A stretch of DNA of 64,000 nt. It comes from a virus. The stretch covers positions 1-64,000 of the IMG/VR virus record IMGVR_UViG_3300020198_000887, one strand, 5' to 3'. A program made the translations under genes and the position numbers. Positions 1-64,000 of this stretch are shown here, piece after piece (position 1 is the first letter of the stretch; each line of letters begins with the position of its first letter). The notes under the pieces were generated by a model. That model was not told the origin of the DNA and searched no databases. It was given only the letters and a program-made list of their open reading frames with translations.

Positions 1-271
1 CAACTGTAATTTTGACCTTAGGGGAAGATCATGAATAAATTAATGAAAGTAGCATTGATGGCATTGGTATCCAGCTTTGCGGTTGGTTGCGCAACCAACG
101 GCGACGTTGAAAATCTGCAAACACAAAGTTGGACAGCATGTTCAAAAAAATCACAACATAAGTAATAAAATTTAGAAGATTCATGGAATCTTCTAAAAAT
201 ATCCGTTGTATAATTGCAGACAAAGATTTAGACACATTAACACTTATACCGAAGGTGAATCCAAAAATTTT

Positions 272-502
272 ATGAAAATTGTTAAATTAAATAAGACACA
301 CACTTTATTTCATAAAGGATGTACAGTTGCATTGCGTTTCAATTCACCTTGGTCATCAGGGGCCATTCAATGTAGAAAAGCTCTAGCAACCATTGATAAT
401 ACAAAATGGTTTAAATTTAATAGTGGTCATAGAAGACCATACTGGATTGGTTTTACAGATGAAAAATTAGTAACTTGGTTATCATTAATAGTCGATAATT
501 AA
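272..502 (+). CDS. hypothetical phage protein
   Basis: ORF 206..502; ATG at 272 after AAGGTG is the likelier start. Confidence 0.5.
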   Translation: MKIVKLNKTHTLFHKGCTVALRFNSPWSSGAIQCRKALATIDNTKWFKFNSGHRRPYWIGFTDEKLVTWLSLIVDN

Positions 503-710
503 AAAAATGTGCCATAAGCAGTGAAAAATGTAGTGGTATGTATGTGATACAAATATTAAGTTCTTTTCAGCATAATTAATTGGGAAATACAAGCGACACT
601 AAATCGTAAGTTAGAAGGTTCAAATCCTTCAAAAAACAAAGAACCTGCTGTTAAAAATAACTCAACCATATTCAATACATAAACAATAAACTTATTTGAT
701 AAGTAGTTGT

Positions 711-1154
711 ATGTTAACAATTTATACCAATAATCAACAGCATACAACATATATAAAATTAACTGAAAAAATATCACAATTTGATAATGTTGGAATTTTA
801 TACTTGCACTTACCATTTTATGATGGTATAATAGATAAAATCAAACTAGATTACGATGTTCCATATAATGATGTTATATCAATAAATGAACATACGAAAA
901 ATTATAAAAGTTTACGGGATAAATTTAAGCGTGAACATTACCATAAAGATTTTGAAATGCGATATTTCACAAATGGGACTGCTACATTTTCAATAAGTAT
1001 TAATAATACGATCTTTGAACTTATAGTGGAACCAAATGATTTGATTTGTATACCACCCAATGTCAAGCATTGGTTCGATGCTGGGGATAATCCAAATTTT
1101 ACAGCAATACGATTTTTTACTGATAAAAATGGATGGGATGCAATTTATACTTGA
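711..1154 (+). CDS. mtnD: acireductone dioxygenase (ARD/MtnD-like cupin)
   Basis: EHYHKDFEMRYF (metal-binding EHxH..E), DLICIPPNVKHWFDAG and FTAIRFFTDKNGW match ARD cupin motifs. Confidence 0.8.
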   Translation: MLTIYTNNQQHTTYIKLTEKISQFDNVGILYLHLPFYDGIIDKIKLDYDVPYNDVISINEHTKNYKSLRDKFKREHYHKDFEMRYFTNGTATFSISINNTIFELIVEPNDLICIPPNVKHWFDAGDNPNFTAIRFFTDKNGWDAIYT

Positions 1155-1179
1155 CAGTTGACCACAGTTGGTATATAAT
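1151..1179 (+). promoter_or_regulatory. sigma70-type promoter for the RNA cluster
   Basis: TTGACA (1151-1156), 17-nt spacer, TATAAT (1174-1179). Confidence 0.8.
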
Positions 1180-1195
1180 ACATATATAGATTAAA

Positions 1196-1279
1196 AGGAT
1201 AGCTACAGCATCAACCAAATTACAGGTTCGATTCCAGTCCCTATAATGGGACTGCTTAACTGGTAAAGCATCTATCCTG
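1196..1279 (+). ncRNA. Y-RNA/YrlA-like RNA copy 1 (closing stem + CAGCA, reduced permuted tRNA module)
   Basis: AGGATAG pairs with CTATCCT; encloses T-loop GGTTCGATTCC, looped acceptor-like stem AGTCCC-TATAAT-GGGACT and D-arm GCTTAACTGGTAAAGC, in the order T, acceptor, D. Confidence 0.7.
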
Positions 1280-1334
1280 ATGAAGATTTATTGCGTTATG
1301 GCGATATGGAGAAATTGGTAAACTCAGCAGACTT

Positions 1335-2023
1335 ATGAAATTGAGCACACGTGATAGAAACACCCGGGTGAATGTACTTAAATTCGGTGAACTCTTAACA
1401 GGTAATGCTGATGACAATACCGAGCTAAATTTTGGATTGTATGTTACGACCTCTATATGTTGGGGTAAATGCATGACAGTTTGGACATAGTAATCGTAGA
1501 TTCGATAATTCATTATTTGTATTATCACCATCTATGTGATCTAATTCAAGCGAAATTGGTTTAGATAACCATTCGGATAAATTACAAGATGAACATATTG
1601 GGTTAAAAACCCCATTATTAAGTAATTTTATTTTTAATTTATATGAATGGATAGTTGAACCCTTTTGTAGATATTCTTCAATTGGTTTTGATCTTTCTGG
1701 AAATTTTCTTCCACCTAGATTCTGTCCAGTGAAATGACTAGTATCTAAATTAAAATGTTTTATAGCACGTTTCAATGTGGTATAATTCCCACCAGCTGGT
1801 GCAACATTTAATTTTTGTAATACTTGTCTTAAAGATACAGAAGTAACAACAGCGTTTTGTAAATCAGTTAACGTGTATTTAAATAGTTTCATAAAATAAT
1901 CCATTAGAAGTGTAGAGACTTAACAGGTACTACCTACGTTGTATTTATGCAATATGGTAAAGATAAAGTCCAGACCACAAACTATGTTTACTAAATATAG
2001 GTAGTGAAAACTATAGTGGTACG
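1335..2023 (+). mobile_element. group I intron in tRNA-Leu(UAA) after U34
   Basis: core elements AAATTCGGTGAA (P), CAATACCGAGC (Q), GTGTAGAGACT (R), AAGATAAAGTCC (S); 5' exon ends in U, intron ends in G. Confidence 0.9.
1425..1904 (-). CDS. HNH homing endonuclease, antisense within the intron
   Basis: CSSC...LELDHIDGDNTNNELSNLRLLCPNCH zinc-HNH motif; lies between intron Q and R elements. Confidence 0.88.
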   Translation of the reverse strand: MDYFMKLFKYTLTDLQNAVVTSVSLRQVLQKLNVAPAGGNYTTLKRAIKHFNLDTSHFTGQNLGGRKFPERSKPIEEYLQKGSTIHSYKLKIKLLNNGVFNPICSSCNLSEWLSKPISLELDHIDGDNTNNELSNLRLLCPNCHAFTPTYRGRNIQSKI

Positions 2024-2080
2024 AAAATCTGCCGTCGAAAGACTTCCCGGTTCGAGTCCGGGTATCGCTACCAAACAAAT

Positions 2081-2173
2081 GAAGAGTTGGGTGAGTGGTT
2101 AAAACCACCTTCCTGCTAAGAAGGCATACGGTTAAAAGCCGTATCGTGGGTTCAAACCCCACACTCTTCGCCA
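2081..2173 (+). tRNA. trnS: tRNA-Ser(GCU)
   Basis: GAAGAGT/ACTCTTC + GCCA; CCTTC-CTGCTAA-GAAGG; long variable arm. Confidence 0.92.
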
Positions 2174-2178
2174 AGTTT

Positions 2179-2233
2179 ATGATACATTTAGCAGTTTAAA
2201 AAACAAACTTAAAATTTGAAAAAACGTATCCTG
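2179..2233 (+). ncRNA. Y-RNA-like motif copy 2 (short, degenerate)
   Basis: ATGATACATTTAGCAG...CGTATCCTG, close to copy 3 ends (AGGATACATTCAGCAA...CGTATCCGG); A-rich interior. Confidence 0.5.
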
Positions 2234-2419
2234 TATAAATATTATATTCAACAACATATAGAATGGTATGAAATATACAAAGAAGTTGGGTTTGACGAGT
2301 TTGTAAGAAGAACTGGGTATAATTATTCAAAACCAAATTTAGTAACAGCATTTTCTAAATTAGTTCCGAATTTTATTCCACAAAACGGTAAGAAAAGATA
2401 TTCCCCTGTAGCTCAGTAG
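2216..2419 (+). pseudogene. ORF fragment, possibly the C-terminal remnant of an endonuclease-type gene
   Basis: protein-like 67-aa frame with no convincing start/RBS, running into tRNA-Asn. Confidence 0.3.
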
Positions 2420-2670
2420 GTAGAGCAGTTGACTGTCAAAAGGCAGCTTCTATTGGAAACAATAGTTGAAAAATCCATCAAATTCGGTGAAACCTAAAAT
2501 CGTATGAATATGGCAATACCGAGCCAAGCCTGGAAATAGGAAGGTGTAGAGACTAGACGGTGGAGACCTAAGTTCATAAGAATATGGTCGTGGTATAGTC
2601 CAGAGAGTAATGAAAATTGCACAAATCTGTAATCAATTGGTCGGCGGTTCGAGCCCGTCCGGGGGAGCCA
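2402..2670 (+). tRNA. trnN: tRNA-Asn(GUU), intron-containing; exons 2402-2436 and 2630-2670
   Basis: TCCCCTG/CGGGGGA + GCCA; spliced anticodon arm GTTGA-CTGT|TAA-TCAAT. Confidence 0.88.
2437..2629 (+). mobile_element. compact group I intron (193 nt, no ORF) between anticodon positions 35 and 36
   Basis: P1 CTGT|C-AAAA-GGCAG with U-G at the splice site; AAATTCGGTGAAACC, GGCAATACCGAGCC, GGTGTAGAGACT, GGTATAGTCC; terminal G. Confidence 0.88.
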
Positions 2671-2675
2671 AAATG

Positions 2676-2799
2676 CATAGCGTCGGCTTTACGCTATGGT
2701 AGGAAAGTGCCTACTGCTCAACGTATATGAGTATCTGCGAAGCAGAAACCTACGGGTTGCCTAACAAACTACAACTAGAGTTGTTATTCGAGTAACAAC
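2676..2799 (+). ncRNA. unidentified multi-hairpin structured RNA
   Basis: five abutting hairpins 2676-2758 plus a hairpin at 2780-2799. Confidence 0.45.
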
Positions 2800-2814
2800 A
2801 TAAGCAACTATTAT

Positions 2815-2891
2815 TGCGAGCTCGACTGTCTGGTGATGTCACCAGTTTCATAAGCTAGTTTAGGTCGGTCCGATTCCGGCACTCGTTTCCG
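2815..2891 (+). pseudogene. degenerate tRNA with CAU anticodon
   Basis: cloverleaf spacing with TTCATAA loop; mismatches in acceptor and anticodon stems, TCCGATT T-loop, no CCA. Confidence 0.6.
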
Positions 2892-2899
2892 GGTATTAC

Positions 2900-2965
2900 C
2901 GGAGATTAGACCAGTTTGGAAGGGCGATCCTATAGGTTATATGTTTTAAATCCTACCACTTCCGA
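2900..2965 (+). pseudogene. highly degenerate tRNA remnant (Pro-like body)
   Basis: CGGAGATTAGACCAGTTTGG...AAATCCTACCACTTCCGA resembles the 5' and 3' ends of a tRNA; middle is scrambled. Confidence 0.3.
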
Positions 2966-2992
2966 TGAGTTATACATATAAAAATTTAGCAT

Positions 2993-3069
2993 GGTCGGGT
3001 GACGGAATAGGCATACGTACAGATTTTAGATGTCTGGTGTTGGGAGTTCGATTCTCCCATCGACTACCA
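2993..3069 (+). tRNA. trnL: tRNA-Leu(UAG) with short variable loop
   Basis: Leu-type D arm ACGGAATAGGCATACGT; CAGAT-TTTAGAT-GTCTG; GGGAGTTCGATTCTCCC; ACCA end. Confidence 0.75.
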
Positions 3070-3197
3070 TATTAAAAAAATATTCATGGACCATGAATAG
3101 TGAGACAAATAATTTCTAACTACTTCATTGTGGTTTATATTTGGTACTGACCATGATTATGATTAATAAATATTAAAACATAAAATAAGGATGTATA

Positions 3198-3362
3198 ATG
3201 GCAGCAAGAAATGATGTAACTGGTGACCCTATTCAAACTAGGCCATCCTCTCAAGCATACCGTGACAATTGGGATGCTATTTTCGGTAAAAAGAAAGAAG
3301 ATAAAAAAGCGGTATCTGATACTTCACAAGAGAACAAATCTCTTGACAATAATAATAATTAA
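3198..3362 (+). CDS. small hypothetical phage protein (54 aa)
   Basis: AAGGA RBS; MAARNDVTGDPIQTRPSSQAYRDNWDAIFGKK; below the ORF-track cutoff. Confidence 0.7.
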   Translation: MAARNDVTGDPIQTRPSSQAYRDNWDAIFGKKKEDKKAVSDTSQENKSLDNNNN

Positions 3363-3371
3363 GGATATAAT

Positions 3372-3581
3372 ATGTCAACAGTTAGTAAATCAAGCAGACC
3401 ACGTAATGCACCTGGTAAAACACGTAATGGTAAAGTTAAAATTGTTTCACTTACATTATATCAACTACAAGAAATGATAGCAACTGTACATAGACCACGT
3501 GATAAATGTAAATATCAAAATTATATAAATGTTCTTATTAAAAAGGTAAATAAAAATGGCCGTAGAAATAATAAAATGTAG
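3372..3581 (+). CDS. small basic hypothetical protein
   Basis: AAGGA RBS; 69-aa ORF. Confidence 0.6.
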   Translation: MSTVSKSSRPRNAPGKTRNGKVKIVSLTLYQLQEMIATVHRPRDKCKYQNYINVLIKKVNKNGRRNNKM

Positions 3582-3708
3582 TTGTTCAGGCACACCAGCT
3601 GCTGAATTCCAAGACAAAACATATGGAAAAGGTATGCGAGTTATGAATTTAGATTTTAAAAAAGTAAACGCAACTTGTACAGTATGCGGTGCTAAACATA
3701 GGAATTAA
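3556..3708 (+). CDS. small zinc-ribbon protein (50 aa)
   Basis: MAVEIIKCSC...QDKTYGKGMRV...CTVCG; AAGGT RBS. Confidence 0.6.
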   Translation: MAVEIIKCSCSGTPAAEFQDKTYGKGMRVMNLDFKKVNATCTVCGAKHRN

Positions 3709-3716
3709 AGAATACA

Positions 3717-3792
3717 GCCCCTGTAGCTCAGTTGGTAGAGCGATTCACTTAAAGTGAGGATGATGTGGGTTCAAATCCTGTCGGGGGCCCCA
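3717..3792 (+). tRNA. tRNA with Thr-like class I body but anticodon loop CTTAAAG (UAA); function uncertain
   Basis: GCCCCTG/CGGGGGC + CCCA; canonical D and T arms; short variable loop. Confidence 0.65.
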
Positions 3793-3797
3793 ATTTT

Positions 3798-3909
3798 AGG
3801 ATACATTCAGCAAATCTAAAGCACCCTAGATGTCGTAGGTTCAAATCCTACATTCTCATAATGAGAATTAGCTCAGTTGGTAGAGCGCCAGGCTAAAAAC
3901 ACGTATCCG
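3798..3909 (+). ncRNA. Y-RNA/YrlA-like RNA copy 3 with a complete circularly permuted tRNA domain
   Basis: GGATAC/GTATCC closing stem + TTCAGCAA; CCTAG, ATGTC, T arm GTAGGTTCAAATCCTAC, ATTCTCA-TAA-TGAGAAT, TA, D arm GCTCAGTTGGTAGAGC, G, CCAGG. Confidence 0.82.
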
Positions 3910-3931
3910 GTTTTAATTACACGAGGCAAAC

Positions 3932-4207
3932 ATGACAACACAAGTAACAGCAAGACATATTTTAGTTGATACACTAGAAGAAGCGCAAGCATTAGCAAAA
4001 CAAATCAATGAAGGTTCAGATTTTGCACGATTGGCCAGACAACATTCAAAATGTCCTAGTGGAAAAAACGGTGGTGATTTGGGTACATTTGGCCGTGGAA
4101 TGATGGTTCAACCATTCGAAAATATTTCATTTGAACTAGAAATTGATGGGGTGAGTGACCCAGTACAAACACAGTTTGGGTATCACCTAATCAACAGAAC
4201 TGCATAA
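3932..4207 (+). CDS. ppiC: parvulin-type peptidyl-prolyl isomerase
   Basis: ARHILV, FARLARQHSKCPSGKNGGDLG, VQTQFGYHLI. Confidence 0.93.
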   Translation: MTTQVTARHILVDTLEEAQALAKQINEGSDFARLARQHSKCPSGKNGGDLGTFGRGMMVQPFENISFELEIDGVSDPVQTQFGYHLINRTA

Positions 4208-4208
4208 A

Positions 4209-4493
4209 ATGACATACCAAATTATTAACGAACGTGTTCTGGTTAAAAAACCAAACGACCCTAAAAAATCAGCATTTGGAATCATCATTGCCAATGACTC
4301 TTCTGAAAAAACTATTACTGGTGAAGTAATTGGAATTGGTGAAGGAAAACCATTGGAAAATGGTGATTATAGACCAATGACAGTTAAGGTGGGCGACAAA
4401 GTAATGCTACCGAACGGTATTGGGATTGAAGTAACGATTGATGAGCAAGAATGCATTGTTATTAAAGAAGATGATATTCTGTTAATAATGTAA
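4209..4493 (+). CDS. groES: co-chaperonin GroES
   Basis: ERVLVK...GIII...GEVIGIGEG...PMTVKVGDKV...IKEDDIL. Confidence 0.9.
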   Translation: MTYQIINERVLVKKPNDPKKSAFGIIIANDSSEKTITGEVIGIGEGKPLENGDYRPMTVKVGDKVMLPNGIGIEVTIDEQECIVIKEDDILLIM

Positions 4494-4500
4494 TGAAAAA

Positions 4501-4585
4501 GGGTTAGTTTCAGCAATATTATTGTACATGAAAAATACCAGACGCCAGGTAGGGAAATAAGCAATACCCAATGGCGACTAACCCG
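4501..4585 (+). ncRNA. Y-RNA-like motif copy 4
   Basis: GGGTTAGT/ACTAACCC stem, TTCAGCAA, internal CGCCA...TGGCG helix. Confidence 0.65.
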
Positions 4586-4592
4586 TATAAAT

Positions 4593-4677
4593 GCTGAAGT
4601 GACAGAATGGTTATGTACCGGTCTGCAAAACCGTAATTCCGAAAGGTAGTGTGGGTTCGTCCCAATCTTCAGCTCCA
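4593..4677 (+). tRNA. trnC: tRNA-Cys(GCA), atypical (long variable region, short T loop)
   Basis: GCTGAAG/CTTCAGC + TCCA (U73); loop CTGCAAA; extra CC-GAAA-GG arm. Confidence 0.7.
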
Positions 4678-4684
4678 TATTGTT

Positions 4685-4895
4685 AGGATGGGTTCCGCAA
4701 TAAAATTTAATTAATTCTATTAGTATAAATGCTACACTGGATGTATACAGTTATATGTAATGGATATTGCTAGAAAGAGTAACTAGATATGCTCCAATCT
4801 GAATATTGGATATTTCTTATAGAAATAAGATATGGTTGCGGATTATATCTGATGACAACCAGAAACAATAAAATACATCAAATCCGACCATCCCG
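4685..4895 (+). ncRNA. Y-RNA-like motif copy 5 with ~180-nt multi-hairpin insert
   Basis: GGATGG/CCATCC stem with GTTCCGCAA; internal hairpins such as TCCAAT/ATTGGA and TGGTTG/CAACCA. Confidence 0.55.
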
Positions 4896-4913
4896 TATAA
4901 CTTTTTTATTTTT

Positions 4914-5143
4914 ATGTCATATATAGTAGAATTACCACTTACCGCGAATATTGTCCAGAATGGTGGAAACAATTATGTTTAAAATATAATTCAATATCCG
5001 AAGATGAACTTTTAGAAGATACTATTCGTTCATATAGTATTGAAAATGGCGTAACTATACATCTTGATGAAGACCATGATGCAATTGAATACATTGAATT
5101 TAATAGTGAAGCACGATTTCAATGGTTTTTATTAAAGATATAA
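4914..5143 (+). pseudogene. probably frameshifted small phage gene
   Basis: ATG 4914 frame stops early; the -1 frame reads EYCPEWWKQL...EFNSEARFQWFLLKI* with no own start. Confidence 0.35.
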
Positions 5144-5171
5144 TTGACACCATTCCAAACTCTGCTTTAAT
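5144..5171 (+). promoter_or_regulatory. sigma70-type promoter of the TROVE-like gene
   Basis: TTGACA, 16-nt spacer, TG-N-TTTAAT. Confidence 0.55.
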
Positions 5172-5179
5172 ACAATTAT

Positions 5180-5219
5180 AGATTAGTAACAGCAATCAAG
5201 ATTACTACATACTAACCTG
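5180..5219 (+). promoter_or_regulatory. Y-RNA-like motif copy 6 in the 5' leader of the TROVE-like gene
   Basis: AGATTAGTA/TACTAACCT with ACAGCAA, ending 5 nt before the AGGAG RBS. Confidence 0.6.
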
Positions 5220-5234
5220 AAATAGGAGATATTC

Positions 5235-6746
5235 ATGACTACATTCGTAGAAGACGCACGAGAACAAGAATCACGCATATCAAATGGGGTGGCTGCTCAT
5301 AAGACCACTACCAATAAAGCAGTGGATTTATTCTTTAATATTGGTGCAAGTAGAGGAAAGGACATTATTCCAGCGTTTACCGCAGCATATGCGGAAAACA
5401 AAGATCTAGCACTTCGTATTGCATTATGGGCGCGTGATGCTCGAGGTGGTGCAGGTGAACGTAAATTGTTCAGAGATATTCTTGTGCATTTAGAAACTGT
5501 TGACACCGATGCTGCAAAAGCATTAATTAATAAAACAATATTGGTAGGAAGGTGGGATGACTTATTAGTGTTTAAGACACCGGAATTGCAACAAGTGGCT
5601 TTCACTAAAATTAAAAACACACTTGTTGCAGGAATACAAGCTAAATCATTATTAGATAGATTTGATGCAATGACTGAAGAAGAAACACTAAAACAAAAAC
5701 TTCAATCACAAATATTCGAAGCAAAATTAGTTGCAAAATGGATGCCTCGTGAAAACTCGGCAAAAAGAAAAATTGCTCAAAAATTAATTAAATTTTTTGG
5801 ATGGTCGCCAAAATATTATCGTAAAACATTGGTTTCATTGACTTCGGTGGTTGAAAACAAAATGTGTGCGAATGATTGGGATAATATTAACTTCAGTCAT
5901 GTTCCATCTTTAGCTAGCTCACGTTATAAAAAAGCGTTTAATCGTCATACACCAAAATTTGCTGAATATGTACAATCATTGATCAACGGTGAACCAACTG
6001 TCAAAGTCAATGCTGGTGCAGTATACCCATATGATATTATTAAAGGAATTGGTATATATGGGTATGATAAAACTGAAAATGCCCATATCGTTGCACAATG
6101 GGATTCTCTTCCAAATTATGTAGGTGATGCTAATATTTTACCTTTGGTTGATGTTAGTGGGTCTATGCAGTGTAGAGCTGGTGGTAATAAATCCAACTCA
6201 GATGTCACGTGTATGGATGTAGCAGTATCCTTGGGGTTATATATAGCTAATAAAAATTCTGGTAAATTTAAAGATACCTTTATCACGTTTAGTGAAACCC
6301 CTGAATTGCGCACATTGCGTGGTAATATTGTGGAAAAAGCAACACAAATGATTGCCTCAAATTGGGGTATGGGAACTAATTTACACGCTGCATTTGACTT
6401 GATTTTAGACGTAGCAACCAAGTTTGATGTTCCACAAAGTGAAATGCCAGAAATGCTACTTATTCTGACGGATATGCAATTTAATTGCTGCACACATTAT
6501 GATGATAGTGCAATTAAAATGATTGAACGTAAGTATACCGCAGCTGGTTATAACACCCCGTTGGTTGTATTTTGGAATATCAATTCATCTGATAACGTCC
6601 CAGTGAAAGCAGACAAATCAGGTGCAGCATTGGTTTCAGGGTTTAGTTCTGCTATCGTTAAATCATTATTGGCAGCTGATATGGGTAATTTCACACCAGA
6701 AGGCATTTGTCTTAACACAGTAATGATTGATAGATATACTATTTAA
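5235..6746 (+). CDS. TROVE/Ro60-like protein with C-terminal vWA domain (DUF2828-type)
   Basis: helical N-terminal region (RDARGGAGER, GRWDDL, AKWMPRE); MIDAS DVSGSM, GTNL, LTDMQF, VFWNI, LVSGFS. Confidence 0.82.
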   Translation: MTTFVEDAREQESRISNGVAAHKTTTNKAVDLFFNIGASRGKDIIPAFTAAYAENKDLALRIALWARDARGGAGERKLFRDILVHLETVDTDAAKALINKTILVGRWDDLLVFKTPELQQVAFTKIKNTLVAGIQAKSLLDRFDAMTEEETLKQKLQSQIFEAKLVAKWMPRENSAKRKIAQKLIKFFGWSPKYYRKTLVSLTSVVENKMCANDWDNINFSHVPSLASSRYKKAFNRHTPKFAEYVQSLINGEPTVKVNAGAVYPYDIIKGIGIYGYDKTENAHIVAQWDSLPNYVGDANILPLVDVSGSMQCRAGGNKSNSDVTCMDVAVSLGLYIANKNSGKFKDTFITFSETPELRTLRGNIVEKATQMIASNWGMGTNLHAAFDLILDVATKFDVPQSEMPEMLLILTDMQFNCCTHYDDSAIKMIERKYTAAGYNTPLVVFWNINSSDNVPVKADKSGAALVSGFSSAIVKSLLAADMGNFTPEGICLNTVMIDRYTI

Positions 6747-6831
6747 AATGTGGGGGTTAAATACCATCCAATAGTATGTAAATATCATCAATTTAAATTA
6801 GATCAACGAAAAACTTTTGAATCAGTGAACT

Positions 6832-6862
6832 ACCTTATACCTTCATGGTATAGGGTTTTTTG
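6832..6862 (+). terminator. intrinsic terminator
   Basis: ACCTTATACC-TTCAT-GGTATAGGGT followed by T-run. Confidence 0.7.
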
Positions 6863-6962
6863 CTATAGAGTATAAAAAATAGTTGATATCAGCCAAAATA
6901 CTGACTAAACTTTTTATATATTGTAGGTAGACTACAATACACCGTCCATCGGAGCAAGACTT

Positions 6963-7508
6963 GTGAAAACATTTATAACAGCGGATTTACATTTCAATCA
7001 CGCAAATATTATGAAATATAGTCCGAAGTATAGACAATTTGATAATGTTGACCATATGAACAGTGAAATTATTAATGTTTGGAATTCAACAGTTGAATCA
7101 GAAGATGTTGTTTACATTTTAGGTGATGTTGCATTTTGTGAAGCGAGTATGGCCGCTAAATTTTTACAACAATTAAATGGTAAAAAGATATTAGTAGAAG
7201 GGAATCACGATCATAAACTAGTAAAGAATACATTTTTTAGGAACCAATTTGAAGAAATACACAAATATCTTGAAATAGTATATAATGGGTATAAAATATG
7301 TATGTTTCATTACCCGATTTCAGAATGGAACCAATGTCACCGAGGTTCTATAATGTTACACGGCCATTTGCATGGTAATGTCAGTGGGTTAGAGCATATT
7401 CGAGTTCGAGACGTTGGGTTTGATGCAACTGGTAACGTTGTTTCTTTACTAGATGATATTATTGAAGATGCACTAACAAGTGATATTAGACTACACGGAT
7501 GGAGATAA
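6963..7508 (+). CDS. calcineurin-like metallophosphoesterase
   Basis: ADLHFNH, LGD, GNHD, HYP, LHGHLH. Confidence 0.88.
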   Translation: MKTFITADLHFNHANIMKYSPKYRQFDNVDHMNSEIINVWNSTVESEDVVYILGDVAFCEASMAAKFLQQLNGKKILVEGNHDHKLVKNTFFRNQFEEIHKYLEIVYNGYKICMFHYPISEWNQCHRGSIMLHGHLHGNVSGLEHIRVRDVGFDATGNVVSLLDDIIEDALTSDIRLHGWR

Positions 7509-8014
7509 TGGATATAATTGAAAAAGCACGAATATTTGCAACGGCAGCACATAGCGCGGTAGGACAGAAGCGCAAGTATACCAATGAGCCATATATCGTT
7601 CACCCAACGGAGGTCGCACATATTGTCCGTGGGATATCAGGTAGTACTATTGAAATGATTTCGGCTGCGTATCTTCATGATGTACTAGAAGATACTAATG
7701 TGCCAATTGGTACCTTGCGGGAAGAATTCGGTGATGAAATTACTGAATTAGTTATATGGTTAACTGATGTAAGTAAACCTGGTGATGGCAATCGTGCTAC
7801 TAGAAAGGCCATCGATGTAGCACATATCAAACACGCACCACCAAATGCAAAAACTATAAAACTTGCTGACATTATATCGAATGTACAAAGCATAGTTGAG
7901 CATGATCCAGATTTTGCTACGATATATATTGACGAGAAGAAAGCACAGTTAGCTGTATTAACAGAAGGCCATCCAGTATTATATAACCTAGCAAAGGCGT
8001 TAATTGATTATTAA
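7508..8014 (+). CDS. HD-domain hydrolase, SpoT/Mesh1-like (p)ppGpp hydrolase family
   Basis: AH..QKRK...PYIVHP, LHDVLEDT, EEFG, LTD, IKLADIISN. Confidence 0.85.
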   Translation: MDIIEKARIFATAAHSAVGQKRKYTNEPYIVHPTEVAHIVRGISGSTIEMISAAYLHDVLEDTNVPIGTLREEFGDEITELVIWLTDVSKPGDGNRATRKAIDVAHIKHAPPNAKTIKLADIISNVQSIVEHDPDFATIYIDEKKAQLAVLTEGHPVLYNLAKALIDY

Positions 8015-8047
8015 CTAGCGATGTCTATGAATATCTCTTTATATTTT

Positions 8048-8055
8048 ATAAATAT
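8048..8055 (+). promoter_or_regulatory. T4-like late promoter TATAAATA
   Basis: TATAAATA ~40 nt before a structural gene; TAAATA cores also precede 14398, 18424, 21165, 31415, 38816, 42404, 46099 and 50125. Confidence 0.6.
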
Positions 8056-8094
8056 AAGATAAGATCGGTATGATCACGGAAACGGAGATAGCAC

Positions 8095-10260
8095 ATGTCG
8101 CTACGATTAAGACGAGGCACAAATGCCGAAAGATTATCAGCAACAATTGATTCAGGTGAATTAGTATATGTAACTGATACTAATAAACTATATATTGGTG
8201 ATGGACAAAGTCCAAACCATGGGGTAAACATTTTATCAACATCTGCTGGTATTGGGTTATCATGGAATGACACAACCCAAAAAATTGACCTGAGTTCAGC
8301 AACCATGACTACTGCAAATATTGCTGAATTTGGGAATTTATATTTTACTGCAGAACGGGCGCAAGATGCAATATCGACCCTATTTTCACATAATTCACAT
8401 AATGGCATAACATTTCAATATGATGATTTGAATAATAAAATTAATGCAACTGTGGTACCATTGTTACCTTCCAATAGTGTTGGGTTTTTATACAACACCG
8501 GTAATGGTACATTATCTTGGAATACTACCAACTTTGCATTACAAAACATAGCAGAAGATACTACACCTATGTTAGGTGGGTCATTAAATTTGAATGGCAA
8601 TGATATTATCGGATATGGTGATATTACTATTACCGGAAAAATTGAGTTAGATGGCACTGTGCAGGGTAATATAATACCTAATATTTCATCGGTGTATACA
8701 TTAGGAAACATCAATTATCGCTTGAGCCAAGCATATATCAACACCGTTTACATTGGAAATGAAAATATTTCAAATGATGGTGGGCTAACTATCAGTTCAG
8801 TAACGAATCCAAATGTTTATATTAATAATGTCGGACCGGCACCAGCTAGCTTACGTCTCAGGAAAGCAAAGGGGGCTGTTGGTGATTTACAAACAGTTGC
8901 AGTAAATGACACAATATATGAAATTAAATGGGATGCATATACTACTGATAATGGTTACTTACCAGTGGCTGGAATTGTTGCGAAAGTAACAAACCCCCCT
9001 ACTACGACAGTTGTCCCAACAAAACTTGATTTCTATACAACTGACATTGATGGCAGTAATACGGTAAAAGTATCAATTTTATCTAATGGGCGCTTATCTG
9101 TAATAAATGGGTTGACAACGCATGGGTTAACGTTGGAATATGATACATTATCAGCTAATAATGTAAGTGGATTTGTCCGAATTAATGGTAAGTTGAGTGT
9201 TTCGCAGGACATAGTTGTATTAGGTGATATTCAAGACGCATTTGGCAGATCTCTTATATCTACCCCATTGACTAACCATTTTTATGTAAATCCACAAATG
9301 CCAGGAACATATACCCCTGATGGCAGTATTCAAAAACCATTTTTAACAATCGCCGACGCGCAATTCGCCGCAACACAACTTATTGTTGATGAAGTAATCG
9401 CGCCGTCTGAAGGAAATCCAATTTTTATTGTGTTGCAAGGAAATGTTGTAGAAGATGTAATTTTAGATCATGGGCATATTTTCTTAATCGGGCAATACGG
9501 TGGAATTCATGCACCCATTTACATTTATGGAACTATTACCATAAATGGGTCTGATACAACGGTAAATTCATACGAACTTAATCAATTCAGTATCCAAGGT
9601 GTTTCGGTAGTTTCACCGGACCAGCACGCAAGCATTTACTTTACTGGGGCTAACCCACAACAATTAATGTTAAAAGATGTATGGTTATCCGCGAGTGGCA
9701 ATCAAACCGGGACAGTTCCGTTTACAGATGCTGGTGGTTATAGCATATATTCCGACAACACTGGTATACGATTGAGTGATAACACGCGGTCAACCATTCA
9801 CGGCTCGGATATTAAGTTTAGTCATTCAGGAGCAGGTGATGTATATTGCATTAACATGCTACATGGGGTTTGTGAATTAAGTCACGTCGAAACTAGTAAT
9901 ATTACCCAATTTGGTGCAGTTAAGTCCGGGGCAGCACTTACTTTGCAAAACTCAACCATTATTGGGAATGGGGAGAGTGTGATTGAAGCCTATGGAACTG
10001 GGGTTCTAACATTGACTTCATGCCTACTTGTGAATACTCAACCTAATTCAAATGGGATTAAATTAAATAGCGGCACATCCACTGTTATTATTGGTAACTG
10101 TACGTTCAATATACCGGCGGGTAGTGGAAAAGCGGTGTATAATATCACATCTGGTGGGGCGTTATTCCACTCAGGTAGTATGTTTATGCCTAATTCAAAT
10201 AATAAAATAACAAGTACTATTTTGGCAACTGAATTAGTGACAATATTTGATAATACATAA
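8095..10260 (+). CDS. tail fiber/spike-like virion protein
   Basis: N-terminal LRLRRGT...GELVYVTDTNKLYIGDG fiber motif; DGSIQKPFLTIADA; beta-helix-like C-terminus. Confidence 0.75.
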   Translation: MSLRLRRGTNAERLSATIDSGELVYVTDTNKLYIGDGQSPNHGVNILSTSAGIGLSWNDTTQKIDLSSATMTTANIAEFGNLYFTAERAQDAISTLFSHNSHNGITFQYDDLNNKINATVVPLLPSNSVGFLYNTGNGTLSWNTTNFALQNIAEDTTPMLGGSLNLNGNDIIGYGDITITGKIELDGTVQGNIIPNISSVYTLGNINYRLSQAYINTVYIGNENISNDGGLTISSVTNPNVYINNVGPAPASLRLRKAKGAVGDLQTVAVNDTIYEIKWDAYTTDNGYLPVAGIVAKVTNPPTTTVVPTKLDFYTTDIDGSNTVKVSILSNGRLSVINGLTTHGLTLEYDTLSANNVSGFVRINGKLSVSQDIVVLGDIQDAFGRSLISTPLTNHFYVNPQMPGTYTPDGSIQKPFLTIADAQFAATQLIVDEVIAPSEGNPIFIVLQGNVVEDVILDHGHIFLIGQYGGIHAPIYIYGTITINGSDTTVNSYELNQFSIQGVSVVSPDQHASIYFTGANPQQLMLKDVWLSASGNQTGTVPFTDAGGYSIYSDNTGIRLSDNTRSTIHGSDIKFSHSGAGDVYCINMLHGVCELSHVETSNITQFGAVKSGAALTLQNSTIIGNGESVIEAYGTGVLTLTSCLLVNTQPNSNGIKLNSGTSTVIIGNCTFNIPAGSGKAVYNITSGGALFHSGSMFMPNSNNKITSTILATELVTIFDNT

Positions 10261-10278
10261 TAATTTTATTAATCTACG

Positions 10279-10310
10279 AAAAATAGGTGCATAACGCACC
10301 TATTTTTTTG
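10279..10310 (+). terminator. intrinsic terminator
   Basis: AAAATAGGTGC-ATAAC-GCACCTATTTTTTT. Confidence 0.8.
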
Positions 10311-10318
10311 TTTAAAAG

Positions 10319-10347
10319 TTGACTATCCCTGAACTGTGATATATAAT
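10319..10347 (+). promoter_or_regulatory. sigma70-type promoter
   Basis: TTGACT, 17-nt spacer, TATAAT. Confidence 0.7.
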
Positions 10348-10376
10348 AATAATAATCTATAACTATTCTTCAACCG

Positions 10377-10886
10377 ATGAAAAAAATGAAATATAGTCCA
10401 GACAAATGGACTTTTAAAAAAACCAACAGATTGGCAATCTTAACAGATAACGGGACTGCCACCGCCGATGATGTGTATTTTAATAGGCTATTAGAAAATG
10501 AACAACTTGATCTAGCACGTGACCAAGATACCGAGTGGCAGAAAAATAATTTAGAATATACATTGAGAACAACCGACTACATTATCGAAAAAGTTGTAGC
10601 AAGTGACACATATGCTCAAAATTTATATGCGGCATTATGCAATAATCAATTTATTCATCTAGACAACAGTTGGAATATTCTTAAAGAAAACTATTGGAAT
10701 TGCAGTTGGAAATACGCTGGTGGTATAATAGCTGATATGATAGGATATGGTGATTACATGGATTGGTATTGCTCTGGGATTCCATCGGGCGATGATGGCC
10801 CATCTGGGAATGTTCATGAAGGAAAAGTGACGGATGAAATTAGAAATGACCTTAGACTTATGGGATGGGTGGTAATAACAAAATGA
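10377..10886 (+). CDS. hypothetical phage protein
   Basis: 169-aa ORF; YAQNLYAALCN...DYMDWYCSG. Confidence 0.75.
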   Translation: MKKMKYSPDKWTFKKTNRLAILTDNGTATADDVYFNRLLENEQLDLARDQDTEWQKNNLEYTLRTTDYIIEKVVASDTYAQNLYAALCNNQFIHLDNSWNILKENYWNCSWKYAGGIIADMIGYGDYMDWYCSGIPSGDDGPSGNVHEGKVTDEIRNDLRLMGWVVITK

Positions 10887-11050
10887 CTACATATGCGGTA
10901 GATGAAATAGTTGAAGAAATACCAGGTGATACTGATAACATTTTGATGAAAATTCCTGATGAAATAATACAACATAATGGGTGGTTACCTGGTGATTTAA
11001 TAGAAATTACTATAGAAGATGAGAAATTAATAATCAAAAAACATGAGTAA
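10883..11050 (+). CDS. AbrB/MazE/SpoVT-like DNA-binding protein
   Basis: MKIPDEIIQHNGWLPGDLIEITIEDEKLIIKK. Confidence 0.65.
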   Translation: MTTYAVDEIVEEIPGDTDNILMKIPDEIIQHNGWLPGDLIEITIEDEKLIIKKHE

Positions 11051-11261
11051 AGAAGATGCAATCGAAATGACAGGGAAAGTAGATGACGTACTACCTGGAA
11101 ATATGTTTAAAGTAACAATTGATGATACTACACATACACTTGTGTGTTATCTAGCGGGTAAACTTAAACAACACAAAATACGAGTTATTCAAGGTGACAG
11201 GGTAAAAATCGAAGTCAGTCCATATGACCTTAATAAAGGTAGAGTAATTTATAGGTTATAA
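11043..11261 (+). CDS. infA: translation initiation factor IF-1
   Basis: MSKEDAIEMTGKV...LPGNMFKV...GKLKQHKIRVIQGDRVKIEVSPYDLNKGRVIYR. Confidence 0.95.
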   Translation: MSKEDAIEMTGKVDDVLPGNMFKVTIDDTTHTLVCYLAGKLKQHKIRVIQGDRVKIEVSPYDLNKGRVIYRL

Positions 11262-11262
11262 C

Positions 11263-12102
11263 ATGAAAATAACCGTAGTATCTGATCTACACCTAGAATT
11301 TAGTCCAATATCATTCTCTAATTCCCAAAATGCCGATATATTAATATTGTCTGGTGATATATTAATATCTGAAATTTTACATGATTACCCTAGAGAACGG
11401 GAAGAATTGCCACACTACGAACCCAGACAAATACAAGCATTGCGATTTCGTGAATTTTTAAAAGAATGTTCAGAACAATTTAAACATGTAATTTATGTTT
11501 CTGGAAATCATGAATTATATTACGGCAAGTTTTATGCCGGGATTGAATATCTGCGTGAAGAATGTTCATTTTTTCAAAATGTTCATTTTCTAGAAAATAA
11601 TTCTGTGACAATTGATGATGTTCTATTCATTGGTGCTACATTGTGGACAGATGCAAACAATAGTGACCCATTGACACTGTGTAACTTACCGTCTATGATA
11701 AATGATTATAAGCTTATTCGGAATGATCATTGTGGAGTTAGAAAATTAAGAATTGACGACACTGTTAAACGACATCGTGAATCTATTGCATACATTGCAG
11801 AAGCTGTTATAAATGCACCATCTGATAAAAAAATAGTAGTTGTTACCCATCATTCACCATGTCTCTTGAGTATCCCTGACAAATACAAAAATATGTATGA
11901 AATGAATGGAGGGTATCATAGTGATTTATCCAAATTTATTTTGAATAACCCACTGATAACATTATGGACACACGGACATACCCACACAATGCAAAATTAT
12001 ACCGTTGGTGAAACCAGAATCGTGTGTAATCCGCGTGGATATGAAAATGCTTCATATAGTGAAAATACCGGATGGAACCCTAATTTAATTTTGGAGATAT
12101 AA
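11263..12102 (+). CDS. metallophosphoesterase
   Basis: SDLHLE, GD, GNHE, THHSP, HGHTH, NPRGY. Confidence 0.88.
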   Translation: MKITVVSDLHLEFSPISFSNSQNADILILSGDILISEILHDYPREREELPHYEPRQIQALRFREFLKECSEQFKHVIYVSGNHELYYGKFYAGIEYLREECSFFQNVHFLENNSVTIDDVLFIGATLWTDANNSDPLTLCNLPSMINDYKLIRNDHCGVRKLRIDDTVKRHRESIAYIAEAVINAPSDKKIVVVTHHSPCLLSIPDKYKNMYEMNGGYHSDLSKFILNNPLITLWTHGHTHTMQNYTVGETRIVCNPRGYENASYSENTGWNPNLILEI

Positions 12103-12103
12103 A

Positions 12104-12295
12104 GTGACACAAGAAACACAACAAACTCAACAATCAGTAAGCGATATGGTCCGTATTACTGCTAATAACACTATTAACTTTTTTAATGAAATTGCAAATC
12201 ATATTGACCAACTAGAAAACAGGATTCGTGTACTAGAAGCACAAATTGAACAATATGAAAAGTTGTCTGTTGCCGAATTCGACGACCACAAATAA
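12104..12295 (+). CDS. small coiled-coil protein
   Basis: GGAG RBS; coiled-coil periodicity. Confidence 0.6.
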
Positions 12296-12333
12296 TATAT
12301 TCACATAATTTTTTAAACACACAAGGAAATAAA

Positions 12334-12924
12334 ATGCCATCATTAATTCCAATGGTTGTAGAACAAGAAGCAAGGGGTGAACGTTCGTATGATATTTACA
12401 GTAGACTACTTAAAGACCGTATCATCATGTTAGATACTGCGGTGGATGAGCATTCCTCTAGTATATTAGTAGCGCAGTTATTGTTCTTAGAAAGCCAAAA
12501 CAACGATGATATTCAATTTTACATTAATAGCCCAGGAGGAGTAATTACGGCTGGGATGGCAATTTATGATACAATGCAATTCATTAAACCCGATGTATCC
12601 ACTATTGTTATGGGTCAAGCATGCTCAATGGGGTCGTTCTTGGCACAAGCAGGTGCACCTGGTAAACGATACATGTTGCCAAATGCAAGACACATGATTC
12701 ATCAACCAAGTGGTGGTGCACGTGGTATGCAAAGTGATATTGAAATTCAATATAAAGAAATAACGAAAATGAAACAGATTTTAACACAATTATATGTTGA
12801 CCACAACACTGCAGGTAAGACATATTATGATTTTGAACGGGACATGGACCGCGATACATTTATGAGTGCGCACGAAGCATTGGCTTATGGGCTCTGTGAT
12901 GAAATTGTAACTAAACGCGATTAA
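12334..12924 (+). CDS. clpP: ATP-dependent Clp protease proteolytic subunit
   Basis: [25 protein letters not shown] (Ser), MIHQP (His), DRDTFM. Confidence 0.96.
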
Positions 12925-12952
12925 TTAATACATATTTCTAGCAGACTGATAG

Positions 12953-14275
12953 GTGAAACAAATGAAAACACCATGGGAAGTAATCACATTACTAGAATCC
13001 GATAATAGACGATTAGTTAAAGAATCTATCATTAATGAAGAACTAAACTCGTCTAACAATGTCTTTTTTGAAGGATGTCGGTTAAGTTTAGACCCAATGA
13101 CAACATTTGGGATTAAGCAAGTCGATGTAAAATCTAATGAATCTGGGCCTGGACTTACCTGGGAACAATTTTCAAGTGTTATTCGGAATTTAGTTGACCG
13201 GACAACCACTGGAAACGCCGCACGTGCCCTAATATCTGAATTAATGACCCAAGCAACAATTGATGAATGGAATAATTGGTATAGACGAATATTAATTAAA
13301 GATCTACGGTGTGGGATAAGTGAAAAAACCATCAACAAAGTTGTTAAAAACCACGAAAAATATACTATCCCGGTTTTCAAATGCCAACTTGCACACGATA
13401 GCGCCAACCATGAATCAAAAATAATTGGTAAGAAACTATTAGAAGTTAAATTGGATGGAATTAGGGTTCTTACTATAGTTTATCCAACTGGCAGAGTAGA
13501 CCAATATAGTAGAAATGGTAAACAGTTATTTAATTTTGAACAAATTAGACAACAATTTTCATTAGTAGCAAAAACCCTTCATAAACCAATGGTATTTGAT
13601 GGTGAAATTATGAGTACATCCTTTCAAGATTTGATGACACAAGTGACTCGCAAAGAAAATGTTTCAACCAATGATGCAGTGTTATATTTATTTGATATGA
13701 TACCATTAGCGGACTTTGAAAAAGGACAGTTTGATGTTCCACAAGAACAAAGATCAAAATATCTTAAAGAATGGTTTAGTGATAAGATTTTCTTACAACT
13801 TCATAATGTACGAATAGTACAACAAGAACTAGTAGATTTGAATACATCTGATGGATATAACCGGTATCTACAGATAAACCAATCTGCGATTGATGGTGGG
13901 TATGAAGGGATCATTCTAAAAGACCCAACCTCATCATATATTTGTGATAGAACCGTTGCTTGGTTAAAACTTAAACCATTCATTGAAGTATCCCTGGAGG
14001 TAATTGCTGTTGAAGAAGGGACAGGAAGAAATAAAGGACGACTCGGGGCGCTGGTATGTAAAGGCATCGACGATTCGATAGAAATTGTGGTTAACGTGGG
14101 TAGTGGCTTTAGTGATCAGCTTCGATGCGATATTTGGCAACACACTACAAATGTTGTTGGGCACATGGTTGAAATCCGTGCTGATGCCATAACACACAAC
14201 AAAGATGGCACGTATAGTTTACGTTTTCCAAGATTTAAAAGTTTTCGTGGGTTTGTACCTGGTGAAAAATTGTAA
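12953..14275 (+). CDS. lig: ATP-dependent DNA ligase
   Basis: EVKLDGIR, FDGEI, LFD, EGIILKD, WLKLK, VGSGF, SLRFPRF. Confidence 0.93.
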   Translation: MKQMKTPWEVITLLESDNRRLVKESIINEELNSSNNVFFEGCRLSLDPMTTFGIKQVDVKSNESGPGLTWEQFSSVIRNLVDRTTTGNAARALISELMTQATIDEWNNWYRRILIKDLRCGISEKTINKVVKNHEKYTIPVFKCQLAHDSANHESKIIGKKLLEVKLDGIRVLTIVYPTGRVDQYSRNGKQLFNFEQIRQQFSLVAKTLHKPMVFDGEIMSTSFQDLMTQVTRKENVSTNDAVLYLFDMIPLADFEKGQFDVPQEQRSKYLKEWFSDKIFLQLHNVRIVQQELVDLNTSDGYNRYLQINQSAIDGGYEGIILKDPTSSYICDRTVAWLKLKPFIEVSLEVIAVEEGTGRNKGRLGALVCKGIDDSIEIVVNVGSGFSDQLRCDIWQHTTNVVGHMVEIRADAITHNKDGTYSLRFPRFKSFRGFVPGEKL

Positions 14276-14397
14276 TAATATAACAATTTATAATAATTCG
14301 TATAAATATTTTTAATAGCTATCTCCCCGCAAAAAAATGTTTAACTGTCGTTAAACATCAATTAAATTAGTCAATAAAAACCTATAGGAGGTATCAT

Positions 14398-15032
14398 ATG
14401 GCTAGTACATTGGAATCAGTAGAAGCAGGAGTCAACGACAACCCACTTCTGAATAAACTAAACCTAACATTAGGTATTACATTATATCTAACGTTTTATT
14501 CTTTCATCCGTTGGTACGAATACGTTTACGGCTGGTCAGCCGGTCTGGACTCATCCGCACCTGAGTTCGAAACATACTGGATGAACATGTTGTAGTTGTC
14601 GAAGTTATCCTGTTCGCAGGTATTAACGGCTACATATGAAAAACATGTGAACGTAAAGTTATGTCAATCACTCCATGTAAAGAATTGCGTCGTCATTTCA
14701 CACACTGGACATGATTGGTATGTTACGGTTGGGCTATCTACTGGGGCGCTTCTTACTTCACAGTGCAAGACGGTACATGACACCAAACTATCGTTCGTGA
14801 TACTGACTTTACACCAAGTCACATCATCGAATTCTACCGGTCATACCCAATCTACATCATCATTGATGCCGCTTCTTTCATGTATGCAAAAACAAGACTG
14901 CCTACATACCAAGAAGGTTTACACTTGATGTATCTGATTGCTGTTATCGGTCCTTTCATGATTCTGCCAAACGTTAGGTTGAATGAGTGGGGTTACACAT
15001 TCTGGTTTATGGAAGAATTATTTGTCGCTTAA
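14398..15032 (+). pseudogene. pmoC: particulate methane monooxygenase subunit C pseudogene
   Basis: RWYE.VYGWSAGLDS.APEFETYWMN; after a frameshift [57 protein letters not shown]; TGA at 14637, 14712, 14778. Confidence 0.93.
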
Positions 15033-15136
15033 ATGCAGGGCGCATATTGTATAAATATTCATGTTGATACTCCGTGTAAGTATTGAAGTAGATGGGAATT
15101 GCCGTTCCGCGATCTACATCCTTTTATCGTTACTAT

Positions 15137-15165
15137 TTGACAATTTTTATTAATGATGTTATGAT
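15137..15165 (+). promoter_or_regulatory. sigma70-type promoter
   Basis: TTGACA, 17-nt spacer, TATGAT. Confidence 0.65.
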
Positions 15166-15197
15166 ATAGTTTACAATATAATATAGGTAGATAGATC

Positions 15198-15455
15198 ATG
15201 ACATTTATTCAAAAACATAAATCATTATTTGGAAAATTTAAAACATCTGCCGGATATCCAGTTATTATCGATCACAGTTATACTGGTTTTGATAAAATAG
15301 TTGGATTTGTGTGTTTTAGATGCGATTACAATATGCCTATAGAATGGAATATTAATGGAAAACCATTAATATTGCCATTACATCAAGGATTAGGATTAGT
15401 ACCGTTAAAAGAAGTAGTTAGTTACGAAGTTATTCCACTTGAAGAAAGATCATAA
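15198..15455 (+). CDS. hypothetical protein
   Basis: 85-aa ORF after promoter, AGGT RBS. Confidence 0.65.
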   Translation: MTFIQKHKSLFGKFKTSAGYPVIIDHSYTGFDKIVGFVCFRCDYNMPIEWNINGKPLILPLHQGLGLVPLKEVVSYEVIPLEERS

Positions 15456-15458
15456 ATT

Positions 15459-15608
15459 ATGGAAAAAATCATTAATGTAATATTTACGGTTGTGGTTGTA
15501 ATGTGGGTAACATGGGTAGTATTAGGTATAATTTACAATCATAGACCTGAAACAGAAAAACAAGAACTAACAGAACCCACAATAATTGAACTTCATAAAG
15601 ATGAATAA
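15459..15608 (+). CDS. small membrane protein (49 aa)
   Basis: MEKIINVIFTVVVVMWVTWVVLGII hydrophobic segment. Confidence 0.5.
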   Translation: MEKIINVIFTVVVVMWVTWVVLGIIYNHRPETEKQELTEPTIIELHKDE

Positions 15609-15763
15609 TGGATCACATCGAACCGTTGGAACGGTGTCCAAAATGCAATGGTGCATTGTTGTTATTTAGATCTATGAATAAAAAATGCTGTGTTGATTGC
15701 AGAGCAGAATATGATTGGTATCTAAAAGAACATCAAAAACCATTAATACAACATCAACGATAA
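15608..15763 (+). CDS. small zinc-finger protein (51 aa)
   Basis: CPKC...CVDC; TAATG coupling to the upstream ORF. Confidence 0.55.
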   Translation: MDHIEPLERCPKCNGALLLFRSMNKKCCVDCRAEYDWYLKEHQKPLIQHQR

Positions 15764-15802
15764 CTAACAACATACACTAACATACGGAATAAGAGGAATA
15801 AT

Positions 15803-16168
15803 ATGTCTATTTTTAAAGATCAAGAAGAATTCATGATAGCATGCGGTCAAGGGGTTGATACATACGACCAAGAACAATACAATCTATACTTAAATCTTAT
15901 CCGCGAAGAATTTAATGAATTGCAAGTCGCCATTGCAGATAATGATAGACTTGAACAATTAGATGCGTTGCTAGACTTAATTGTCGTAATTGTTGGTGCT
16001 ATGCATTCAGCTGGGTTTGATGGTGAAGGTGGTTGGGAAGAAGTTATTCGGTCAAACATGAGTAAACTTGATCCGGTAACAAATAAAGTGATTAAACGTG
16101 AAGATGGAAAGGTGTTAAAACCAGAAACATATTCTCCACCAAATCTAGAACCATTTTTAGTAAAATAG
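15803..16168 (+). CDS. MazG-like/PRA-PH nucleotide pyrophosphohydrolase
   Basis: LIREEFNEL...DALLDLIVV...EVIRSNMSK...REDGKVLKP. Confidence 0.85.
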   Translation: MSIFKDQEEFMIACGQGVDTYDQEQYNLYLNLIREEFNELQVAIADNDRLEQLDALLDLIVVIVGAMHSAGFDGEGGWEEVIRSNMSKLDPVTNKVIKREDGKVLKPETYSPPNLEPFLVK

Positions 16169-16253
16169 CAACGTGGTATATATACAAAATAGTTTAAAAC
16201 TGTTTTGGATTTAATACAATAACATATTAATTCATTATATAGGTAGCCAAAAA

Positions 16254-17096
16254 ATGTCAATACATACAAACTATTGGTCATGCAGTAAATTTGCAGATTG
16301 GTTGCGTGGAACGGCCGTTCCACGCGCTGCGTCCGGTACTGAGTGGAAAAAATGGGATCAAAAAGCCAAACAAAAACATCCATATCGGTACTGGATGGCA
16401 GAAACCGGATTACACAAATTACAAGATTTTATTTATTGGCCATACGAAACCTTTCATAGTATTCGCTATTATATTAATAATAGGTGGGTTACTAAAAGTC
16501 ATGCATTGACATCTAGTAAAATTGATATTAAACCTGGACAATGGCAAGATGTTGGCTATCGATTTTTACCTTGTTTATTTAACGAGTTAGTAAACTTTGT
16601 GGAAGTTGAACAAGCTTGGCATCACGTTGTGTGGGACACCGAGGCACGTAAAAAATTTTGTACTCCTTGGTGGAGAACAACTTTTTTTAAATGGAGATCT
16701 TGGAGATGTCCAGAAGCTGGTATTGCGTATCTTGATTGGGCGAGTAGTTTAACATTTGATAAACAATGGATGTCAGAATCCAATGTAGATTTCGGCAAAC
16801 CCACCCCCCAGGCATTGGTAGCACAAGAGATAAAAACATTATATTTATGGTGGGTAGAAACATATCGTAATCGTCCTGACCCATATGATGTTAGTGGATG
16901 GACTGAAATATGCGAACGAAAATTACCTGATGGTGATATAATGTCATTTCTTGACGATGACATTATATCACCAGAGGAACGTGATGAACGTGCAGATTCT
17001 TTAAAAAGACTTCTTGAAATTGAAGAACAATATGAAAAAGAAGAAGACGAAATGCTTATTAGATTAATTAAAATTAGAAAAAGTTTATGGACGTAA
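16254..17096 (+). CDS. conserved hypothetical phage protein (Trp-rich)
   Basis: 280-aa ORF ending EEDEMLIRLIKIRKSLWT. Confidence 0.75.
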   Translation: MSIHTNYWSCSKFADWLRGTAVPRAASGTEWKKWDQKAKQKHPYRYWMAETGLHKLQDFIYWPYETFHSIRYYINNRWVTKSHALTSSKIDIKPGQWQDVGYRFLPCLFNELVNFVEVEQAWHHVVWDTEARKKFCTPWWRTTFFKWRSWRCPEAGIAYLDWASSLTFDKQWMSESNVDFGKPTPQALVAQEIKTLYLWWVETYRNRPDPYDVSGWTEICERKLPDGDIMSFLDDDIISPEERDERADSLKRLLEIEEQYEKEEDEMLIRLIKIRKSLWT

Positions 17097-17173
17097 TTGA
17101 TAATTACAACCAATAATACAATATATTGGTTTCGAATGATTAAACACAATATGCCAATAAATGGAATATAATT

Positions 17174-18376
17174 ATGGCTAAAATCGCTAAAGATAAAAAA
17201 TGTAAATCGAAAAAAATAACAAGTATTACTATTCGGGAAAATCGTGGAAAAGATTTAAGTCCTGGGTGGGCTGACTGTGATTCAATGACTGCGAGTGAAT
17301 ACTTAAAATACTATCATGCTGCAATGCAGTACTATAACTTGCAACTTAGTGTCAAAGATTTGAAACCATCCGTTATTAAATGGATGGAAAACAATTCTAT
17401 AGATACCGTAATGTTGTCACAATATAAAAAAACCAAAGATTGGCGAACCAGTGTAACCATGGGGTCTATTGCGAATTGCTTATTGAAAGGGATGCCTGAA
17501 CATAGGGATGACTTTAATAATGGTAAAAATACAAAAGAATGGTTAATGACTGCTATATCTACTGCTATTTACGACAGCAAACATGATGAAGTCGCCAATG
17601 AAACTGATATCGACACCCCATCATCTACCCCAGTAATTAATATTCAAGAACGTGTGCGAGAAGCAACACATCGGATGGTTGAAGAAATCGAAGAAGCAAT
17701 CGAGGTATGGATTAAAACCCCCGATGATTTCAATCCGAAACAACTAAAAGTTAACAATCTGTTAAAAGTTAAAGAAGCGAAGCCAACACACGCAAGAATA
17801 ATCCGAGATTACTATACAAAAAATATGCAAGAACTGCTTCTAGCAATTGAAGGCAAAGATGAAGACATTAAAGAAGGGTATAGTCATCGTAATAAAAAGC
17901 AGCTCAATTCATTGTTATCATTTTACAAAGAAATCGAATCTGCATGTGTGATGTTAATGGAAGAGGCCAAGGTAACACGCAAGCCCCGCGCTAAAAAAGC
18001 TGTACCGAAAGATAAATTGGTGAGCAAATTAAAATATTTGAAGGTATTTGAACCATTGAAATTGGTGTCAATTAATCCGACTGATATCATCGGGTCTAAA
18101 GAATTATGGATTTATAATACTAAAACTAGAAAATTGGGTAGATATATTGCGGATGAAATGGTTGGCCCAATTGGAGTAAAGGGAACAACGTTGGTGGGAT
18201 TTGATGAAAATAAAAGTATTCAAAAAACAATAAGAAAACCAGAAGAAAAACTCAAAGAATTTAAAAATGCTGGGAAAATTGCGTTAAGAAAATTTTTAGA
18301 CGACATCAATGCAACTGATACTAAAATGAATGGTAGAATAAATGAGGATATTATATTATTGAAAGTCGCTAGTTAG
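17174..18376 (+). CDS. conserved hypothetical T4-like phage protein
   Basis: 400-aa ORF; SINPTDIIGSKELWIYNTKTRKL...KTIRKPEE...GRINEDIILL. Confidence 0.75.
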   Translation: MAKIAKDKKCKSKKITSITIRENRGKDLSPGWADCDSMTASEYLKYYHAAMQYYNLQLSVKDLKPSVIKWMENNSIDTVMLSQYKKTKDWRTSVTMGSIANCLLKGMPEHRDDFNNGKNTKEWLMTAISTAIYDSKHDEVANETDIDTPSSTPVINIQERVREATHRMVEEIEEAIEVWIKTPDDFNPKQLKVNNLLKVKEAKPTHARIIRDYYTKNMQELLLAIEGKDEDIKEGYSHRNKKQLNSLLSFYKEIESACVMLMEEAKVTRKPRAKKAVPKDKLVSKLKYLKVFEPLKLVSINPTDIIGSKELWIYNTKTRKLGRYIADEMVGPIGVKGTTLVGFDENKSIQKTIRKPEEKLKEFKNAGKIALRKFLDDINATDTKMNGRINEDIILLKVAS

Positions 18377-18423
18377 GTGAATTAGTTGGGTTTTTTGAAT
18401 AAATATATAAAAGAGACCTAACT

Positions 18424-19896
18424 ATGACACAATTACTCAACATTCAATCTGATAAAGTATACATTCCCAAACTTGAACTAAATGAGACTGCCGGGCAAGT
18501 TTCACATAATGGTTCAATTTGTGTATCTGAAACATTAACTGCTAATGAGTTATATGTTAATACTATTAAAGTTAATAATTTAATAACCGATAATGGAAAT
18601 TCTTCGGACATCGGTAACTGGGTTGTTAACACAGAATCTGAATTGAACGGAAAAGGATTTCGGTGGACGTGGGGTGAAGGAACTACCCAGTTAGTTTACA
18701 AGTCTGGTAGGGTATGGAGTAATAGTGATTTCGATATTGCTAGTGACAAGTCATATAAAATAGATAATGTTGAAGTTATTGGGTTGAATCATCTCGGAAC
18801 CCAAATAAAAAAAAGCAATTTGACTGAAGTAGGGTCATTAAAAAACCTAAACGTTGTGGGTGATACCACAATTGGTGAATTTGCATACTTTAATACAATA
18901 TATAACAGACTTGGATTAGGTACATCTGAACCAAGTGCAGCAATCAGTATTATTGACAATGATGTTGAAATTTCAATTGGCAGCCCACGATATGGATTAG
19001 CTAGTATTGGCACATTTTCTAACCACGATGTCGCTATCATAACTGATAATACCCCACGTATTACTATTAAAAATAATGGTGAAATTCAGATAGGCAATGA
19101 AAGTGATAAAAATGGAGTATTAAAAGTTTTTGGATCAATTCATGCCGAGTGTATTGTGACCGACACCCGGTTGGAAAGATCATCCTCATTAGAGTTCAAA
19201 ACATTTAAGGATGATACCATCTATGGAAAGGGATTAGCGTGGATAAGTAATGGGTATACCAAGCATCTATATATTGCGGAAGGTCCTGACAGACTTTATT
19301 CAAGTGAATCAATAGATATCGGACCAGACCAAGCATACTATGTCAATGGTACCGTTGCATTATATAGCACTGGGTTAGGCAGGAATATATTACATTCTAA
19401 TTTACTAACAGTGGGTGCACTGGAATCACTAGTGGTCAATGGTGAAGCATCGTTACTTGGCAAGGTTGTCGTAGATAACACCATACATGTAAATAACATC
19501 CAACTTTCCGAAAATATTTCAATTACGCCCTCCGGTATTACATGTGCGAACAGTATGGTAGTATCTGTACAACAATCTGGTATCATATATGCTGACACCA
19601 ATGAAATAATTATTGGGGATAAACTATATTCAACAAAGCCAGTTAAAGTACACGGTACGTTATCGATTGGTATATCAAACCCTGACCCTACTGTCAAACT
19701 ATCAGTTAATGGAAATGTAAGTTTTGATGATAAAAAATTTATCAATGGGCTATCATCCCCGACCACTGGAACACATAAAAAGGGAGATATTTGTTGGAAT
19801 CAAAATCCAACAGAGTATGGATATGTTGGATGGATTTGTTTACTTGATGGAACACCTGGTGAATGGGTTCCGTTTGGTGCTATTGGTAGACAATAA
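18424..19896 (+). CDS. fiber-like virion protein
   Basis: TAAATA upstream; SNLTEVGSL/SNLLTVGAL repeats, RLGLGTSEP, KGDICWNQNP...GWIC...GTPGEW. Confidence 0.7.
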   Translation: MTQLLNIQSDKVYIPKLELNETAGQVSHNGSICVSETLTANELYVNTIKVNNLITDNGNSSDIGNWVVNTESELNGKGFRWTWGEGTTQLVYKSGRVWSNSDFDIASDKSYKIDNVEVIGLNHLGTQIKKSNLTEVGSLKNLNVVGDTTIGEFAYFNTIYNRLGLGTSEPSAAISIIDNDVEISIGSPRYGLASIGTFSNHDVAIITDNTPRITIKNNGEIQIGNESDKNGVLKVFGSIHAECIVTDTRLERSSSLEFKTFKDDTIYGKGLAWISNGYTKHLYIAEGPDRLYSSESIDIGPDQAYYVNGTVALYSTGLGRNILHSNLLTVGALESLVVNGEASLLGKVVVDNTIHVNNIQLSENISITPSGITCANSMVVSVQQSGIIYADTNEIIIGDKLYSTKPVKVHGTLSIGISNPDPTVKLSVNGNVSFDDKKFINGLSSPTTGTHKKGDICWNQNPTEYGYVGWICLLDGTPGEWVPFGAIGRQ

Positions 19897-19898
19897 CA

Positions 19899-20246
19899 TT
19901 GAATAAAAATCGGGAATCGTGTTCCAACATACTAACAACACATAAAGACTATATCACAGAAATAAGCGCGAACCGTAAAAATTGGTTATATGCTAGTATA
20001 ATAGTTTTCGTGGGCTGCAGTGCAACTGTCGTTTGGTGGGATGATGTTGTAAACATGCGAACAAAATCTGAATTGTGGTGCATTATTTCAATTATCCTAG
20101 TTATATGCATCAACTGGTGGTATTGGACATTAGTAGTTATATCGCAAATAATACGATATCAACACAAAGAATACAATATGATTCACGAGCTGTTACCCGA
20201 AATCGCAATTGCACGAGAAATACATGATGAATTACGAAACCACTAG
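19899..20246 (+). CDS. two-TM membrane protein
   Basis: two hydrophobic segments. Confidence 0.55.
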   Translation: MNKNRESCSNILTTHKDYITEISANRKNWLYASIIVFVGCSATVVWWDDVVNMRTKSELWCIISIILVICINWWYWTLVVISQIIRYQHKEYNMIHELLPEIAIAREIHDELRNH

Positions 20247-20374
20247 CATACTAAAATTAATGGTGAAATTAAGAATTGGCTTACAAGTATGGTATTATTG
20301 ATTTATAGTTATATATTATCAATGTATGTCGTTATATCCACAATTACTGGCTGATTGACAAATACTAACGACTA

Positions 20375-20395
20375 AAAAGGGGCTTATCGCCCCTT
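20375..20395. terminator. terminator between convergent genes
   Basis: AAAAGGGGC-TTATC-GCCCCTT. Confidence 0.6.
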
Positions 20396-20397
20396 AC

Positions 20398-20781
20398 TTA
20401 CTGTGCTTTTGGTTTTCTACCACGCGGTTTTGGGGTATTTTCTACCACTTTGTTCTTCGCATCCTGCTTAGAAACATATTTTTTAACCACTGCTTCAATA
20501 TCTTCAATATCTACCACACCATGTGTCAACTCAGTGACTTTTTTAGAAACACGTTTTTTAACCACTGCTTTTACATCGTCGATATTCACTTTGCCATCAT
20601 TATTTACATCTGCAATTTTTTTAACCACTGCTTTTACCTCATCGGTATTCACTTTGCCATCATTATTTACATCTGCAATTTTTTTAACATGTTCCTTTAC
20701 TGTTTTTTCGATAACAGCCACTTCCTCTGCAATTTGGGCTGATTTACTTAGTCCCAACAATTTTTTAATAAATTCAAACAT
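20398..20781 (-). CDS. protein with two EF-hand/dockerin-like repeats and a basic tail
   Basis: DVNNDGKVNTDE and DVNNDGKVNIDD; KPRGRKPK tail; AAGGAG RBS. Confidence 0.75.
   Translation of the reverse strand: MFEFIKKLLGLSKSAQIAEEVAVIEKTVKEHVKKIADVNNDGKVNTDEVKAVVKKIADVNNDGKVNIDDVKAVVKKRVSKKVTELTHGVVDIEDIEAVVKKYVSKQDAKNKVVENTPKPRGRKPKAQ
20556..20688. repeat. 63-nt coding tandem repeat (x2)
   Basis: KKIADVNNDGKVNxDxVKAVV duplicated. Confidence 0.85.
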
Positions 20782-20802
20782 ACATTTCTCCTTGTAATCT
20801 AT

Positions 20803-21090
20803 TTATAATTGAGCAATGGTCTTTAGACTAGAAACTGGCATATCCCAAATATGTCTACTTTCTACACCCTTCATCTGGGCAAATCTTTTTACATCGCACA
20901 GATGACATACATGATAAAAATTGTTATTTAATCTAGTTGGATCCATCATACCTCGTTCACGCTGGAACATACTCCCACAACAATCACATCTAAACGTTAA
21001 AACTGATTTTTTTCTAGTATAGGAATGGACTTTTCCAAGTTTACTAATACGCTGGTGGTGGGATAATACAAATTCTGATTTTATAAGCAT
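20803..21090 (-). CDS. hypothetical Zn-binding phage protein
   Basis: CDCC...HVCHLC. Confidence 0.7.
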   Translation of the reverse strand: MLIKSEFVLSHHQRISKLGKVHSYTRKKSVLTFRCDCCGSMFQRERGMMDPTRLNNNFYHVCHLCDVKRFAQMKGVESRHIWDMPVSSLKTIAQL

Positions 21091-21164
21091 ATAATATTTA
21101 CATTAAGATTACAAAAAATGTTGATAAATATAATGATAACGAATCCCACGAGGTAAAAATCAAC

Positions 21165-24100
21165 ATGGCAAAACAAATAATTGATATAGGTGTACAAGGT
21201 AATGACGGAACAGGTGATAGTATCCGTGAATCATTTCGTAAAGTAAATGAAAATTTCAACGAAATTTATAGCATTTTTGGAGCTGGTGGAACAATTAAAT
21301 TTACAAACCTTGATGATGCACCATCTTCATACGGGGTTAACCAACTCATCATGTCTAATACAACCGGAACTTCGTTAACTGCACGTTCAATTATTGCTGG
21401 CGCAGGTATTGATATTAACAAATCTAGCAATAGTCAACTTGTAATTTCAGCAGATGTTGCAAATCTTGCCGGGGACGCAAGTCCACAACTAGGGGGCGCG
21501 TTAAACACCAATCATTTTGCAATTGGTAAATTATCTGATCCAAGCCCGGAGTTAGTTAACGCATTTAACATTGCGTGGCCTAATTCAACAACTACTATAG
21601 ATGAATTACCAGTAACCCTTGGATATGCCAACAGAACGTATGTTAAAACATCAGAAAGTGGGTTCGTTAGTGGCCCACTACGGGTTCGAAATGAACCAAT
21701 AGAAGCAAATACCACTGATAAAGATTATGATTCGTCATTGAGTGGTAACTACTTATCATCAGAAGTTATGCCACGTAAAGACACTGTTCGCCGAACTGGT
21801 GATACGATGGCTGGGAAATTATATTTAAACGACCATCCAGCACCGTTAGATGGATATGGAACCCCAACTGGTGCAAATGATTTACAAGCTGCAACTAAAT
21901 TTTATGTAGATAATACTACATTTACAAGCAATGTTAATTTATTCGTATCAACATCAGGGGACGATTTACAACTAAAATCACCTGCTGGTAAAGAAGGCCG
22001 CTTTTGGCAATATGCATACAAATCTGTAGGTGCCGCCGCGTTACAAGCGGAAAACTTAATTAATTTGTCATCAAACGAGCCAGGCCCATACAAACAACGT
22101 ATATCATATACAACCGGCCATGACCAAACATTCTCAACAATCCAAAGTGTAACACTAACTGGTGGGAATTCGGCTAATGCTGGTTATACTAACGCATACG
22201 ATTTATTGCAATCAAATAAAGAATTCATTCAGCGAGAAACAATTGCATATATAAACAAAAAATATGTTAATAAATTCGATTATGACAAACCCAAATATAA
22301 ACTCAATATCCAAACTATATTGGATGCAATTGGATATGACATAGTTTTAGATACAACATATAATTCATACCGGATTGCTGCGAGTTATTTTGATGAAGCT
22401 AATACCGAAGTGTTAACAAACCAACTTATACAAACTATCGATGCTATTAAGTACACCAAAGAACAACTAGTCAATTATTCATATAGCACCATTAATTTAC
22501 AATCTTATATTGATAATGTAATCAACGCACTCTGCTTTGATTTCGCATTCCAATCAAACTACCAAAGTGTACAAGTTGGGATATTATTTGAATCTGCTAA
22601 CACTAATTTAAATAAATCTGAGATAAATGCAGTATTACTTGATTTAAAAAGTAAACTTATAGTATTACCTAGTGTTCTGATGTCGCCACAAATAGTGTCA
22701 TCTATTAATGATAACATAAATATAATTCTCGACATAATTGTATCTGGTACAATACCAAATGTAAAAATGCCGAGTAATAAAGGAACAACAACTGGTAAAA
22801 CAAGTGCTAAAGATTTATTATTAAATAATATCTCATTTATTCAAGCAGAAATAATTGGATTTTTAAGCGCAGAATTCCCGACAGTTATATATGATAAACC
22901 AACTGTTCGACAAGACATAAAACACATTGTCTGGAGTATTACATATGATTTACTTTATGGTGGTAATACACAAAGTATATACGCAGGTACCCACTATTTG
23001 CTCACTTCAATTCAAAATGCACCACATGATAAAAGTGCAGCAATACACGCGGCAATTGGGTATATCAACACGCTGGCACAAATAATAATCATTAACGGTA
23101 GTTTGCCATTAGTATATCAACAGAGTGTCAAGCAGTATAAAAATGAAACATTTAATAATGGGTCGGATGCCTCTGTCTCAATTTCACAAAATATTTCAAT
23201 TATTCAAAATATTGTTGAATTAAACACAAATTATACAATAATACCGCCATCTATATCATCGATTGGTACTATTCTTACTAATGCTAGAACTGAAATTTTA
23301 AATAAAAAATCTTCTTATAAAAATGAAGCAGTGGATTACGTTAACAATAATTTCGCTGTTATTAATAATCTAGCTATTACATCAAAGATAACTAATTTGT
23401 TTGATATTATAATTAATACATTAACAACTGGTATTGGTATTTTATCAAGTCCAATATTTATCAGTCCATCTACATTGAGTAGTGGGTATGAAAATGCTAG
23501 ACAAGCAATTATTGCAAATATTAATTTTATTACTGATGAAACTGTCGCCTGGGTGACTTCAGCATACCCAAATTTTGATTACAATGGAAACCCAGTTACT
23601 GGCCAAGCTACTTGTAAGCGTGATATAAAATACATATTAGAAGCTATTGCATATGATATTACATATGGCGGGAATTCTGCAAGTATTCATGCTGCCAAGA
23701 AATACTGGTCTAATAATGTCACTGTTATTCCAAATGAACAAATAACAACAATATTAGCAATTGGCCATATCCAAACAATGGTGGCATTACTTTCCCAAAA
23801 TATTACCGTTACACCCACTTTTTCATCTACCCCCCAAGTACGAAATACTGCGTGGAGCAATGGTTCAGATGCATCCGCCACGATAACTGAATTATTCACT
23901 ATTATTAAAGATATTATTGAAACAAACTCAGAATATAATGTTCAATACCCATCATTAACAAATTATGATTCAGTATTAACATCTACTAGACAATTGATAC
24001 TTGATACTAAAGAAACAGTTTCAGTAAACACAATTCAATACTTAGATACAACATTTACTGGTAGTTTTAATTACGATGAATCTAGCTGTTTTCGTGACAT

Positions 24101-27100
24101 CGGGTTAATTGTCGACGCAATGGCTATTGACCTTGTAACAGGCGGCACATGGCAATCTATCAACGCCGGTAAAAGTTATTATAAAAATGCAAGTTCTCAC
24201 GCAATTGCAATTGGTACACAATTTAGTGAAACAATAGACGGCATCGAATTTGTTAAAGGGTTGGGATTACAAGTTTTAACTCAAACCACTGCTAGTCGGT
24301 ATCAAACATTATTCACACAAACATTTGATAGTGTAAACCATGCGTCTATAAATGCGAATGATACTTTCATTTATAACATGGAAACCATTACAAACATAAT
24401 CAAATTTGGGGTCGGGGCCGCCCCCACGCCAACATTTGGCAGTGGTATTTGGAATATTGTGATTGATAATGGTGGCAATGGATATGTTGATCAAGGTTCA
24501 CCATTGAATAACGATATTATACCAGCAAAAGCATTAATTGGTACTGATTCATTGGCATACTCTTCTATTGTCAAGTATATACCAGAGAGTGCACCCGGGG
24601 TTGATACCATCCAAGTTAGAATGACTAAGCCTGGGTTATATACGGTTGGTGAACAAGTTGAATTTGGTGAAACTGTACGTGATCTTAACATCACTATTTT
24701 TGTAGAAAGTGGGGTGTATTATGAAGACTACCCAATTAGATTACCCGCAAATTGCTCTATTAAAGGGGATGATATCAGAAGAACCATTATTAGGCCACGT
24801 GACCGTGTCTCACAATCACCATGGCGTAAAATATTCTTCTATCGTGACGCAATAGTTGATGCAATGGAAGTCGGGGTGGTCAATTATACTGGACCGAACT
24901 ATGCACCCAACACTAACATAACACTTAGCGGTTCATCAGAAAAAATCATTGTAACTTTAGCAAATGGCCAAGCGTCATCTACCTGGATTGGAAAAGTTAT
25001 TACTGACAACAACATAGTAAAACGTGGTAAAGCTATTATCGATTCAGTAAGTGGCAACTTTATGAATTGTTCAGTAATATACCCATTCAGTACTATCGGG
25101 GTTCTTAATACTGGGGACTGGTTCATATATGATTCTATTAACTATGGACGACATTATTTAACTAATCCATTAGATATTACTAGTCCGTCCAAAAATAACA
25201 AAGACATTGATGTATTCCTATGTAATGATGCAACCCGTATTTCCAATATTACATTTCAAGGACATGGTGGATTTGCAATGGTTCTTGACCCTGGTGGCCA
25301 GATTAAAACTAAATCACCGTATGGTCAAGATTGTTCATCATTTACCCAAAGCACCAATAAAAAACGGTTTGCTGGCGGGCAATATGTGGATGGGTTTGCT
25401 GGTCGCTTAACTGGAACTATAACCGATATTGCAGACAATGGTATAACACTAACAGTGGTTGGTGGTCCTAATAGTGGGTTGGATATTCGCCCTCCACACC
25501 CACCATGTGCATTTTATGTACAAGGCCAACGATATCAAGTAGATGACATTGTAAGTTTTGATGCATCAACTGCAACGGTTGTGATGACACTAAATGTCGC
25601 AACACCATACAATGCAGCAGATTCATATAATAATTCAAAATGTTCACGTGATGTCGGGTTGATTATTGATGCAATTGGATATGATATGGTATTGGGTTCA
25701 AACTTCCAGTCAGTTAAAGCTGGCTTATCATATCTTCGTTCGTATTCGAATACAGTTATTAATAGACAAAAAATTCAAACAATTGCTGGTATTAATAAAG
25801 CAAAAGAATTGGCTAATGCAACATCATCCAATTCCAGTGTGCAATCTGCAATAAATGATAGAATGAATATTATTATGTCTATTATTGAACACGGAATTAC
25901 AAGTATACCCGCAATTACGTATCCAACACCAGTTGGGGCAAGCGAAGATTCGGTCAAAGCTAAAGATATACTAGTTGCCAATCGAAAATTCATTCAAACT
26001 GAAATTACCGCATGGATCTCTAGCAATTATGCTGTCAAATTAATCCCAAACTACAATGCACTAACATGTCAGCGTGATGTAGGATATATTCTTGATGCAA
26101 TGGTGTATGATTTATTTTATGGTGGGAATAGTCAAACTAGGGATTCGGCTGAAGCATACTGGCGGATTTCTGGAACTGCAACCAGCTATATTATTGGTGA
26201 AGAATCTGTTACTATTGCAGCATATACTAGATTAAAAACGATTATACAATCTATAGTTGCGGGGACATCCATCACCAAATCATCTGGTAATACAAGAACG
26301 CAAGTGACTGATAACCCCCCAACTAATCCAAGTTCTTTCAATACTATACTATCATCATTGAGTGATATATTGATAGATTATATACCAGACCACAGTTATA
26401 CTAGTGGAACAGCTGATTATCCAACTATTACACAACAATCTAGTAGTCTACAAACTGCCAGAACCGCTATTTTAACGGCGAAACCAACTATTCAATCATC
26501 TGTAATCTCTTTCTTAAACAGTGGAGGTGGCTTAAAAATAAACATTGAAATGGGTGGCAATAAATCCATGATAGCAAATGATTTTGCCATGATTAATGAC
26601 CTCGGATACGCAATTATCGCTACCAATGGGGCAGTTTCTGAACAAATGTCAACCTTTAGCTATTACTGTCACACCCATTTCTGGGCAAACAATGGTGGGC
26701 AAATTCGTGCAATAGCCGGGTCCAATTCACACGGAAAGTATGGCTTGCGGGCATCTGGTTATGATGTAACTGAATTACCAGATTCAGTTACATTAGCTAA
26801 TAATCTAATTCAAACTGCAAGAATTTACAAGCAAGGTGTGGTATCCAATGAAATGACACCAACTGCAACAACACAATCATTGGCATTATGGATAATAGGG
26901 TATGAGTACGAACCACTGAACGGGTGTGAAGTTGAAATAGATCACACTGTTTTTAATGGGGGTATTTCCAGATACGAAGCTAACTCCATTGAACATACTA
27001 ATATTACAATTAGTGGGCAAAATGTTCTTAAATTATATTTAAACACATCTGGTAATAATGGAACATCAACAACCGGGTTACATACCGAATTATACCATGG

Positions 27101-30100
27101 CCAACTAGTAATCATTCGATCATTGCGAAATGTTAAATTTAATAATATATCCAATGTTCAGCCAACTAGACCAAGTACAGCATTGCAATACAGCGATAAG
27201 TTGGCGGATATATATCGTGTTACTTCATACCATTTGACTAACTCAACTGGTGAAGTATTACCAAATAACGTTGCAATTCTTCAAAGTGACACCGCGTTTG
27301 ATTATTTTAAAATTACAACAGATATTTCTAATATCAATACAGTTGATCCATCTGACCCAAGTAAAACACAGGGATCTACGGTTGGGGACACCAAAATTGC
27401 AGTATTACATATAAGTCAGCAATCAACAATCGACCAACTTAACAAAGGAACATATATTACAGCATGGAATGGTCGACTACATCGTATATTAGGTTATGTC
27501 AGTCCTGAAGTCATTGCTACAGCTGATGTCGTAAGTGGAAATACTAACAGTACAGCCGTAATTGTGAACAATGTAATTGGGGTTATCGAAGTTGGTGATG
27601 TAGTAAATTGCATTGGAATTACCAATGGACAAACGGTTACCAACATATCATACAACAGTGACACACAACAAACTACTGTCACATTAAGTGCAGCACCCAC
27701 CGCGATTCCATCTGGAAATATAACGTTTGGTATAGCAAGTAATGGATATATTGACATAGATCCAACTGCCATAATTAATAATGCGGGTGATGGGAGTGGG
27801 GTTAGTGCATTAACATTTAAAAATAAAACATCATCACCAGGTAATACATTATATAAATTAGTAACATTTGATATACCATATAATAGACATCAGTTGTACC
27901 CACCAGTAGATAGTTATATTACAATTTCTAATCAAACAACAGATGGGTTTAATAGGTCTGCTCAGGTAGTTGATGTCACAAGTAACACACAACTTACCGT
28001 CACAACAACCTCTGGCTTACTGATTGGTATGACCGTGACCATTTCATCAACTGCTGTAACTGTTAGTGGTGGATTTGGTACAACTATACTAACAGTAAAT
28101 TCAGTCAACGGTGGTATTCAAATAGGGGATTATGTTAGAGGGACGGGATTTGATGAAACACAATATGTAACTGGTGTATCTACTATAGATACTACCACTA
28201 CCATTACGTTAAATACGCCACCAGTTACCTCACCTAGTGGAACGTTGACCTTTGTTAGCGCAAACCGCTCGATTATACAATCAATTGATGACGCAAATAA
28301 GTTTACCGTTAGTCCAGCGTGTTGGGTACCAAGTGGGTGTACAGTTAACGCATCCGTTGTGACATCTGTTAAAAACATCACCATAACTAATGGTGGTACT
28401 GGGTACACATTACCACCTATCATTACATTTATTGGGGGCGGTGCAGAAATCAATGCTATTGCTACCTGTACAATTAGCAATGGCAGTATTGATACGGTAA
28501 CATTAGTGAGTCCTGGATACAACTATACCAGCACACCTAGTATTCAATTGAGTTATGGTGATGCCGTCTTAACTGCCGAGCTTACTGATAATGTGAATGT
28601 AGCTGGAACTGCGTCAGTAGGTGTTTCCACTGCTACAATAACTACTTTATACCAGGCAGATCCAGGTGACTTTATTATAGGAACACAACGAACAGCTTCT
28701 GGGGTTGTCAGTAAAAGTGGGGATGGGCCGTACAGTATAACATTATCATTCACATCAACTACCGCACCCGCGATTAACAAATTTTATAGGGTATCCGGTA
28801 ATAGTAATTCCTTATACAATGGGTTCTGGAATTGTAGTGCTAGTACTAGCACTAGTATTACGCTGGAATATCCATTGGATCCTGGTACATTTGCGACTGG
28901 AATAACACACATAACAGAAGAAGGTACTACCGCAATAAGTTCTGTAATAGGTATTAGTAAGCCATTTGATTCAGTTACGGCAACCGTGTTAAGAGCGGGA
29001 TATACATCCGGTGCTTCCGCACAAATAACAACCCGTATTAGTTCGTGTCGAGCCACTAATCATGACTTCCTGGATATTGGAACCGGCAGTTATTCCACTA
29101 CCAATTATCCATATCAAATTTATGGAAATCCAGCAATTAGCCGTCAATCCGAAAATGAAATTCAAGAAGATGGTGTTGGTCGTTGTTTCTACACTTCCAC
29201 CGACCAAAATGGGGTATTCCGGGTTGGTAGATACTTTACTGTTGACCAGGGTACCGGAACGGTCACACTCAGTACTAACATTGCATTATCAAATGTAGAT
29301 GGTCTCGGATTTAAACGTGGGGTTGTTGTTTCTGAATTCTCGTCTGATACGTCAATGACAAACAACACACCTGATGTGATCCCAGTACAAAGTGCTATAC
29401 GTGGATATATTGATAAACGATTGGGTATAGATCATAATAACCAACCAATATTACAAACGGATTTAATCGGTGCTGGGTATTTGGCGCTGGATGGATCATT
29501 ATCAATGAAATCAGCCCTAAACATGGGTAAATTCAAAATCACCAATTTAGCGACCCCTACGGCAAGTACAGATGCTGCCACCAAGCTGTACGTTGATCAT
29601 GCAATATCAGGCAACGAGCAAATTTTTTCCGGTGTTATTGGTGATGTACTATTTACTTACAATGATACTGGGATTGTGGTAACATCGGCAATTGGGGCTA
29701 ATAAAGTTGTTAATTCAATGATTAGTCCAACTGCGGCAATTCAACAAAGTAAACTTTCATTGAATTATGCAACAACACGGTTAAATGCAACTGGAATCAC
29801 ATCCTCTGATTTGGGAATAGCATCGTTCGATACCGCAAATTTCACAATAACAAATGGATGGGTTGGGATAAAACCTAACTCTATTACCAAATCACAAATG
29901 GCACCAATTGGTAATGGCTCCATTCTTGGAAATTTTAGCGGGATTGCAGCAAATCCAATAGAAGTTACCGCAGGGACAGTCGTTACACAAGGTGATGGTA
30001 TTAAAAATACTGCATTTACCGCCAGTGGATTAATGACTGTTGCATATGATGGTTCTAATACACTCAATAATGCATATTCAGTAACATTAACAACCACAAC

Positions 30101-30896
30101 TGGGCAAGCAAATCGCATCGTCAAAACTGGTGCTAATGGTGAAATTGATGTTTCACAACTAAAAATCGATAATTATAAAATAATTGACACAAGTACCGGT
30201 CCATTGACCGTGACATTTACCACCCCGGGTGGGTATGACTTCTTGTCTGCATCTGGTACAACTGGGTCAAATACCACGGTAATCTCGACATGTTCGATGG
30301 ATTTTACTGGTGGAACTGTTAAAGTTCGTGATTTTACCACGGGTGCAACCAGCACCACCGGTACCATAACAGGGCATTGGATAATTGGAAGCTCAAGTCA
30401 AGTTGATTTTACAAATGGTATATTAAAAACAACTACATTAACTACTGGTGCTGCTGCAACAAGTGGTACCATTACTGGTAACTGGATTTTGTCACCAGGT
30501 AGTAAAATGCAAGCTACTTACGCTGACTTGGCAGAATATTATGAGGGTGATTTTGATTATGCGCCAGGAACGGTTATGGTATTTGGTGGTGATAAGGAAG
30601 TCACTAACGCATCTACAATAAATGACACTCGGTTAGCTGGTGTTGTAACAACAAATCCTGCATATGTATTAAATGCTGAACAATCTGGAATTAAAGTTTG
30701 TATAGCATTGATTGGACGAACACCGTGTAAAGTTATCGGTAAAATTAAAAAAGGCGATTTATTAACCACCTCAAATACCCCCGGATACGCTATTAAAGCG
30801 GCTGACCCAAAATTGGGGTCTATAATTGGAAAAGCATTGGAAGATAAAGACACTGGTGAAGCTGGTGTTATTGAGATTGCAGTAGGGAGGGCATAG
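21165..30896 (+). CDS. giant baseplate/tail-associated protein (3243 aa)
   Basis: gp9/gp10-like N-terminus (IDIGVQGNDGTGDSIRESFRKVNENF), CxRD-type helical repeats, C-terminal ADLAEYY...GKALED intramolecular-chaperone-type domain. Confidence 0.8.
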   Translation: MAKQIIDIGVQGNDGTGDSIRESFRKVNENFNEIYSIFGAGGTIKFTNLDDAPSSYGVNQLIMSNTTGTSLTARSIIAGAGIDINKSSNSQLVISADVANLAGDASPQLGGALNTNHFAIGKLSDPSPELVNAFNIAWPNSTTTIDELPVTLGYANRTYVKTSESGFVSGPLRVRNEPIEANTTDKDYDSSLSGNYLSSEVMPRKDTVRRTGDTMAGKLYLNDHPAPLDGYGTPTGANDLQAATKFYVDNTTFTSNVNLFVSTSGDDLQLKSPAGKEGRFWQYAYKSVGAAALQAENLINLSSNEPGPYKQRISYTTGHDQTFSTIQSVTLTGGNSANAGYTNAYDLLQSNKEFIQRETIAYINKKYVNKFDYDKPKYKLNIQTILDAIGYDIVLDTTYNSYRIAASYFDEANTEVLTNQLIQTIDAIKYTKEQLVNYSYSTINLQSYIDNVINALCFDFAFQSNYQSVQVGILFESANTNLNKSEINAVLLDLKSKLIVLPSVLMSPQIVSSINDNINIILDIIVSGTIPNVKMPSNKGTTTGKTSAKDLLLNNISFIQAEIIGFLSAEFPTVIYDKPTVRQDIKHIVWSITYDLLYGGNTQSIYAGTHYLLTSIQNAPHDKSAAIHAAIGYINTLAQIIIINGSLPLVYQQSVKQYKNETFNNGSDASVSISQNISIIQNIVELNTNYTIIPPSISSIGTILTNARTEILNKKSSYKNEAVDYVNNNFAVINNLAITSKITNLFDIIINTLTTGIGILSSPIFISPSTLSSGYENARQAIIANINFITDETVAWVTSAYPNFDYNGNPVTGQATCKRDIKYILEAIAYDITYGGNSASIHAAKKYWSNNVTVIPNEQITTILAIGHIQTMVALLSQNITVTPTFSSTPQVRNTAWSNGSDASATITELFTIIKDIIETNSEYNVQYPSLTNYDSVLTSTRQLILDTKETVSVNTIQYLDTTFTGSFNYDESSCFRDIGLIVDAMAIDLVTGGTWQSINAGKSYYKNASSHAIAIGTQFSETIDGIEFVKGLGLQVLTQTTASRYQTLFTQTFDSVNHASINANDTFIYNMETITNIIKFGVGAAPTPTFGSGIWNIVIDNGGNGYVDQGSPLNNDIIPAKALIGTDSLAYSSIVKYIPESAPGVDTIQVRMTKPGLYTVGEQVEFGETVRDLNITIFVESGVYYEDYPIRLPANCSIKGDDIRRTIIRPRDRVSQSPWRKIFFYRDAIVDAMEVGVVNYTGPNYAPNTNITLSGSSEKIIVTLANGQASSTWIGKVITDNNIVKRGKAIIDSVSGNFMNCSVIYPFSTIGVLNTGDWFIYDSINYGRHYLTNPLDITSPSKNNKDIDVFLCNDATRISNITFQGHGGFAMVLDPGGQIKTKSPYGQDCSSFTQSTNKKRFAGGQYVDGFAGRLTGTITDIADNGITLTVVGGPNSGLDIRPPHPPCAFYVQGQRYQVDDIVSFDASTATVVMTLNVATPYNAADSYNNSKCSRDVGLIIDAIGYDMVLGSNFQSVKAGLSYLRSYSNTVINRQKIQTIAGINKAKELANATSSNSSVQSAINDRMNIIMSIIEHGITSIPAITYPTPVGASEDSVKAKDILVANRKFIQTEITAWISSNYAVKLIPNYNALTCQRDVGYILDAMVYDLFYGGNSQTRDSAEAYWRISGTATSYIIGEESVTIAAYTRLKTIIQSIVAGTSITKSSGNTRTQVTDNPPTNPSSFNTILSSLSDILIDYIPDHSYTSGTADYPTITQQSSSLQTARTAILTAKPTIQSSVISFLNSGGGLKINIEMGGNKSMIANDFAMINDLGYAIIATNGAVSEQMSTFSYYCHTHFWANNGGQIRAIAGSNSHGKYGLRASGYDVTELPDSVTLANNLIQTARIYKQGVVSNEMTPTATTQSLALWIIGYEYEPLNGCEVEIDHTVFNGGISRYEANSIEHTNITISGQNVLKLYLNTSGNNGTSTTGLHTELYHGQLVIIRSLRNVKFNNISNVQPTRPSTALQYSDKLADIYRVTSYHLTNSTGEVLPNNVAILQSDTAFDYFKITTDISNINTVDPSDPSKTQGSTVGDTKIAVLHISQQSTIDQLNKGTYITAWNGRLHRILGYVSPEVIATADVVSGNTNSTAVIVNNVIGVIEVGDVVNCIGITNGQTVTNISYNSDTQQTTVTLSAAPTAIPSGNITFGIASNGYIDIDPTAIINNAGDGSGVSALTFKNKTSSPGNTLYKLVTFDIPYNRHQLYPPVDSYITISNQTTDGFNRSAQVVDVTSNTQLTVTTTSGLLIGMTVTISSTAVTVSGGFGTTILTVNSVNGGIQIGDYVRGTGFDETQYVTGVSTIDTTTTITLNTPPVTSPSGTLTFVSANRSIIQSIDDANKFTVSPACWVPSGCTVNASVVTSVKNITITNGGTGYTLPPIITFIGGGAEINAIATCTISNGSIDTVTLVSPGYNYTSTPSIQLSYGDAVLTAELTDNVNVAGTASVGVSTATITTLYQADPGDFIIGTQRTASGVVSKSGDGPYSITLSFTSTTAPAINKFYRVSGNSNSLYNGFWNCSASTSTSITLEYPLDPGTFATGITHITEEGTTAISSVIGISKPFDSVTATVLRAGYTSGASAQITTRISSCRATNHDFLDIGTGSYSTTNYPYQIYGNPAISRQSENEIQEDGVGRCFYTSTDQNGVFRVGRYFTVDQGTGTVTLSTNIALSNVDGLGFKRGVVVSEFSSDTSMTNNTPDVIPVQSAIRGYIDKRLGIDHNNQPILQTDLIGAGYLALDGSLSMKSALNMGKFKITNLATPTASTDAATKLYVDHAISGNEQIFSGVIGDVLFTYNDTGIVVTSAIGANKVVNSMISPTAAIQQSKLSLNYATTRLNATGITSSDLGIASFDTANFTITNGWVGIKPNSITKSQMAPIGNGSILGNFSGIAANPIEVTAGTVVTQGDGIKNTAFTASGLMTVAYDGSNTLNNAYSVTLTTTTGQANRIVKTGANGEIDVSQLKIDNYKIIDTSTGPLTVTFTTPGGYDFLSASGTTGSNTTVISTCSMDFTGGTVKVRDFTTGATSTTGTITGHWIIGSSSQVDFTNGILKTTTLTTGAAATSGTITGNWILSPGSKMQATYADLAEYYEGDFDYAPGTVMVFGGDKEVTNASTINDTRLAGVVTTNPAYVLNAEQSGIKVCIALIGRTPCKVIGKIKKGDLLTTSNTPGYAIKAADPKLGSIIGKALEDKDTGEAGVIEIAVGRA

Positions 30897-31384
30897 TGGC
30901 TAAACAACATATTAATATTGGTAAAACAGCAAATGACAAAAGTGGCGATCCGTTAAGGGTCGCCTTTGATAAAATAAATCTTAATTTTACTGAACTGTAT
31001 ACCACATCGGTGAACAACACATCTGCGATACTTATAGTAGGACAGGATGCATTAATTAGGGATAATTTATCAGTTAGAGTAATTAACAATAATAATGCAC
31101 TAGATATTCAACTAAAATACCAAAAATCAAATTTTAATGTATATGTAAGTGCGTATAGAACTTATCCTACCACGGCAAATATCTATTCTGGCAAGATACT
31201 AAAAACAGAAGATAACACAACGTGGGATACGGTTGGTAGTCTTCTTACGGCAGGCGATACTATTGGTATTACGTTCACAGACCATAGTTTGTTTAACGTA
31301 TATAAAGTTACGGTAACTGCAGATACTATACCACCAGGGGATGGCACAATTGGAAAGGCACTCTGTACGATTGAAAAGCTATAA
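30896..31384 (+). CDS. baseplate-associated protein with gp9/gp10-like N-terminus
   Basis: INIGKTANDKSGDPLRVAFDKINLNF. Confidence 0.7.
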   Translation: MAKQHINIGKTANDKSGDPLRVAFDKINLNFTELYTTSVNNTSAILIVGQDALIRDNLSVRVINNNNALDIQLKYQKSNFNVYVSAYRTYPTTANIYSGKILKTEDNTTWDTVGSLLTAGDTIGITFTDHSLFNVYKVTVTADTIPPGDGTIGKALCTIEKL

Positions 31385-31414
31385 TAACGGTAAATACATA
31401 AGAGAGAGCAGAAC

Positions 31415-31987
31415 ATGACAATACAATTAATTAATTTAGGTAGTTATGCAAATGATGGAACTGGCGATGATTTGAGAACAGCATTTCAAAAAGTCAATGC
31501 GAATTTTACCGCAATTGGGGATATTCAAATATCAAATGGGGTTAATATTGGGGGTGGCGTTGGTGTTTTTAATCAAAAAAATAATATAAATTTAGAATTT
31601 AAATCCCTTACAAGTTCAGATAGCAGCATATTTTTTAATCAGCTCGCCAGTACGATTGATGTACGTGCTATTACCAAAATTGAATCTGATGAAATTCCGA
31701 CATTGGGTGGAAATCTTGAATTAAATGGACATACCATTACCACTGTTAATGGTGGTAATATAGAATCAAAAGTTTATAATAATGATGTTAACATTTTAAG
31801 TTCGGTAATTTCAATTTTTATAAACTCTAATATAAATTTTGATTTAGGTTCATTGCTTAACCCATCCGGGAAAACTGAAATTAACCAAACAGGGGTCACT
31901 ATAGATATGAATGGTACTAATGTTACCAGTGGATTCAGAACACCATTACAAAATAATATGTTAGATTTTGGATTTTTAGGCAAGTAG
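31415..31987 (+). CDS. baseplate-associated protein with gp9/gp10-like N-terminus
   Basis: INLGSYANDGTGDDLRTAFQKVNANF. Confidence 0.7.
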   Translation: MTIQLINLGSYANDGTGDDLRTAFQKVNANFTAIGDIQISNGVNIGGGVGVFNQKNNINLEFKSLTSSDSSIFFNQLASTIDVRAITKIESDEIPTLGGNLELNGHTITTVNGGNIESKVYNNDVNILSSVISIFINSNINFDLGSLLNPSGKTEINQTGVTIDMNGTNVTSGFRTPLQNNMLDFGFLGK

Positions 31988-31998
31988 AGAACGAACTA

Positions 31999-34500
31999 AT
32001 GACATTAACTATATGGACAGCAGAATCCGGCACATCACTTGGTACTATTCAAGAACGCATCCGACTTACTGAATCATTCTCGAACAAGGCCGAACCTGTA
32101 TATTACAAAATATTGCCAACGTCTGACCCACGGGGCGTCACATTTACATTAATATCGGGTGCATTGCCACCTGGGTTGAGATTAGTCGATAATACTATAC
32201 TTGGCACACCGTACGAAGTTGCGAGTGAATCTAAATTTACATTTTGTATTCGGGCATCAAAAGATGGTGATATTTCTGATAGAACATTTTACTTTATTGT
32301 GCAGGGTGCAGATGCACCACGATTTGCATTGCCGACCGGGTATTTAGATATTGGAATTAATCATCAGTATTATGTTAAAGATAGAACATTCGTCAACTAT
32401 CAAATACTTGTATTCGACACGGATATAGCCACTGGGCAAAAATTAAGTTTTTTTATATCGAGTGATGAGGGTGAATTGCCGCCTGGTCTGTCACTCACTG
32501 AAGATGGTAGAATAGTTGGGTATGTCAATCCATTACCAACTATGAAAATTTCAGATGGAGATGGCACATACGGCAGTGGGTATTACGATTCGTTTGCATA
32601 TGACTTCAGTGTGCGGCCAGATAATGGATATGATACATATGAATATGATTCCGCCGCCAATTCTGGGTATTATGATTATAATACACAAGCAAAACTACCA
32701 TCTACGATTAGTCGGAATTATCAATTTATTATTTCCGTTACGGATGGGTACACGGTATCTAAACGAACATTTGGTATTTATGTAGTTGGGGATGACTATT
32801 TTAAGGCAGACAACACAACATTGCTTGATGGCGTAAGTTTATTTACTGCAGATGCTACTTCTGTTAGAACACCAGTGTGGAAAACAGACGGCAATTTAGG
32901 TTCGGTAAGAGCAAATAATTATCTCATAATGGTGTTGGATGTATATGATACTGATGAAATTCATTACACATTGGGGGTAGCAACTGAACAATGGGCACAG
33001 AATCACCAATATAAAGTTGATGATGTTATATTATTTGCATCCAACTCATATATTTGTTTAGTAAACCATACATCGACATCAATTATTGACCTATCAAAAT
33101 GGGGTGTTTATGGATTACCGCCAGGTGTTATGTTTAATTCAACCACTAGTGAAATATATGGTAGAATCCCATATCAACCAGCAGTAAGTAAACCATATTT
33201 TTTCAATATAACAGCTCATCGGGTGGGGAGTGATAATGAAATTGCTTCAACTACCAAATTATTTAAAATAACCGTATTAGGTGAAATAGATAGTTTTATT
33301 GAATGGATTTCTGATAACAACATTGGTACTATCGGTGCCAACTATATCTCAAACTTTAAAGTAATTGCAACAACAACAATTAAAAATGCATCTGTTACCT
33401 ATCATTTATCATCTGGTACACTGCCATATGGATTATCACTATTGTCAACTGGTGAAATAATCGGTAAAGTAAATCAATTCAATATTCCAGAAAAAAATAT
33501 AAAAGGACTGACAACATTTGACTATAACCGGGCTGAAACAACCTTTGACAATAATGGAACAACAGTTGATCGTAAATTTAAATTTACGATAGATGCAAAA
33601 GATAATTATGGTGTCAGTTCATTATCTAAAGAGTTTTATATAACAGTATCGTCACCACAAAAAACACTGTACAGCAATATTAAAATTAAACCATTTTTAA
33701 AGCATGAACAACGTGCAGTATGGAATAATTTTATTAATGATTCTAATATTTTCACACCATCAAATGTTTATAGATTAGACGATCCTAATTTTGGTGTTCA
33801 ACATGATTTATCATGTATTATATATGCAGGAGTTGAATCAAAAAATGCTGCTGCATTTGTTAGCGCAATTGGGTTAAACAATAAACGAAAGCAATTTCGA
33901 ATTGGTGAAATAAAATCAGCAGTCGCGATTGAACCTGGTACAAAAAATAAGATATATGAAGTAGTATATATGTCATTAATAGACCCATTAGCACCGGCAA
34001 ATAAAAAACTAAAAAGTAAACTAACCACGTTATATAAGTCAAGTGATAAAATCACCGCAGATAATAATAAGTCAATATGGAGTCGTGATATTAATGAACT
34101 CAATACTGCCGCGCCCACTGCTACCAGACCTATCCCAACTGTGTCAGTCGATAGTACTGGGTATAATGTATCAGATGAATATGCAAAAAATTATTTTACA
34201 AATAGTATATCAATATGGCGAGAAAACATCAGTAAAGTTGGTTCAACTGAAAGAACATATCTTCCATTATGGATGAGAAGTATCCAACCAGGTACAAAAA
34301 AAGAGATGGAATTCGTGTTGGCTGTTCCATTATGTTATTGTAAAGTTGGAATGTCTGAAAATATTCTTTTACAAATAAAAAATAGCAAGTTTGATTTTAA
34401 AAATATAGATTACACTATTGATAGATACATAATTGATTCAGTTGCTGGTGATTCTAGTGATAAATATCTTGTATTCAACAATAATAGGATAACAATATGA
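31999..34500 (+). CDS. baseplate wedge-like protein with Ig-like repeats
   Basis: repeated SGALPPGL/GELPPGLSL/GLPPGV/SGTLPYGLSL motifs; LPLWMRSIQ. Confidence 0.7.
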   Translation: MTLTIWTAESGTSLGTIQERIRLTESFSNKAEPVYYKILPTSDPRGVTFTLISGALPPGLRLVDNTILGTPYEVASESKFTFCIRASKDGDISDRTFYFIVQGADAPRFALPTGYLDIGINHQYYVKDRTFVNYQILVFDTDIATGQKLSFFISSDEGELPPGLSLTEDGRIVGYVNPLPTMKISDGDGTYGSGYYDSFAYDFSVRPDNGYDTYEYDSAANSGYYDYNTQAKLPSTISRNYQFIISVTDGYTVSKRTFGIYVVGDDYFKADNTTLLDGVSLFTADATSVRTPVWKTDGNLGSVRANNYLIMVLDVYDTDEIHYTLGVATEQWAQNHQYKVDDVILFASNSYICLVNHTSTSIIDLSKWGVYGLPPGVMFNSTTSEIYGRIPYQPAVSKPYFFNITAHRVGSDNEIASTTKLFKITVLGEIDSFIEWISDNNIGTIGANYISNFKVIATTTIKNASVTYHLSSGTLPYGLSLLSTGEIIGKVNQFNIPEKNIKGLTTFDYNRAETTFDNNGTTVDRKFKFTIDAKDNYGVSSLSKEFYITVSSPQKTLYSNIKIKPFLKHEQRAVWNNFINDSNIFTPSNVYRLDDPNFGVQHDLSCIIYAGVESKNAAAFVSAIGLNNKRKQFRIGEIKSAVAIEPGTKNKIYEVVYMSLIDPLAPANKKLKSKLTTLYKSSDKITADNNKSIWSRDINELNTAAPTATRPIPTVSVDSTGYNVSDEYAKNYFTNSISIWRENISKVGSTERTYLPLWMRSIQPGTKKEMEFVLAVPLCYCKVGMSENILLQIKNSKFDFKNIDYTIDRYIIDSVAGDSSDKYLVFNNNRITI

Positions 34501-35093
34501 GTAGTAACATAATTTTTTCAACAATTGACACTGCATACCCAGTTGCTGGGCAAGATAATGATAGTCAAGGATTTCGGGATAATTTCACAATAATTCATGA
34601 TGCATTGGGAATAGCATATTCAGAAATAACCACTTTACAACAAAATGCCCTTCTAAAAGCAACAATTGACCAAACCAATGATACAGTGGCAAATGACTTG
34701 CATCAAAGTAGTATTAATAATGGCACATATACCAACTTTTTTGGAATTGGTAAAACATCTTCTGCAAATTCATCAATTATAATTAATATCGCAAGCGCGT
34801 CCGTACAAGTCGTTGCATTAACATCTAATAGTACAGTGAGTTTTGCAGGATGGCCTGGGGATGACTCAACTAGTGTATACGGGGTGATTAGATTACATTT
34901 TTCAAGTACTGAAATTGGGACTGAACGCACAGTTACCTTCCAGCCGTCAAACACTGGGGTACTTTTATATGATTCAAACTTCCAAACCCCATTTAAAGTA
35001 AACACCAATTTCGCAGGTAAACAACAAGTGGTTGACGTTTGGAGTTTTGATGGTGGGACTACTGTATTTTTAAAACATGTCGGTGAATTTTAA
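34497..35093 (+). CDS. virion structural protein
   Basis: YPVAGQDNDSQGFRDNF N-terminal motif; coupled to the upstream gene. Confidence 0.65.
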   Translation: MSSNIIFSTIDTAYPVAGQDNDSQGFRDNFTIIHDALGIAYSEITTLQQNALLKATIDQTNDTVANDLHQSSINNGTYTNFFGIGKTSSANSSIIINIASASVQVVALTSNSTVSFAGWPGDDSTSVYGVIRLHFSSTEIGTERTVTFQPSNTGVLLYDSNFQTPFKVNTNFAGKQQVVDVWSFDGGTTVFLKHVGEF

Positions 35094-35323
35094 TGCACCC
35101 ATTGATTAATGATTTAGGATCATTAAAAGATGCTGAAATCGAGGCAACACTAACTGAGTTAGGAAAAAAATACTTTATGACAACTAATTTGCAAGTGCGT
35201 GAACAAATTTCGCTGGTATTAGACACATATAAAGAAGAATTAACCACCCGTAGAAGAAATGAGTGGGTTAAAATGCAAGAAAATAGAGAAAAGGGACTTG
35301 ACAAACTTATCAATATCAATTAA
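35093..35323 (+). CDS. hypothetical protein
   Basis: TAATG-coupled 76-aa ORF. Confidence 0.65.
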   Translation: MHPLINDLGSLKDAEIEATLTELGKKYFMTTNLQVREQISLVLDTYKEELTTRRRNEWVKMQENREKGLDKLININ

Positions 35324-35326
35324 AAT
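35298..35326 (+). promoter_or_regulatory. sigma70-type promoter
   Basis: TTGACA, 17-nt spacer, TAAAAT, 6 nt before ATG 35333 (possibly leaderless). Confidence 0.55.
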
Positions 35327-35332
35327 ACGTTT

Positions 35333-35845
35333 ATGCGACTAGATAAGTTTTATAATCCAATATTCAACGAAACTGATGTATTTAATATCCTTTATCAAGG
35401 CGATACATCAGTTCTTTCAAAATTATCAGTAGATATAACCCAAGATTTAATAACTCTTGCGCAAATAGGTGAGTTTAATTTTCCTATATTACCAGCAGAA
35501 TCTGATTCACCTGAACTTTATCATAAATCTCTACAATCCCAGTGGTTTTTTACAGAAGAATACAAAAATTTTGATATAAAACAATTTTGTATAGATAAAT
35601 GTAATTCAGATGTCGAACGAACCAGAATTTATGAAGAATTTACTGAGTTTGAACGACTCGGTATGATAGATTTATTGAGATGGTGCAAGTATTTTGTTGA
35701 TACTTGCACACATCAAGATGTAATATGGGGTGTTGGCCGGGGTTCTAGTGTGGCTAGTTATGTGTTATATATAATTGGTATTCATAAAATTGATAGTATT
35801 AAATATAATTTAGATTGGCGTGAATTTTTAAAGATAAGTACATAA
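35333..35845 (+). CDS. stand-alone DNA polymerase III alpha (DnaE)-like fragment protein
   Basis: WGVGRGSSVASYVLYIIGIHKIDSIKYNLDWREFL resembles the DnaE GRGS motif region. Confidence 0.75.
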   Translation: MRLDKFYNPIFNETDVFNILYQGDTSVLSKLSVDITQDLITLAQIGEFNFPILPAESDSPELYHKSLQSQWFFTEEYKNFDIKQFCIDKCNSDVERTRIYEEFTEFERLGMIDLLRWCKYFVDTCTHQDVIWGVGRGSSVASYVLYIIGIHKIDSIKYNLDWREFLKIST

Positions 35846-35861
35846 TTACAAGGAGATTATT

Positions 35862-36224
35862 ATGACAATGAAACAACCACAAAGAGGTGTTTATCGTTCT
35901 CTTAGGGGAAAAGAAGTAGACATGACTAAATTAATTAACCAAAACGAATTAACTGTTGCGGTTGGTAACGTTAAAGTGAATGCACGAGGTGATGAAATAG
36001 GACCAGGTGGGAGAATTATCCGGAAAGAAGAAGACATTGTCACTGCCGCACGTGGGCAAAATGCATCTGGGTACCAACAGCCAGTGATTAATGAGCAACT
36101 TCAACAATCGGTGACCCCGCCAGAATCACCATCATCAAAAACAGCAGGACCCACCCAGCAAAAACCACAAATGAAACAAAATGTTAAAGATATTTCAAAA
36201 ATGGATCCAGCAGGTGATGAATGA
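35862..36224 (+). CDS. hypothetical phage protein
   Basis: AVGNVKVNARGDEIGPGG; AGGAG RBS. Confidence 0.7.
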   Translation: MTMKQPQRGVYRSLRGKEVDMTKLINQNELTVAVGNVKVNARGDEIGPGGRIIRKEEDIVTAARGQNASGYQQPVINEQLQQSVTPPESPSSKTAGPTQQKPQMKQNVKDISKMDPAGDE

Positions 36225-36607
36225 GTTTCATCAAATGTGAGAAATTAACCCCTTTGCACGATAGCGTTCTTATCACAGATATGTCATTTGATGAACAAGT
36301 AACATCAGCTGGGATCATCATAGGCAGCGATGACGGTAAATCAGAAGGAATTAAGCCACGCTGGGGCAAAGTTTATGCGGTTGGTCCAAAACAAGATAAA
36401 ATTAAAGTCGGGGATTGGATCTTAGTTGAACATGGTAGATGGACCCGTAGTGTCAAAATAGAAATAAATGAGTCCGATATAGAAGTTCGCCGTGTAGAAA
36501 CAAAATCTATTATGATGACAGCAGACACTAAACCAACTGACATTTATTTTGGTGTTTCCAACAAATCAAATATACACACATTTGATTTTAGTAAACCAAT
36601 GTTTTAA
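36221..36607 (+). CDS. groES: second GroES-like co-chaperonin
   Basis: PLHDSVLI...TSAGIII...WGKVYAVGP...IKVGDWIL. Confidence 0.8.
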   Translation: MSFIKCEKLTPLHDSVLITDMSFDEQVTSAGIIIGSDDGKSEGIKPRWGKVYAVGPKQDKIKVGDWILVEHGRWTRSVKIEINESDIEVRRVETKSIMMTADTKPTDIYFGVSNKSNIHTFDFSKPMF

Positions 36608-36630
36608 CAAATACACAATAACCCATTACC

Positions 36631-36658
36631 TTGACAGATTCTGGGTTATTGATATAAT
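36631..36658 (+). promoter_or_regulatory. sigma70-type promoter
   Basis: TTGACA, 16-nt spacer, TG-N-TATAAT. Confidence 0.6.
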
Positions 36659-36687
36659 ACAACCTTTTAACTATCGCAGAGAATTAA

Positions 36688-37635
36688 ATGTCTATATCAG
36701 AACTTTGGGTTGAGAAATATAGACCATCAACAACTGATGGGTATGTTTTTAGAGATAATTATCAAAAACAACAAATAACGAATTGGATTAATGAAGGGGC
36801 AATCCCACATCTTTTGTTAAGTGGAACTGCTGGAGTAGGAAAAACAACCCTTGCTAAAATTTTGTTTAATCAACTAAACATCCATCCATATGACATAAAA
36901 GAAATAAATGCATCAAGAACAAATTCAGTCGATGATATACGAAATATTATTGTAAATTTTGTATCAATGATTCCATTTGGGAAATTCAAAGTAGTGTTAC
37001 TTGATGAAGCAGACTACCTATCTATAAATGCACAAGCAGTATTGCGTGGGGTAATGGAAGAGTATCATACTACGGCTAGATTTATATTAACGTGTAACTA
37101 TCCAAATAAAATTTTACCAGCCATACATAGTAGATGCCAAGGATTTCACATAGAAAAAGTCGACCAGACCGAATTTACCACTCGAATTGCCACAATTCTA
37201 ATATCGGAAAATATTAATTTTGAGTTGGATACATTAGATACTTTTGTGAAATCAACATATCCAGATTTACGAAAATGTATTAACTTAGTTCAAATGAATT
37301 GCGTAGATGGTACATTATACACCCCACAACAAGGTGATGGTAATAACTCTGATTACAAAATCGAAATGGTTCAATTATTCAAAGCAGGAAAAATCAATCA
37401 AGCAAGAAAATTGATTTGTAGTCAAGCACGACCAGATGAAATTGAAGATATATATAGATGGTTATATGATAATATTGAATTATTTGGTGACGATGACATG
37501 CAAGAACAAGCAATTCTTATTATCAAACAAGGGTTGGTTGATCACACCTTAGTTATTGACCCAGAAATTAATCTTGCTGCCACATTAATTAGACTTTCAA
37601 ACATATGCGAGAATCGAGAAAAAGAACATTTGTAA
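36688..37635 (+). CDS. clamp loader ATPase subunit (gp44/RFC-like)
   Basis: WVEKYRP, GTAGVGKTT, INAS, LDEAD, TCNY, SRC. Confidence 0.92.
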   Translation: MSISELWVEKYRPSTTDGYVFRDNYQKQQITNWINEGAIPHLLLSGTAGVGKTTLAKILFNQLNIHPYDIKEINASRTNSVDDIRNIIVNFVSMIPFGKFKVVLLDEADYLSINAQAVLRGVMEEYHTTARFILTCNYPNKILPAIHSRCQGFHIEKVDQTEFTTRIATILISENINFELDTLDTFVKSTYPDLRKCINLVQMNCVDGTLYTPQQGDGNNSDYKIEMVQLFKAGKINQARKLICSQARPDEIEDIYRWLYDNIELFGDDDMQEQAILIIKQGLVDHTLVIDPEINLAATLIRLSNICENREKEHL

Positions 37636-37808
37636 AAACTATTAGTTGGAGAGCTATAGCAACGATTGTATCATTTATTGTTGCGTATATCGTTTCCAAC
37701 GACTTAACCATCGCTAGCAGTATCGCTAGCATGCAAGTATTAATCCATACGTTATTATATTATATTCATGAACGTGTATGTTGTAAAATGCTGTGGGGTA
37801 ACCTGTAG
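37605..37808 (+). CDS. DUF2061-like small membrane protein
   Basis: ESRKRTFVKTISWRAIA...YYIHERV. Confidence 0.75.
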   Translation: MRESRKRTFVKTISWRAIATIVSFIVAYIVSNDLTIASSIASMQVLIHTLLYYIHERVCCKMLWGNL

Positions 37809-37918
37809 AAGGAGGGCACTTGGTACCCTCCAATATGTTTTACTTGACTAAATGTTAAATTTTGGCATTGAACATATTACAGCGCATTAGAATATATCTA
37901 ATCCACAAATGAATAATT

Positions 37919-38638
37919 TCAGTCTTCATCATATAGATTCAAAATTTCCTTAATTACAGGGTGTCGTTCAATGTCGTCAACCCCAAATTCTATAAGTTCA
38001 ATTAAACAGGGGGTTTTATCTTTCATTCTACGAATGAAATCATCCAAGCCATTTCCACCAAGTCTATCTGCCTGGTTCAAATCGCCCGTGATCACCATTT
38101 TTGAGTTATCGCCGATCCTGGTTAATAGCATTTTCATTTGGTTAACTGTAGTACCTTGAATTTCATCGGCTACTATATATGCATTTTTAAAGGTTCTTCC
38201 GCGCATGTACGCTAATGGGCTTATTTCTATAACACCTTCCTCTAAATATCTGGTAATATCTCTTTTCTGATAATATTCTGCAAACACATCAAAAATAGGT
38301 TTGGTCCATGGGGCCATCTTTTCTTCTAATGTGCCCGGTAAGAAACCCAAATCTTCATCTACTGAAACGGCGGGTCTTGTCACAATGATTTTTTCAATTT
38401 TTCCTTCTTGGAATAATTTAATTCCATATTGAACTGCCAGTATAGTTTTTCCAGTACCAGCTGGGCCAACTGCAAAAATAATACTAGTGGATTCATTCTG
38501 CAACTTATGCAAGTATTCTATTTGACTTTTATTTCGTGGGGCCAGGGTGACTTGTTTACGCTTTGCTGGTAAGTAAGGTTGAAAATCTATTATGTTAACT
38601 TCTGATGTAAAACGTTTTTTATTCACTTTTCTACTCAT
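37919..38638 (-). CDS. phoH: PhoH family protein
   Basis: GPAGTGKT, RPAV, GFLPG, LAYMRGRTF, DEIQ, GDLNQ. Confidence 0.93.
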   Translation of the reverse strand: MSRKVNKKRFTSEVNIIDFQPYLPAKRKQVTLAPRNKSQIEYLHKLQNESTSIIFAVGPAGTGKTILAVQYGIKLFQEGKIEKIIVTRPAVSVDEDLGFLPGTLEEKMAPWTKPIFDVFAEYYQKRDITRYLEEGVIEISPLAYMRGRTFKNAYIVADEIQGTTVNQMKMLLTRIGDNSKMVITGDLNQADRLGGNGLDDFIRRMKDKTPCLIELIEFGVDDIERHPVIKEILNLYDED

Positions 38639-38815
38639 TCAGTAATCTCCTACTTTGTGTGAGAAATAGGACTTGTAGTGACCGCCATGATAACTACATT
38701 GGTCCTACATTCGTATTTACCACATTTAATCAAAAATAATGAATGCCTATAATGTAAACAGATGGATATAATTTTATTTCGACTAAATACAAGTAGATTA
38801 TTCTAGGATTTTATT

Positions 38816-39400
38816 ATGCATGATGTATTAGATATTATTAAAAACATACAAAGTTTATATGAAAGTAATTCAAGTCTTGCTGTTCTTAAAGATGTTGAAC
38901 GTGTACTTGATGAATTAGATATGTATGTTTATGATAATTGGATTGATGGCGAGTTAGCATATGGCCCAAAAATTGATAGGCATTGGATTACTGTTGGATT
39001 TATGTGGCCACACCAAAAAATGCCAGACCCAATTGGTGGTAAACGATTGATTGATATCGGATGTAAGGTGAAATATCAAAAATCACATTTAGTCGAACCA
39101 CGGAAGATAAAAACAGCAGACGATATTAGACCAGGAACAAAAAAAGGTAAAATAGATAGCCATCCGATATGGATCGTTGAAATACAAATGCCTAAAAAAG
39201 TGGCATTTGAGATTTATAAAGGGTACATGCACAAAATGAAAAACGAGACCCAACATCAAATAACAAACACAAATACCCAGCAAGTTACACCTGCAATACC
39301 TGCACCAATCGCGCCAGGTGTACCTGGGGTATCTGGTGCTGTCGCCCCACAAGCAGGTATGCCAATGGCAGGTATGACGCCACGATCACCGGTAATTTAA
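38816..39400 (+). CDS. conserved hypothetical phage protein
   Basis: 194-aa ORF after TAAATA; Pro/Ala-rich tail. Confidence 0.75.
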   Translation: MHDVLDIIKNIQSLYESNSSLAVLKDVERVLDELDMYVYDNWIDGELAYGPKIDRHWITVGFMWPHQKMPDPIGGKRLIDIGCKVKYQKSHLVEPRKIKTADDIRPGTKKGKIDSHPIWIVEIQMPKKVAFEIYKGYMHKMKNETQHQITNTNTQQVTPAIPAPIAPGVPGVSGAVAPQAGMPMAGMTPRSPVI

Positions 39401-39402
39401 GA

Positions 39403-40146
39403 ATGCAAAATATCACAGAAAATTTAAGAAAAAATGATTTACGGAATTTGGTAAAGAAAGTATTTGAAATAGACTCATATAAAAGTAAAATAGGTGACGA
39501 CATCGACGTCGTTGTATTAAGTTTTACGGTTGATAGTGAAGACCCAGCAAAAGATTTGGAAAATTTTGTAGAAATGGGGTACGATTTTGTATTAGACGCC
39601 GACATATCACCAGGTGAAACTGATGATGGAACATATAAGGTATTTATTGAATTAGAACGTGGTAGACATACAGCAGACCAAATTTTAGAATTATTGGTAG
39701 GGATAGAACGATTAACTGGTATGCCTGATATGAGATTTCGCTATTTTAAAAGTTTCGAGAGTCATGACGCGACAATTGAAAACTTAACATCAATAATACC
39801 GAGTAATAAAGAATCATATAAACTTGCCACTAACAAACACAGCCTAAATAATTATAGTAATTTTTTTGCTGCCAGTTCTGCGGATAAAATTAATGTACTA
39901 GATGAATCCATTACTTTTAAAAAAATATGGGGTGACCAAGTAACATTTAATATAATTAAAAGTGGCGCGGTAAATGACGTATATAATTCTGTTAAAGGCC
40001 CACTTATGATGGAAAGTAAAGATATTGCTGAGATACTCTTTTTTACGAAATACATTGGTAATTACAACATTACAAAAATAAACAACACATATATATTTGA
40101 AAACAGCAATTGGGCTGTTGCATTGGAGAAAACTAATGTCATTTAA
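39403..40146 (+). CDS. conserved hypothetical phage protein
   Basis: 247-aa ORF adjacent to the previous gene. Confidence 0.75.
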   Translation: MQNITENLRKNDLRNLVKKVFEIDSYKSKIGDDIDVVVLSFTVDSEDPAKDLENFVEMGYDFVLDADISPGETDDGTYKVFIELERGRHTADQILELLVGIERLTGMPDMRFRYFKSFESHDATIENLTSIIPSNKESYKLATNKHSLNNYSNFFAASSADKINVLDESITFKKIWGDQVTFNIIKSGAVNDVYNSVKGPLMMESKDIAEILFFTKYIGNYNITKINNTYIFENSNWAVALEKTNVI

Positions 40147-40762
40147 GTTTGATTTCAAAAAAGAACATTTGTCACAAATAATACCAGGTAACCCATATTT
40201 AGATTATTGGTATAATGCATTAACTATGATACTACCTGATTATGATATTGACACAATACCCAGAGTTGCGGCGTTTTTGGCACAAACTGCGCATGAAAGC
40301 GGTAATTATAAATTTCTAAAAGAAAATTTAAATTATAGATCTACCTCTTTACGTAAAGTATTCCCAAAATATTTTCCAACTGATGCATTGGCAAACAAGT
40401 ATGCACACAATCAATCTGCAATTGCAAATAGAGTATATGGTAATAGAATGGGGAATGGACCTGAAGAATCAGGAGATGGATTCCGCTATTGTGGTCGTGG
40501 CTTAATACAACTAACAGGCAAAACTAATTATACCAAATTTGCCGAATCTATTGATACGCCAGTTGACGAAATACCAGACTATTTATCTACTTTTGAAGGT
40601 GCTGTGCAGTCTGCATGCTGGTATTGGGAAGAAAATAACCTTAATCGTTGGGCTGACCAAGGTGATATATTAACATTAACCAAACGGATTAATGGCGGTA
40701 CTATTGGATTAGAATCTAGAAAAACTCATTACGAACATGCAAAAAAAGTATTAAATTCATAA
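40136..40762 (+). CDS. glycoside hydrolase family 19 endolysin
   Basis: AAFLAQTAHES, ENLNY, YGNRMGN, GRGLIQLTG, INGG; GGAG RBS before ATG 40136. Confidence 0.9.
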   Translation: MSFKFDFKKEHLSQIIPGNPYLDYWYNALTMILPDYDIDTIPRVAAFLAQTAHESGNYKFLKENLNYRSTSLRKVFPKYFPTDALANKYAHNQSAIANRVYGNRMGNGPEESGDGFRYCGRGLIQLTGKTNYTKFAESIDTPVDEIPDYLSTFEGAVQSACWYWEENNLNRWADQGDILTLTKRINGGTIGLESRKTHYEHAKKVLNS

Positions 40763-40776
40763 GTTTGGAATATTAA

Positions 40777-41217
40777 ATGATAATTCTGCACCTGTTACCA
40801 GATAGTTTTTTAGCAATGGTTGTTCATATCATACTAGTGTTAGGAATTGGTGGGACAGTGTTGGATATGTTTATTCGATATATACCTGGTATTATACAAT
40901 ATAGAATTCCACTTAAAGTTTTATCTACTTTATTATTAATTTCTGGAATTTACTTAGAAGGAAGTTATTCAACAGAAATGATTTGGCGAGCTAGAGTCAA
41001 AGAAGTTGAAGCAAAAGTTGCATTAGCAGAAGCACAATCCAAAGAAGCAAATGTAATTATTCAAGAAAAAGTAGTTGAAAAAATTAAAATAGTAAAAGAA
41101 AAGGTATTCGTTAACCAAATTAAAATTAAAAAAGAAAAAGAAATCATTAATGCAGAATGTAAAATACCAATAATTGCAATTCAACGATACAACGCTGCAG
41201 TAGCAGGGGGTGGATAA
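40777..41217 (+). CDS. putative i-spanin (Rz-like)
   Basis: N-terminal TM segments followed by coiled coil; follows the endolysin. Confidence 0.6.
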   Translation: MIILHLLPDSFLAMVVHIILVLGIGGTVLDMFIRYIPGIIQYRIPLKVLSTLLLISGIYLEGSYSTEMIWRARVKEVEAKVALAEAQSKEANVIIQEKVVEKIKIVKEKVFVNQIKIKKEKEIINAECKIPIIAIQRYNAAVAGGG

Positions 41218-41480
41218 TGAGTACAGGTACTATTTTATTTTTACTTGTACTCACTGGATGCACAACTGCTGTTCCAGTAACAGTAAAATTTCCAGAGGCA
41301 CCATCTATTTTATTAGAACCTGTTCCAGTATTAAACCCATTAGAAGATAATAAACATGATTTGAGTGACATATTAGAAAATGTTAATGAAAATTACGGCA
41401 CATATTATGAAATTCGTGAAAAACTTCAAGAGTGGCAATATTGGTACAAAAAACAAAAAGAAATTTATGACAAAAATTAA
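41217..41480 (+). CDS. putative o-spanin lipoprotein (Rz1-like)
   Basis: lipobox LTGC followed by a Pro-rich segment. Confidence 0.65.
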   Translation: MSTGTILFLLVLTGCTTAVPVTVKFPEAPSILLEPVPVLNPLEDNKHDLSDILENVNENYGTYYEIREKLQEWQYWYKKQKEIYDKN

Positions 41481-41489
41481 GGAGTAATA

Positions 41490-42065
41490 ATGTCAAGAGA
41501 AAATTACAACAATATGACATCAGCAGAAAAAGCAGGTGAAGACTTTATGTCAAAAAATTGGAGACCAATGATGGCAATGACATACATGTTAACATGTTTG
41601 TTTGATTTTATTATTGGACCTATCCTTTATAATATATTACAATTCTATAATCCAGGACAACATTTAGATATGTGGCAACCATTAACTTTACAGGGCGGTG
41701 GATTGTATCACATTGCAATGGGGGTTGTATTAGGTATTACTGCACACGGAAGAACACAAGAAAAAATAAATGGGGCAGATGGTTCACTAGTCTCTAGTTT
41801 TACTAATGTAATATCACGTCAACATAATAGCCAACCAGTAGCACCAATTCAAGCTGCCCAAAATTTCCCAGCAGCAACCCACGGATTCACTCAAGAACCG
41901 ACAGTAAGTGCTAATAAATTTGGAAACGTTGTTCCACAACCAGTAGCACCAATTCAAGCTGCCCAAAATTTCCCAGCAGCAACCCACGGATTCACTCAAG
42001 AACCGACAGTAAGTGCTAATAAATTTGGAAACGTTGTTCCACAACCAGAAGAACCGATTCTATAA
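41490..42065 (+). CDS. holin-like membrane protein
   Basis: NWRPMMA...FDF..P...WQPLTLQGGGLYHIAMG..LG...GRTQEK; lysis-cassette position. Confidence 0.65.
   Translation: MSRENYNNMTSAEKAGEDFMSKNWRPMMAMTYMLTCLFDFIIGPILYNILQFYNPGQHLDMWQPLTLQGGGLYHIAMGVVLGITAHGRTQEKINGADGSLVSSFTNVISRQHNSQPVAPIQAAQNFPAATHGFTQEPTVSANKFGNVVPQPVAPIQAAQNFPAATHGFTQEPTVSANKFGNVVPQPEEPIL
41832..42047 (+). repeat. perfect 105-nt coding tandem duplication
   Basis: QPVAPIQAAQNFPAATHGFTQEPTVSANKFGNVVP x2; copies start at 41832 and 41937. Confidence 0.92.
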
Positions 42066-42075
42066 GGAGAGTTTT

Positions 42076-42333
42076 ATGAAATTTTTAACATTATTACTTG
42101 TATTTTTTGTATCAACACCAATTATTGCGGCGGAATGTGCCCCACCCGTTGATAAAATTACCGAAGAAAAAGCAGTTCCTGCTAAGAAAAAGCACAAAAA
42201 ATATAAAGGAACAATAATTCCATCTGAAGTAAAAAAAGTTGAACAAAAAGTAGCAGCACCAGTTGTTGAAGCACCTGCCAAGAAAAAACACAAAAAATAC
42301 GAAGGAACTAAAATCCCTGACGTAAAAAAATAA
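42076..42333 (+). CDS. small secreted Lys-rich protein
   Basis: signal peptide; PAKKKHKKYxGT x2; AAGGAG RBS. Confidence 0.7.
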   Translation: MKFLTLLLVFFVSTPIIAAECAPPVDKITEEKAVPAKKKHKKYKGTIIPSEVKKVEQKVAAPVVEAPAKKKHKKYEGTKIPDVKK

Positions 42334-42342
42334 GACATATAT

Positions 42343-42376
42343 TTGACAGGTTAACCATTACATAGTATTATAAATA
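42343..42376 (+). promoter_or_regulatory. overlapping sigma70-type and late promoters before dnaJ
   Basis: TTGACA-17-TATTAT overlapping TATAAATA. Confidence 0.55.
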
Positions 42377-42403
42377 ATATATAATATTTAACCTGTTTTT
42401 ACT

Positions 42404-43243
42404 ATGACTGATTACTATACAACCCTAGGCGTTGACAAACACGCAACGCAAACTGAGATAAAAAAAGCATATAGACGATTGGCGAATACCCACCACCCAG
42501 ATAAAGGTGGTGATCAATCCAAATTCAAGGATATATCGGTTGCATATGATACACTTGGCGATCCTGAAAAAAGGTCGCACTATGATAGCCGACAATCAAA
42601 TGACTCAGCTGGATTTACCACTCATCACTTCCGTGACTTCCATGACATATTTGGGCACCATTTTGGTGGGAACCCATTTTTTAATGATGCATTTAGACGA
42701 CAACACGTTCAAAAAAACAGGGACTTAAATCTACAGTGCACTATTTCACTGGGTGATTCGTTCTCGGGGAAACAATTAGAAGCAAAATACACGTTACCAA
42801 GTGGAAAACCACAAAGTGTGATAATTAATGTTCCTGCGGGAGTAAAACATGGTGATAATATAAAATATCCTGGACTTGGTGATGATTCAATATCAAACAT
42901 ACATCGCGGTGATTTGAATGTAACTATTTTAGTATCGGCAGATGAAAAATTTGACAGACGTGGTGATGATCTGTACACTACGGTTGAAATTAACGCAATT
43001 GAAGCAATGATTGGGTGTAAAAAACAAATAAAATCCATTACAGGGGAATCAATGATTATTGACATCAGAGCTGGGATCGAACCTGGTGCAGAATTCGCGA
43101 ATAATGGTGCTGGATTCAAAAATTTACAATCCCATCAAGTAGGTAGATTTGTATCAGTAATTAAAATAGTACCACATGCAATAACTAATCCAGAAATAGT
43201 TGATAAACTACGACAAATTTTAACACAAATCAATTCTCAATAA
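42404..43243 (+). CDS. dnaJ: DnaJ-family co-chaperone (type II, no zinc finger)
   Basis: DYYTTLG, HPD motif, G/F-rich linker, DnaJ C-terminal domain. Confidence 0.9.
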   Translation: MTDYYTTLGVDKHATQTEIKKAYRRLANTHHPDKGGDQSKFKDISVAYDTLGDPEKRSHYDSRQSNDSAGFTTHHFRDFHDIFGHHFGGNPFFNDAFRRQHVQKNRDLNLQCTISLGDSFSGKQLEAKYTLPSGKPQSVIINVPAGVKHGDNIKYPGLGDDSISNIHRGDLNVTILVSADEKFDRRGDDLYTTVEINAIEAMIGCKKQIKSITGESMIIDIRAGIEPGAEFANNGAGFKNLQSHQVGRFVSVIKIVPHAITNPEIVDKLRQILTQINSQ

Positions 43244-43259
43244 CAATACAGGAAATATA

Positions 43260-44819
43260 ATGGTAGAGCCAAGTAACGAACTAGAAGAAGTTTTCAGTAA
43301 AGCTGCAGATACCGTAAAAAAACTACACCATGAATATATAACAATAGAACATGTATTGTTCGCTATGTTATCAAACCAAAGGTTTGTTGATATAATTAAT
43401 AATTTCGGTTCAAACGCAGAAGACTTACGAAAACTGGTTACAAACCACTTGCAAACTAAATGCGAGGACATTACGACCACCGAACAAGTTACCCACCCAA
43501 AGAAAACAGCCGCGTTTGAACGGCTGCTAAATAAAGCATTTACACAAGTAATTTTTAATAATCGACAACGTGTGGAAATCACTGATGCCTTTTTAATGAT
43601 GTTAAATGAAAAACGTAGTTGGGCATTTTTCTACATTTCACAAGTTGGTATTGAAAAAGAAAAATTTGCTGATTATTTAAATACAACAGCAGATGCGGCC
43701 GATGAAGAAGCCCCAGATGAGCTTGACCCCCGCCACATTAAATCGTTACAAGCATATACAACTGACCTCAACGACCAAGTGTTGAAAGGAAAAATAGACC
43801 CAGTGATTGGACGAGTTGATGAACTTGAAAATATCGCATTGGCACTTGGTCGCCGATCTAAAAACAACGTGATTTTAGTTGGGGACCCAGGTGTTGGTAA
43901 AACTGCGATTGCAGAAGGTCTTGCATACAATATTGTAAATGGTGGAGTTCCAGATTTTTTGAAAGATTATACTGTTTATAATTTAGATATATCGGCAATG
44001 CTTGCCGGAACAAAATATCGGGGTGATTTTGAAGAACGCTTTAAACAAGTAATTAAAGCACTTGATAAAAAAGGAAAAACAGTTCTTTTTATTGATGAAG
44101 CACATATGATCAGTGGTGCAGGTGCATCGGCAAGTTCAGCAAATGACCTTGCTAATATGATGAAACCTGCACTAAGCAAGGGTAATATTAAAGTCATTGC
44201 ATCAACTACTTGGGAAGAATATCGCAAACACTTTGAAAAAGATCGCGCATTAATGCGTCGATTCCAACGTATTACGGTCGATGAACCATCACAAGAAATG
44301 ACTTTAAAAATCTTAAAAGGATTAAAAAAATATTATGAATCACATCATAATGTAAAAATTAAAACTGATGCATTGCAATCTTCAATAAAATTGTCAGTAA
44401 AATATCAAGCTGATAAAAAACTGCCAGATAAAGCAATTGATTTAATTGATTGTGCCTGTTCACGATTCAATTTAAAATTGGCGGATGACCGAATTATTAC
44501 AGAACGTGAAATTCAATATGAATTAGCGAAAATGATTAATATTCCAGAAGAACAAATTATGGAAACTGAGAGTAATACATTAGTCGATTTGCAAGAAAAA
44601 CTTGAAGCAGATGTTTACGGTCAAGATGCTGCGTTAACTGAAGTGGTTGATAAAATTATAGTTGCACAAGCCGGGTTAAAACCAGATAATAAACCAATCG
44701 GGTCTTTTGTATTTATGGGTCCAACCGGCTGTGGTAAATGTTTAAGTTACGATCAAGAAATAACTTTACAAATTCCCCAAGATATGTACAATTTTGCTAT
44801 CAAAAATAACTTAATTTAG
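43260..44819 (+). CDS. clpA: ClpA-like AAA+ ATPase, N-terminal part + 26-aa split-intein N-fragment (44739-44816)
   Basis: Clp N domain, GDPGVGKT, FIDE, then GPTGCGK|CLSYDQEITLQIPQDMYNFAIKNNLI*. Confidence 0.9.
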   Translation: MVEPSNELEEVFSKAADTVKKLHHEYITIEHVLFAMLSNQRFVDIINNFGSNAEDLRKLVTNHLQTKCEDITTTEQVTHPKKTAAFERLLNKAFTQVIFNNRQRVEITDAFLMMLNEKRSWAFFYISQVGIEKEKFADYLNTTADAADEEAPDELDPRHIKSLQAYTTDLNDQVLKGKIDPVIGRVDELENIALALGRRSKNNVILVGDPGVGKTAIAEGLAYNIVNGGVPDFLKDYTVYNLDISAMLAGTKYRGDFEERFKQVIKALDKKGKTVLFIDEAHMISGAGASASSANDLANMMKPALSKGNIKVIASTTWEEYRKHFEKDRALMRRFQRITVDEPSQEMTLKILKGLKKYYESHHNVKIKTDALQSSIKLSVKYQADKKLPDKAIDLIDCACSRFNLKLADDRIITEREIQYELAKMINIPEEQIMETESNTLVDLQEKLEADVYGQDAALTEVVDKIIVAQAGLKPDNKPIGSFVFMGPTGCGKCLSYDQEITLQIPQDMYNFAIKNNLI

Positions 44820-44849
44820 TAAAATGTTCTAAAATTACAAGAGGTCTAT

Positions 44850-46043
44850 ATGATTACAACTACAATACCAATTGGTAAATTTTTTACAATACTTGAACAA
44901 TATGAAAAACTTCATTTTGAACCAGAACAAGAACAATTTTTAAATTCAACGGTTAGAATTCCGGATGAGAATGGTAATTGGATCCAAGTTACTGCTGCTA
45001 TCACAAAACAGGACGATGGATTGTCAATTAAATTTAATAATGGTGATGAAATTAAGGCGGCCCGTAAACATTTAGTGTATGATGGGAATTCATGTGTATT
45101 TCTTGAATCGTTAAACATAGGAGACCATATTCAGAAAGCAACAGGTGAAATTATAGAAGTTGTATCAATTGACACAATTTCTGATAAGACTTTTTTTGAT
45201 TTGACCGTGGATTCGGATACACATTTATATCAAACAAGTAATAAAATTATACACCATAATACGGAAACTGCAAAAGCATTGGCAAAACACCTTGGTTCTA
45301 CCCTGGTACGATTTGATATGTCCGAATACCAAGAAAAACATAGTGTTAGTAAACTAATCGGTTCACCACCAGGTTATGTTGGGTTTGAAGAAAATGCTGG
45401 GTTGTTGATTACACAAATTCAAGAACACCCAAACGCAGTATTGTTGTTAGATGAAGTTGAAAAAGCACATCCTGATGTTGCAACAGTGTTATTACAAGTA
45501 ATGGATAATGGATTTATTACTGGGTCAAATGGAAAGAGGGCGGATTGTCGTAATATCGTATTAATTTTAACAACCAATGCTGGTGCACAATCCGCTGAAA
45601 AAAATGCAATTGGTTTTGGTAAACAAGATAAGGATTATTCGGATGAAGATTTGAAAAAATTCTTTACGCCAGAATTTAGAAATAGATTAGATGGTATTAT
45701 CACATTTAATAAACTTGGAAAAGACTCAATGACAAAGGTAGTTAACAAATTTATTGATGAACTACGCGAACAAGTAAAGGAAAAATCAATACGTATAAAA
45801 ATAACAAAGGATGCATCTAACTGGTTGTTAGAAAATGGGATTGACCCAAAAATGGGTGCCAGACCACTGCAGCGTGTTATTGATAAAGAAATTAAGCGAA
45901 ATCTTGCTAAAATGATGTTGTTTGGTGATTTAAAAAATGGTGGCATACTAACAATTGGTGTTGACAACGATAATATTTCACTGACAGCTGCATCAAACAA
46001 TATTAAAACAATCTCGTCAGAAGACATTGAAATGGTTATGTAA
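44850..46043 (+). CDS. clpA: split-intein C-fragment (137 aa, 44850-45260) + ClpA-like C-terminal part
   Basis: AARKH, FFDLTV, IIHHN|TETAKALA...RFDMSEY...LLDEVEKAH...GARPL; AGAGG RBS. Confidence 0.9.
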   Translation: MITTTIPIGKFFTILEQYEKLHFEPEQEQFLNSTVRIPDENGNWIQVTAAITKQDDGLSIKFNNGDEIKAARKHLVYDGNSCVFLESLNIGDHIQKATGEIIEVVSIDTISDKTFFDLTVDSDTHLYQTSNKIIHHNTETAKALAKHLGSTLVRFDMSEYQEKHSVSKLIGSPPGYVGFEENAGLLITQIQEHPNAVLLLDEVEKAHPDVATVLLQVMDNGFITGSNGKRADCRNIVLILTTNAGAQSAEKNAIGFGKQDKDYSDEDLKKFFTPEFRNRLDGIITFNKLGKDSMTKVVNKFIDELREQVKEKSIRIKITKDASNWLLENGIDPKMGARPLQRVIDKEIKRNLAKMMLFGDLKNGGILTIGVDNDNISLTAASNNIKTISSEDIEMVM

Positions 46044-46098
46044 TCAGTCGAATAAGCCCATGTAATGGATAAATATATAATATTACTTGGGCTTGACT

Positions 46099-46473
46099 AT
46101 GCGTATTACGGAATTATTAGAAGGTAAAACATTTAACGAAATGGACTTTGTCACACATACTGTTGACAAAGGTAAAAGAGAACTTAATTTTGATATTATG
46201 GACGACTTAATTTTCTTCATGAATAATGATGACGACGCATACCGTCGTCATTTATATCCAGTCGTATCAAAATGTGTGAATAAACATAACAATGATAAAA
46301 AGACATCTGCAAAAATGTTTGCAGATGCGGTAAAAGAATGCTATAGTATGTATATTAATGAATATCCAATTCGTGGAATGTCATCATCAATCACCGATGA
46401 ATGTCTTAAAGAAACATGCAAAAAGTTACACGATTTGGTCTGCCAACACATTGACAATGACAAATATAAATGA
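46099..46473 (+). CDS. hypothetical phage protein
   Basis: ORF after GATAAATA; MRITELLE N-terminus. Confidence 0.7.
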   Translation: MRITELLEGKTFNEMDFVTHTVDKGKRELNFDIMDDLIFFMNNDDDAYRRHLYPVVSKCVNKHNNDKKTSAKMFADAVKECYSMYINEYPIRGMSSSITDECLKETCKKLHDLVCQHIDNDKYK

Positions 46474-47120
46474 GTGGAAATGCAATTACCAATGCTAAAC
46501 CAATATCAAAACACGATTATCATCTTCTAACACACAACTTAAAGTTGTTACTTCCAAATGGCCTTCCACTATATCCATTTGGAAGTGCAGGCAAAAAAGA
46601 AATCAGCGGAGATGTAGATTTTTTTATCGACGCTGATGAACTGTTAACATTTATTCCATCATCAACCCACCTAAATCTGCTAGATTGTAGGGAACACTTA
46701 TACAATTTTTTTATCAACAACGGATTACACGCTTCCAGGACCGGAATTAACGTGCATGTTGGTGTTACTTTGCATAATAAAAACATTCAAGTAGATTTAA
46801 CAATAGTTAAAAATGCCGCCAAAATCGCATATCTTCATGCCCATGTATACGATAATGAACAGGTAACGGGCAAAACTATTGTTAGTATTTGGTGTGATTT
46901 AGCAAATCTTACATCACCTGAATTAATGATAAGTCCCTATAAAGGATTACTAAATCGTACTACGAGAGACCTTATTACACTGGATCCAACAGAAATAGCG
47001 AAAATTATTATTGGCCCATCTGCAACTGAATATGATATGCGGTCGCCATCAAGGTTACTAGCTGCTGTCAAAGATAATCCACTTAAATATCAACACATAA
47101 AACAAACATACTTCAAATGA
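46470..47120 (+). CDS. Pol-beta superfamily nucleotidyltransferase-like protein
   Basis: FGSAGKKEISGDVDF (GS..DxD) and IQVDL third Asp. Confidence 0.65.
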   Translation: MSGNAITNAKPISKHDYHLLTHNLKLLLPNGLPLYPFGSAGKKEISGDVDFFIDADELLTFIPSSTHLNLLDCREHLYNFFINNGLHASRTGINVHVGVTLHNKNIQVDLTIVKNAAKIAYLHAHVYDNEQVTGKTIVSIWCDLANLTSPELMISPYKGLLNRTTRDLITLDPTEIAKIIIGPSATEYDMRSPSRLLAAVKDNPLKYQHIKQTYFK

Positions 47121-48178
47121 AACTATCCGGTAGGGCATTTAACCACCTAGAAGACCTAGTGTTCTTTTATGGGTATGATGGTGTGTTAGAAGCCATTCAA
47201 CATATTAAAGAAATGTCAAATAATTCAGCTGCCATACGGATGAAATGGGATGGTGGGTTGCAAATTTATTGGGGGAGGGAGTATGTAAATGGACCATTGA
47301 TCATGACAGGGCATAATGGATGGGCACGTGGATATAAATGTACAACCACAGATGAATTATATCATTTTATCGTTAATCAATCTGGGAAGAATAGAGAAAA
47401 TGTATCCAATGAAAGAAAAGAATTTGCTTTACAATTTGGTAAATTATTTCCATTATTAGATGCAGCCACCCCTCGAGATTTTACCGGATTTGTGTATGCA
47501 GATGCATTATTTTTAACACGGCCGGTGTTATTTAATAATGTATATTCATTTTGTCCAAATCATACCGGATATTATGTTGATAAGGATACCACGATAGGTA
47601 CTCGTATTGGAAAATCCGAAATTTTATTAGTTGGACATGCATACTTTAACGCATTTGGTATGCGGGATGAACAACAAACCCCATTAGATACATTTGATAT
47701 ATTCAACATTACAGATGAAGCAATAATATTAAATCCATATTATTCGAAAACTATTATACACTATGATTTAGATGAAAAAACAGAACACAAATTGCATTCA
47801 CTTGCCGCACACATAGATGATTTTTTAGCACCAATCACCGGTGTTAGTTCATTTCGTGATTATATATACAAATATATTAATTACAAAATGAAAAATGCTT
47901 CTGATGATAGTTTTTTTCAATGGATGGTCAACAAAAGCAGCATTAGTCAGCCACAGCAAACAAAAATTAAAGCACGTTTTGAGTGGTATAATTCTGGAAA
48001 CAGTCTATTCACCCTGGTCAATGAAATTATGGCTATTAAAAATAAAATAATAACCGAACTTGCCCCACATGACCACGATATTAAAGCATATAATCCAGAA
48101 GGATGGGTAATTTATGCAAATAATACAAAACAACTTGGGAATATTAAGTTAGTTCCGAGGCATCAATGGACACCATAG
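47117..48178 (+). CDS. uncharacterised ligase-fold-like protein
   Basis: HLED, MKWDG (KxDG-like), PEGWV, IKLV resemble ligase motifs I, IV and V. Confidence 0.55.
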   Translation: MKLSGRAFNHLEDLVFFYGYDGVLEAIQHIKEMSNNSAAIRMKWDGGLQIYWGREYVNGPLIMTGHNGWARGYKCTTTDELYHFIVNQSGKNRENVSNERKEFALQFGKLFPLLDAATPRDFTGFVYADALFLTRPVLFNNVYSFCPNHTGYYVDKDTTIGTRIGKSEILLVGHAYFNAFGMRDEQQTPLDTFDIFNITDEAIILNPYYSKTIIHYDLDEKTEHKLHSLAAHIDDFLAPITGVSSFRDYIYKYINYKMKNASDDSFFQWMVNKSSISQPQQTKIKARFEWYNSGNSLFTLVNEIMAIKNKIITELAPHDHDIKAYNPEGWVIYANNTKQLGNIKLVPRHQWTP

Positions 48179-48705
48179 GAATTTCATACGGTAGATTCAA
48201 TCCCCCGCACAAAGGCCATGTCGCAGTATGGGAACAAGCTGCTACTTGCGACTACTTCTACCTCGGTACAAACCCATCAACAACTGGGAACAAAAATCCA
48301 CTCCCATATGACATCAAAGTTGAGCTAATAGAACTTTTGTGTCCAATTACCCATCATCATGTTTTGCCAGAAAAAAATCTTTTTACGTTAACCACCACTA
48401 TCTATGATATGCACGGTAGTAACAATGAATTACGGGTATATACCGACGAAGAATGGTTATTTAACTCATTAATAAAATATAATGGTGTTTTGAGTACACA
48501 CGGGTATTATTACTTTAACAAAATCATTAACATTAAAACAGAAAGGGTGTGTTCATCCACCTCATTAAGAAAGGCAGTTGCTAATCAAGATAAAATGTTA
48601 TTTTATCAACTTGCAGGAATACCCATTGATACTGAAATTAGGATAAATAATAAAGTATATAAATTTTTTAATTTAATTGAAGAATTTATTGGAATAGACA
48701 ACTAG
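48166..48705 (+). CDS. HxGH cytidyltransferase/NMNAT-like protein
   Basis: YGRFNPPHKGH, KNPL, SSTSLR. Confidence 0.8.
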   Translation: MDTIGISYGRFNPPHKGHVAVWEQAATCDYFYLGTNPSTTGNKNPLPYDIKVELIELLCPITHHHVLPEKNLFTLTTTIYDMHGSNNELRVYTDEEWLFNSLIKYNGVLSTHGYYYFNKIINIKTERVCSSTSLRKAVANQDKMLFYQLAGIPIDTEIRINNKVYKFFNLIEEFIGIDN

Positions 48706-48743
48706 CTACGTAGCTGTTGACTATCTAGATAAGGATATTAAAA

Positions 48744-49658
48744 ATGCGCGATGATGATAGTTTAACACCACATATATTATTGGAAGGATTATATAACATT
48801 CTTAAAAACAATGGTGTCCGGTTGGATGAAAAGTCGTCATCAAAAGCCCAACAACGATTTATGGGGATGGTACATGCTGCACAACACGGAGACACTACCG
48901 CAAGTCCAGCAGTCGCCAATGTCGCCAAAACAATGACCAAAAAAGCCGCGACAGATTATGCTAAAACCAAACACGACGGGTTGCCAGAAAAAATAAAAAA
49001 AGAAAAATGCTCCAACGAAACAATTACTGATGAAGAATTGTCAATGTTCTCCAGACAAAATATTGGAAAAAGAACTGGACGCGGGCAAAGTGATAATCCG
49101 TGGAATCATTTACACAAAACCCGATTTGACAGACGATTTAAAAGCAGGTCTAGTTCACGTGTTCGGGAAAACTATATGTTAGCAGATGAATGTGCTGGAG
49201 TTGGGATTGTTAATACTCAAAATTCAACACATGATGTTAGTCCATCCACATTACAAAAAAATTTAAATGCATTTCAGTTAGAAGAAGCATTGGTCGATAT
49301 GTATAATACATTGATAGAAAGTGGTAATAAACCATTATCTAACGATGCAAAAAGCAGTATTAAAGGTGCAATTACTACCCCGGACGCCAATAATTCGGGG
49401 GATTCATACAAAGCTTATCGGTTCGGTATTGCATTAGCAGGGGCACCATACTATCCAACCAAAGCAACAAATGATATAGGCGGGGACCCACTACTTACTA
49501 CATATACTGATGTTGAAAGAGATATGATTAATTATGCGGCTATTCAATCAAATGTTGGCCAGTTAAAACAACTTACCTCAAATAAAAGCGTGGAAAAAGA
49601 TGACGTCTATACTAAAAGTGTTATCTCGCCAGCAAAAAGAAACAAATATGGTGTGTGA
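48744..49658 (+). CDS. probable internal virion protein
   Basis: SKAQQRFMGMVHA...DYAKTKHDGLPEK module; several (L/I/V)xE sites. Confidence 0.6.
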   Translation: MRDDDSLTPHILLEGLYNILKNNGVRLDEKSSSKAQQRFMGMVHAAQHGDTTASPAVANVAKTMTKKAATDYAKTKHDGLPEKIKKEKCSNETITDEELSMFSRQNIGKRTGRGQSDNPWNHLHKTRFDRRFKSRSSSRVRENYMLADECAGVGIVNTQNSTHDVSPSTLQKNLNAFQLEEALVDMYNTLIESGNKPLSNDAKSSIKGAITTPDANNSGDSYKAYRFGIALAGAPYYPTKATNDIGGDPLLTTYTDVERDMINYAAIQSNVGQLKQLTSNKSVEKDDVYTKSVISPAKRNKYGV

Positions 49659-49930
49659 TGAGGCAAGTAAGGATAACCACCGCTGATTTATTAGCATCAA
49701 ACGAAAATGATTGTTATTTAGCACCAGATGACCCAATACATGAATTTAAAAAAATAAGTCATCTTGGTGGTCTAGGTAGCAGTGAAGTTTTAGCTAGGTA
49801 TAATAACTTATCATTGCCTAAAATACACGGTAGTGACAAGGGAAAAATCGCCAGAGAACACGGAATTGAACCAGGAACCATCAAATGGTTTACACATTGG
49901 TTTGCAAGGACCACTAATGAAAATTCATGA
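49655..49930 (+). CDS. hypothetical protein
   Basis: coupled ORF; GIEPGTIKWFTHWF. Confidence 0.65.
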   Translation: MMRQVRITTADLLASNENDCYLAPDDPIHEFKKISHLGGLGSSEVLARYNNLSLPKIHGSDKGKIAREHGIEPGTIKWFTHWFARTTNENS

Positions 49931-50102
49931 AATAATTAAAGAGACCACAACGGCTGGTGCGACTTGTGCAGCCAATGTTGGTATAGGTGTTGTTTACCCA
50001 AATAAGGGACCTAAACAAAAAAAGAACAAAGATGGCACAGTGGTAAATGCATTGGACCAAAACACCAACTTAATAACTGGTGGCAGCATTAAAAGAGTAT
50101 AA
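49917..50102 (+). CDS. small probable virion protein
   Basis: MKIHEIIKETTTAGAT. Confidence 0.55.
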   Translation: MKIHEIIKETTTAGATCAANVGIGVVYPNKGPKQKKNKDGTVVNALDQNTNLITGGSIKRV

Positions 50103-50124
50103 ATATAGGATATTGGAGTATACC

Positions 50125-51477
50125 ATGGAAGAAAATAAAAAACAATTAAATGAATTAGGCCCACCCGTGAATGCAATGCCTATTGACCAACCGTCTGGGT
50201 TATTGCCAGACGGTAGTGTTGATAAAGAAGGTGCAATGGCGAAAGCTGATTTGTTTAAATTATCGAATTACAGTTACAAACTATTTAAAAAACTCGAAGA
50301 TGAGCAACAATTGGAATCTTGGGTTCAAGCTAAAATTACTAAAGCAGCTGACTATATTGCATCAGTGTATCACTATCTAGAATATGAAATGAAATTTAGC
50401 GAATATGGCGCTAAATTGGAAAATAGTGATGTCTATTCTGAAAGTCAAAAGGCTGAACTAAGAAACAAATTAAGTGAAGCAAAAGACACTATCCGCGCTC
50501 TTAAAATAGCGCAAGCAGAAAAACTTGCTGAAAGTAAATCATCAAAATCTAAAAAAGAACATACAAAAGATAAAGATTCTGAAGATGAAGATGACATCCG
50601 TTCAAAATATGACAGTGATGAAGATTTTTATTATGATTATCCAGAAGCAATGCCGGATTCATATGCCAGACCACACGAACGCGTTGCAGAATCAGGTACA
50701 AGTAAAAAAGCCGTATCGGTATCTAAAAAAGCGAAAACTATTACCAAACCAAATAAAGTTTCTACTAAAAATACTAAACAATGCGACGGCAAAAACGCAG
50801 CAGCTACTACAATGTGGAAAAATATCAAGGAATCTATTGAACATAGTTTTGGGGAAGGTATTTATTCAACTGAAACACAGCAAACAGAAGATTTAGGGGG
50901 TAATATTGAAAAATTCCCACCAGTTAACCCAGAAAACATTAAAGCAGGTAGAATGGCTAGTCAAGGTTATCCAGATTTAGTTCAAGCTGAAAAATCAGTA
51001 GAACAAACCATCGCGGGATTACAAAAAACACATCCAAAATTATATGATTATATTCAAAAAAATCCCGCGTTGATTGATAAGATTAAATCAAAACCATCAG
51101 TATTTTTGGACCTGTTGACAAACCCAATTTTTCAACCAACGGATGAAGATCAATCAGCCGATAGAGAATTTTCTGCAAAAAACGTGGGCACAGCTGTTGG
51201 TAATGTTGTGCAAGGTGTAAAAAATACTGCTGATGCTGTTAGTGGTGCATATGATTCTACAAAAGATGCTATTAGTGGTGCATATGATTCTACAAAAGAT
51301 GCTATTAGTGGTGCATATGATTCTGCAAAAACTGCAGTATCTGATTTTGAAAAAGGATATGATTCAGCAACCAAGCAACCAGCACCTAAAAAAACACAGA
51401 AAGTCAATGAAGAAGAGTATTGGGATTTTACAACACTATCGGAATTAGTTGATATTAAAAAATTGAGCGGATTATAA
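50125..51477 (+). CDS. probable internal head protein
   Basis: TATAAATA and GGAG upstream; LESWVQAKITKAADYI; ends IKKLSGL; many (L/I/V)xE sites. Confidence 0.65.
   Translation: MEENKKQLNELGPPVNAMPIDQPSGLLPDGSVDKEGAMAKADLFKLSNYSYKLFKKLEDEQQLESWVQAKITKAADYIASVYHYLEYEMKFSEYGAKLENSDVYSESQKAELRNKLSEAKDTIRALKIAQAEKLAESKSSKSKKEHTKDKDSEDEDDIRSKYDSDEDFYYDYPEAMPDSYARPHERVAESGTSKKAVSVSKKAKTITKPNKVSTKNTKQCDGKNAAATTMWKNIKESIEHSFGEGIYSTETQQTEDLGGNIEKFPPVNPENIKAGRMASQGYPDLVQAEKSVEQTIAGLQKTHPKLYDYIQKNPALIDKIKSKPSVFLDLLTNPIFQPTDEDQSADREFSAKNVGTAVGNVVQGVKNTADAVSGAYDSTKDAISGAYDSTKDAISGAYDSAKTAVSDFEKGYDSATKQPAPKKTQKVNEEEYWDFTTLSELVDIKKLSGL
51232..51330 (+). repeat. 33-nt coding tandem repeat (x3)
   Basis: DA(V/I)SGAYDS(T/A)K x3. 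Confidence 0.9.
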
Positions 51478-51478
51478 T

Positions 51479-52123
51479 ATGGATATGAAGAAATTTCTAC
51501 GGGCACTAGATGATGCCATAACAAAACCTGTGGAAGGATCTGATGATATTAAAAAACCTTTGTCTATAATAACAGAAGGAACTACAACGCATAAGGTTAG
51601 TTTACCTGTTCAAATGGCTATGCAACATTATGCTGCAGCTATGCCATCTACCGTTGAACAGCCTTCATTGTTAAAACGATATTTTGCCGAAGCAGAAGAA
51701 GCAGTTAATCAATCCAAAATTGAAAAACGACAATTAATAAACCAATATGCAAAAATAATTGCAGAAAGAGTTCTAATGAAAGAATCTAGTGCAACATCAG
51801 CCACAACTGCTAAAAATAAGAATGGTATGACGGCTGGAATCTCAGCAGACCCTCAAGCAATGGGTAGTAACCCCGTAGATATAATTAAAATGGATGTACC
51901 ATTATTGTTACGAGTACTCGAATATGCAAGGGAAGATGCCAAGACCGACATCGACCTGCATAATGTTGTTACAAAATTAATTGATTTTGGTAAAACAGAG
52001 GATGTCTTAACAATGACGCATTACGAAGCCATTGTTGGTGAGCAAATGTTATTACCAGACCCATCCAGTAATAAACACGTGAATATGGCGGCAACTACTC
52101 GGGTAAGAAAAGGAAATAAATAA
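51479..52123 (+). CDS. probable virion protein
   Basis: MDMKKFL; DVPLLLRVLEYAREDA. Confidence 0.65.
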   Translation: MDMKKFLRALDDAITKPVEGSDDIKKPLSIITEGTTTHKVSLPVQMAMQHYAAAMPSTVEQPSLLKRYFAEAEEAVNQSKIEKRQLINQYAKIIAERVLMKESSATSATTAKNKNGMTAGISADPQAMGSNPVDIIKMDVPLLLRVLEYAREDAKTDIDLHNVVTKLIDFGKTEDVLTMTHYEAIVGEQMLLPDPSSNKHVNMAATTRVRKGNK

Positions 52124-53899
52124 ATGGATTTTAAAGCATTATTATACAAGTTAGATAAATTAAATGAAAACACCACATCTAATGATATTAATTTAATTAT
52201 TGCCGGGACTGAGCAGAATGAAGCAGAACGAATTAAAAAATTATCTGCGGCAGCTACCAGATTAAATGTAGCTGGACTATATGACCCCGTCACTGGAAAT
52301 TATGTCACCAAATTGGGTACTATCGAAGATAAAGGGACCAACGAACAAACTTTAGAATTAGCTAGACTTGGGTTATTACCAGCAAACGCAAATCTTGGCA
52401 CTGCTGGAGTATTTGATAATGAACAAATCCATCAACATTATGTACAAGCAATGCACGACTTATCAAAACAGTCTGCCCAACGGTCGACTACCCAACAAGC
52501 AGAAATTGATTACATCAAAGGATTAATTGACAAATATGAAAAAGAAAAGGGTTCACTTATTATAAAAGAATCTACCCTTTCATCACAACTTATTGAAAGT
52601 TTTGGGTATCAGCCAGATTTATTGCAAGAATATAGTCTAGAACAATTAAAACAAGATGCTGCCGATTTTGGTATGGGGGTGGCTTCTGGTGCAACACTTG
52701 GTCACGACGTCGATTGGTACGCATGGATTCGTTCTAAATTTGATGATATTAGTGAAGAAAAAGCACGTGAATTGGCGTTGGCTGCGAAAAATGCAGCCAA
52801 AGAACGTAGTCCATGGTTGTATGACGCAGGTATGGTGGCACCAGGAGTAGCAGTTGGTGGATTACCCGGGCTGGCATATGTAGGTGCAGATCTCATGTAT
52901 GGAAAAGAAGAATTTGCCGTCCCACCTGAAGTAAGTCGCGTGGTCAATTCGGTTAAATCACAGCCAGAAGTAAATCAACAAACTGCTGATAATGCAAAAA
53001 ACGAGGTTGCTGCAAAATTAAATGTCAATAGTGAAGATCATGCCGAAATTGTCAATCAAGTAAAACACACGGCGAAAACTCAGAACAAGTCTGATGCAGC
53101 GGTATTGGCAGATTTGCTTGGGATTGAACCAGAACAATTAAATGAAACCATCGATATTTCAACTTTAACAGAAGATGAAAAATTAAGATATTTCAAATAT
53201 AAAATCATGATATTGGAAGGTAAATTAGGAGCTGCTTCTGCATTATTCAAAAGTTTTTTAAATGGGGTTCGTGGTACAGCGCCGCAAATTTCCGGGAAAG
53301 CTAGTAAAGCTGGTAAAGATGGCAAGGGGGCAAAGACAAAAGGATCTAACGCAAACGCAGGCCAACCAACCCCCACTGCATCGGTAATAGCAAACAACGC
53401 TGGGAAAGCCATAAACATTGGCGGAAAAGTAGTAAGTGCAGTTTTGGCAGGCATTATCAATGTTGGCGGGCCAGTAACTAAATTTTTATGGAACCATAAA
53501 TATATATCACTTATTGTTGCACTTGCTGCGTGGGGATATACGTTCAATGCAGACGGCAACCTTGAATCAACAAATGGGGCAAAATTACCGATTGCATCTT
53601 CGGATACTAATAATACAGATAATAACACCGCAGCGATCCAACCTGGTGGGCAATCACAATTGAGTCAGGCTCGCCCGGTAGAACCAGAAGATACTGAACT
53701 TGCTGCGATAAATAAAAGAATAGCATCACATCAACAATGGTTTGATCAGCGCAACACATCTAATCAACCATCTGCAGATTTGGAAATGTTAAAATCTGAA
53801 ATATCGTCAAGATTAAAATTAGCAAGTTCTGATGCAGCACCGGACATCAAAAAACAACTAGATGATTTAAAAGCTCGGTGGCAAGCCGTTATTAAATAA
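52124..53899 (+). CDS. probable virion/ejection protein
   Basis: 591 aa, Ala/Gly-rich with hydrophobic segments and (L/I)xE sites. Confidence 0.6.
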   Translation: MDFKALLYKLDKLNENTTSNDINLIIAGTEQNEAERIKKLSAAATRLNVAGLYDPVTGNYVTKLGTIEDKGTNEQTLELARLGLLPANANLGTAGVFDNEQIHQHYVQAMHDLSKQSAQRSTTQQAEIDYIKGLIDKYEKEKGSLIIKESTLSSQLIESFGYQPDLLQEYSLEQLKQDAADFGMGVASGATLGHDVDWYAWIRSKFDDISEEKARELALAAKNAAKERSPWLYDAGMVAPGVAVGGLPGLAYVGADLMYGKEEFAVPPEVSRVVNSVKSQPEVNQQTADNAKNEVAAKLNVNSEDHAEIVNQVKHTAKTQNKSDAAVLADLLGIEPEQLNETIDISTLTEDEKLRYFKYKIMILEGKLGAASALFKSFLNGVRGTAPQISGKASKAGKDGKGAKTKGSNANAGQPTPTASVIANNAGKAINIGGKVVSAVLAGIINVGGPVTKFLWNHKYISLIVALAAWGYTFNADGNLESTNGAKLPIASSDTNNTDNNTAAIQPGGQSQLSQARPVEPEDTELAAINKRIASHQQWFDQRNTSNQPSADLEMLKSEISSRLKLASSDAAPDIKKQLDDLKARWQAVIK

Positions 53900-53929
53900 C
53901 AACAAACTCAATAATTACCACAAAACCAA

Positions 53930-53959
53930 AATATGGCGGGTATTAATACCCGCCATATT
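53930..53959 (+). terminator. terminator hairpin
   Basis: AATATGGCGGGTAT-TA-ATACCCGCCATATT. Confidence 0.7.
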
Positions 53960-53971
53960 CTTACAATATAA

Positions 53972-54000
53972 TTGACAATAACATATCATTATTGTATACT
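53972..54000 (+). promoter_or_regulatory. sigma70-type promoter
   Basis: TTGACA, 17-nt spacer, TATACT. Confidence 0.75.
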
Positions 54001-54034
54001 ATACAAGTTTAATAACCCACAATAAGGAGATAAC

Positions 54035-54289
54035 ATGAGTCGTTCATATGGCCAAGAAGAAAAAGCTAAACTCGAAAAATTGATCAACGAAGGCGGCACA
54101 GTAATGCGCGAAATTGATGATTTGAGAGAAAGTTTAAAAGAAACTGTAAAAGCAGTCGCAGATGAATTAGACATTAAACCTGCAATCATTAATAAAGCAA
54201 TCAAAATTGCATATAAAGGTGATTGGAATAATCATAACGATGATTGGCAAGAAGTAGAAGCGATTTTAGATATTACAAAAAATATTTAA
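54035..54289 (+). CDS. T4 DsbA-like small dsDNA-binding protein
   Basis: EIDDLRESLKETVKAVADELDIKPAIINKAIKIAYK; AAGGAG RBS. Confidence 0.6.
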   Translation: MSRSYGQEEKAKLEKLINEGGTVMREIDDLRESLKETVKAVADELDIKPAIINKAIKIAYKGDWNNHNDDWQEVEAILDITKNI

Positions 54290-54379
54290 AAAATTGCAAA
54301 TTTAATGGAAAGGTAAGCAGGGCCACAATCCGCATTTTTGGTGCTTATGAGCCTGAAATCATAAAAATGGAGATTATAA

Positions 54380-54536
54380 TATGGGAATTAACAAAGACTA
54401 CGACTTTGAAGCATGTGAAACTTGTCCACCACTTTACGAATTTGCAGCTAGGTGTTCATGTAAAATAGAAGACGTACTGGTAGATATATCAAAAGAACTC
54501 AATGAAGGTATCTCTTTATGGGAGGATTCTGAATGA
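54380..54536 (+). CDS. small Cys-containing ORF (~51 aa) abutting the polymerase start; ends approximate
   Basis: MGINKDYDFEACETCPPLYEFAARCSC...; GGAG RBS; ends in an ATGA overlap. Confidence 0.4.
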
Positions 54537-57175
54537 GTTACGTAGATGCAATGTTTGACCGCGATTCGGACTTCATCAAAGTGGTAGAACGAATTAATGG
54601 AAAACGGGTATTCAAAGAATACCCAGTACGCCATACATTTTATTATGAAGATACCCGTGGTAAATATAAATCCATTTATGATACACCAGTCACAAAGGTA
54701 GTATGCAAAACAACCAAGGACTTCAGAAAAGAATTATCAATTAACAACAATAAAAAATTGTTTGAAGCTGATTTAAATCCAGTGTTTGTATGCCTAAGTT
54801 CCCAATATCAACATCAGGATCCCCCATCCCTAAATGTAGCGTGGCTCGACATTGAAGTGCGATTTGACCCAGAACGTGGCTATGCATCACCAGATGATGC
54901 ATTTATGCCAATTACTGCGGTCGCGGTTCATTTACAATGGCTAGATACTCTTATATGCCTTGCCGTCCCCCCACCAACATTGACAATGGATGAAGCAGTC
55001 CTGTTGGTGGAAGAATTTCCGAATACACACTTATTCAACACAGAAGCAGAATTATTAGATGCATTTTTGGATCTAATTAAAGATGCTGATGTATTAAGTG
55101 GGTGGAATAGCGAAGGGTTTGATATTCCATATCTCGTAAACCGGGTCACAAAGGCATTGAGTAAAAATGATACTCGTAGATTTTGTTTATGGAATCAATT
55201 CCCAAAACGCAGGGAATATGAAAAATATGGTAAAGAGGCCGTCACGTATGACTTAGTCGGGCGAGTTCATTTAGATAGCTTAGAATTATACAGAAAATAT
55301 ACCTATGAAGAACGGCATAGCTATCGGTTAGATGCTATTGCAGAATATGAATTGGGTGATAGAAAAACTGCATATGAAGGAACGTTAGACCAATTATATA
55401 ACAATGATTTTAAAAAATTTATTGAATATAATAGGCAAGATACCATGCTGTTAGAAAAACTTGACAAAAAATTAAAGTTTTTAGATTTAGCAAATGCAAT
55501 TGCACATGAAAATACTGTATTATTACAAACTACAATGGGCGCGGTCGCTGTTACTGAGCAAGCAATTATAAATGAAGCACATGACAGAGGATTCGTTGTA
55601 CCAAATCGTAATAGACAAGATACAAATGACGGTATGGCGGCTGGAGCATATGTTGCACACCCTAAAGAAGGGATACATGATTGGATCGGTTCCCTTGACA
55701 TTAATTCACTATACCCATCAGTTATTCGAGCATTAAATATGGGGCCAGAAACCATTGTTGGGCAACTATCACCCGCAATGTCTAACTCTTTTTTAAAAGG
55801 TCAATTAGCAAAAGGCAAATCAATTACCGCTGCGTGGGAAGGACGATTTGGTTCGTTGGAATATGATGCTGTTATGAATCGTGAGGTTGATACTTATATA
55901 ACAATCGAATGGGAAGAAGGCGGTTCGGATACAATTAGTGCAGCTAATATTTATAAATTAATTTATGAGTCAAACCAACCATGGATGCTGAGTGCTAATG
56001 GCACTATTTTTACACATGAACGGGAAGGTATCATACCAGGATTATTGAAACGATGGTATTCTGAACGTAAAGAGATGCAGAAAAAATTAAAAGAAGCCAT
56101 TACTTCAGGCGACAAAGAACAAGAAGAATACTGGGATAAACGACAACTAGTCAAAAAAATTAATTTGAATAGTTTATACGGTGCTATTCTTAATCAAGGC
56201 TGTCGGTTTTTTGATAAGCGAATTGGTCAATCAACTACACTAACTGGTAGACAAATTGCCAAACATATGGCAGCAGAAGTGAATAAAATTATTACTGGTG
56301 AATATAATCATGTTGGGAAATCTATTATATATGGTGATAGTGTAACTGGTGATTCAATGATTATATCCAACCAAGGTAGAATTACTATCGAGGAGTTATT
56401 TAATCGGTGTAATAACAACTACACATCAGGATCAAAAGAATATGGTAACAACGACGATATAACAGTAATGGGGTTTACTAATTCACCAGAAATGTGTAAT
56501 ATTCATTATGTAATGAGGCATTATACAACCAAAGATTTGTATGAAATAACATTAGAGAATGATAAACAAATTACTGTAACACAAGATCATAGTATAATGG
56601 TTATTAGAAATAATAGTATGATTGAATTAAAACCTACTGACATATCTGAATCAGATCTGTTTATATGCTTATCAAATGATATGAAAGAAGTAGAATTAGT
56701 ACAATATAAACAAATTGTCTGTAAAGGTTCAATTACTGATTATGTTTATGATATAAGCATCAATGGTGATAACCATATGTTTTTTGCGAATGAATGTTTA
56801 GTTCATAATACTGATAGTTGTTCTGCTGATACTATTATTAGAAGTAATTGGGGAGATTTGACCATTGAACAGCTATTCAATGCTGGTCAAATGTTTAGTA
56901 ATGAACAGACGGAACATGGTGTTAAGGAATACTCTTCTCATATGGACTTACAAGTGGTTTCATATGATGATTCTACTAATCAATCATATTATGGAAATGT
57001 AAATTACATCTATCGTCATAAAGTTTCAAAAGAACGCTGGGAGATAGAAGATGAACTTGGTCACAAAATAGTAGTGACTGGTGATCATTCAATAATGGTT
57101 GAGCGTAATGGTAAGTTGATAGAAATAAAACCACGGGATATTTTAGATACTGATATATTAATATGTCTTAATTGA
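54533..57175 (+). CDS. polB: family B DNA polymerase N-terminal part, with cis mini-intein (56339-56809) and split-intein N-fragment (56816-57172)
   Basis: Exo I DIE, Exo II WNSEGFD, Exo III YNRQD, DINSLYPS, KINLNSLYG, YGD|SVTGD...VHN|TD|SCSAD...TGDH...CLN*. Confidence 0.93.
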   Translation: MSYVDAMFDRDSDFIKVVERINGKRVFKEYPVRHTFYYEDTRGKYKSIYDTPVTKVVCKTTKDFRKELSINNNKKLFEADLNPVFVCLSSQYQHQDPPSLNVAWLDIEVRFDPERGYASPDDAFMPITAVAVHLQWLDTLICLAVPPPTLTMDEAVLLVEEFPNTHLFNTEAELLDAFLDLIKDADVLSGWNSEGFDIPYLVNRVTKALSKNDTRRFCLWNQFPKRREYEKYGKEAVTYDLVGRVHLDSLELYRKYTYEERHSYRLDAIAEYELGDRKTAYEGTLDQLYNNDFKKFIEYNRQDTMLLEKLDKKLKFLDLANAIAHENTVLLQTTMGAVAVTEQAIINEAHDRGFVVPNRNRQDTNDGMAAGAYVAHPKEGIHDWIGSLDINSLYPSVIRALNMGPETIVGQLSPAMSNSFLKGQLAKGKSITAAWEGRFGSLEYDAVMNREVDTYITIEWEEGGSDTISAANIYKLIYESNQPWMLSANGTIFTHEREGIIPGLLKRWYSERKEMQKKLKEAITSGDKEQEEYWDKRQLVKKINLNSLYGAILNQGCRFFDKRIGQSTTLTGRQIAKHMAAEVNKIITGEYNHVGKSIIYGDSVTGDSMIISNQGRITIEELFNRCNNNYTSGSKEYGNNDDITVMGFTNSPEMCNIHYVMRHYTTKDLYEITLENDKQITVTQDHSIMVIRNNSMIELKPTDISESDLFICLSNDMKEVELVQYKQIVCKGSITDYVYDISINGDNHMFFANECLVHNTDSCSADTIIRSNWGDLTIEQLFNAGQMFSNEQTEHGVKEYSSHMDLQVVSYDDSTNQSYYGNVNYIYRHKVSKERWEIEDELGHKIVVTGDHSIMVERNGKLIEIKPRDILDTDILICLN

Positions 57176-57178
57176 TAA

Positions 57179-57328
57179 TTCGATAAGAGAAATAGTGCTA
57201 TCCGTCAAGGATTCGATGTATATGTTATTTGGGAATCTGATTGGAATAAAAATAAAAATAGTATAATAGAAAATATAAAAGATTGGTGGAATAATGGCAA
57301 TAACAAAACTAAAAATCAAATCAATTAA
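57179..57328 (+). pseudogene. C-terminal remnant of a Vsr/DUF559-like homing endonuclease
   Basis: FDKRNSAIRQGFDVYVIWESDWNKNKNSIIENIKDWW with no start codon, between the split-intein halves. Confidence 0.65.
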
Positions 57329-58277
57329 ACATCTAGGCAATTTTGATGATGAATACGTATATGACATTGGGATGAAAAATGAAGCACATCCTTGGTTTTT
57401 TGGGAATAATATTTTAATTCATAATTCCTGTTATTTCTCAGCATATTCTACGTTAAAAACTGATATTGACAATGGGACTATTCCGTGGAGTAAAGAAGAT
57501 ATATCTGCATTCTACGATGGAATAGGAAACCTGGTAAATGGTACCTTTCAACGATTTATGCTAGATGCATTTAACTGCCCTGCATCACGGGGTGAAGTTA
57601 TCAAAGCAGGGCGTGAAATCGTTGGGGTTAAGGGATTATTTATTACCAAAAAACGGTATGCAGTGTTAGTATATGATAAAGAAGGTAAACGAAAAGACAC
57701 CAATGGTAAACCTGGTGAAATCAAAGCAATGGGGTTGGATTTAAAGAGATCAGATACCCCAGAATACATGCAAACATTTTTAAGTGACGTCCTTGAAATG
57801 GTATTAGATGGGGTACCAGAATCCGAGGTATTAGATACAATTAAAAATTTTAGATCTAGTTTCAAAGCATTGGATGGGTGGGAAAAAGGATCACCTAAAC
57901 GTGCTAATAATATAACTAAATATCAAAAATTAGAAGAAAAACATGGAAAATCTAATTTACCAGGCCATGTTAGAGCCAGTATAAATTGGAATACCTTGAA
58001 AAGAATTTTTAATGACAAATATTCCATGAATATTACAGATGGTGCAAAAGTAATTGTGTGCAAATTAAAACCAAATCCATTGGGTTTCACAAGTGTAGCA
58101 TATCCAGTAGATGAATTAAGATTGCCGCAGTGGTTTAAAGATTTGCCGTTTGACCACGATGAAATGGAAGCTACCATAATTGACAAAAAGGTAGAAAACT
58201 TGATTGGTGTTCTTAACTTAGATTTACAAAGTACCAATGAAAAAACTACCTTCAGTAAATTGTTTTTCTTCAAATAA
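57294..58277 (+). CDS. polB: split-intein C-fragment (44 aa, to 57425) + family B DNA polymerase C-terminal part
   Basis: YVYDIG...FFGNNILIHN|SCYF...KKRYA...MGLDLKRSDTP. Confidence 0.93.
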   Translation: MAITKLKIKSIKHLGNFDDEYVYDIGMKNEAHPWFFGNNILIHNSCYFSAYSTLKTDIDNGTIPWSKEDISAFYDGIGNLVNGTFQRFMLDAFNCPASRGEVIKAGREIVGVKGLFITKKRYAVLVYDKEGKRKDTNGKPGEIKAMGLDLKRSDTPEYMQTFLSDVLEMVLDGVPESEVLDTIKNFRSSFKALDGWEKGSPKRANNITKYQKLEEKHGKSNLPGHVRASINWNTLKRIFNDKYSMNITDGAKVIVCKLKPNPLGFTSVAYPVDELRLPQWFKDLPFDHDEMEATIIDKKVENLIGVLNLDLQSTNEKTTFSKLFFFK

Positions 58278-58281
58278 TTAA

Positions 58282-58310
58282 TTGACAATTTAAATAATTT
58301 ATAGTATACT
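58282..58310 (+). promoter_or_regulatory. sigma70-type promoter
   Basis: TTGACA, 17-nt spacer, TATACT. Confidence 0.75.
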
Positions 58311-58332
58311 ATATTAAAACTAAAGGATTTAC

Positions 58333-59061
58333 ATGAAAGATTTTTTACAAGATGTGATCTCGCATACACATGCAATCGGGGTTCTACCAATTATCAAAAT
58401 TACATCGTCCGAATCCCAAACAAAAATAGAATCAATTTCCGAAGATTTATCATTGATTTTTGATGCAGTTACCAATACCCCAGTTCCCAATTTGAACGGT
58501 GAATACGGGTTGGCTAATTTAAATATTTTAGATCTACACCTCAAGTGTCCCGAATACAAAAAAGATGCAAATATAACATTTACCACCATTATTAAAGATA
58601 ATGTCACAATAATAAATGGTATTCATTTTGAAAATTCTGCTGGTGATTATTCAAATGATTATAGATTTATGTCAAAAGAAATAGTTGATTTAAAAATCAA
58701 AACTGCAGGGCATAATATTTCAAAATGGGATATTACATTTGAACCTATTCAAGCAAATATCCAACGGTTCAAATACCAAGCATCCGCACATACAAATGAA
58801 ACATTCTTTAAATTTTCAACGAAGGATGGGAATTTAATGGTTAACTTCGGTGATCAAATAACACACAGTGGAAGTTTTATGTTCCACCAAAATGTATCTG
58901 GTAAATTAAAAAATAATATTTCCATTCCTATCACCGAATTTTTAAGTGTATTGAACCTAGTTGGTGATAAAACCATAAAAATCATTGATGTAGGGGCGGT
59001 TCAAGTCACCGTTGACAGTGGGTTGGCTGTTTACAATTACACATTCCCATCACATAACTGA
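58333..59061 (+). CDS. putative sliding clamp (gp45-like)
   Basis: 242 aa directly after polB; alpha/beta pattern ending VTVDSGLAVYNYTFP; clamp loader present in the window. Confidence 0.6.
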   Translation: MKDFLQDVISHTHAIGVLPIIKITSSESQTKIESISEDLSLIFDAVTNTPVPNLNGEYGLANLNILDLHLKCPEYKKDANITFTTIIKDNVTIINGIHFENSAGDYSNDYRFMSKEIVDLKIKTAGHNISKWDITFEPIQANIQRFKYQASAHTNETFFKFSTKDGNLMVNFGDQITHSGSFMFHQNVSGKLKNNISIPITEFLSVLNLVGDKTIKIIDVGAVQVTVDSGLAVYNYTFPSHN

Positions 59062-59071
59062 GGATAAATAA

Positions 59072-59424
59072 ATGGGCGATGAATTTGATTTGAATAAATT
59101 GGTTGATATTTTTGATACTGCAATAAATTTTCTGATAATCCAGCGGTAAAAACGTGCTTCAATAACTGAATGATAGTAACTGCGATTGCACACACAGAAG
59201 ATAAAGAATCCATTGGTCCATTCCGTGGATTAATTAACCGGATTGCCACGGTGGAACGAGAACTGCATCTCAAAATGGAGTATTTAGAATATTCCATTAA
59301 ACAATTGGAACAGGCAAACAACAACGGATGACCAAACTCGACACTGGTACCCGGACAGAGAATGTGGCTAGACAGCACTCGCATAAATTCTAATGGCGGT
59401 AGTCCGTACACTGCCATTTCATAA
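59072..59424 (+). pseudogene. decayed hypothetical gene
   Basis: AGGA RBS; MGDEFDLNKLVDIFDTAI, then frameshift to SDNPAVKTCFNN* and further stops. Confidence 0.4.
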
Positions 59425-59473
59425 CCGCTACTCGATAGCATTTTTAATAACATTATTATACAAGGAAGATATA

Positions 59474-59716
59474 ATGGCTAAAAACTACAAAACATTCTCA
59501 TATTTTGAATCACGCCCAGACATCGTGAAACTTTTTGAAGACCTAGAAGCATTTCACGATTTTTGTAGATTCGAACTCAGAAAATTTGATCCTGCTGAGT
59601 TATATCGCAAAGATTCAAAATCATATGGTGCGTTTTTGGCAAGTAAACGCCCAAAAAAACCATATCAGGGAAATCGCCCATGGGATAAAAATAAATCAAA
59701 ATTTATTAAAAAGTAG
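59474..59716 (+). CDS. hypothetical protein
   Basis: AAGGAAG RBS; FEDLEAFHDFCRFELRKFDPAELY. Confidence 0.7.
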   Translation: MAKNYKTFSYFESRPDIVKLFEDLEAFHDFCRFELRKFDPAELYRKDSKSYGAFLASKRPKKPYQGNRPWDKNKSKFIKK

Positions 59717-59765
59717 TTAATACGGTGGTGATTTATCACCACCTGTTTATTCAAGGAAGAACACA

Positions 59766-60164
59766 ATGAATGATACCATAACGATTACTTTACCATCGGA
59801 TGGCGCTGATACAACTGATACCATCACAATTACTTCGTCAGATCTTAATATATATGATTATTCAGTACCATCTTTTTATTCAGATACGATAATCTCAGCC
59901 GTAAACACCGTATCACCAGTGTCTTCAACAATGACCAATTACTCACCAACACCGATATTTACCACTAGCTCGTATTCGAGTATTGATACTAGCTGGTTAT
60001 TTACACCGCAACCAACTCCCTTTATATCTGGATTTCCAGAGTGGGATGATTTTACAAATATGCGCAACGAATATCCAACATTAGACAACGCATTTGAAAA
60101 TTTAAAAATTGTGTATAAATTATGCGAAAGTGATTGGGAAAGTACCAAGAGAGAATCACAATGA
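59766..60164 (+). CDS. hypothetical Ser/Thr-rich protein
   Basis: AAGGAAG RBS; EYPTLDNAFENLKIVYKL. Confidence 0.65.
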   Translation: MNDTITITLPSDGADTTDTITITSSDLNIYDYSVPSFYSDTIISAVNTVSPVSSTMTNYSPTPIFTTSSYSSIDTSWLFTPQPTPFISGFPEWDDFTNMRNEYPTLDNAFENLKIVYKLCESDWESTKRESQ

Positions 60165-60448
60165 CAATACCTGTCCCATATGTTATGAATCAAAATGTGG
60201 CTGATTCAACAAACGCTATACTTAGTAGTACACTTCCAACCACCAATACAGTACATATACACGGTGAATTGATGATGAATGGCGAAAATATTGATGACCG
60301 ATTAAAAAGAATAGAAAAAATGTTGCATATTCCATCAAGAAATATTATAATGGAAGGAAAATATGATAAGCTCAACAAGCTTTGGAAAGAATACATTGCA
60401 ACACTCGAATCACACACCACTTGGGAAAATATTAAGGAATCATCATGA
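60161..60448 (+). CDS. hypothetical protein
   Basis: ATGA-coupled ORF. Confidence 0.6.
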   Translation: MTIPVPYVMNQNVADSTNAILSSTLPTTNTVHIHGELMMNGENIDDRLKRIEKMLHIPSRNIIMEGKYDKLNKLWKEYIATLESHTTWENIKESS

Positions 60449-60624
60449 AACCAACCGTCATACTATCAGAAAGCTGCATTGAAAATTACACCGGAACAAT
60501 TGCTGAATTAGATAATGTAAAAAAAATGTTAAGTAAACTGACCATTGATGATTTTGAAAATATAGCAACATCTATTACATTTAATGCAGATAATTTTGAT
60601 AAAATATTTGAGATTCAGCTATGA
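60445..60624 (+). CDS. small hypothetical protein
   Basis: ATGA-coupled 59-aa ORF. Confidence 0.45.
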   Translation: MKPTVILSESCIENYTGTIAELDNVKKMLSKLTIDDFENIATSITFNADNFDKIFEIQL

Positions 60625-60794
60625 GCTTATCAAGACAAGAAATTAAAGATAAAATCTGCATGGTCGAAACTGACTTGGAAAATTTGCGCAACAACTCATC
60701 AAGTGATAAAAAACTTTCTATCTTATCTGAATACCGTGATTATTTAAAAGATGAACTTAAATTACTTGATCAATCCCAGCAGGACACCCAATGA
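60621..60794 (+). CDS. small hypothetical coiled-coil protein
   Basis: ATGA-coupled 57-aa ORF. Confidence 0.45.
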   Translation: MSLSRQEIKDKICMVETDLENLRNNSSSDKKLSILSEYRDYLKDELKLLDQSQQDTQ

Positions 60795-61258
60795 CTAAAT
60801 TAACAGCAGAAATACCAGCTGCTGGTATAATGAAAACGAATGACTTTGGTGATTCAATCTATTATGCGGTCGCATGTCAATGTGGAAATCCAGATGATAT
60901 GATTAGGTTTTCTGTTGAACTCGAAGTGGATTCATATGAGATCACTCTTAATACTGAATTCACAACGAAATCTTCCTACTGGAAGACCCCATTTAAAGAA
61001 ACCAGTAATTTTAACAATAGTACATTGTGGTCCATTGATTATTGCACTAGACGATTTTTAAATAGCATATACCATCGAGTTATTACTTCTTGGGAAGTTT
61101 GGGTCTATGGCTATATCACTCATTACGAATCAACTATAATGAGTGAACAGCAAGCACTGAATTATGCAAATACCATAATGCAATCAATTGAAAATTTAAA
61201 CCAATTAAAAAGTAAAAATAAAGAAAAATATGAAACTGACGCGCAAGATGGGTGCTAA
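60791..61258 (+). CDS. hypothetical protein
   Basis: AGGA RBS; CQCG motif. Confidence 0.65.
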   Translation: MTKLTAEIPAAGIMKTNDFGDSIYYAVACQCGNPDDMIRFSVELEVDSYEITLNTEFTTKSSYWKTPFKETSNFNNSTLWSIDYCTRRFLNSIYHRVITSWEVWVYGYITHYESTIMSEQQALNYANTIMQSIENLNQLKSKNKEKYETDAQDGC

Positions 61259-61403
61259 TGGATATTTTAATTAGAATTATTGAACTGTGTGTAGGATTAT
61301 TTGTATATTTGGGGGGTCGGTTGCCTCGTAATTATAGTATGTTCTAAAAATGCATTGTCTAAGTGTGACCAATGTAAAACTCGATGTGAATGTGAGAAAA
61401 ATA

Positions 61404-61859
61404 ATGATTAAGAAATTTTTTAAAGATATTATTGGTATTACCAATAAAGAAGCCAAGAAAAGAGAAGCAGAGATGGTCAAAGAACAATTGGCTGTTAAAA
61501 AACAAAAACGAAAAGAAGCCGCTGAAAAACGAAAAGACAAAAAGGAAAGTAGTAATTTATCGCCAAAGGAAATTGCAACTAAACGAAAAGAACCTTGGGT
61601 TGATGTTATTGGCTTCAAAGTAAATCAACACAATATTAGAAATGGTTTTTATGAACTAGATTGGAATGAATTCTTCATTGCTGAACTTAAAAAAGAAGGA
61701 TACGGGTACAATGGTGACCCAGATGAAGAAATTGTAGATAGATGGTTCAGAGATATTTGTATCAACGCGGCTGCTGAAGAAGGTATCGACATGAATGATA
61801 GAACAGCTGGATATATAAATGTTACTAAACTCACCGGTGGAAAAGCCGAGGTAAAATAA
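61404..61859 (+). CDS. conserved hypothetical phage protein
   Basis: KEPWVDV...GFYELDWNEFFI...EEIVDRWF. Confidence 0.7.
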   Translation: MIKKFFKDIIGITNKEAKKREAEMVKEQLAVKKQKRKEAAEKRKDKKESSNLSPKEIATKRKEPWVDVIGFKVNQHNIRNGFYELDWNEFFIAELKKEGYGYNGDPDEEIVDRWFRDICINAAAEEGIDMNDRTAGYINVTKLTGGKAEVK

Positions 61860-62845
61860 TGACTTATATAATAATTGACTTGTCAAATTTGTTTCACCGT
61901 GCTAAACATGCGATCCAAGGCAGTGCTGAATTAAAACTTGGAATGTCTTTGCATATTACACTTAATGCAATCCGTAAATGTTGGCAAGATTTCAATGGAA
62001 ACCACGTAGTGGTGTGTTTGGAAGGACGGAGCTGGCGAAAAGATTTTTATGACCCATACAAACGAAACCGGGACGTATTAAGAGCAGCAATGACCGTAAA
62101 AGAGAAAGAAGAAGAAGAATTGTTCTGGGAAGCATATGCCCAATTTAACTCATTTCTGATTGAAAAAACTAATTGTACCGTCTTACAACACCCATTACTA
62201 GAGGCAGATGATTTAATTGCTGGCTTCATTCAACAACACCCTACATCAACCCACGTTATCATTAGTACTGATAGTGATTTTCAACAATTAATTAGTGAAA
62301 ATGTCAGTCAATACAACGGTGTTGATGATATTCATATAACTAATATTGGGTATTTTGATGCAAAAGGAAAGCCAATTAACGATAAAAAGACTGGTAAAAT
62401 AAAAATGCCAATTAATCCAGAATGGATGCTTTTTGAAAAATGCATACGCGGTGATAAAAGTGATAATGTGTTTTCCGCATATCCAGGTGTTCGAACAAAA
62501 GGCACAAAAACCAAGGTTGGATTAACCGAAGCATTTGCTGACAAACATAATAAAGGGTATGCGTGGAATAACTTAATGTTGCAACGATGGGTTGACCACA
62601 ATGACGACGAACATCGAGTTTTAGATGATTATGAAAGAAATAGACGATTAATTGATTTATCATACCAACCAGATGAGATAAAAGAAATAATCAAAGAAAC
62701 AATTAACACGAATGCTATACCAAAAGATATTTCACAAGTTGGTATTCGTATGTTAAAATTTTGTCAATCGTTTGATATGAAACGAATGATGGATAACATT
62801 CAGCAATTCGCTGAACCGTTACAAGCAAAATATACAGGGGAATAA
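61859..62845 (+). CDS. rnh: RNase H/5'-3' exonuclease (T4 rnh/FEN-like)
   Basis: IIDLSN, SWRKDFY..YKRNR, EADDLIA, ISTDSDF, GDKSDNV. Confidence 0.88.
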   Translation: MTYIIIDLSNLFHRAKHAIQGSAELKLGMSLHITLNAIRKCWQDFNGNHVVVCLEGRSWRKDFYDPYKRNRDVLRAAMTVKEKEEEELFWEAYAQFNSFLIEKTNCTVLQHPLLEADDLIAGFIQQHPTSTHVIISTDSDFQQLISENVSQYNGVDDIHITNIGYFDAKGKPINDKKTGKIKMPINPEWMLFEKCIRGDKSDNVFSAYPGVRTKGTKTKVGLTEAFADKHNKGYAWNNLMLQRWVDHNDDEHRVLDDYERNRRLIDLSYQPDEIKEIIKETINTNAIPKDISQVGIRMLKFCQSFDMKRMMDNIQQFAEPLQAKYTGE

Positions 62846-62847
62846 CA

Positions 62848-63045
62848 ATGAAAATAACAGTACCAAGTGACAAATTGACAAAAGTAGAAGAATCATTAAC
62901 ATTATACAAATATGATAATGGATACATGATTGAAGTAAGCGGTCGGGACGCGGATGATGAATGGGTAGTATCCAAAATTATCGTGTCTTCATTGGATGAA
63001 GTATTTGAAATCATCAAAAATGTAGATTCATTACCACGATCTTAA
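62848..63045 (+). CDS. hypothetical protein
   Basis: 65-aa ORF; YDNGYMIEVSGR. Confidence 0.65.
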   Translation: MKITVPSDKLTKVEESLTLYKYDNGYMIEVSGRDADDEWVVSKIIVSSLDEVFEIIKNVDSLPRS

Positions 63046-63046
63046 T

Positions 63047-63649
63047 ATGACATCCCTATTAACATCACGAACATACAAAATTGAAATTAGCGGCAATGGC
63101 GGTGAAATTGTTGTAGGCAAGGTTAATCGGGCAGCATACGATTATCTTGACAAATATGAAATTGACATCACTGAGATGGTTGATGACGCCCATAATGAGT
63201 TAGAAATCCCAGCAGAATATTTGATTATCAAGAATGGTGTATGGGAAGAATGTGATAATATTGCACATGAAAATGGCGCAACAATGGATGCGTTAAGTAC
63301 CATCACAGTTTACGATGAAATGGGTGATAAAGTGTGGACTGCGCCGTTGGACATTGACTACTTAACAACCAATAACATTGAATGTGAAAAAATAGCAGAA
63401 CAGTATATTCATGGCCTCATTGATTTAGACGCTGTTTTCAAAGGGCAGTCAACTGAAAAAGGTTTATTTTTTGGTGGTACGTTTACTTCATTAAGTGAAT
63501 TTATCCCATCACAATTAAAATTTGAATACAGTAATATTGACGGATGGGTAATATTCGCAAGTATTCAATATGATGGTGATTATGTTGATAATTACGAATA
63601 TGATACTAAGATAACTGATATGTTTTTTGACCTTATTTTAATAAAATAA
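63047..63649 (+). CDS. hypothetical acidic protein
   Basis: 200-aa ORF. Confidence 0.7.
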   Translation: MTSLLTSRTYKIEISGNGGEIVVGKVNRAAYDYLDKYEIDITEMVDDAHNELEIPAEYLIIKNGVWEECDNIAHENGATMDALSTITVYDEMGDKVWTAPLDIDYLTTNNIECEKIAEQYIHGLIDLDAVFKGQSTEKGLFFGGTFTSLSEFIPSQLKFEYSNIDGWVIFASIQYDGDYVDNYEYDTKITDMFFDLILIK

Positions 63650-63655
63650 TATTAC

Positions 63656-63684
63656 TTGACACATTGTACAATGTGTGTTACAAT
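63656..63684 (+). promoter_or_regulatory. sigma70-type promoter
   Basis: TTGACA, 17-nt spacer, TACAAT. Confidence 0.7.
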
Positions 63685-63733
63685 ATCCTTGTTTTTTAAA
63701 TAATACTTATTTCAACTTTATAGGAAATTTAAT

Positions 63734-64000
63734 ATGACCGATATCATTACAAATGAAATTGCATCTGGTACACGAGATAAAAAACCTGGACATAAACATC
63801 AATTATCAACTGTTCCGTCTTTTCTTGATAAATTAAATATCAGAGGAAAATACGAAAATCATAAATTAGCAAAAGCATGGGCTTGGCGAAACTATGACCA
63901 CGGGGAAGTATTTGCCAATTCATTAGAAGTTGAAAATATTACATTTAATCAAAATATTTTTATTGAAGATACGACAGACCTTTATGCAAAACTTATCCGA
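63734..64000 (+). CDS. hypothetical protein, truncated by the window end
   Basis: AGGA RBS, ATG 63734, open to the window edge. Confidence 0.55.
   Translation, partial: MTDIITNEIASGTRDKKPGHKHQLSTVPSFLDKLNIRGKYENHKLAKAWAWRNYDHGEVFANSLEVENITFNQNIFIEDTTDLYAKLIR

Follow-up and report, generated by a model that had tools for sequence, protein, structure and literature searches.

ClpA encoded in two genes

The uncultured freshwater (lake) jumbo phage from which the window originates (the whole 64,000-nucleotide stretch analysed here) encodes its ClpA unfoldase in two genes. Sequence and structural models indicate that the interruption is very probably a genuine, natural and atypically split class-1 intein, inserted between GK and T of the D2 Walker A motif, from which we infer splicing in trans. 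The first gene, ORF1 (43260-44819, plus strand, 519 aa), ends with the D2 Walker A sequence GPTGCGK followed by a 26-aa tail led by a cysteine (IntN, 44739-44816), and is closed by the tandem stop codons TAG (44817) and TAA (44820), together occupying 44817-44822. The 27-nt spacer (44823-44849), into which an endonuclease gene would not fit, carries a Shine-Dalgarno-like AGAGG (44840-44844) 5 nt upstream of the start codon of ORF2 (44850-46043, 397 aa). This ATG at 44850 lies 33 nt from the TAG and in the same frame as ORF1. The N-terminal 137 aa of ORF2 (IntC, 44850-45260) end with IIHHN, directly followed by TETAKALA. In-silico removal of both intein pieces joins GPTGCGK to TETAKALA in frame, yielding a 753-aa ClpA with the conserved host motif restored. 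This layout had been described exactly by an earlier sequence-only reading, which further claimed that an atypically split intein, its IntN 26 aa long, breaks the D2 Walker A motif of ClpA, and that trans-splicing is needed for an intact P-loop; all the tests that could be run support it.

The N-extein (43260-44738, plus strand, 493 aa) comprises Clp_N, a complete D1 AAA+ module including the lid, and the beginning of D2 as far as GPTGCGK (Pfam Clp_N, AAA and AAA_lid_9). The C-extein (45261-46043, plus strand, 260 aa plus stop) begins with Thr+1 and contains the rest of D2, an IGF tripeptide and the D2-small domain (Pfam AAA_2, 3.7e-44; ClpB_D2-small, 3.4e-24). Together the two halves thus hold the complete domain set of a ClpA/ClpC-type class I Hsp100 protein. 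Against PHROG 4871 ('ATP-dependent protease'), the N half matches profile positions 9-510 and the C half positions 510-758. As the two halves meet at position 510, the break is a clean insertion point and not a chance ORF break.

In E. coli ClpA and ClpX, an IGF/IGL loop docks ClpP. The IGF of the phage protein is found at C-extein residue 117, at the expected place of the ClpP-docking loop. The phage also has its own ClpP gene (12334-12924, plus strand; PF00574, 2.2e-76 and 3e-75), whose product is likely the protease partner of the spliced ClpA. Directly upstream of clpA lies a DnaJ-like gene (42404-43243, plus strand; Pfam DnaJ and DnaJ_C), a gene order shared with three related loci (L003, L005 and L006). 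The dnaJ gene and both clpA halves are probably carried on one transcript. No terminator-like site was found on the plus strand within 42000-46500, and the best promoter-like site upstream of dnaJ, by consensus match only, is at 42343-42371. In the promoter scan, sites were not enriched relative to shuffled sequences (27 versus 21.3 ± 4.3). A promoter-like site within IntN (44765-44792) is no sign of a separate transcript.

Authenticity of the stop codons

The shared frame of the two ORFs, with 33 nt from TAG to ATG, raises the question of whether the intein is in fact contiguous and spliced in cis, with the stops arising from sequencing or assembly error, from a minor variant, or being read through. 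Readthrough would add a linker of 11 residues, the fusion is predicted by AlphaFold2 (AF2) to fold well, and contiguous relatives with long loops at the split position do exist (P0007, P0015 and L021). Against this, the Logan assemblies made from two runs of lake water, with depths of 21.7 and 8.4, cover 44300-45700 without a single difference, stops included; these assemblies possibly come from the source samples, and they exclude an assembler artefact rather than add independent biology. The read check proposed earlier for the TAG at 44817 is thereby addressed at the level of contigs. Two other runs (X3 and X4) yielded fragments, none of them over 44770-45100, and are uninformative on the stops. 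The sequencing runs listed for this sequence included no RNA run. An apparent joint from 44339 to 45656 was disregarded, as its sides measure 21 letters and derive from the clpA of another organism.

A search of the 142-kb record for a suppressor tRNA found none, and TAA, TGA and TAG each terminate long ORFs in the record, which is standard stop usage. The readthrough that the earlier reading wanted excluded is made unlikely by the pairing of the stops, by the normal use of all three stop codons and by the failure of the search to find a suppressor tRNA; assembly error is likewise unlikely, given two further identical assemblies. In addition, ORF2 starts from an ATG preceded by an AGAGG of its own, and the closest relatives are split in different frames or by a 1.2-kb gene. 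A contiguous cis intein is therefore very improbable here.

Intein motifs and conserved residues

Alignment of 15 IntN pieces revealed that Cys1, directly after GPTGCGK, is invariant (15 of 15). The window IntN contains motif N1 only; the other blocks (B, F and G) are found in ORF2. IntC provides HINT strand 3 and helix 1, His74 of block B, block F FFDLTVDSDTHLY and block G IIHHN, as assigned from invariant residues, the AF2 model, Foldseek and the family profile, with a weak Pfam match. Blocks F and G read THLYQTSNKIIHHN followed by T, so that the intein ends with His-Asn and Thr serves as the +1 nucleophile. In the 15-row IntC alignment, H125, Y127, T129, N131, H136, N137 and T138 are invariant, and the catalytic residues overall are invariant across 15-21 relatives. 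In block B, His74 is invariant in the family, and the Thr of the TxxH motif is mostly replaced by Ala or Gly, which leaves one half of the motif. Therefore, Thr+1 and the altered block B, which the sequence-only reading took as unusual, are in fact the rule within this family.

IntN is made up of Cys1, a β-strand (residues 7-13) and a predicted extra helix (residues 14-22), as judged from its sequence, the 15-IntN alignment, AF2 secondary structure and the interface of the complex model. The helix has a conserved hydrophobic face in the 15 aligned pieces. The charge complementarity of classical split-intein fragments was looked for and is absent, as both fragments are acidic (net charges of -2 and -10).

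Structural models of the intein and its association

For the read-through fusion, AF2 gave a model with a pLDDT of 89.8, a pTM of 0.86 and a predicted HINT horseshoe fold. When this model was compared with the PDB by Foldseek, the 40+ best matches were all inteins or BIL domains with a probability of 1.00, the top matches including Pho RadA, CDC21-1, VidaL (TMt 0.85), gp41-1 and PolB16. The family profile likewise matches gp41-1 (1e-7), VidaL (4e-7) and CatC (5e-7).

A two-chain model of IntN with 24 extein residues and IntC with 28 scored 0.77, compared with 0.06 for the best of three controls. The mark that this score passes was attained in 58 of the 80 solved complexes and in 2 of the 110 mismatched pairs. 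Between runs, at least 72% of the contacts agreed, with a partner pLDDT of at least 62. The model, which had been suggested as a check by the earlier reading, thus predicts that IntN and IntC associate, although it was built from our own alignments, and its resemblance to solved inteins may account for the pass.

In the Hint-domain profile check, the family profile recognizes known inteins, and the match of Pfam Intein_splicing to IntC (21.9 bits, E 1.7e-4) falls below the curated cut-off of 35.8. Taken by itself, this sub-threshold match would suit an ordinary gene break or a frameshifted pseudogene with flanks that resemble an intein by chance. Such a coincidence is hardly conceivable and is refuted in practice by the complex model, the fold search, the profile match and the family size (714 protein clusters, besides 44 viral loci related to this one); moreover, the P-loop is restored exactly upon excision.

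A family of P-loop inteins in phages

The 44 related viral loci were found by a search with an alignment-based query; the same kind of search with the single IntC sequence as query gave no related loci. A tblastn search with IntC against 50,697 GenBank phage records also yielded zero matches, so the family is known here from uncultured contigs only, and a DNA search against phages returned only distant jumbo-phage ClpA genes. The family profile collected 714 protein clusters at E ≤ 1e-10; among the 150 best, about 120 begin with IntC at residue 1. Most members are split, and the family occupies the P-loops of many phage ATPases. The earlier statement that short-N types are rare is thus correct among characterised inteins and does not apply to nature.

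Sequence comparison of relatives shows that the split is old and maintained. The end point of IntN is identical in four diverged phages (L002, L003, L005 and the window), among which the spacers and frames differ and, in some, a 1.2-kb endonuclease-like gene separates the halves. The IntN of L006 has the same design as those of L002, L003 and L005, three of these four ending at the residue used in the window. Identities are 53-62% for IntC and 46-58% for IntN, compared with 38-54% for the ClpA exteins, meaning that the intein pieces are at least as conserved as the exteins.

These comparisons bear on the proposal that the split intein is decayed and inactive, leaving the ClpA halves either non-functional or working unjoined, with the N half acting as a D1-only ATPase or the two halves held together non-covalently by the intein pieces. 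The missing block B Thr, the acidity of both fragments and the retention of a complete D1 module in the N half are in line with such a loss. On the other hand, the catalytic residues are all intact and invariant, the pieces have stayed as conserved as the exteins or more over about 40-60% divergence, and the IntN end point is kept in four phages; in a dead intein, one would expect drift or loss instead. We regard inactivity as improbable.

Relatives at this one site range from mini-inteins through LAGLIDADG-bearing forms and forms fractured with a gene between the halves to forms split without a gene. Contiguous same-site relatives are found in ClpA (P0012), in ClpX (P0007) and at L019, L021 and L028, and some relatives look like re-fused forms. 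Five relatives with HHN followed by C are hosted by TerL (L029-L031, L035 and L044). A free-standing ORF lies between the halves at nine loci (L002, L003, L006, L007, L010, L013, L014, L020 and L045). These intervening ORFs encode 267-492 aa, and most of those tested match phrog_22677 (function unknown). Pfam gave nothing credible on them, with no nuclease match, and the PDB profile search gave the endonuclease-like 3hrl at a non-significant E of 0.33. Their C-terminal motif is of a G(F/Y)xV..IW type, which we take to be that of Vsr/DUF559. By position and by this motif we describe the ORFs as endonuclease-like, and do not call them homing endonucleases.

Comparison with known split and P-loop inteins

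A close parallel in architecture is the PolB16 OarG intein, which is atypically split with an IntN of 15 aa and an IntC of 168 aa (PDB 8cpn/8cpo; PMC10189870). Like the window intein, PolB16 is of phage/metagenome origin and adopts the class-1 HINT fold, and both are split near the N-terminus at the same structural position, agreeing within one residue. Position 1 of the family profile aligns to residue 29-30 of the PolB16 fused-construct chain, the start of its IntC, when the boundary is derived from the construct as described (10 extein residues, 15 residues and a GSH linker; PMC10189870). The sequence likeness between them is weak (profile E 1.7e-4). PolB16 has Ser1 and Ser+1, a DNA polymerase host and a dispensable block B His, whereas the window intein has Cys1 and Thr+1, a P-loop site and an invariant block B His. 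Its IntN is also longer by about 13 residues, predicted to form a helix.

The terminase inteins AceL-TerL and GOS-TerL and the consensus Cat-TerL have an IntN of 25-37 aa and an IntC of 104-115 aa (PDB 6dsl; PMC2677866, PMC11766414). They share with the window intein a natural short-N split, phage ATPase host genes, an origin in aquatic metagenomes and a similar IntN length; AceL and Cat also share Cys1. CatC begins about 20 residues into the window IntC (CatC residue 7 corresponds to profile position 26), indicating that the TerL inteins are split after helix 1 and the window intein before strand 3. In addition, they use Cys+1 in a terminase, in contrast to Thr+1 in a ClpA.

VidaL (IntN of 16 aa; PDB 6vgv/6vgw) is another natural short-N split intein from a lake metagenome phage. 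In target coverage it ranks first among the structural matches (TMt 0.85, rmsd 2.9), with an identity of only about 15% in the structural alignment. Its IntN is without the C-terminal helix extension found in the window. Its host genes also differ, being those of a helicase and UvsX.

Splitting of phage genes into two pieces, each with an intein half, has been described as fractured genes by Dassa et al. in 2009 (PMC2677866); one of the terminase inteins there is called 'fractured at an unusual point', its C part holding every motif but N1. Fractured genes in this sense are defined by a free-standing homing endonuclease gene between the halves, whereas the two clpA halves of the window are separated by 27 nt only. 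Their eight hosts are proteins of DNA metabolism, and no Clp protein is among them (PMC2677866). Insertion between GK and T of Walker A is shared with the cellular P-loop inteins of Pho RadA, MCM/CDC21-1, RFC and DnaB-b (PMC4760082). These are contiguous and reside mostly in replication and recombination proteins, unlike the split intein of a phage chaperone-protease ATPase.

The ClpA intein is a further example of a published kind that is common in phage metagenomes. It leaves the knowledge of intein mechanism unchanged, and as such elements are plentiful in metagenomes, the surprise to specialists is modest. A literature search by phrase for inteins of ClpA, ClpB, ClpC, ClpX or PhoH returned no paper, although PhoH is listed among intein hosts (PMC4760082).

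Proposed trans-splicing of ClpA

Based on the gene layout, the alignments and the models, we propose a pathway for ClpA maturation. The dnaJ gene and the two clpA halves would be transcribed together, and the two polypeptides are translated separately, as the sequence shows. In the models, IntC, 137 residues long, would have its HINT sheet completed by the β-strand of IntN, and the extra helix of IntN would pack against IntC helix 1. Cys1, the block-B His, the penultimate His, the terminal Asn and Thr+1 would then carry out standard trans-splicing, giving the 753-aa ClpA with an intact P-loop (GPTGCGKTE) and freeing the intein pieces. The spliced ClpA may work with the ClpP of the phage. Splicing would thus add a phage chaperone-protease motor to the proteins that exist only after trans-splicing.

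As to origin, the split most likely began with the insertion of an endonuclease-like free-standing gene into a contiguous mini-intein, in the loop that follows strand 2. This gene would subsequently have been lost in the window lineage, leaving the 27-nt spacer. The relatives display every stage of intein evolution at a single site.

A short IntN is accessible by peptide synthesis, and few natural ones have been characterised (PMC10189870, PMC11766414). For engineering, the family supplies many Cys1/Thr+1 candidates with an IntN of 23-31 aa. A more doubtful idea is that the IntN helix is a dedicated docking clamp, evolved in split forms and giving high affinity to an N piece that is very short. 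This helix of 13-14 residues, with which IntN ends, is missing in the 15-16 aa IntN of PolB16 and VidaL and in half of six contiguous relatives. Equally doubtful, splicing might also gate phage ClpAP activity through the redox state of Cys1, and the regulatory switch suggested by the earlier reading is conjectural. If the clamp proved real, S1-type split inteins would have gained a structural solution that is new, and dozens of natural Cys1/Thr+1 short-N pairs would become available. Some of them may be orthogonal, as two split inteins are found within the single, three-piece ClpA of L010.

Organization of the split clpA gene

The clpA gene is divided into two ORFs of identical frame. ORF1 (43260-44819) holds, according to Pfam, the Clp_N domain, the whole D1 AAA+ module including its lid and the beginning of the second module D2; its 3' end carries the Walker A motif GPTGCGK, followed by 26 residues led by Cys (IntN) and tandem TAG TAA stop codons. 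After a spacer of 27 nt, with AGAGG located 5 nt upstream of the ATG, ORF2 (44850-46043) encodes 137 residues to IIHHN (IntC), then TETAKALA, the remaining D2 and the D2-small domain. Re-examination of the sequence reproduced exactly the layout of the sequence-only reading, namely a Walker A motif split by a 26-aa IntN and a 137-aa IntC with its own ribosome-binding site. One half matches the PHROG 4871 profile up to position 510 and the other from position 510 on, and excision of the 26 and 137 residues leaves a ClpA of 753 aa in which the P-loop is intact. As neither half alone holds a complete D2 P-loop, the ATPase activity of D2 should depend on splicing.

Evidence for an intein

The Pfam Intein_splicing signal on the clpA halves is weak (21.9 bits against a cut-off of 35.8). 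A family profile built from 21 relatives matched the solved inteins gp41-1 (1e-7), VidaL (4e-7), the consensus atypical TerL intein CatC (5e-7) and Pho RadA (2e-6), giving the profile support that had been sought for a Hint-type domain. The IntN-IntC fusion, with both stops read as Gly for modelling purposes only, was predicted to fold with a pLDDT of 89.8 and a pTM of 0.86, and every top match of this model in a Foldseek search of the PDB is an intein. Cys1, the block B His, block F, the His-Asn terminus and Thr+1 are invariant across the family. The block B Thr is indeed absent, as noticed earlier, but it is missing family-wide and therefore does not represent a defect peculiar to this copy. 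Profile, predicted fold and invariant residues agree, and together make the assignment as an intein well supported.

Maintenance of the split

A pattern search of IMG/VR yielded 44 related loci. In the ClpA group (L002, L003/L004, L005 and L006) the IntN pieces share the same design, three of them with the same end residue. L005 has a 113-nt spacer after IntN and its ORFs lie in different frames; in L002, L003, L006, L007 and L010 the halves are separated by an ORF of 267-393 aa whose strand varies. Since the sequence after IntN differs between loci, the split arose before these phages diverged and cannot rely on readthrough. TAG readthrough giving a cis intein, which the sequence-only reading had left to be excluded, is further argued against by the tandem stops and by the lack of a suppressor tRNA in the 142-kb record, where TAA, TGA and TAG each terminate long ORFs. 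As to the TAG at 44817 itself, Logan assemblies of two runs, which are assemblies rather than raw reads and may be the source samples themselves, span the region with zero differences.

The identity to L002, L003, L005 and L006 is 53-62% for IntC and 46-58% for IntN, but only 38-54% for the ClpA exteins; as the intein pieces are conserved no less than the exteins, the element is probably not dead. The two-chain model suggested earlier as a check (IntC+28 against 24+IntN) scored 0.77, the highest of three controls being 0.06, with at least 72% of contacts in common between runs and a partner pLDDT of at least 62. Of 80 solved complexes, 58 attained that mark, as did 2 of 110 mismatched pairs; these counts are only rough because own alignments were used. 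This result may reflect likeness to solved split inteins rather than binding by this copy.

Anatomy of the split site

The model of IntN comprises a strand (residues 7-13) and a helix (residues 14-22). IntC opens with a strand at residues 1-7, followed by a helix at 8-18. In our reading of the N1 block, these two IntC elements would be the counterparts of strand 3 and helix 1 in ordinary inteins, placing the split in the loop after strand 2. In the fused PolB16 OarG crystal chain, a construct of 10 extein residues, a 15-aa IntN and a GSH linker (PMC10189870), position 1 of the family profile falls on residue 29-30, so that the start of the PolB16 IntC coincides exactly with the present split site; in contrast, CatC begins about 20 residues further into the intein. 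Therefore, the split occupies the PolB16 (S1-type) site and not the AceL/GOS-TerL site.

The predicted helix of IntN is an extra element. In the complex model, the IntN residues placed at a confident contact distance comprise, among others, Met16, Tyr17, Phe19, Ala20, Asn23, Leu25 and Ile26, which make up one helix face; other contacts involve helix 1 of IntC and the strand of block F. The hydrophobic pattern of this helix recurs in most IntN pieces. As IntN and IntC are both acidic, their association would be hydrophobic, and the same has been reported for AceL-TerL (PMC11766414). We infer that the helix may act as a clamp. It is common but not obligatory, as the split relatives L018 and L043 have an IntN of only 13-14 aa without the helix, and the loop at this position is short in the contiguous relatives P0012, L019 and L028 (long in P0007, P0015 and L021).

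Hosts and forms of the family

This intein type occupies the GK|T site in many phage ATPases, including D2 and D1 of ClpA, ClpX, PhoH, the gp44 clamp loader, RecA/UvsX-like proteins, SF2 helicases and others; the TerL-hosted relatives have Cys+1. Five forms occur at the ClpA D2 site: a contiguous mini-intein (P0012); a LAGLIDADG-bearing intein (L034); a fractured form with an intervening ORF; a split form without one (the window and L005); and a three-piece ClpA in which each Walker A motif is interrupted by a split intein (L010). The layout of L034, in which alone the LAGLIDADG domain was searched and found by Pfam, is shared by L037-L040 and L042, all being ClpA/ClpB-like proteins of about 1260-1305 aa with a large contiguous intein at the D2 GK|T. 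In L010 (148-5188), where IntN measures 24 aa at the D1 site and 26 aa at the D2 site and ORFs separate the halves at both, the two pairs must avoid cross-splicing. P0008 is split in D1 only. The contiguous P0012 and P0015 have an internal Met exactly at the IntC start point of the split forms, with the IntN-type helix kept ahead of it in P0015; they look like re-fused split inteins, or the state just before splitting.

The ORFs between the intein halves at L002:2746-3897, L003:2449-3630, L007:2899-3996, L010:2904-3872 and L020:2478-3956 all match phrog_22677, whose function is not assigned. Pfam revealed no nuclease domain in these five, and the match of intervening ORFs to an endonuclease-like protein in a PDB profile search was not significant. 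The C-terminus of several carries a G(F/Y)xV..IW-like motif reminiscent of Vsr/DUF559 nucleases.

Among 1.84 billion representative proteins, 3504 matched the profile with E<=1e-3, 714 with E<=1e-10 and 58 with E<=1e-30. About 120 of the best 150, by our count, match from residue 1, as in the split form. A tblastn search with IntC detected no relative in GenBank phage records. Short-N split inteins had been regarded as rare. Naturally occurring cases are published: Dassa 2009 described an 'unusual' terminase intein (PMC2677866), and further examples are AceL-TerL, GOS-TerL and Cat (PMC11766414), VidaL (PDB 6vgv) and PolB16 OarG (PMC10189870). Rarity did not hold, as our locus (44) and cluster counts show the kind to be common in metagenomes. 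Insertion into P-loops is likewise a well-known intein habit (PMC4760082). Our literature search found no published Clp-hosted intein. The split intein in ClpA is thus real, well supported and useful; the kind of element is known, and its novelty lies in the host protein, the sequence family and the IntN helix.

Based on these data, we propose that the clpA-N and clpA-C proteins would be made separately, that IntN would dock on IntC, and that standard class-1 chemistry would ligate Lys493 to Thr+1.

Genomic setting and other inteins

The window makes up the first 64 kb of a record of 142 kb with a CheckV completeness of 37%, indicating a fragment of a jumbo phage. Its GC content is 34%, the + strand carries almost all genes, four of the genes encode tRNAs, and its DNA is contained in lake-water metagenomes. 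One of the tRNAs (3717-3792, ARAGORN), clustered with tRNA-Ser(GCT), tRNA-Met and tRNA-Leu(TAG), is a tRNA-Phe with the anticodon AAA, which is unusual, GAA being the norm. A single ORF of 3243 aa occupies 21165-30896.

A DnaJ-like gene (42404-43243, + strand) lies directly upstream of clpA-N and clpA-C, head to tail with them. In a consensus-match scan, no + strand terminator-like site was found between the three genes, and the top-scoring promoter-like site, also a consensus match only, lies upstream of dnaJ. The dnaJ-clpA order is retained in L003, L005 and L006. The phage also encodes ClpP (12334-12924, + strand; PF00574, 3e-75), and the spliced ClpA contains an IGF tripeptide, presumably at the position of the ClpP-docking loop. 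ClpP, the DnaJ-like protein and this tripeptide in the C-extein suggest a phage-borne ClpAP protease with a J-protein.

A family-B DNA polymerase (54533-58277) carries a contiguous intein at aa 614-759 of an 880-aa ORF (Pfam Intein_splicing, 3.6e-19). The polymerase is then interrupted and continues in a second ORF (57294-58277), which opens with a short canonical IntC ending in ...LIHN|S; therefore, the phage has a classical long-N split intein beside the short-N one. A further intein-like match (E 1.8e-5) lies outside the window within a 1010-aa ORF of the same record (G000:C1:128006-128218).

Follow-up and report, generated by a model that had tools for sequence, protein, structure and literature searches.

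The replicative family B DNA polymerase (PolB) gene of an uncultured freshwater (lake) jumbo phage carries two homologous inteins that are separated by a mere dipeptide within the YGDTDS motif, the first being contiguous and the second split between two adjacent open reading frames (ORFs). We consider it highly probable that this locus, situated in the 64,000-nucleotide stretch of viral DNA analysed here (the window), encodes a polymerase with a cis-splicing mini-intein and a split intein, both of which would be spliced out to give an intact YGDTDS, and that the gene was fractured by an endonuclease gene that has since decayed. That both inteins splice, and that both events are needed, is suggested by sequence features and by analogy with tested homologues. 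The tandem recurs beyond this phage, as an architecture seen in 40 cluster representatives.

Organization of the interrupted polymerase gene

The first ORF (ORF1, 54533-57175) comprises the PolB N-extein (ending in IIYGD), the 157-aa intein 1, the dipeptide TD and the 119-aa N-half of intein 2, and the second (ORF2, 57294-58277) begins with the 44-aa C-half of intein 2 (ending in IHN) and continues into the C-extein with SCYF. The positions, lengths and two-residue spacing given in the original prediction are thus borne out by the sequence. The T4 gp43-like N-extein (54533..56338, plus strand; residues 1-602, ending in GKSIIYGD) matches the Pfam families DNA_pol_B (2.8e-30) and DNA_pol_B_exo1 (1.5e-17) and is 87% identical to two intein-less relatives (L014 and L019), in which motif C is uninterrupted. 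The C-extein (57426..58277, plus strand; 283 aa and a stop codon, starting SCYFSAY with Ser+1) is 80% identical to the same relatives and scores 22.4 bits with DNA_pol_B. In silico removal of both inteins restores IIYGDTDSCYF.

ORF1 and ORF2 lie on the same strand, 118 nt apart. Two stop codons in a row, TGA TAA (57173..57178, plus strand), close ORF1, and this point is bridged by contigs of runs X3 and X4 with zero differences. Read-through from ORF1 into the C-fragment (IntC) is excluded by these consecutive stops and by the different frame of IntC. No terminator-like site was found on the plus strand between the two ORFs, and a Shine-Dalgarno-like GGTGG (57285..57289, plus strand) lies 4 nt 5' of the ATG of the IntC ORF; a promoter scan gave 29 promoter-like sites, not above the expectation from shuffled sequence (23.2 +/- 4.7). 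A single PolB gene was found on the 142-kb contig, which represents about 37% of the genome, so that a second polymerase elsewhere in the genome is possible. A megablast search against phages returned nothing beyond 73 nt of extein shared with Klebsiella jumbo phages.

Intein 1 occupies the pol-c site

Intein 1 (56339..56809, plus strand; SVTGDSMII...ECLVHN) is a contiguous mini-intein with Ser1, an NX motif containing RH (VMRHYTTK), block B TQDH, block F VYDIS, block G LVHN and Thr+1, and it matches the Aes123 PolB1 intein (PDB 9HTH) with an E-value of 2e-18. It is inserted between Asp and Thr of YGDTDS (IIYGD/S...HN/TD, with slashes marking the junctions), and YGD/TDS (site 1) is the pol-c allele site of PolB inteins (PMC549080). 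Intein 1 shares with pol-c inteins the identical site and the combination of Ser1 with Thr+1, and resembles the intein of SCTP-2, which carries a site-1 intein only, in being a cis mini-intein; archaeal site-1 maxi-inteins (P0108, P0114 and P0116) are also among its homologues. It differs from pol-c inteins in its C-extein, which consists of TD followed by another intein instead of polymerase sequence.

The dipeptide (56810..56815, plus strand) serves both neighbours, its Thr being the +1 nucleophile for intein 1 and its Asp, the second aspartate of motif C, occupying position -1 relative to intein 2.

Intein 2 is split at the DTD/S site

The N-fragment of intein 2 (56816..57172, plus strand; SCSADTIIR...ILICLN) possesses Ser1, the NX motif YIYRHKVSK and block B TGDH, ends at the canonical split site and matches 9HTH with an E-value of 2.8e-13. 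The C-fragment (57294..57425, plus strand; MAITK...NILIHN) contributes block F EYVYDIG and block G NILIHN, followed by Ser+1, and shares 58-62% identity with the IntC of PA5oct and with the C-lobe of the intein of SCTP-2. When aligned with the contiguous intein 1, the break falls at ..ICLS/ND.., the canonical site of endonuclease insertion and splitting. The Pfam family Intein_splicing (PF14890) matches two stretches of ORF1 with 69.5 bits against a cut-off of 35.8, while IntC alone stays under that cut-off with 14.3 bits. The claimed end-to-end homology of the two inteins is confirmed by BLASTP, which aligns intein 1 with the joined halves of intein 2 collinearly over 166 columns (39% identity, E 7e-35). 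The residues of class 1 inteins (Ser1, +1 nucleophile, TxxH, block F Asp and terminal HN) are complete in both, and in both the NX-motif histidine is preceded by Arg or Lys, as in all 40 inteins at site 2 among the tandem representatives; an [RK]H in the NX motif is a signature of Ser1 inteins (PMC10189870).

Cysteine-independent phage PolB split inteins have been described by the Mootz and Pietrokovski laboratories as Aes123 PolB1, CP21 PolB1 and LCGC14 PolB2; they reside at DTD/S (site 2) and trans-splice in vitro (PMC11923092, PMC12707363), almost completely in the case of LCGC14 PolB2 with DTD and SAY exteins (PMC12707363). Intein 2 resembles them in its site, in Ser1 with Ser+1 and in the NX histidine, and its fragments of 119 and 44 aa correspond to an IntN of about 115-120 aa and an IntC of about 39-46 aa in the Aes123 type. 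The junctions are TD/SCSAD and IHN/SCYF in the window as compared with YIDTD/SVVGD and VHN/SVYL in Aes123. Both sites were thus individually known for PolB inteins, as had been anticipated. Unlike these inteins, intein 2 has a contiguous intein two residues upstream, its N-extein ending in an intein plus TD, and, compared with the cysteine-independent Aes123 type, it has non-catalytic Cys2 and Cys117 and its C-extein has Cys+2. The N-fragment is 64-66% identical to those of P0004 and P0210, and 47% identical to that of P0245, which is LCGC14-like and bears the signature peptides of LCGC14 PolB2. That the name LCGC14 PolB2 might denote the second intein of a tandem was also considered and rejected, for its look-alike P0245 is a single site-2 intein on an N-truncated ORF.

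A complex prediction for the N-extein tail-Int1-TD-Int2N polypeptide with Int2C and the head of the C-extein scored 0.48 (best control 0.00), with at least 76% of contacts shared between runs and a partner pLDDT of at least 65, and lends weak support to an association of the halves. Of 78 solved complexes, 51 attained the pass mark, as did 2 of 108 mismatched pairs; the passes at scores of up to 0.60, a range that includes the window's score of 0.48, comprised only 5 of the 78 solved complexes and all 4 passing mismatches. The pass may reflect likeness to split-intein complexes that have already been solved.

An endonuclease fossil between the intein halves

So-called fractured genes, as described by Dassa et al. 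(2009, PMC2677866), have a free-standing homing endonuclease gene of the Vsr-like type lodged between the two halves of a split intein. Like these, and like the split PolB of PA5oct/MIJ3, the window locus has IntN and IntC on adjacent ORFs of the same strand. Between them lies the start-less 3' fossil of a Vsr-like homing endonuclease gene (57179..57328, plus strand; 49 codons and a stop), which is in the ORF1 frame and extends into the 5' part of the IntC ORF. In the related P0004 locus, where the endonuclease is intact (351 aa), the fossil aligns to its residues 310-348 (56% identity, pairwise E 7e-16); alignments were also obtained with the endonucleases of KP13-7, CP21 and Aes123. The cis+split loci P0004, P0008 and P0012 retain an intact endonuclease gene between their intein halves, and PA5oct and Aes123 combine an endonuclease gene with a split intein at site 2 only. 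In the window, by contrast, the endonuclease ORF has been deleted save for its last 49 codons, and since no intact free-standing ORF is left between the halves, the locus is a derivative of a fractured gene, not a full member. It fits a stage predicted by the model of Dassa et al., which follows the loss of the endonuclease gene and precedes the unlinking of the intein halves (PMC2677866).

Most probably, intein 2 was split along the fractured-gene route, by the entry of a free-standing gene for a Vsr-like homing endonuclease, and this gene was later deleted down to the fossil. The deletion leaves intein 2, like mini-intein 1, without an endonuclease of its own and places the element in the decay phase of the homing cycle, in which a subtle loss of splicing activity is possible. 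Such decay, together with the incompleteness of the contig, could be taken to indicate a pseudogene in which one or both inteins no longer splice, the phage either using another polymerase or being defective. We regard this as unlikely: both ORFs are open and free of frameshifts, all catalytic residues of the inteins and the polymerase motifs are intact, the exteins are 80-87% identical to those of the intein-less relatives, and the 142 kb hold no second PolB.

The tandem layout is recurrent

The two-intein layout occurs in about 40 metagenomic phage PolB protein clusters from many independent assemblies (JGI, ENA and Logan), and one of them, P0004, is alone indexed in 91 blocks of the collection. 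All four versions exist, namely cis+cis, cis+split, split+cis and split+split; in the split+split relatives (L089 and L092), polypeptides of about 160 aa have TD as their only extein. Among the tandem representatives (30-65% identity), Ser1 and TxxH are each present in 35/35 site-1 and 40/40 site-2 inteins, the terminal HN or KN is found in 40/40, and NTD/S is kept in 40/40. No tandem was found in cultured phage records, where each of the 49 records that match intein 1 has a single matching place. Among close relatives in IMG/VR, searches with peptide patterns from the exteins identified 70 loci, in none of which either intein is present, and intein-specific patterns gave zero matches; these relatives display the empty-site state only and include no second copy of the tandem. 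Our literature search found no paper on the tandem occupancy of YGD/TDS and DTD/S, in agreement with the original prediction, which knew of no characterisation of such a cis+split arrangement.

An assembly chimera of two alleles with one intein each had been named as a possible refutation. The window does stem from a short-read metagenome assembly, and contigs fully bridging the Int1/TD/Int2 junction (with at least 31 nt on each side) were found only in runs X1 and X2, possibly the source sample. This reading is nevertheless largely refuted and extremely improbable, because the identical architecture recurs in the 40 representatives from independent assemblies; moreover, in contigs from other samples, the N-extein/Int1 junction is bridged (X4) and the stretch from Int2N through the stop and the fossil to IntC is spanned (X3 and X4) with zero differences, and the X4 contig covering 56794-57319 includes the final 16 nt of intein 1, the TD codons and the adjoining part of intein 2.

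Origin of the intein pair

In a phylogenetic tree of the inteins, based on a quick search and a short alignment (115 columns), intein 1 falls in a clade of 24 rows made up exclusively of site-1 inteins (SH-aLRT 93), and intein 2 groups with the site-2 inteins of P0002-P0007 (support 97). Approximately unbiased (AU) tests reject a sister relationship between the window inteins (p = 0.009) as well as a single clade of all 14 inteins of P0001-P0007 (p = 0.0016), the latter group having been named after the tree was seen. The phylogenetic check proposed to separate local duplication from independent invasion therefore rejects a recent local duplication, and the window inteins are old site-specific lineages. 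A recent duplication of one intein, slipped by two codons, would agree with the homology of the pair over its whole length, with the proximity of the pair members in the trees of other lineages (P0008 and P0012) and with the site label switching at least nine times across the tree; given that each window intein sits with its own site group and given the AU rejections, it is very improbable here.

Proposed maturation of the polymerase

ORF1 would be translated into N-extein-Int1-TD-Int2N and ORF2 into Int2C-C-extein. Intein 1 would excise itself in cis via Ser1 and Thr+1, and Int2N and Int2C would associate and trans-splice via Ser1 and Ser+1, the end product being a single polymerase of 887 aa with an intact YGDTDS. 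Owing to the dipeptide, the residues close to the junctions would be the same in both states: positions +1 to +4 of intein 1 read TDSC whether or not intein 2 has been spliced, and positions -2/-1 of intein 2 read TD whether or not intein 1 has been spliced. Either order is consequently chemically possible, and we judge cis splicing to be the likelier first step, since intein 1 is in one piece from the moment of its translation. It is possible that two side-by-side HINT domains on a two-residue linker interfere sterically or impose an obligatory order, and intein 1 might be disturbed by Int2C, the C-half of its homologue.

Alternatively, the whole could behave as one composite element, in which Ser1 of intein 1 and the terminal Asn and Ser+1 of intein 2 excise everything in between, TD included. 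Cross-complementation of lobes is conceivable between homologous inteins, but the resulting YGD-SCYF would lose the second motif C aspartate, and both internal sets of splice residues are kept, along with NTD/S, in 40 of 40 tandem representatives, a conservation to be expected only under independent splicing of the two inteins. As the split+split relatives, furthermore, supply TD on a separate polypeptide, we hold a composite excision to be improbable and favour the individual splicing of both inteins.

Comparison with other multi-intein proteins and implications

Trichodesmium DnaE unites cis and split inteins in one protein, a combination shared by the window polymerase. More generally, the latter is akin to DnaE, DnaB and MCM in having several inteins per replication protein, at sites clustered in catalytic motifs. 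Neighbouring inteins are known at MCM-a and MCM-d of haloarchaea (PMC10643990). In DnaB, intein sites a and c are two residues apart, but simultaneous occupancy has been reported only for a and b (PMC4760082), unlike in the window, where sites at this distance are occupied together. In the literature we found no described case of two inteins with a two-residue extein between them.

Neither intein family is new, and the split type is in use as a tool of protein engineering. The split+split forms should necessarily be orthogonal, cysteine-independent split-intein pairs, such as are sought in recent work (PMC12707363). A more far-reaching idea, which we put forward tentatively and consider rather doubtful, is that the YGD/TD/S double site is a natural platform on which two co-evolved, mutually orthogonal serine inteins stand back to back on a two-residue extein. 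If this were true, TD, the sole donation of the two-half-intein polypeptide of L089 and L092, would be the shortest natural extein, and the inteins of these two loci would lend themselves directly, as an orthogonal pair, to the cysteine-free ligation of three protein segments. The catalytic Asp would then be installed only after two independent splicing events, a two-key maturation step, and the pol-c mini-intein, which has no endonuclease, would spread as a hitch-hiker with the help of its split neighbour's endonuclease, both inteins being carried along in any gene-conversion tract that stems from a tandem donor.

Double occupancy itself poses the questions of whether a pair of HINT domains is able to fold and react when a single peptide bond separates their active sites, whether splicing follows an obligatory order, how homologous neighbours avoid cross-reaction, and how homing proceeds when each intein disrupts the target site of the other. 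With about 40 clusters that share the arrangement and between them cover all four combinations of cis and split inteins, natural sequences allow direct tests of these questions.

Structure of the polymerase locus

The PolB of this phage is encoded on the plus strand by two open reading frames separated by 118 nt: ORF1 (54533-57175, 880 aa), which runs from the N-extein to the N-fragment of the second intein (Int2N), and ORF2 (57294-58277, 327 aa), which carries the C-fragment (Int2C) and the C-extein. In translation, ORF1 residues 1-602 form the N-extein ending in IIYGD, followed by intein 1 (56339-56809, 157 aa, SVTGDSMII...ECLVHN), the dipeptide extein TD (56810-56815) and Int2N (56816-57172, 119 aa, SCSADTIIR...ILICLN), which is closed by the stops TGA TAA; Int2C (57294-57425, 44 aa) ends in EYVYDIGMKNEAHPWFFGNNILIHN and leads into SCYFSAY... 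of the C-extein. Removal of both inteins regains IIYGDTDSCYF. The inteins are collinear in BLASTP (intein 1 against both halves of intein 2: 39% identity, E 7e-35), and the Pfam matches comprise DNA_pol_B, DNA_pol_B_exo1 and, in two stretches, Intein_splicing (69.5 bits; cut-off 35.8). The layout, the restored motif and these matches therefore confirm the original prediction of a cis and a split intein, homologous along their length and two residues apart in YGDTDS, including its coordinates and lengths. Alignment with intein 1 places the break of intein 2 at the usual homing endonuclease position. No terminator-like site was found on the plus strand of the gap between the ORFs, and GGTGG lies 4 nt upstream of the ORF2 ATG.

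The source contig in IMG/VR, of which the window forms the first 64 kb, measures 142 kb at an estimated completeness of ~37% (CheckV), which points to a jumbo phage. GC content is 35%, a single PolB copy is detectable on the contig, and the sequencing runs containing the PolB stretch are lake-water metagenomes. Among cultured phages, the closest by polymerase belong to the PA5oct group of Pseudomonas jumbo phages (49% identity), followed by SCTP-2 of Salicola (41%). The same genome harbours a third intein outside the window, in a portal-like (T4 gp20-like) ORF (L003:466-3351, contig 126839-129724), which starts ..NPL|CLDLTT..., ends ..VFVKN|SINEDYFF, has an HNH-like insert (HHKDNNRFNNDPRNL) and matches Pfam Intein_splicing below the cut-off (E 5.7e-9).

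Splicing motifs and proposed maturation

Each intein possesses Ser1, TxxH, the block F Asp, a terminal His-Asn and the [RK]H 'NX' histidine, a signature of Ser1 inteins (PMC10189870), and the +1 hydroxyl nucleophile is Thr for intein 1 and Ser for intein 2; judged by these motifs, both look functional. The top solved-structure match of both is the Aes123 PolB1 intein, PDB 9HTH (intein 1 E 2e-18; intein 2 E 2.8e-13). Both insertion sites were, as had been stated, individually known: YGD|TDS (site 1) corresponds to the classical pol-c allele (PMC549080), where SCTP-2 has a contiguous mini-intein, and DTD|S (site 2) holds the Aes123 PolB1 and CP21/CC_R7 inteins, whose halves flank a Vsr-type endonuclease gene (GenBank loci). 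PA5oct likewise has a split intein at site 2, with a 560-aa endonuclease gene, as described for MIJ3 (PMC6892783). Int2N shares 47% identity with the N-fragment of the cluster representative P0245, in which LCGC14 PolB2 signature peptides occur; for that intein, near-quantitative trans-splicing between DTD and SAY exteins has been shown (PMC12707363).

In the maturation we propose, intein 1 would leave by cis-splicing, while Int2N and Int2C would associate and then trans-splice, yielding an 887-aa polymerase. The downstream context of intein 1 is TDSC before and after removal of intein 2, since SC opens intein 2 as well as the C-extein, and the upstream context of intein 2 is T(-2), D(-1) before and after removal of intein 1; the dipeptide thus holds the context of each junction steady. 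Splicing of CL and CLm, two inteins derived from Aes123, is strongly influenced by the -1 residue, and its rate in CL shifts with changes at -2 and +2 (PMC13014065). Complex prediction placed Int2C, with weak support, on the chain including the folded intein 1 (score 0.48, best control 0.00; contact agreement of at least 76% among runs, partner pLDDT of at least 65). Of 78 solved complexes, 51 clear the pass mark, against 2 of 108 mismatched pairs; with a score of 0.60 or less, only five of the 78 clear it, as do all four mismatches that passed. Since solved split-intein complexes exist, the pass may reflect resemblance to those structures. Overall, the polymerase gene is real and probably functional, with a product that would mature through a cis- and a trans-splicing event two residues apart.

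Recurrence of the tandem

Neither intein is present in 70 IMG/VR relatives, among which the intein-less loci L014 and L019 have the nearest exteins (87% identity for the N-extein, 80% for the C-extein). Querying a word index with the intein region revealed both inteins in 13 further protein clusters, and 26 more came from an exhaustive HMMER search covering 1.84 billion representatives, so that 40 cluster representatives, window protein included, are laid out as ...D|intein|TD|intein|S. Cis + split (site 1 + site 2) accounts for 20 of these (the window, P0004, P0008, P0012 and P0210 among them), cis + cis for 15 (e.g. P0003, P0005), split + split for three (P0218, P0283, P0337) and split + cis for one (P0239, 502 aa: Int1C-TD-contiguous intein 2-C-extein), the combination being unclear in P0221. 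All four combinations thus occur, and the layout is recurrent rather than a one-off. Even where overall identity drops to 30-40%, none of the 40 departs from Ser1, TxxH or the terminal Asn in either intein, which we read as purifying selection on splicing.

An assembly chimera of two alleles with one intein each, named in the original prediction as the alternative that would undo it, is made very unlikely by this recurrence, by the indexing of P0004 in 91 blocks of the collection and by bridging Logan contigs. One run yields a contig over the whole stretch with zero differences and a second a contig over 56399-57800 with both inteins; the source sample may be behind these two runs. The N-extein|intein 1 junction and the stretch from Int2N through stop and spacer to Int2C are bridged by contigs of two other samples, and one contig from another sample joins the final 16 nt of intein 1 to TD and intein 2.

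A split + split locus recovered from three samples (L089:5258-8473, also L090 and L091) encodes, in order, polypeptides of 601 aa, 233 aa (..IIYGD|Int1N) and 161 aa (Met-Int1C-TD-Int2N), a 298-aa endonuclease and 363 aa (Int2C|SCYF..); the only extein contribution of its 161-aa middle polypeptide is the dipeptide TD. In the analogous L092:2861-6495, Int1N and Int1C are separated by a Vsr-like endonuclease gene, and the C-half is not adjoining. In P0280 (155 aa; IntC..HN|CDTD|S..IntN) the middle extein is four residues long, with a Cys+1 intein one position earlier (Y|CDTD). Larger site-1 partners stand beside split site-2 N-fragments in P0233 (~360 aa, with the LAGLIDADG-like motif LAGYVLGDGY) and P0286 (~200 aa).

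Origin of the pair

The N-lobes of 86 inteins were placed in a maximum-likelihood tree by a quick search over 115 columns. There, intein 1 lies within a clade of site-1 inteins only (SH-aLRT 93), intein 2 groups with site-2 inteins of the tandem-bearing P0002-P0007 (97*), and the two subtrees are broadly congruent. AU tests rejected the window inteins as sisters (p = 0.009) and the 14 inteins of the P0001-P0007 group, named after seeing the tree, as one clade (p = 0.0016). The pair in the window lineage is thus not a recent local duplication, one of two origins that the intein phylogeny was proposed to separate; this answer holds for that lineage, whereas in P0008 and P0012 the tandem partners are close relatives. 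Together with at least nine changes of site label across the whole tree, the latter suggests that inteins have switched from one site to the other and that tandems formed on several occasions. The exteins of the tandem-bearing P0003 and P0004 share 57-67% identity with the window and many empty-site relatives are closer, which requires horizontal gain or several precise losses.

Endonuclease genes and remnants

Downstream of the two ORF1 stops and in the same frame, 49 start-less codons (57179-57328) match the last 39 residues of the Vsr-like endonuclease of the P0004 locus (56% identity, pairwise E 7e-16) and align more weakly to the KP13-7, CP21 and Aes123 endonucleases. At the P0004 locus this gene is intact (351 aa) and lies between the N- and C-halves of the polymerase, and P0008 and P0012 are analogous with endonucleases of 572 and 368 aa. 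The remnant end overlaps the Int2C start codon in the geometry of the P0004 locus. By its sequence the spacer is what is left of an endonuclease gene, a fossil, and the locus is therefore a 'fractured gene' as defined by Dassa et al. 2009 (PMC2677866) whose endonuclease has been lost.

The site-2 split point is shared by two unrelated endonuclease families, one Vsr-like (Aes123, CP21, KP13-7, P0004, P0012) and one of 300-570 aa with a conserved C-terminal ..W(D)SGN.. ending (PA5oct, P0008, L089; DUF723 Pfam match on the P0008 gene), with L004:5402-7084, L084:6853-8571 and L089:6476-7372 on one side of this division and L080:6704-7759 and L076:2537-3598 on the other. Contiguous site-2 inteins in P0122, P0178 and P0188 carry a non-conserved linker of ~30-60 aa exactly at the usual split/endonuclease point and may be split inteins re-fused after endonuclease gene loss. 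In the intein-less close relatives L023 (1790-2720) and L015, the N-extein match is broken past residue 113 by ~930 nt, which probably represent a further mobile element inserted into this polymerase gene.

Conclusions

The components are all known: pol-c inteins, Ser1/Ser+1 phage PolB split inteins, free-standing Vsr-like endonucleases and endonuclease gene loss. DnaB has insertion sites as close as those of the window PolB, but joint occupancy is reported there for sites a and b only (PMC4760082), and homing interference has been studied for neighbouring MCM inteins (PMC10643990). Within the full-text literature on tandem, adjacent or neighbouring inteins and on inteins in YGDTDS, a body that leaves out most subscription journals, no dipeptide-separated pair was found, in agreement with the initial impression that the cis + split tandem had not been characterised; its novelty is provisional. 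The greatest interest lies in the family as a whole, in its recurrence, its four cis/split combinations and the middle polypeptide that, in some relatives, gives only TD to the polymerase.
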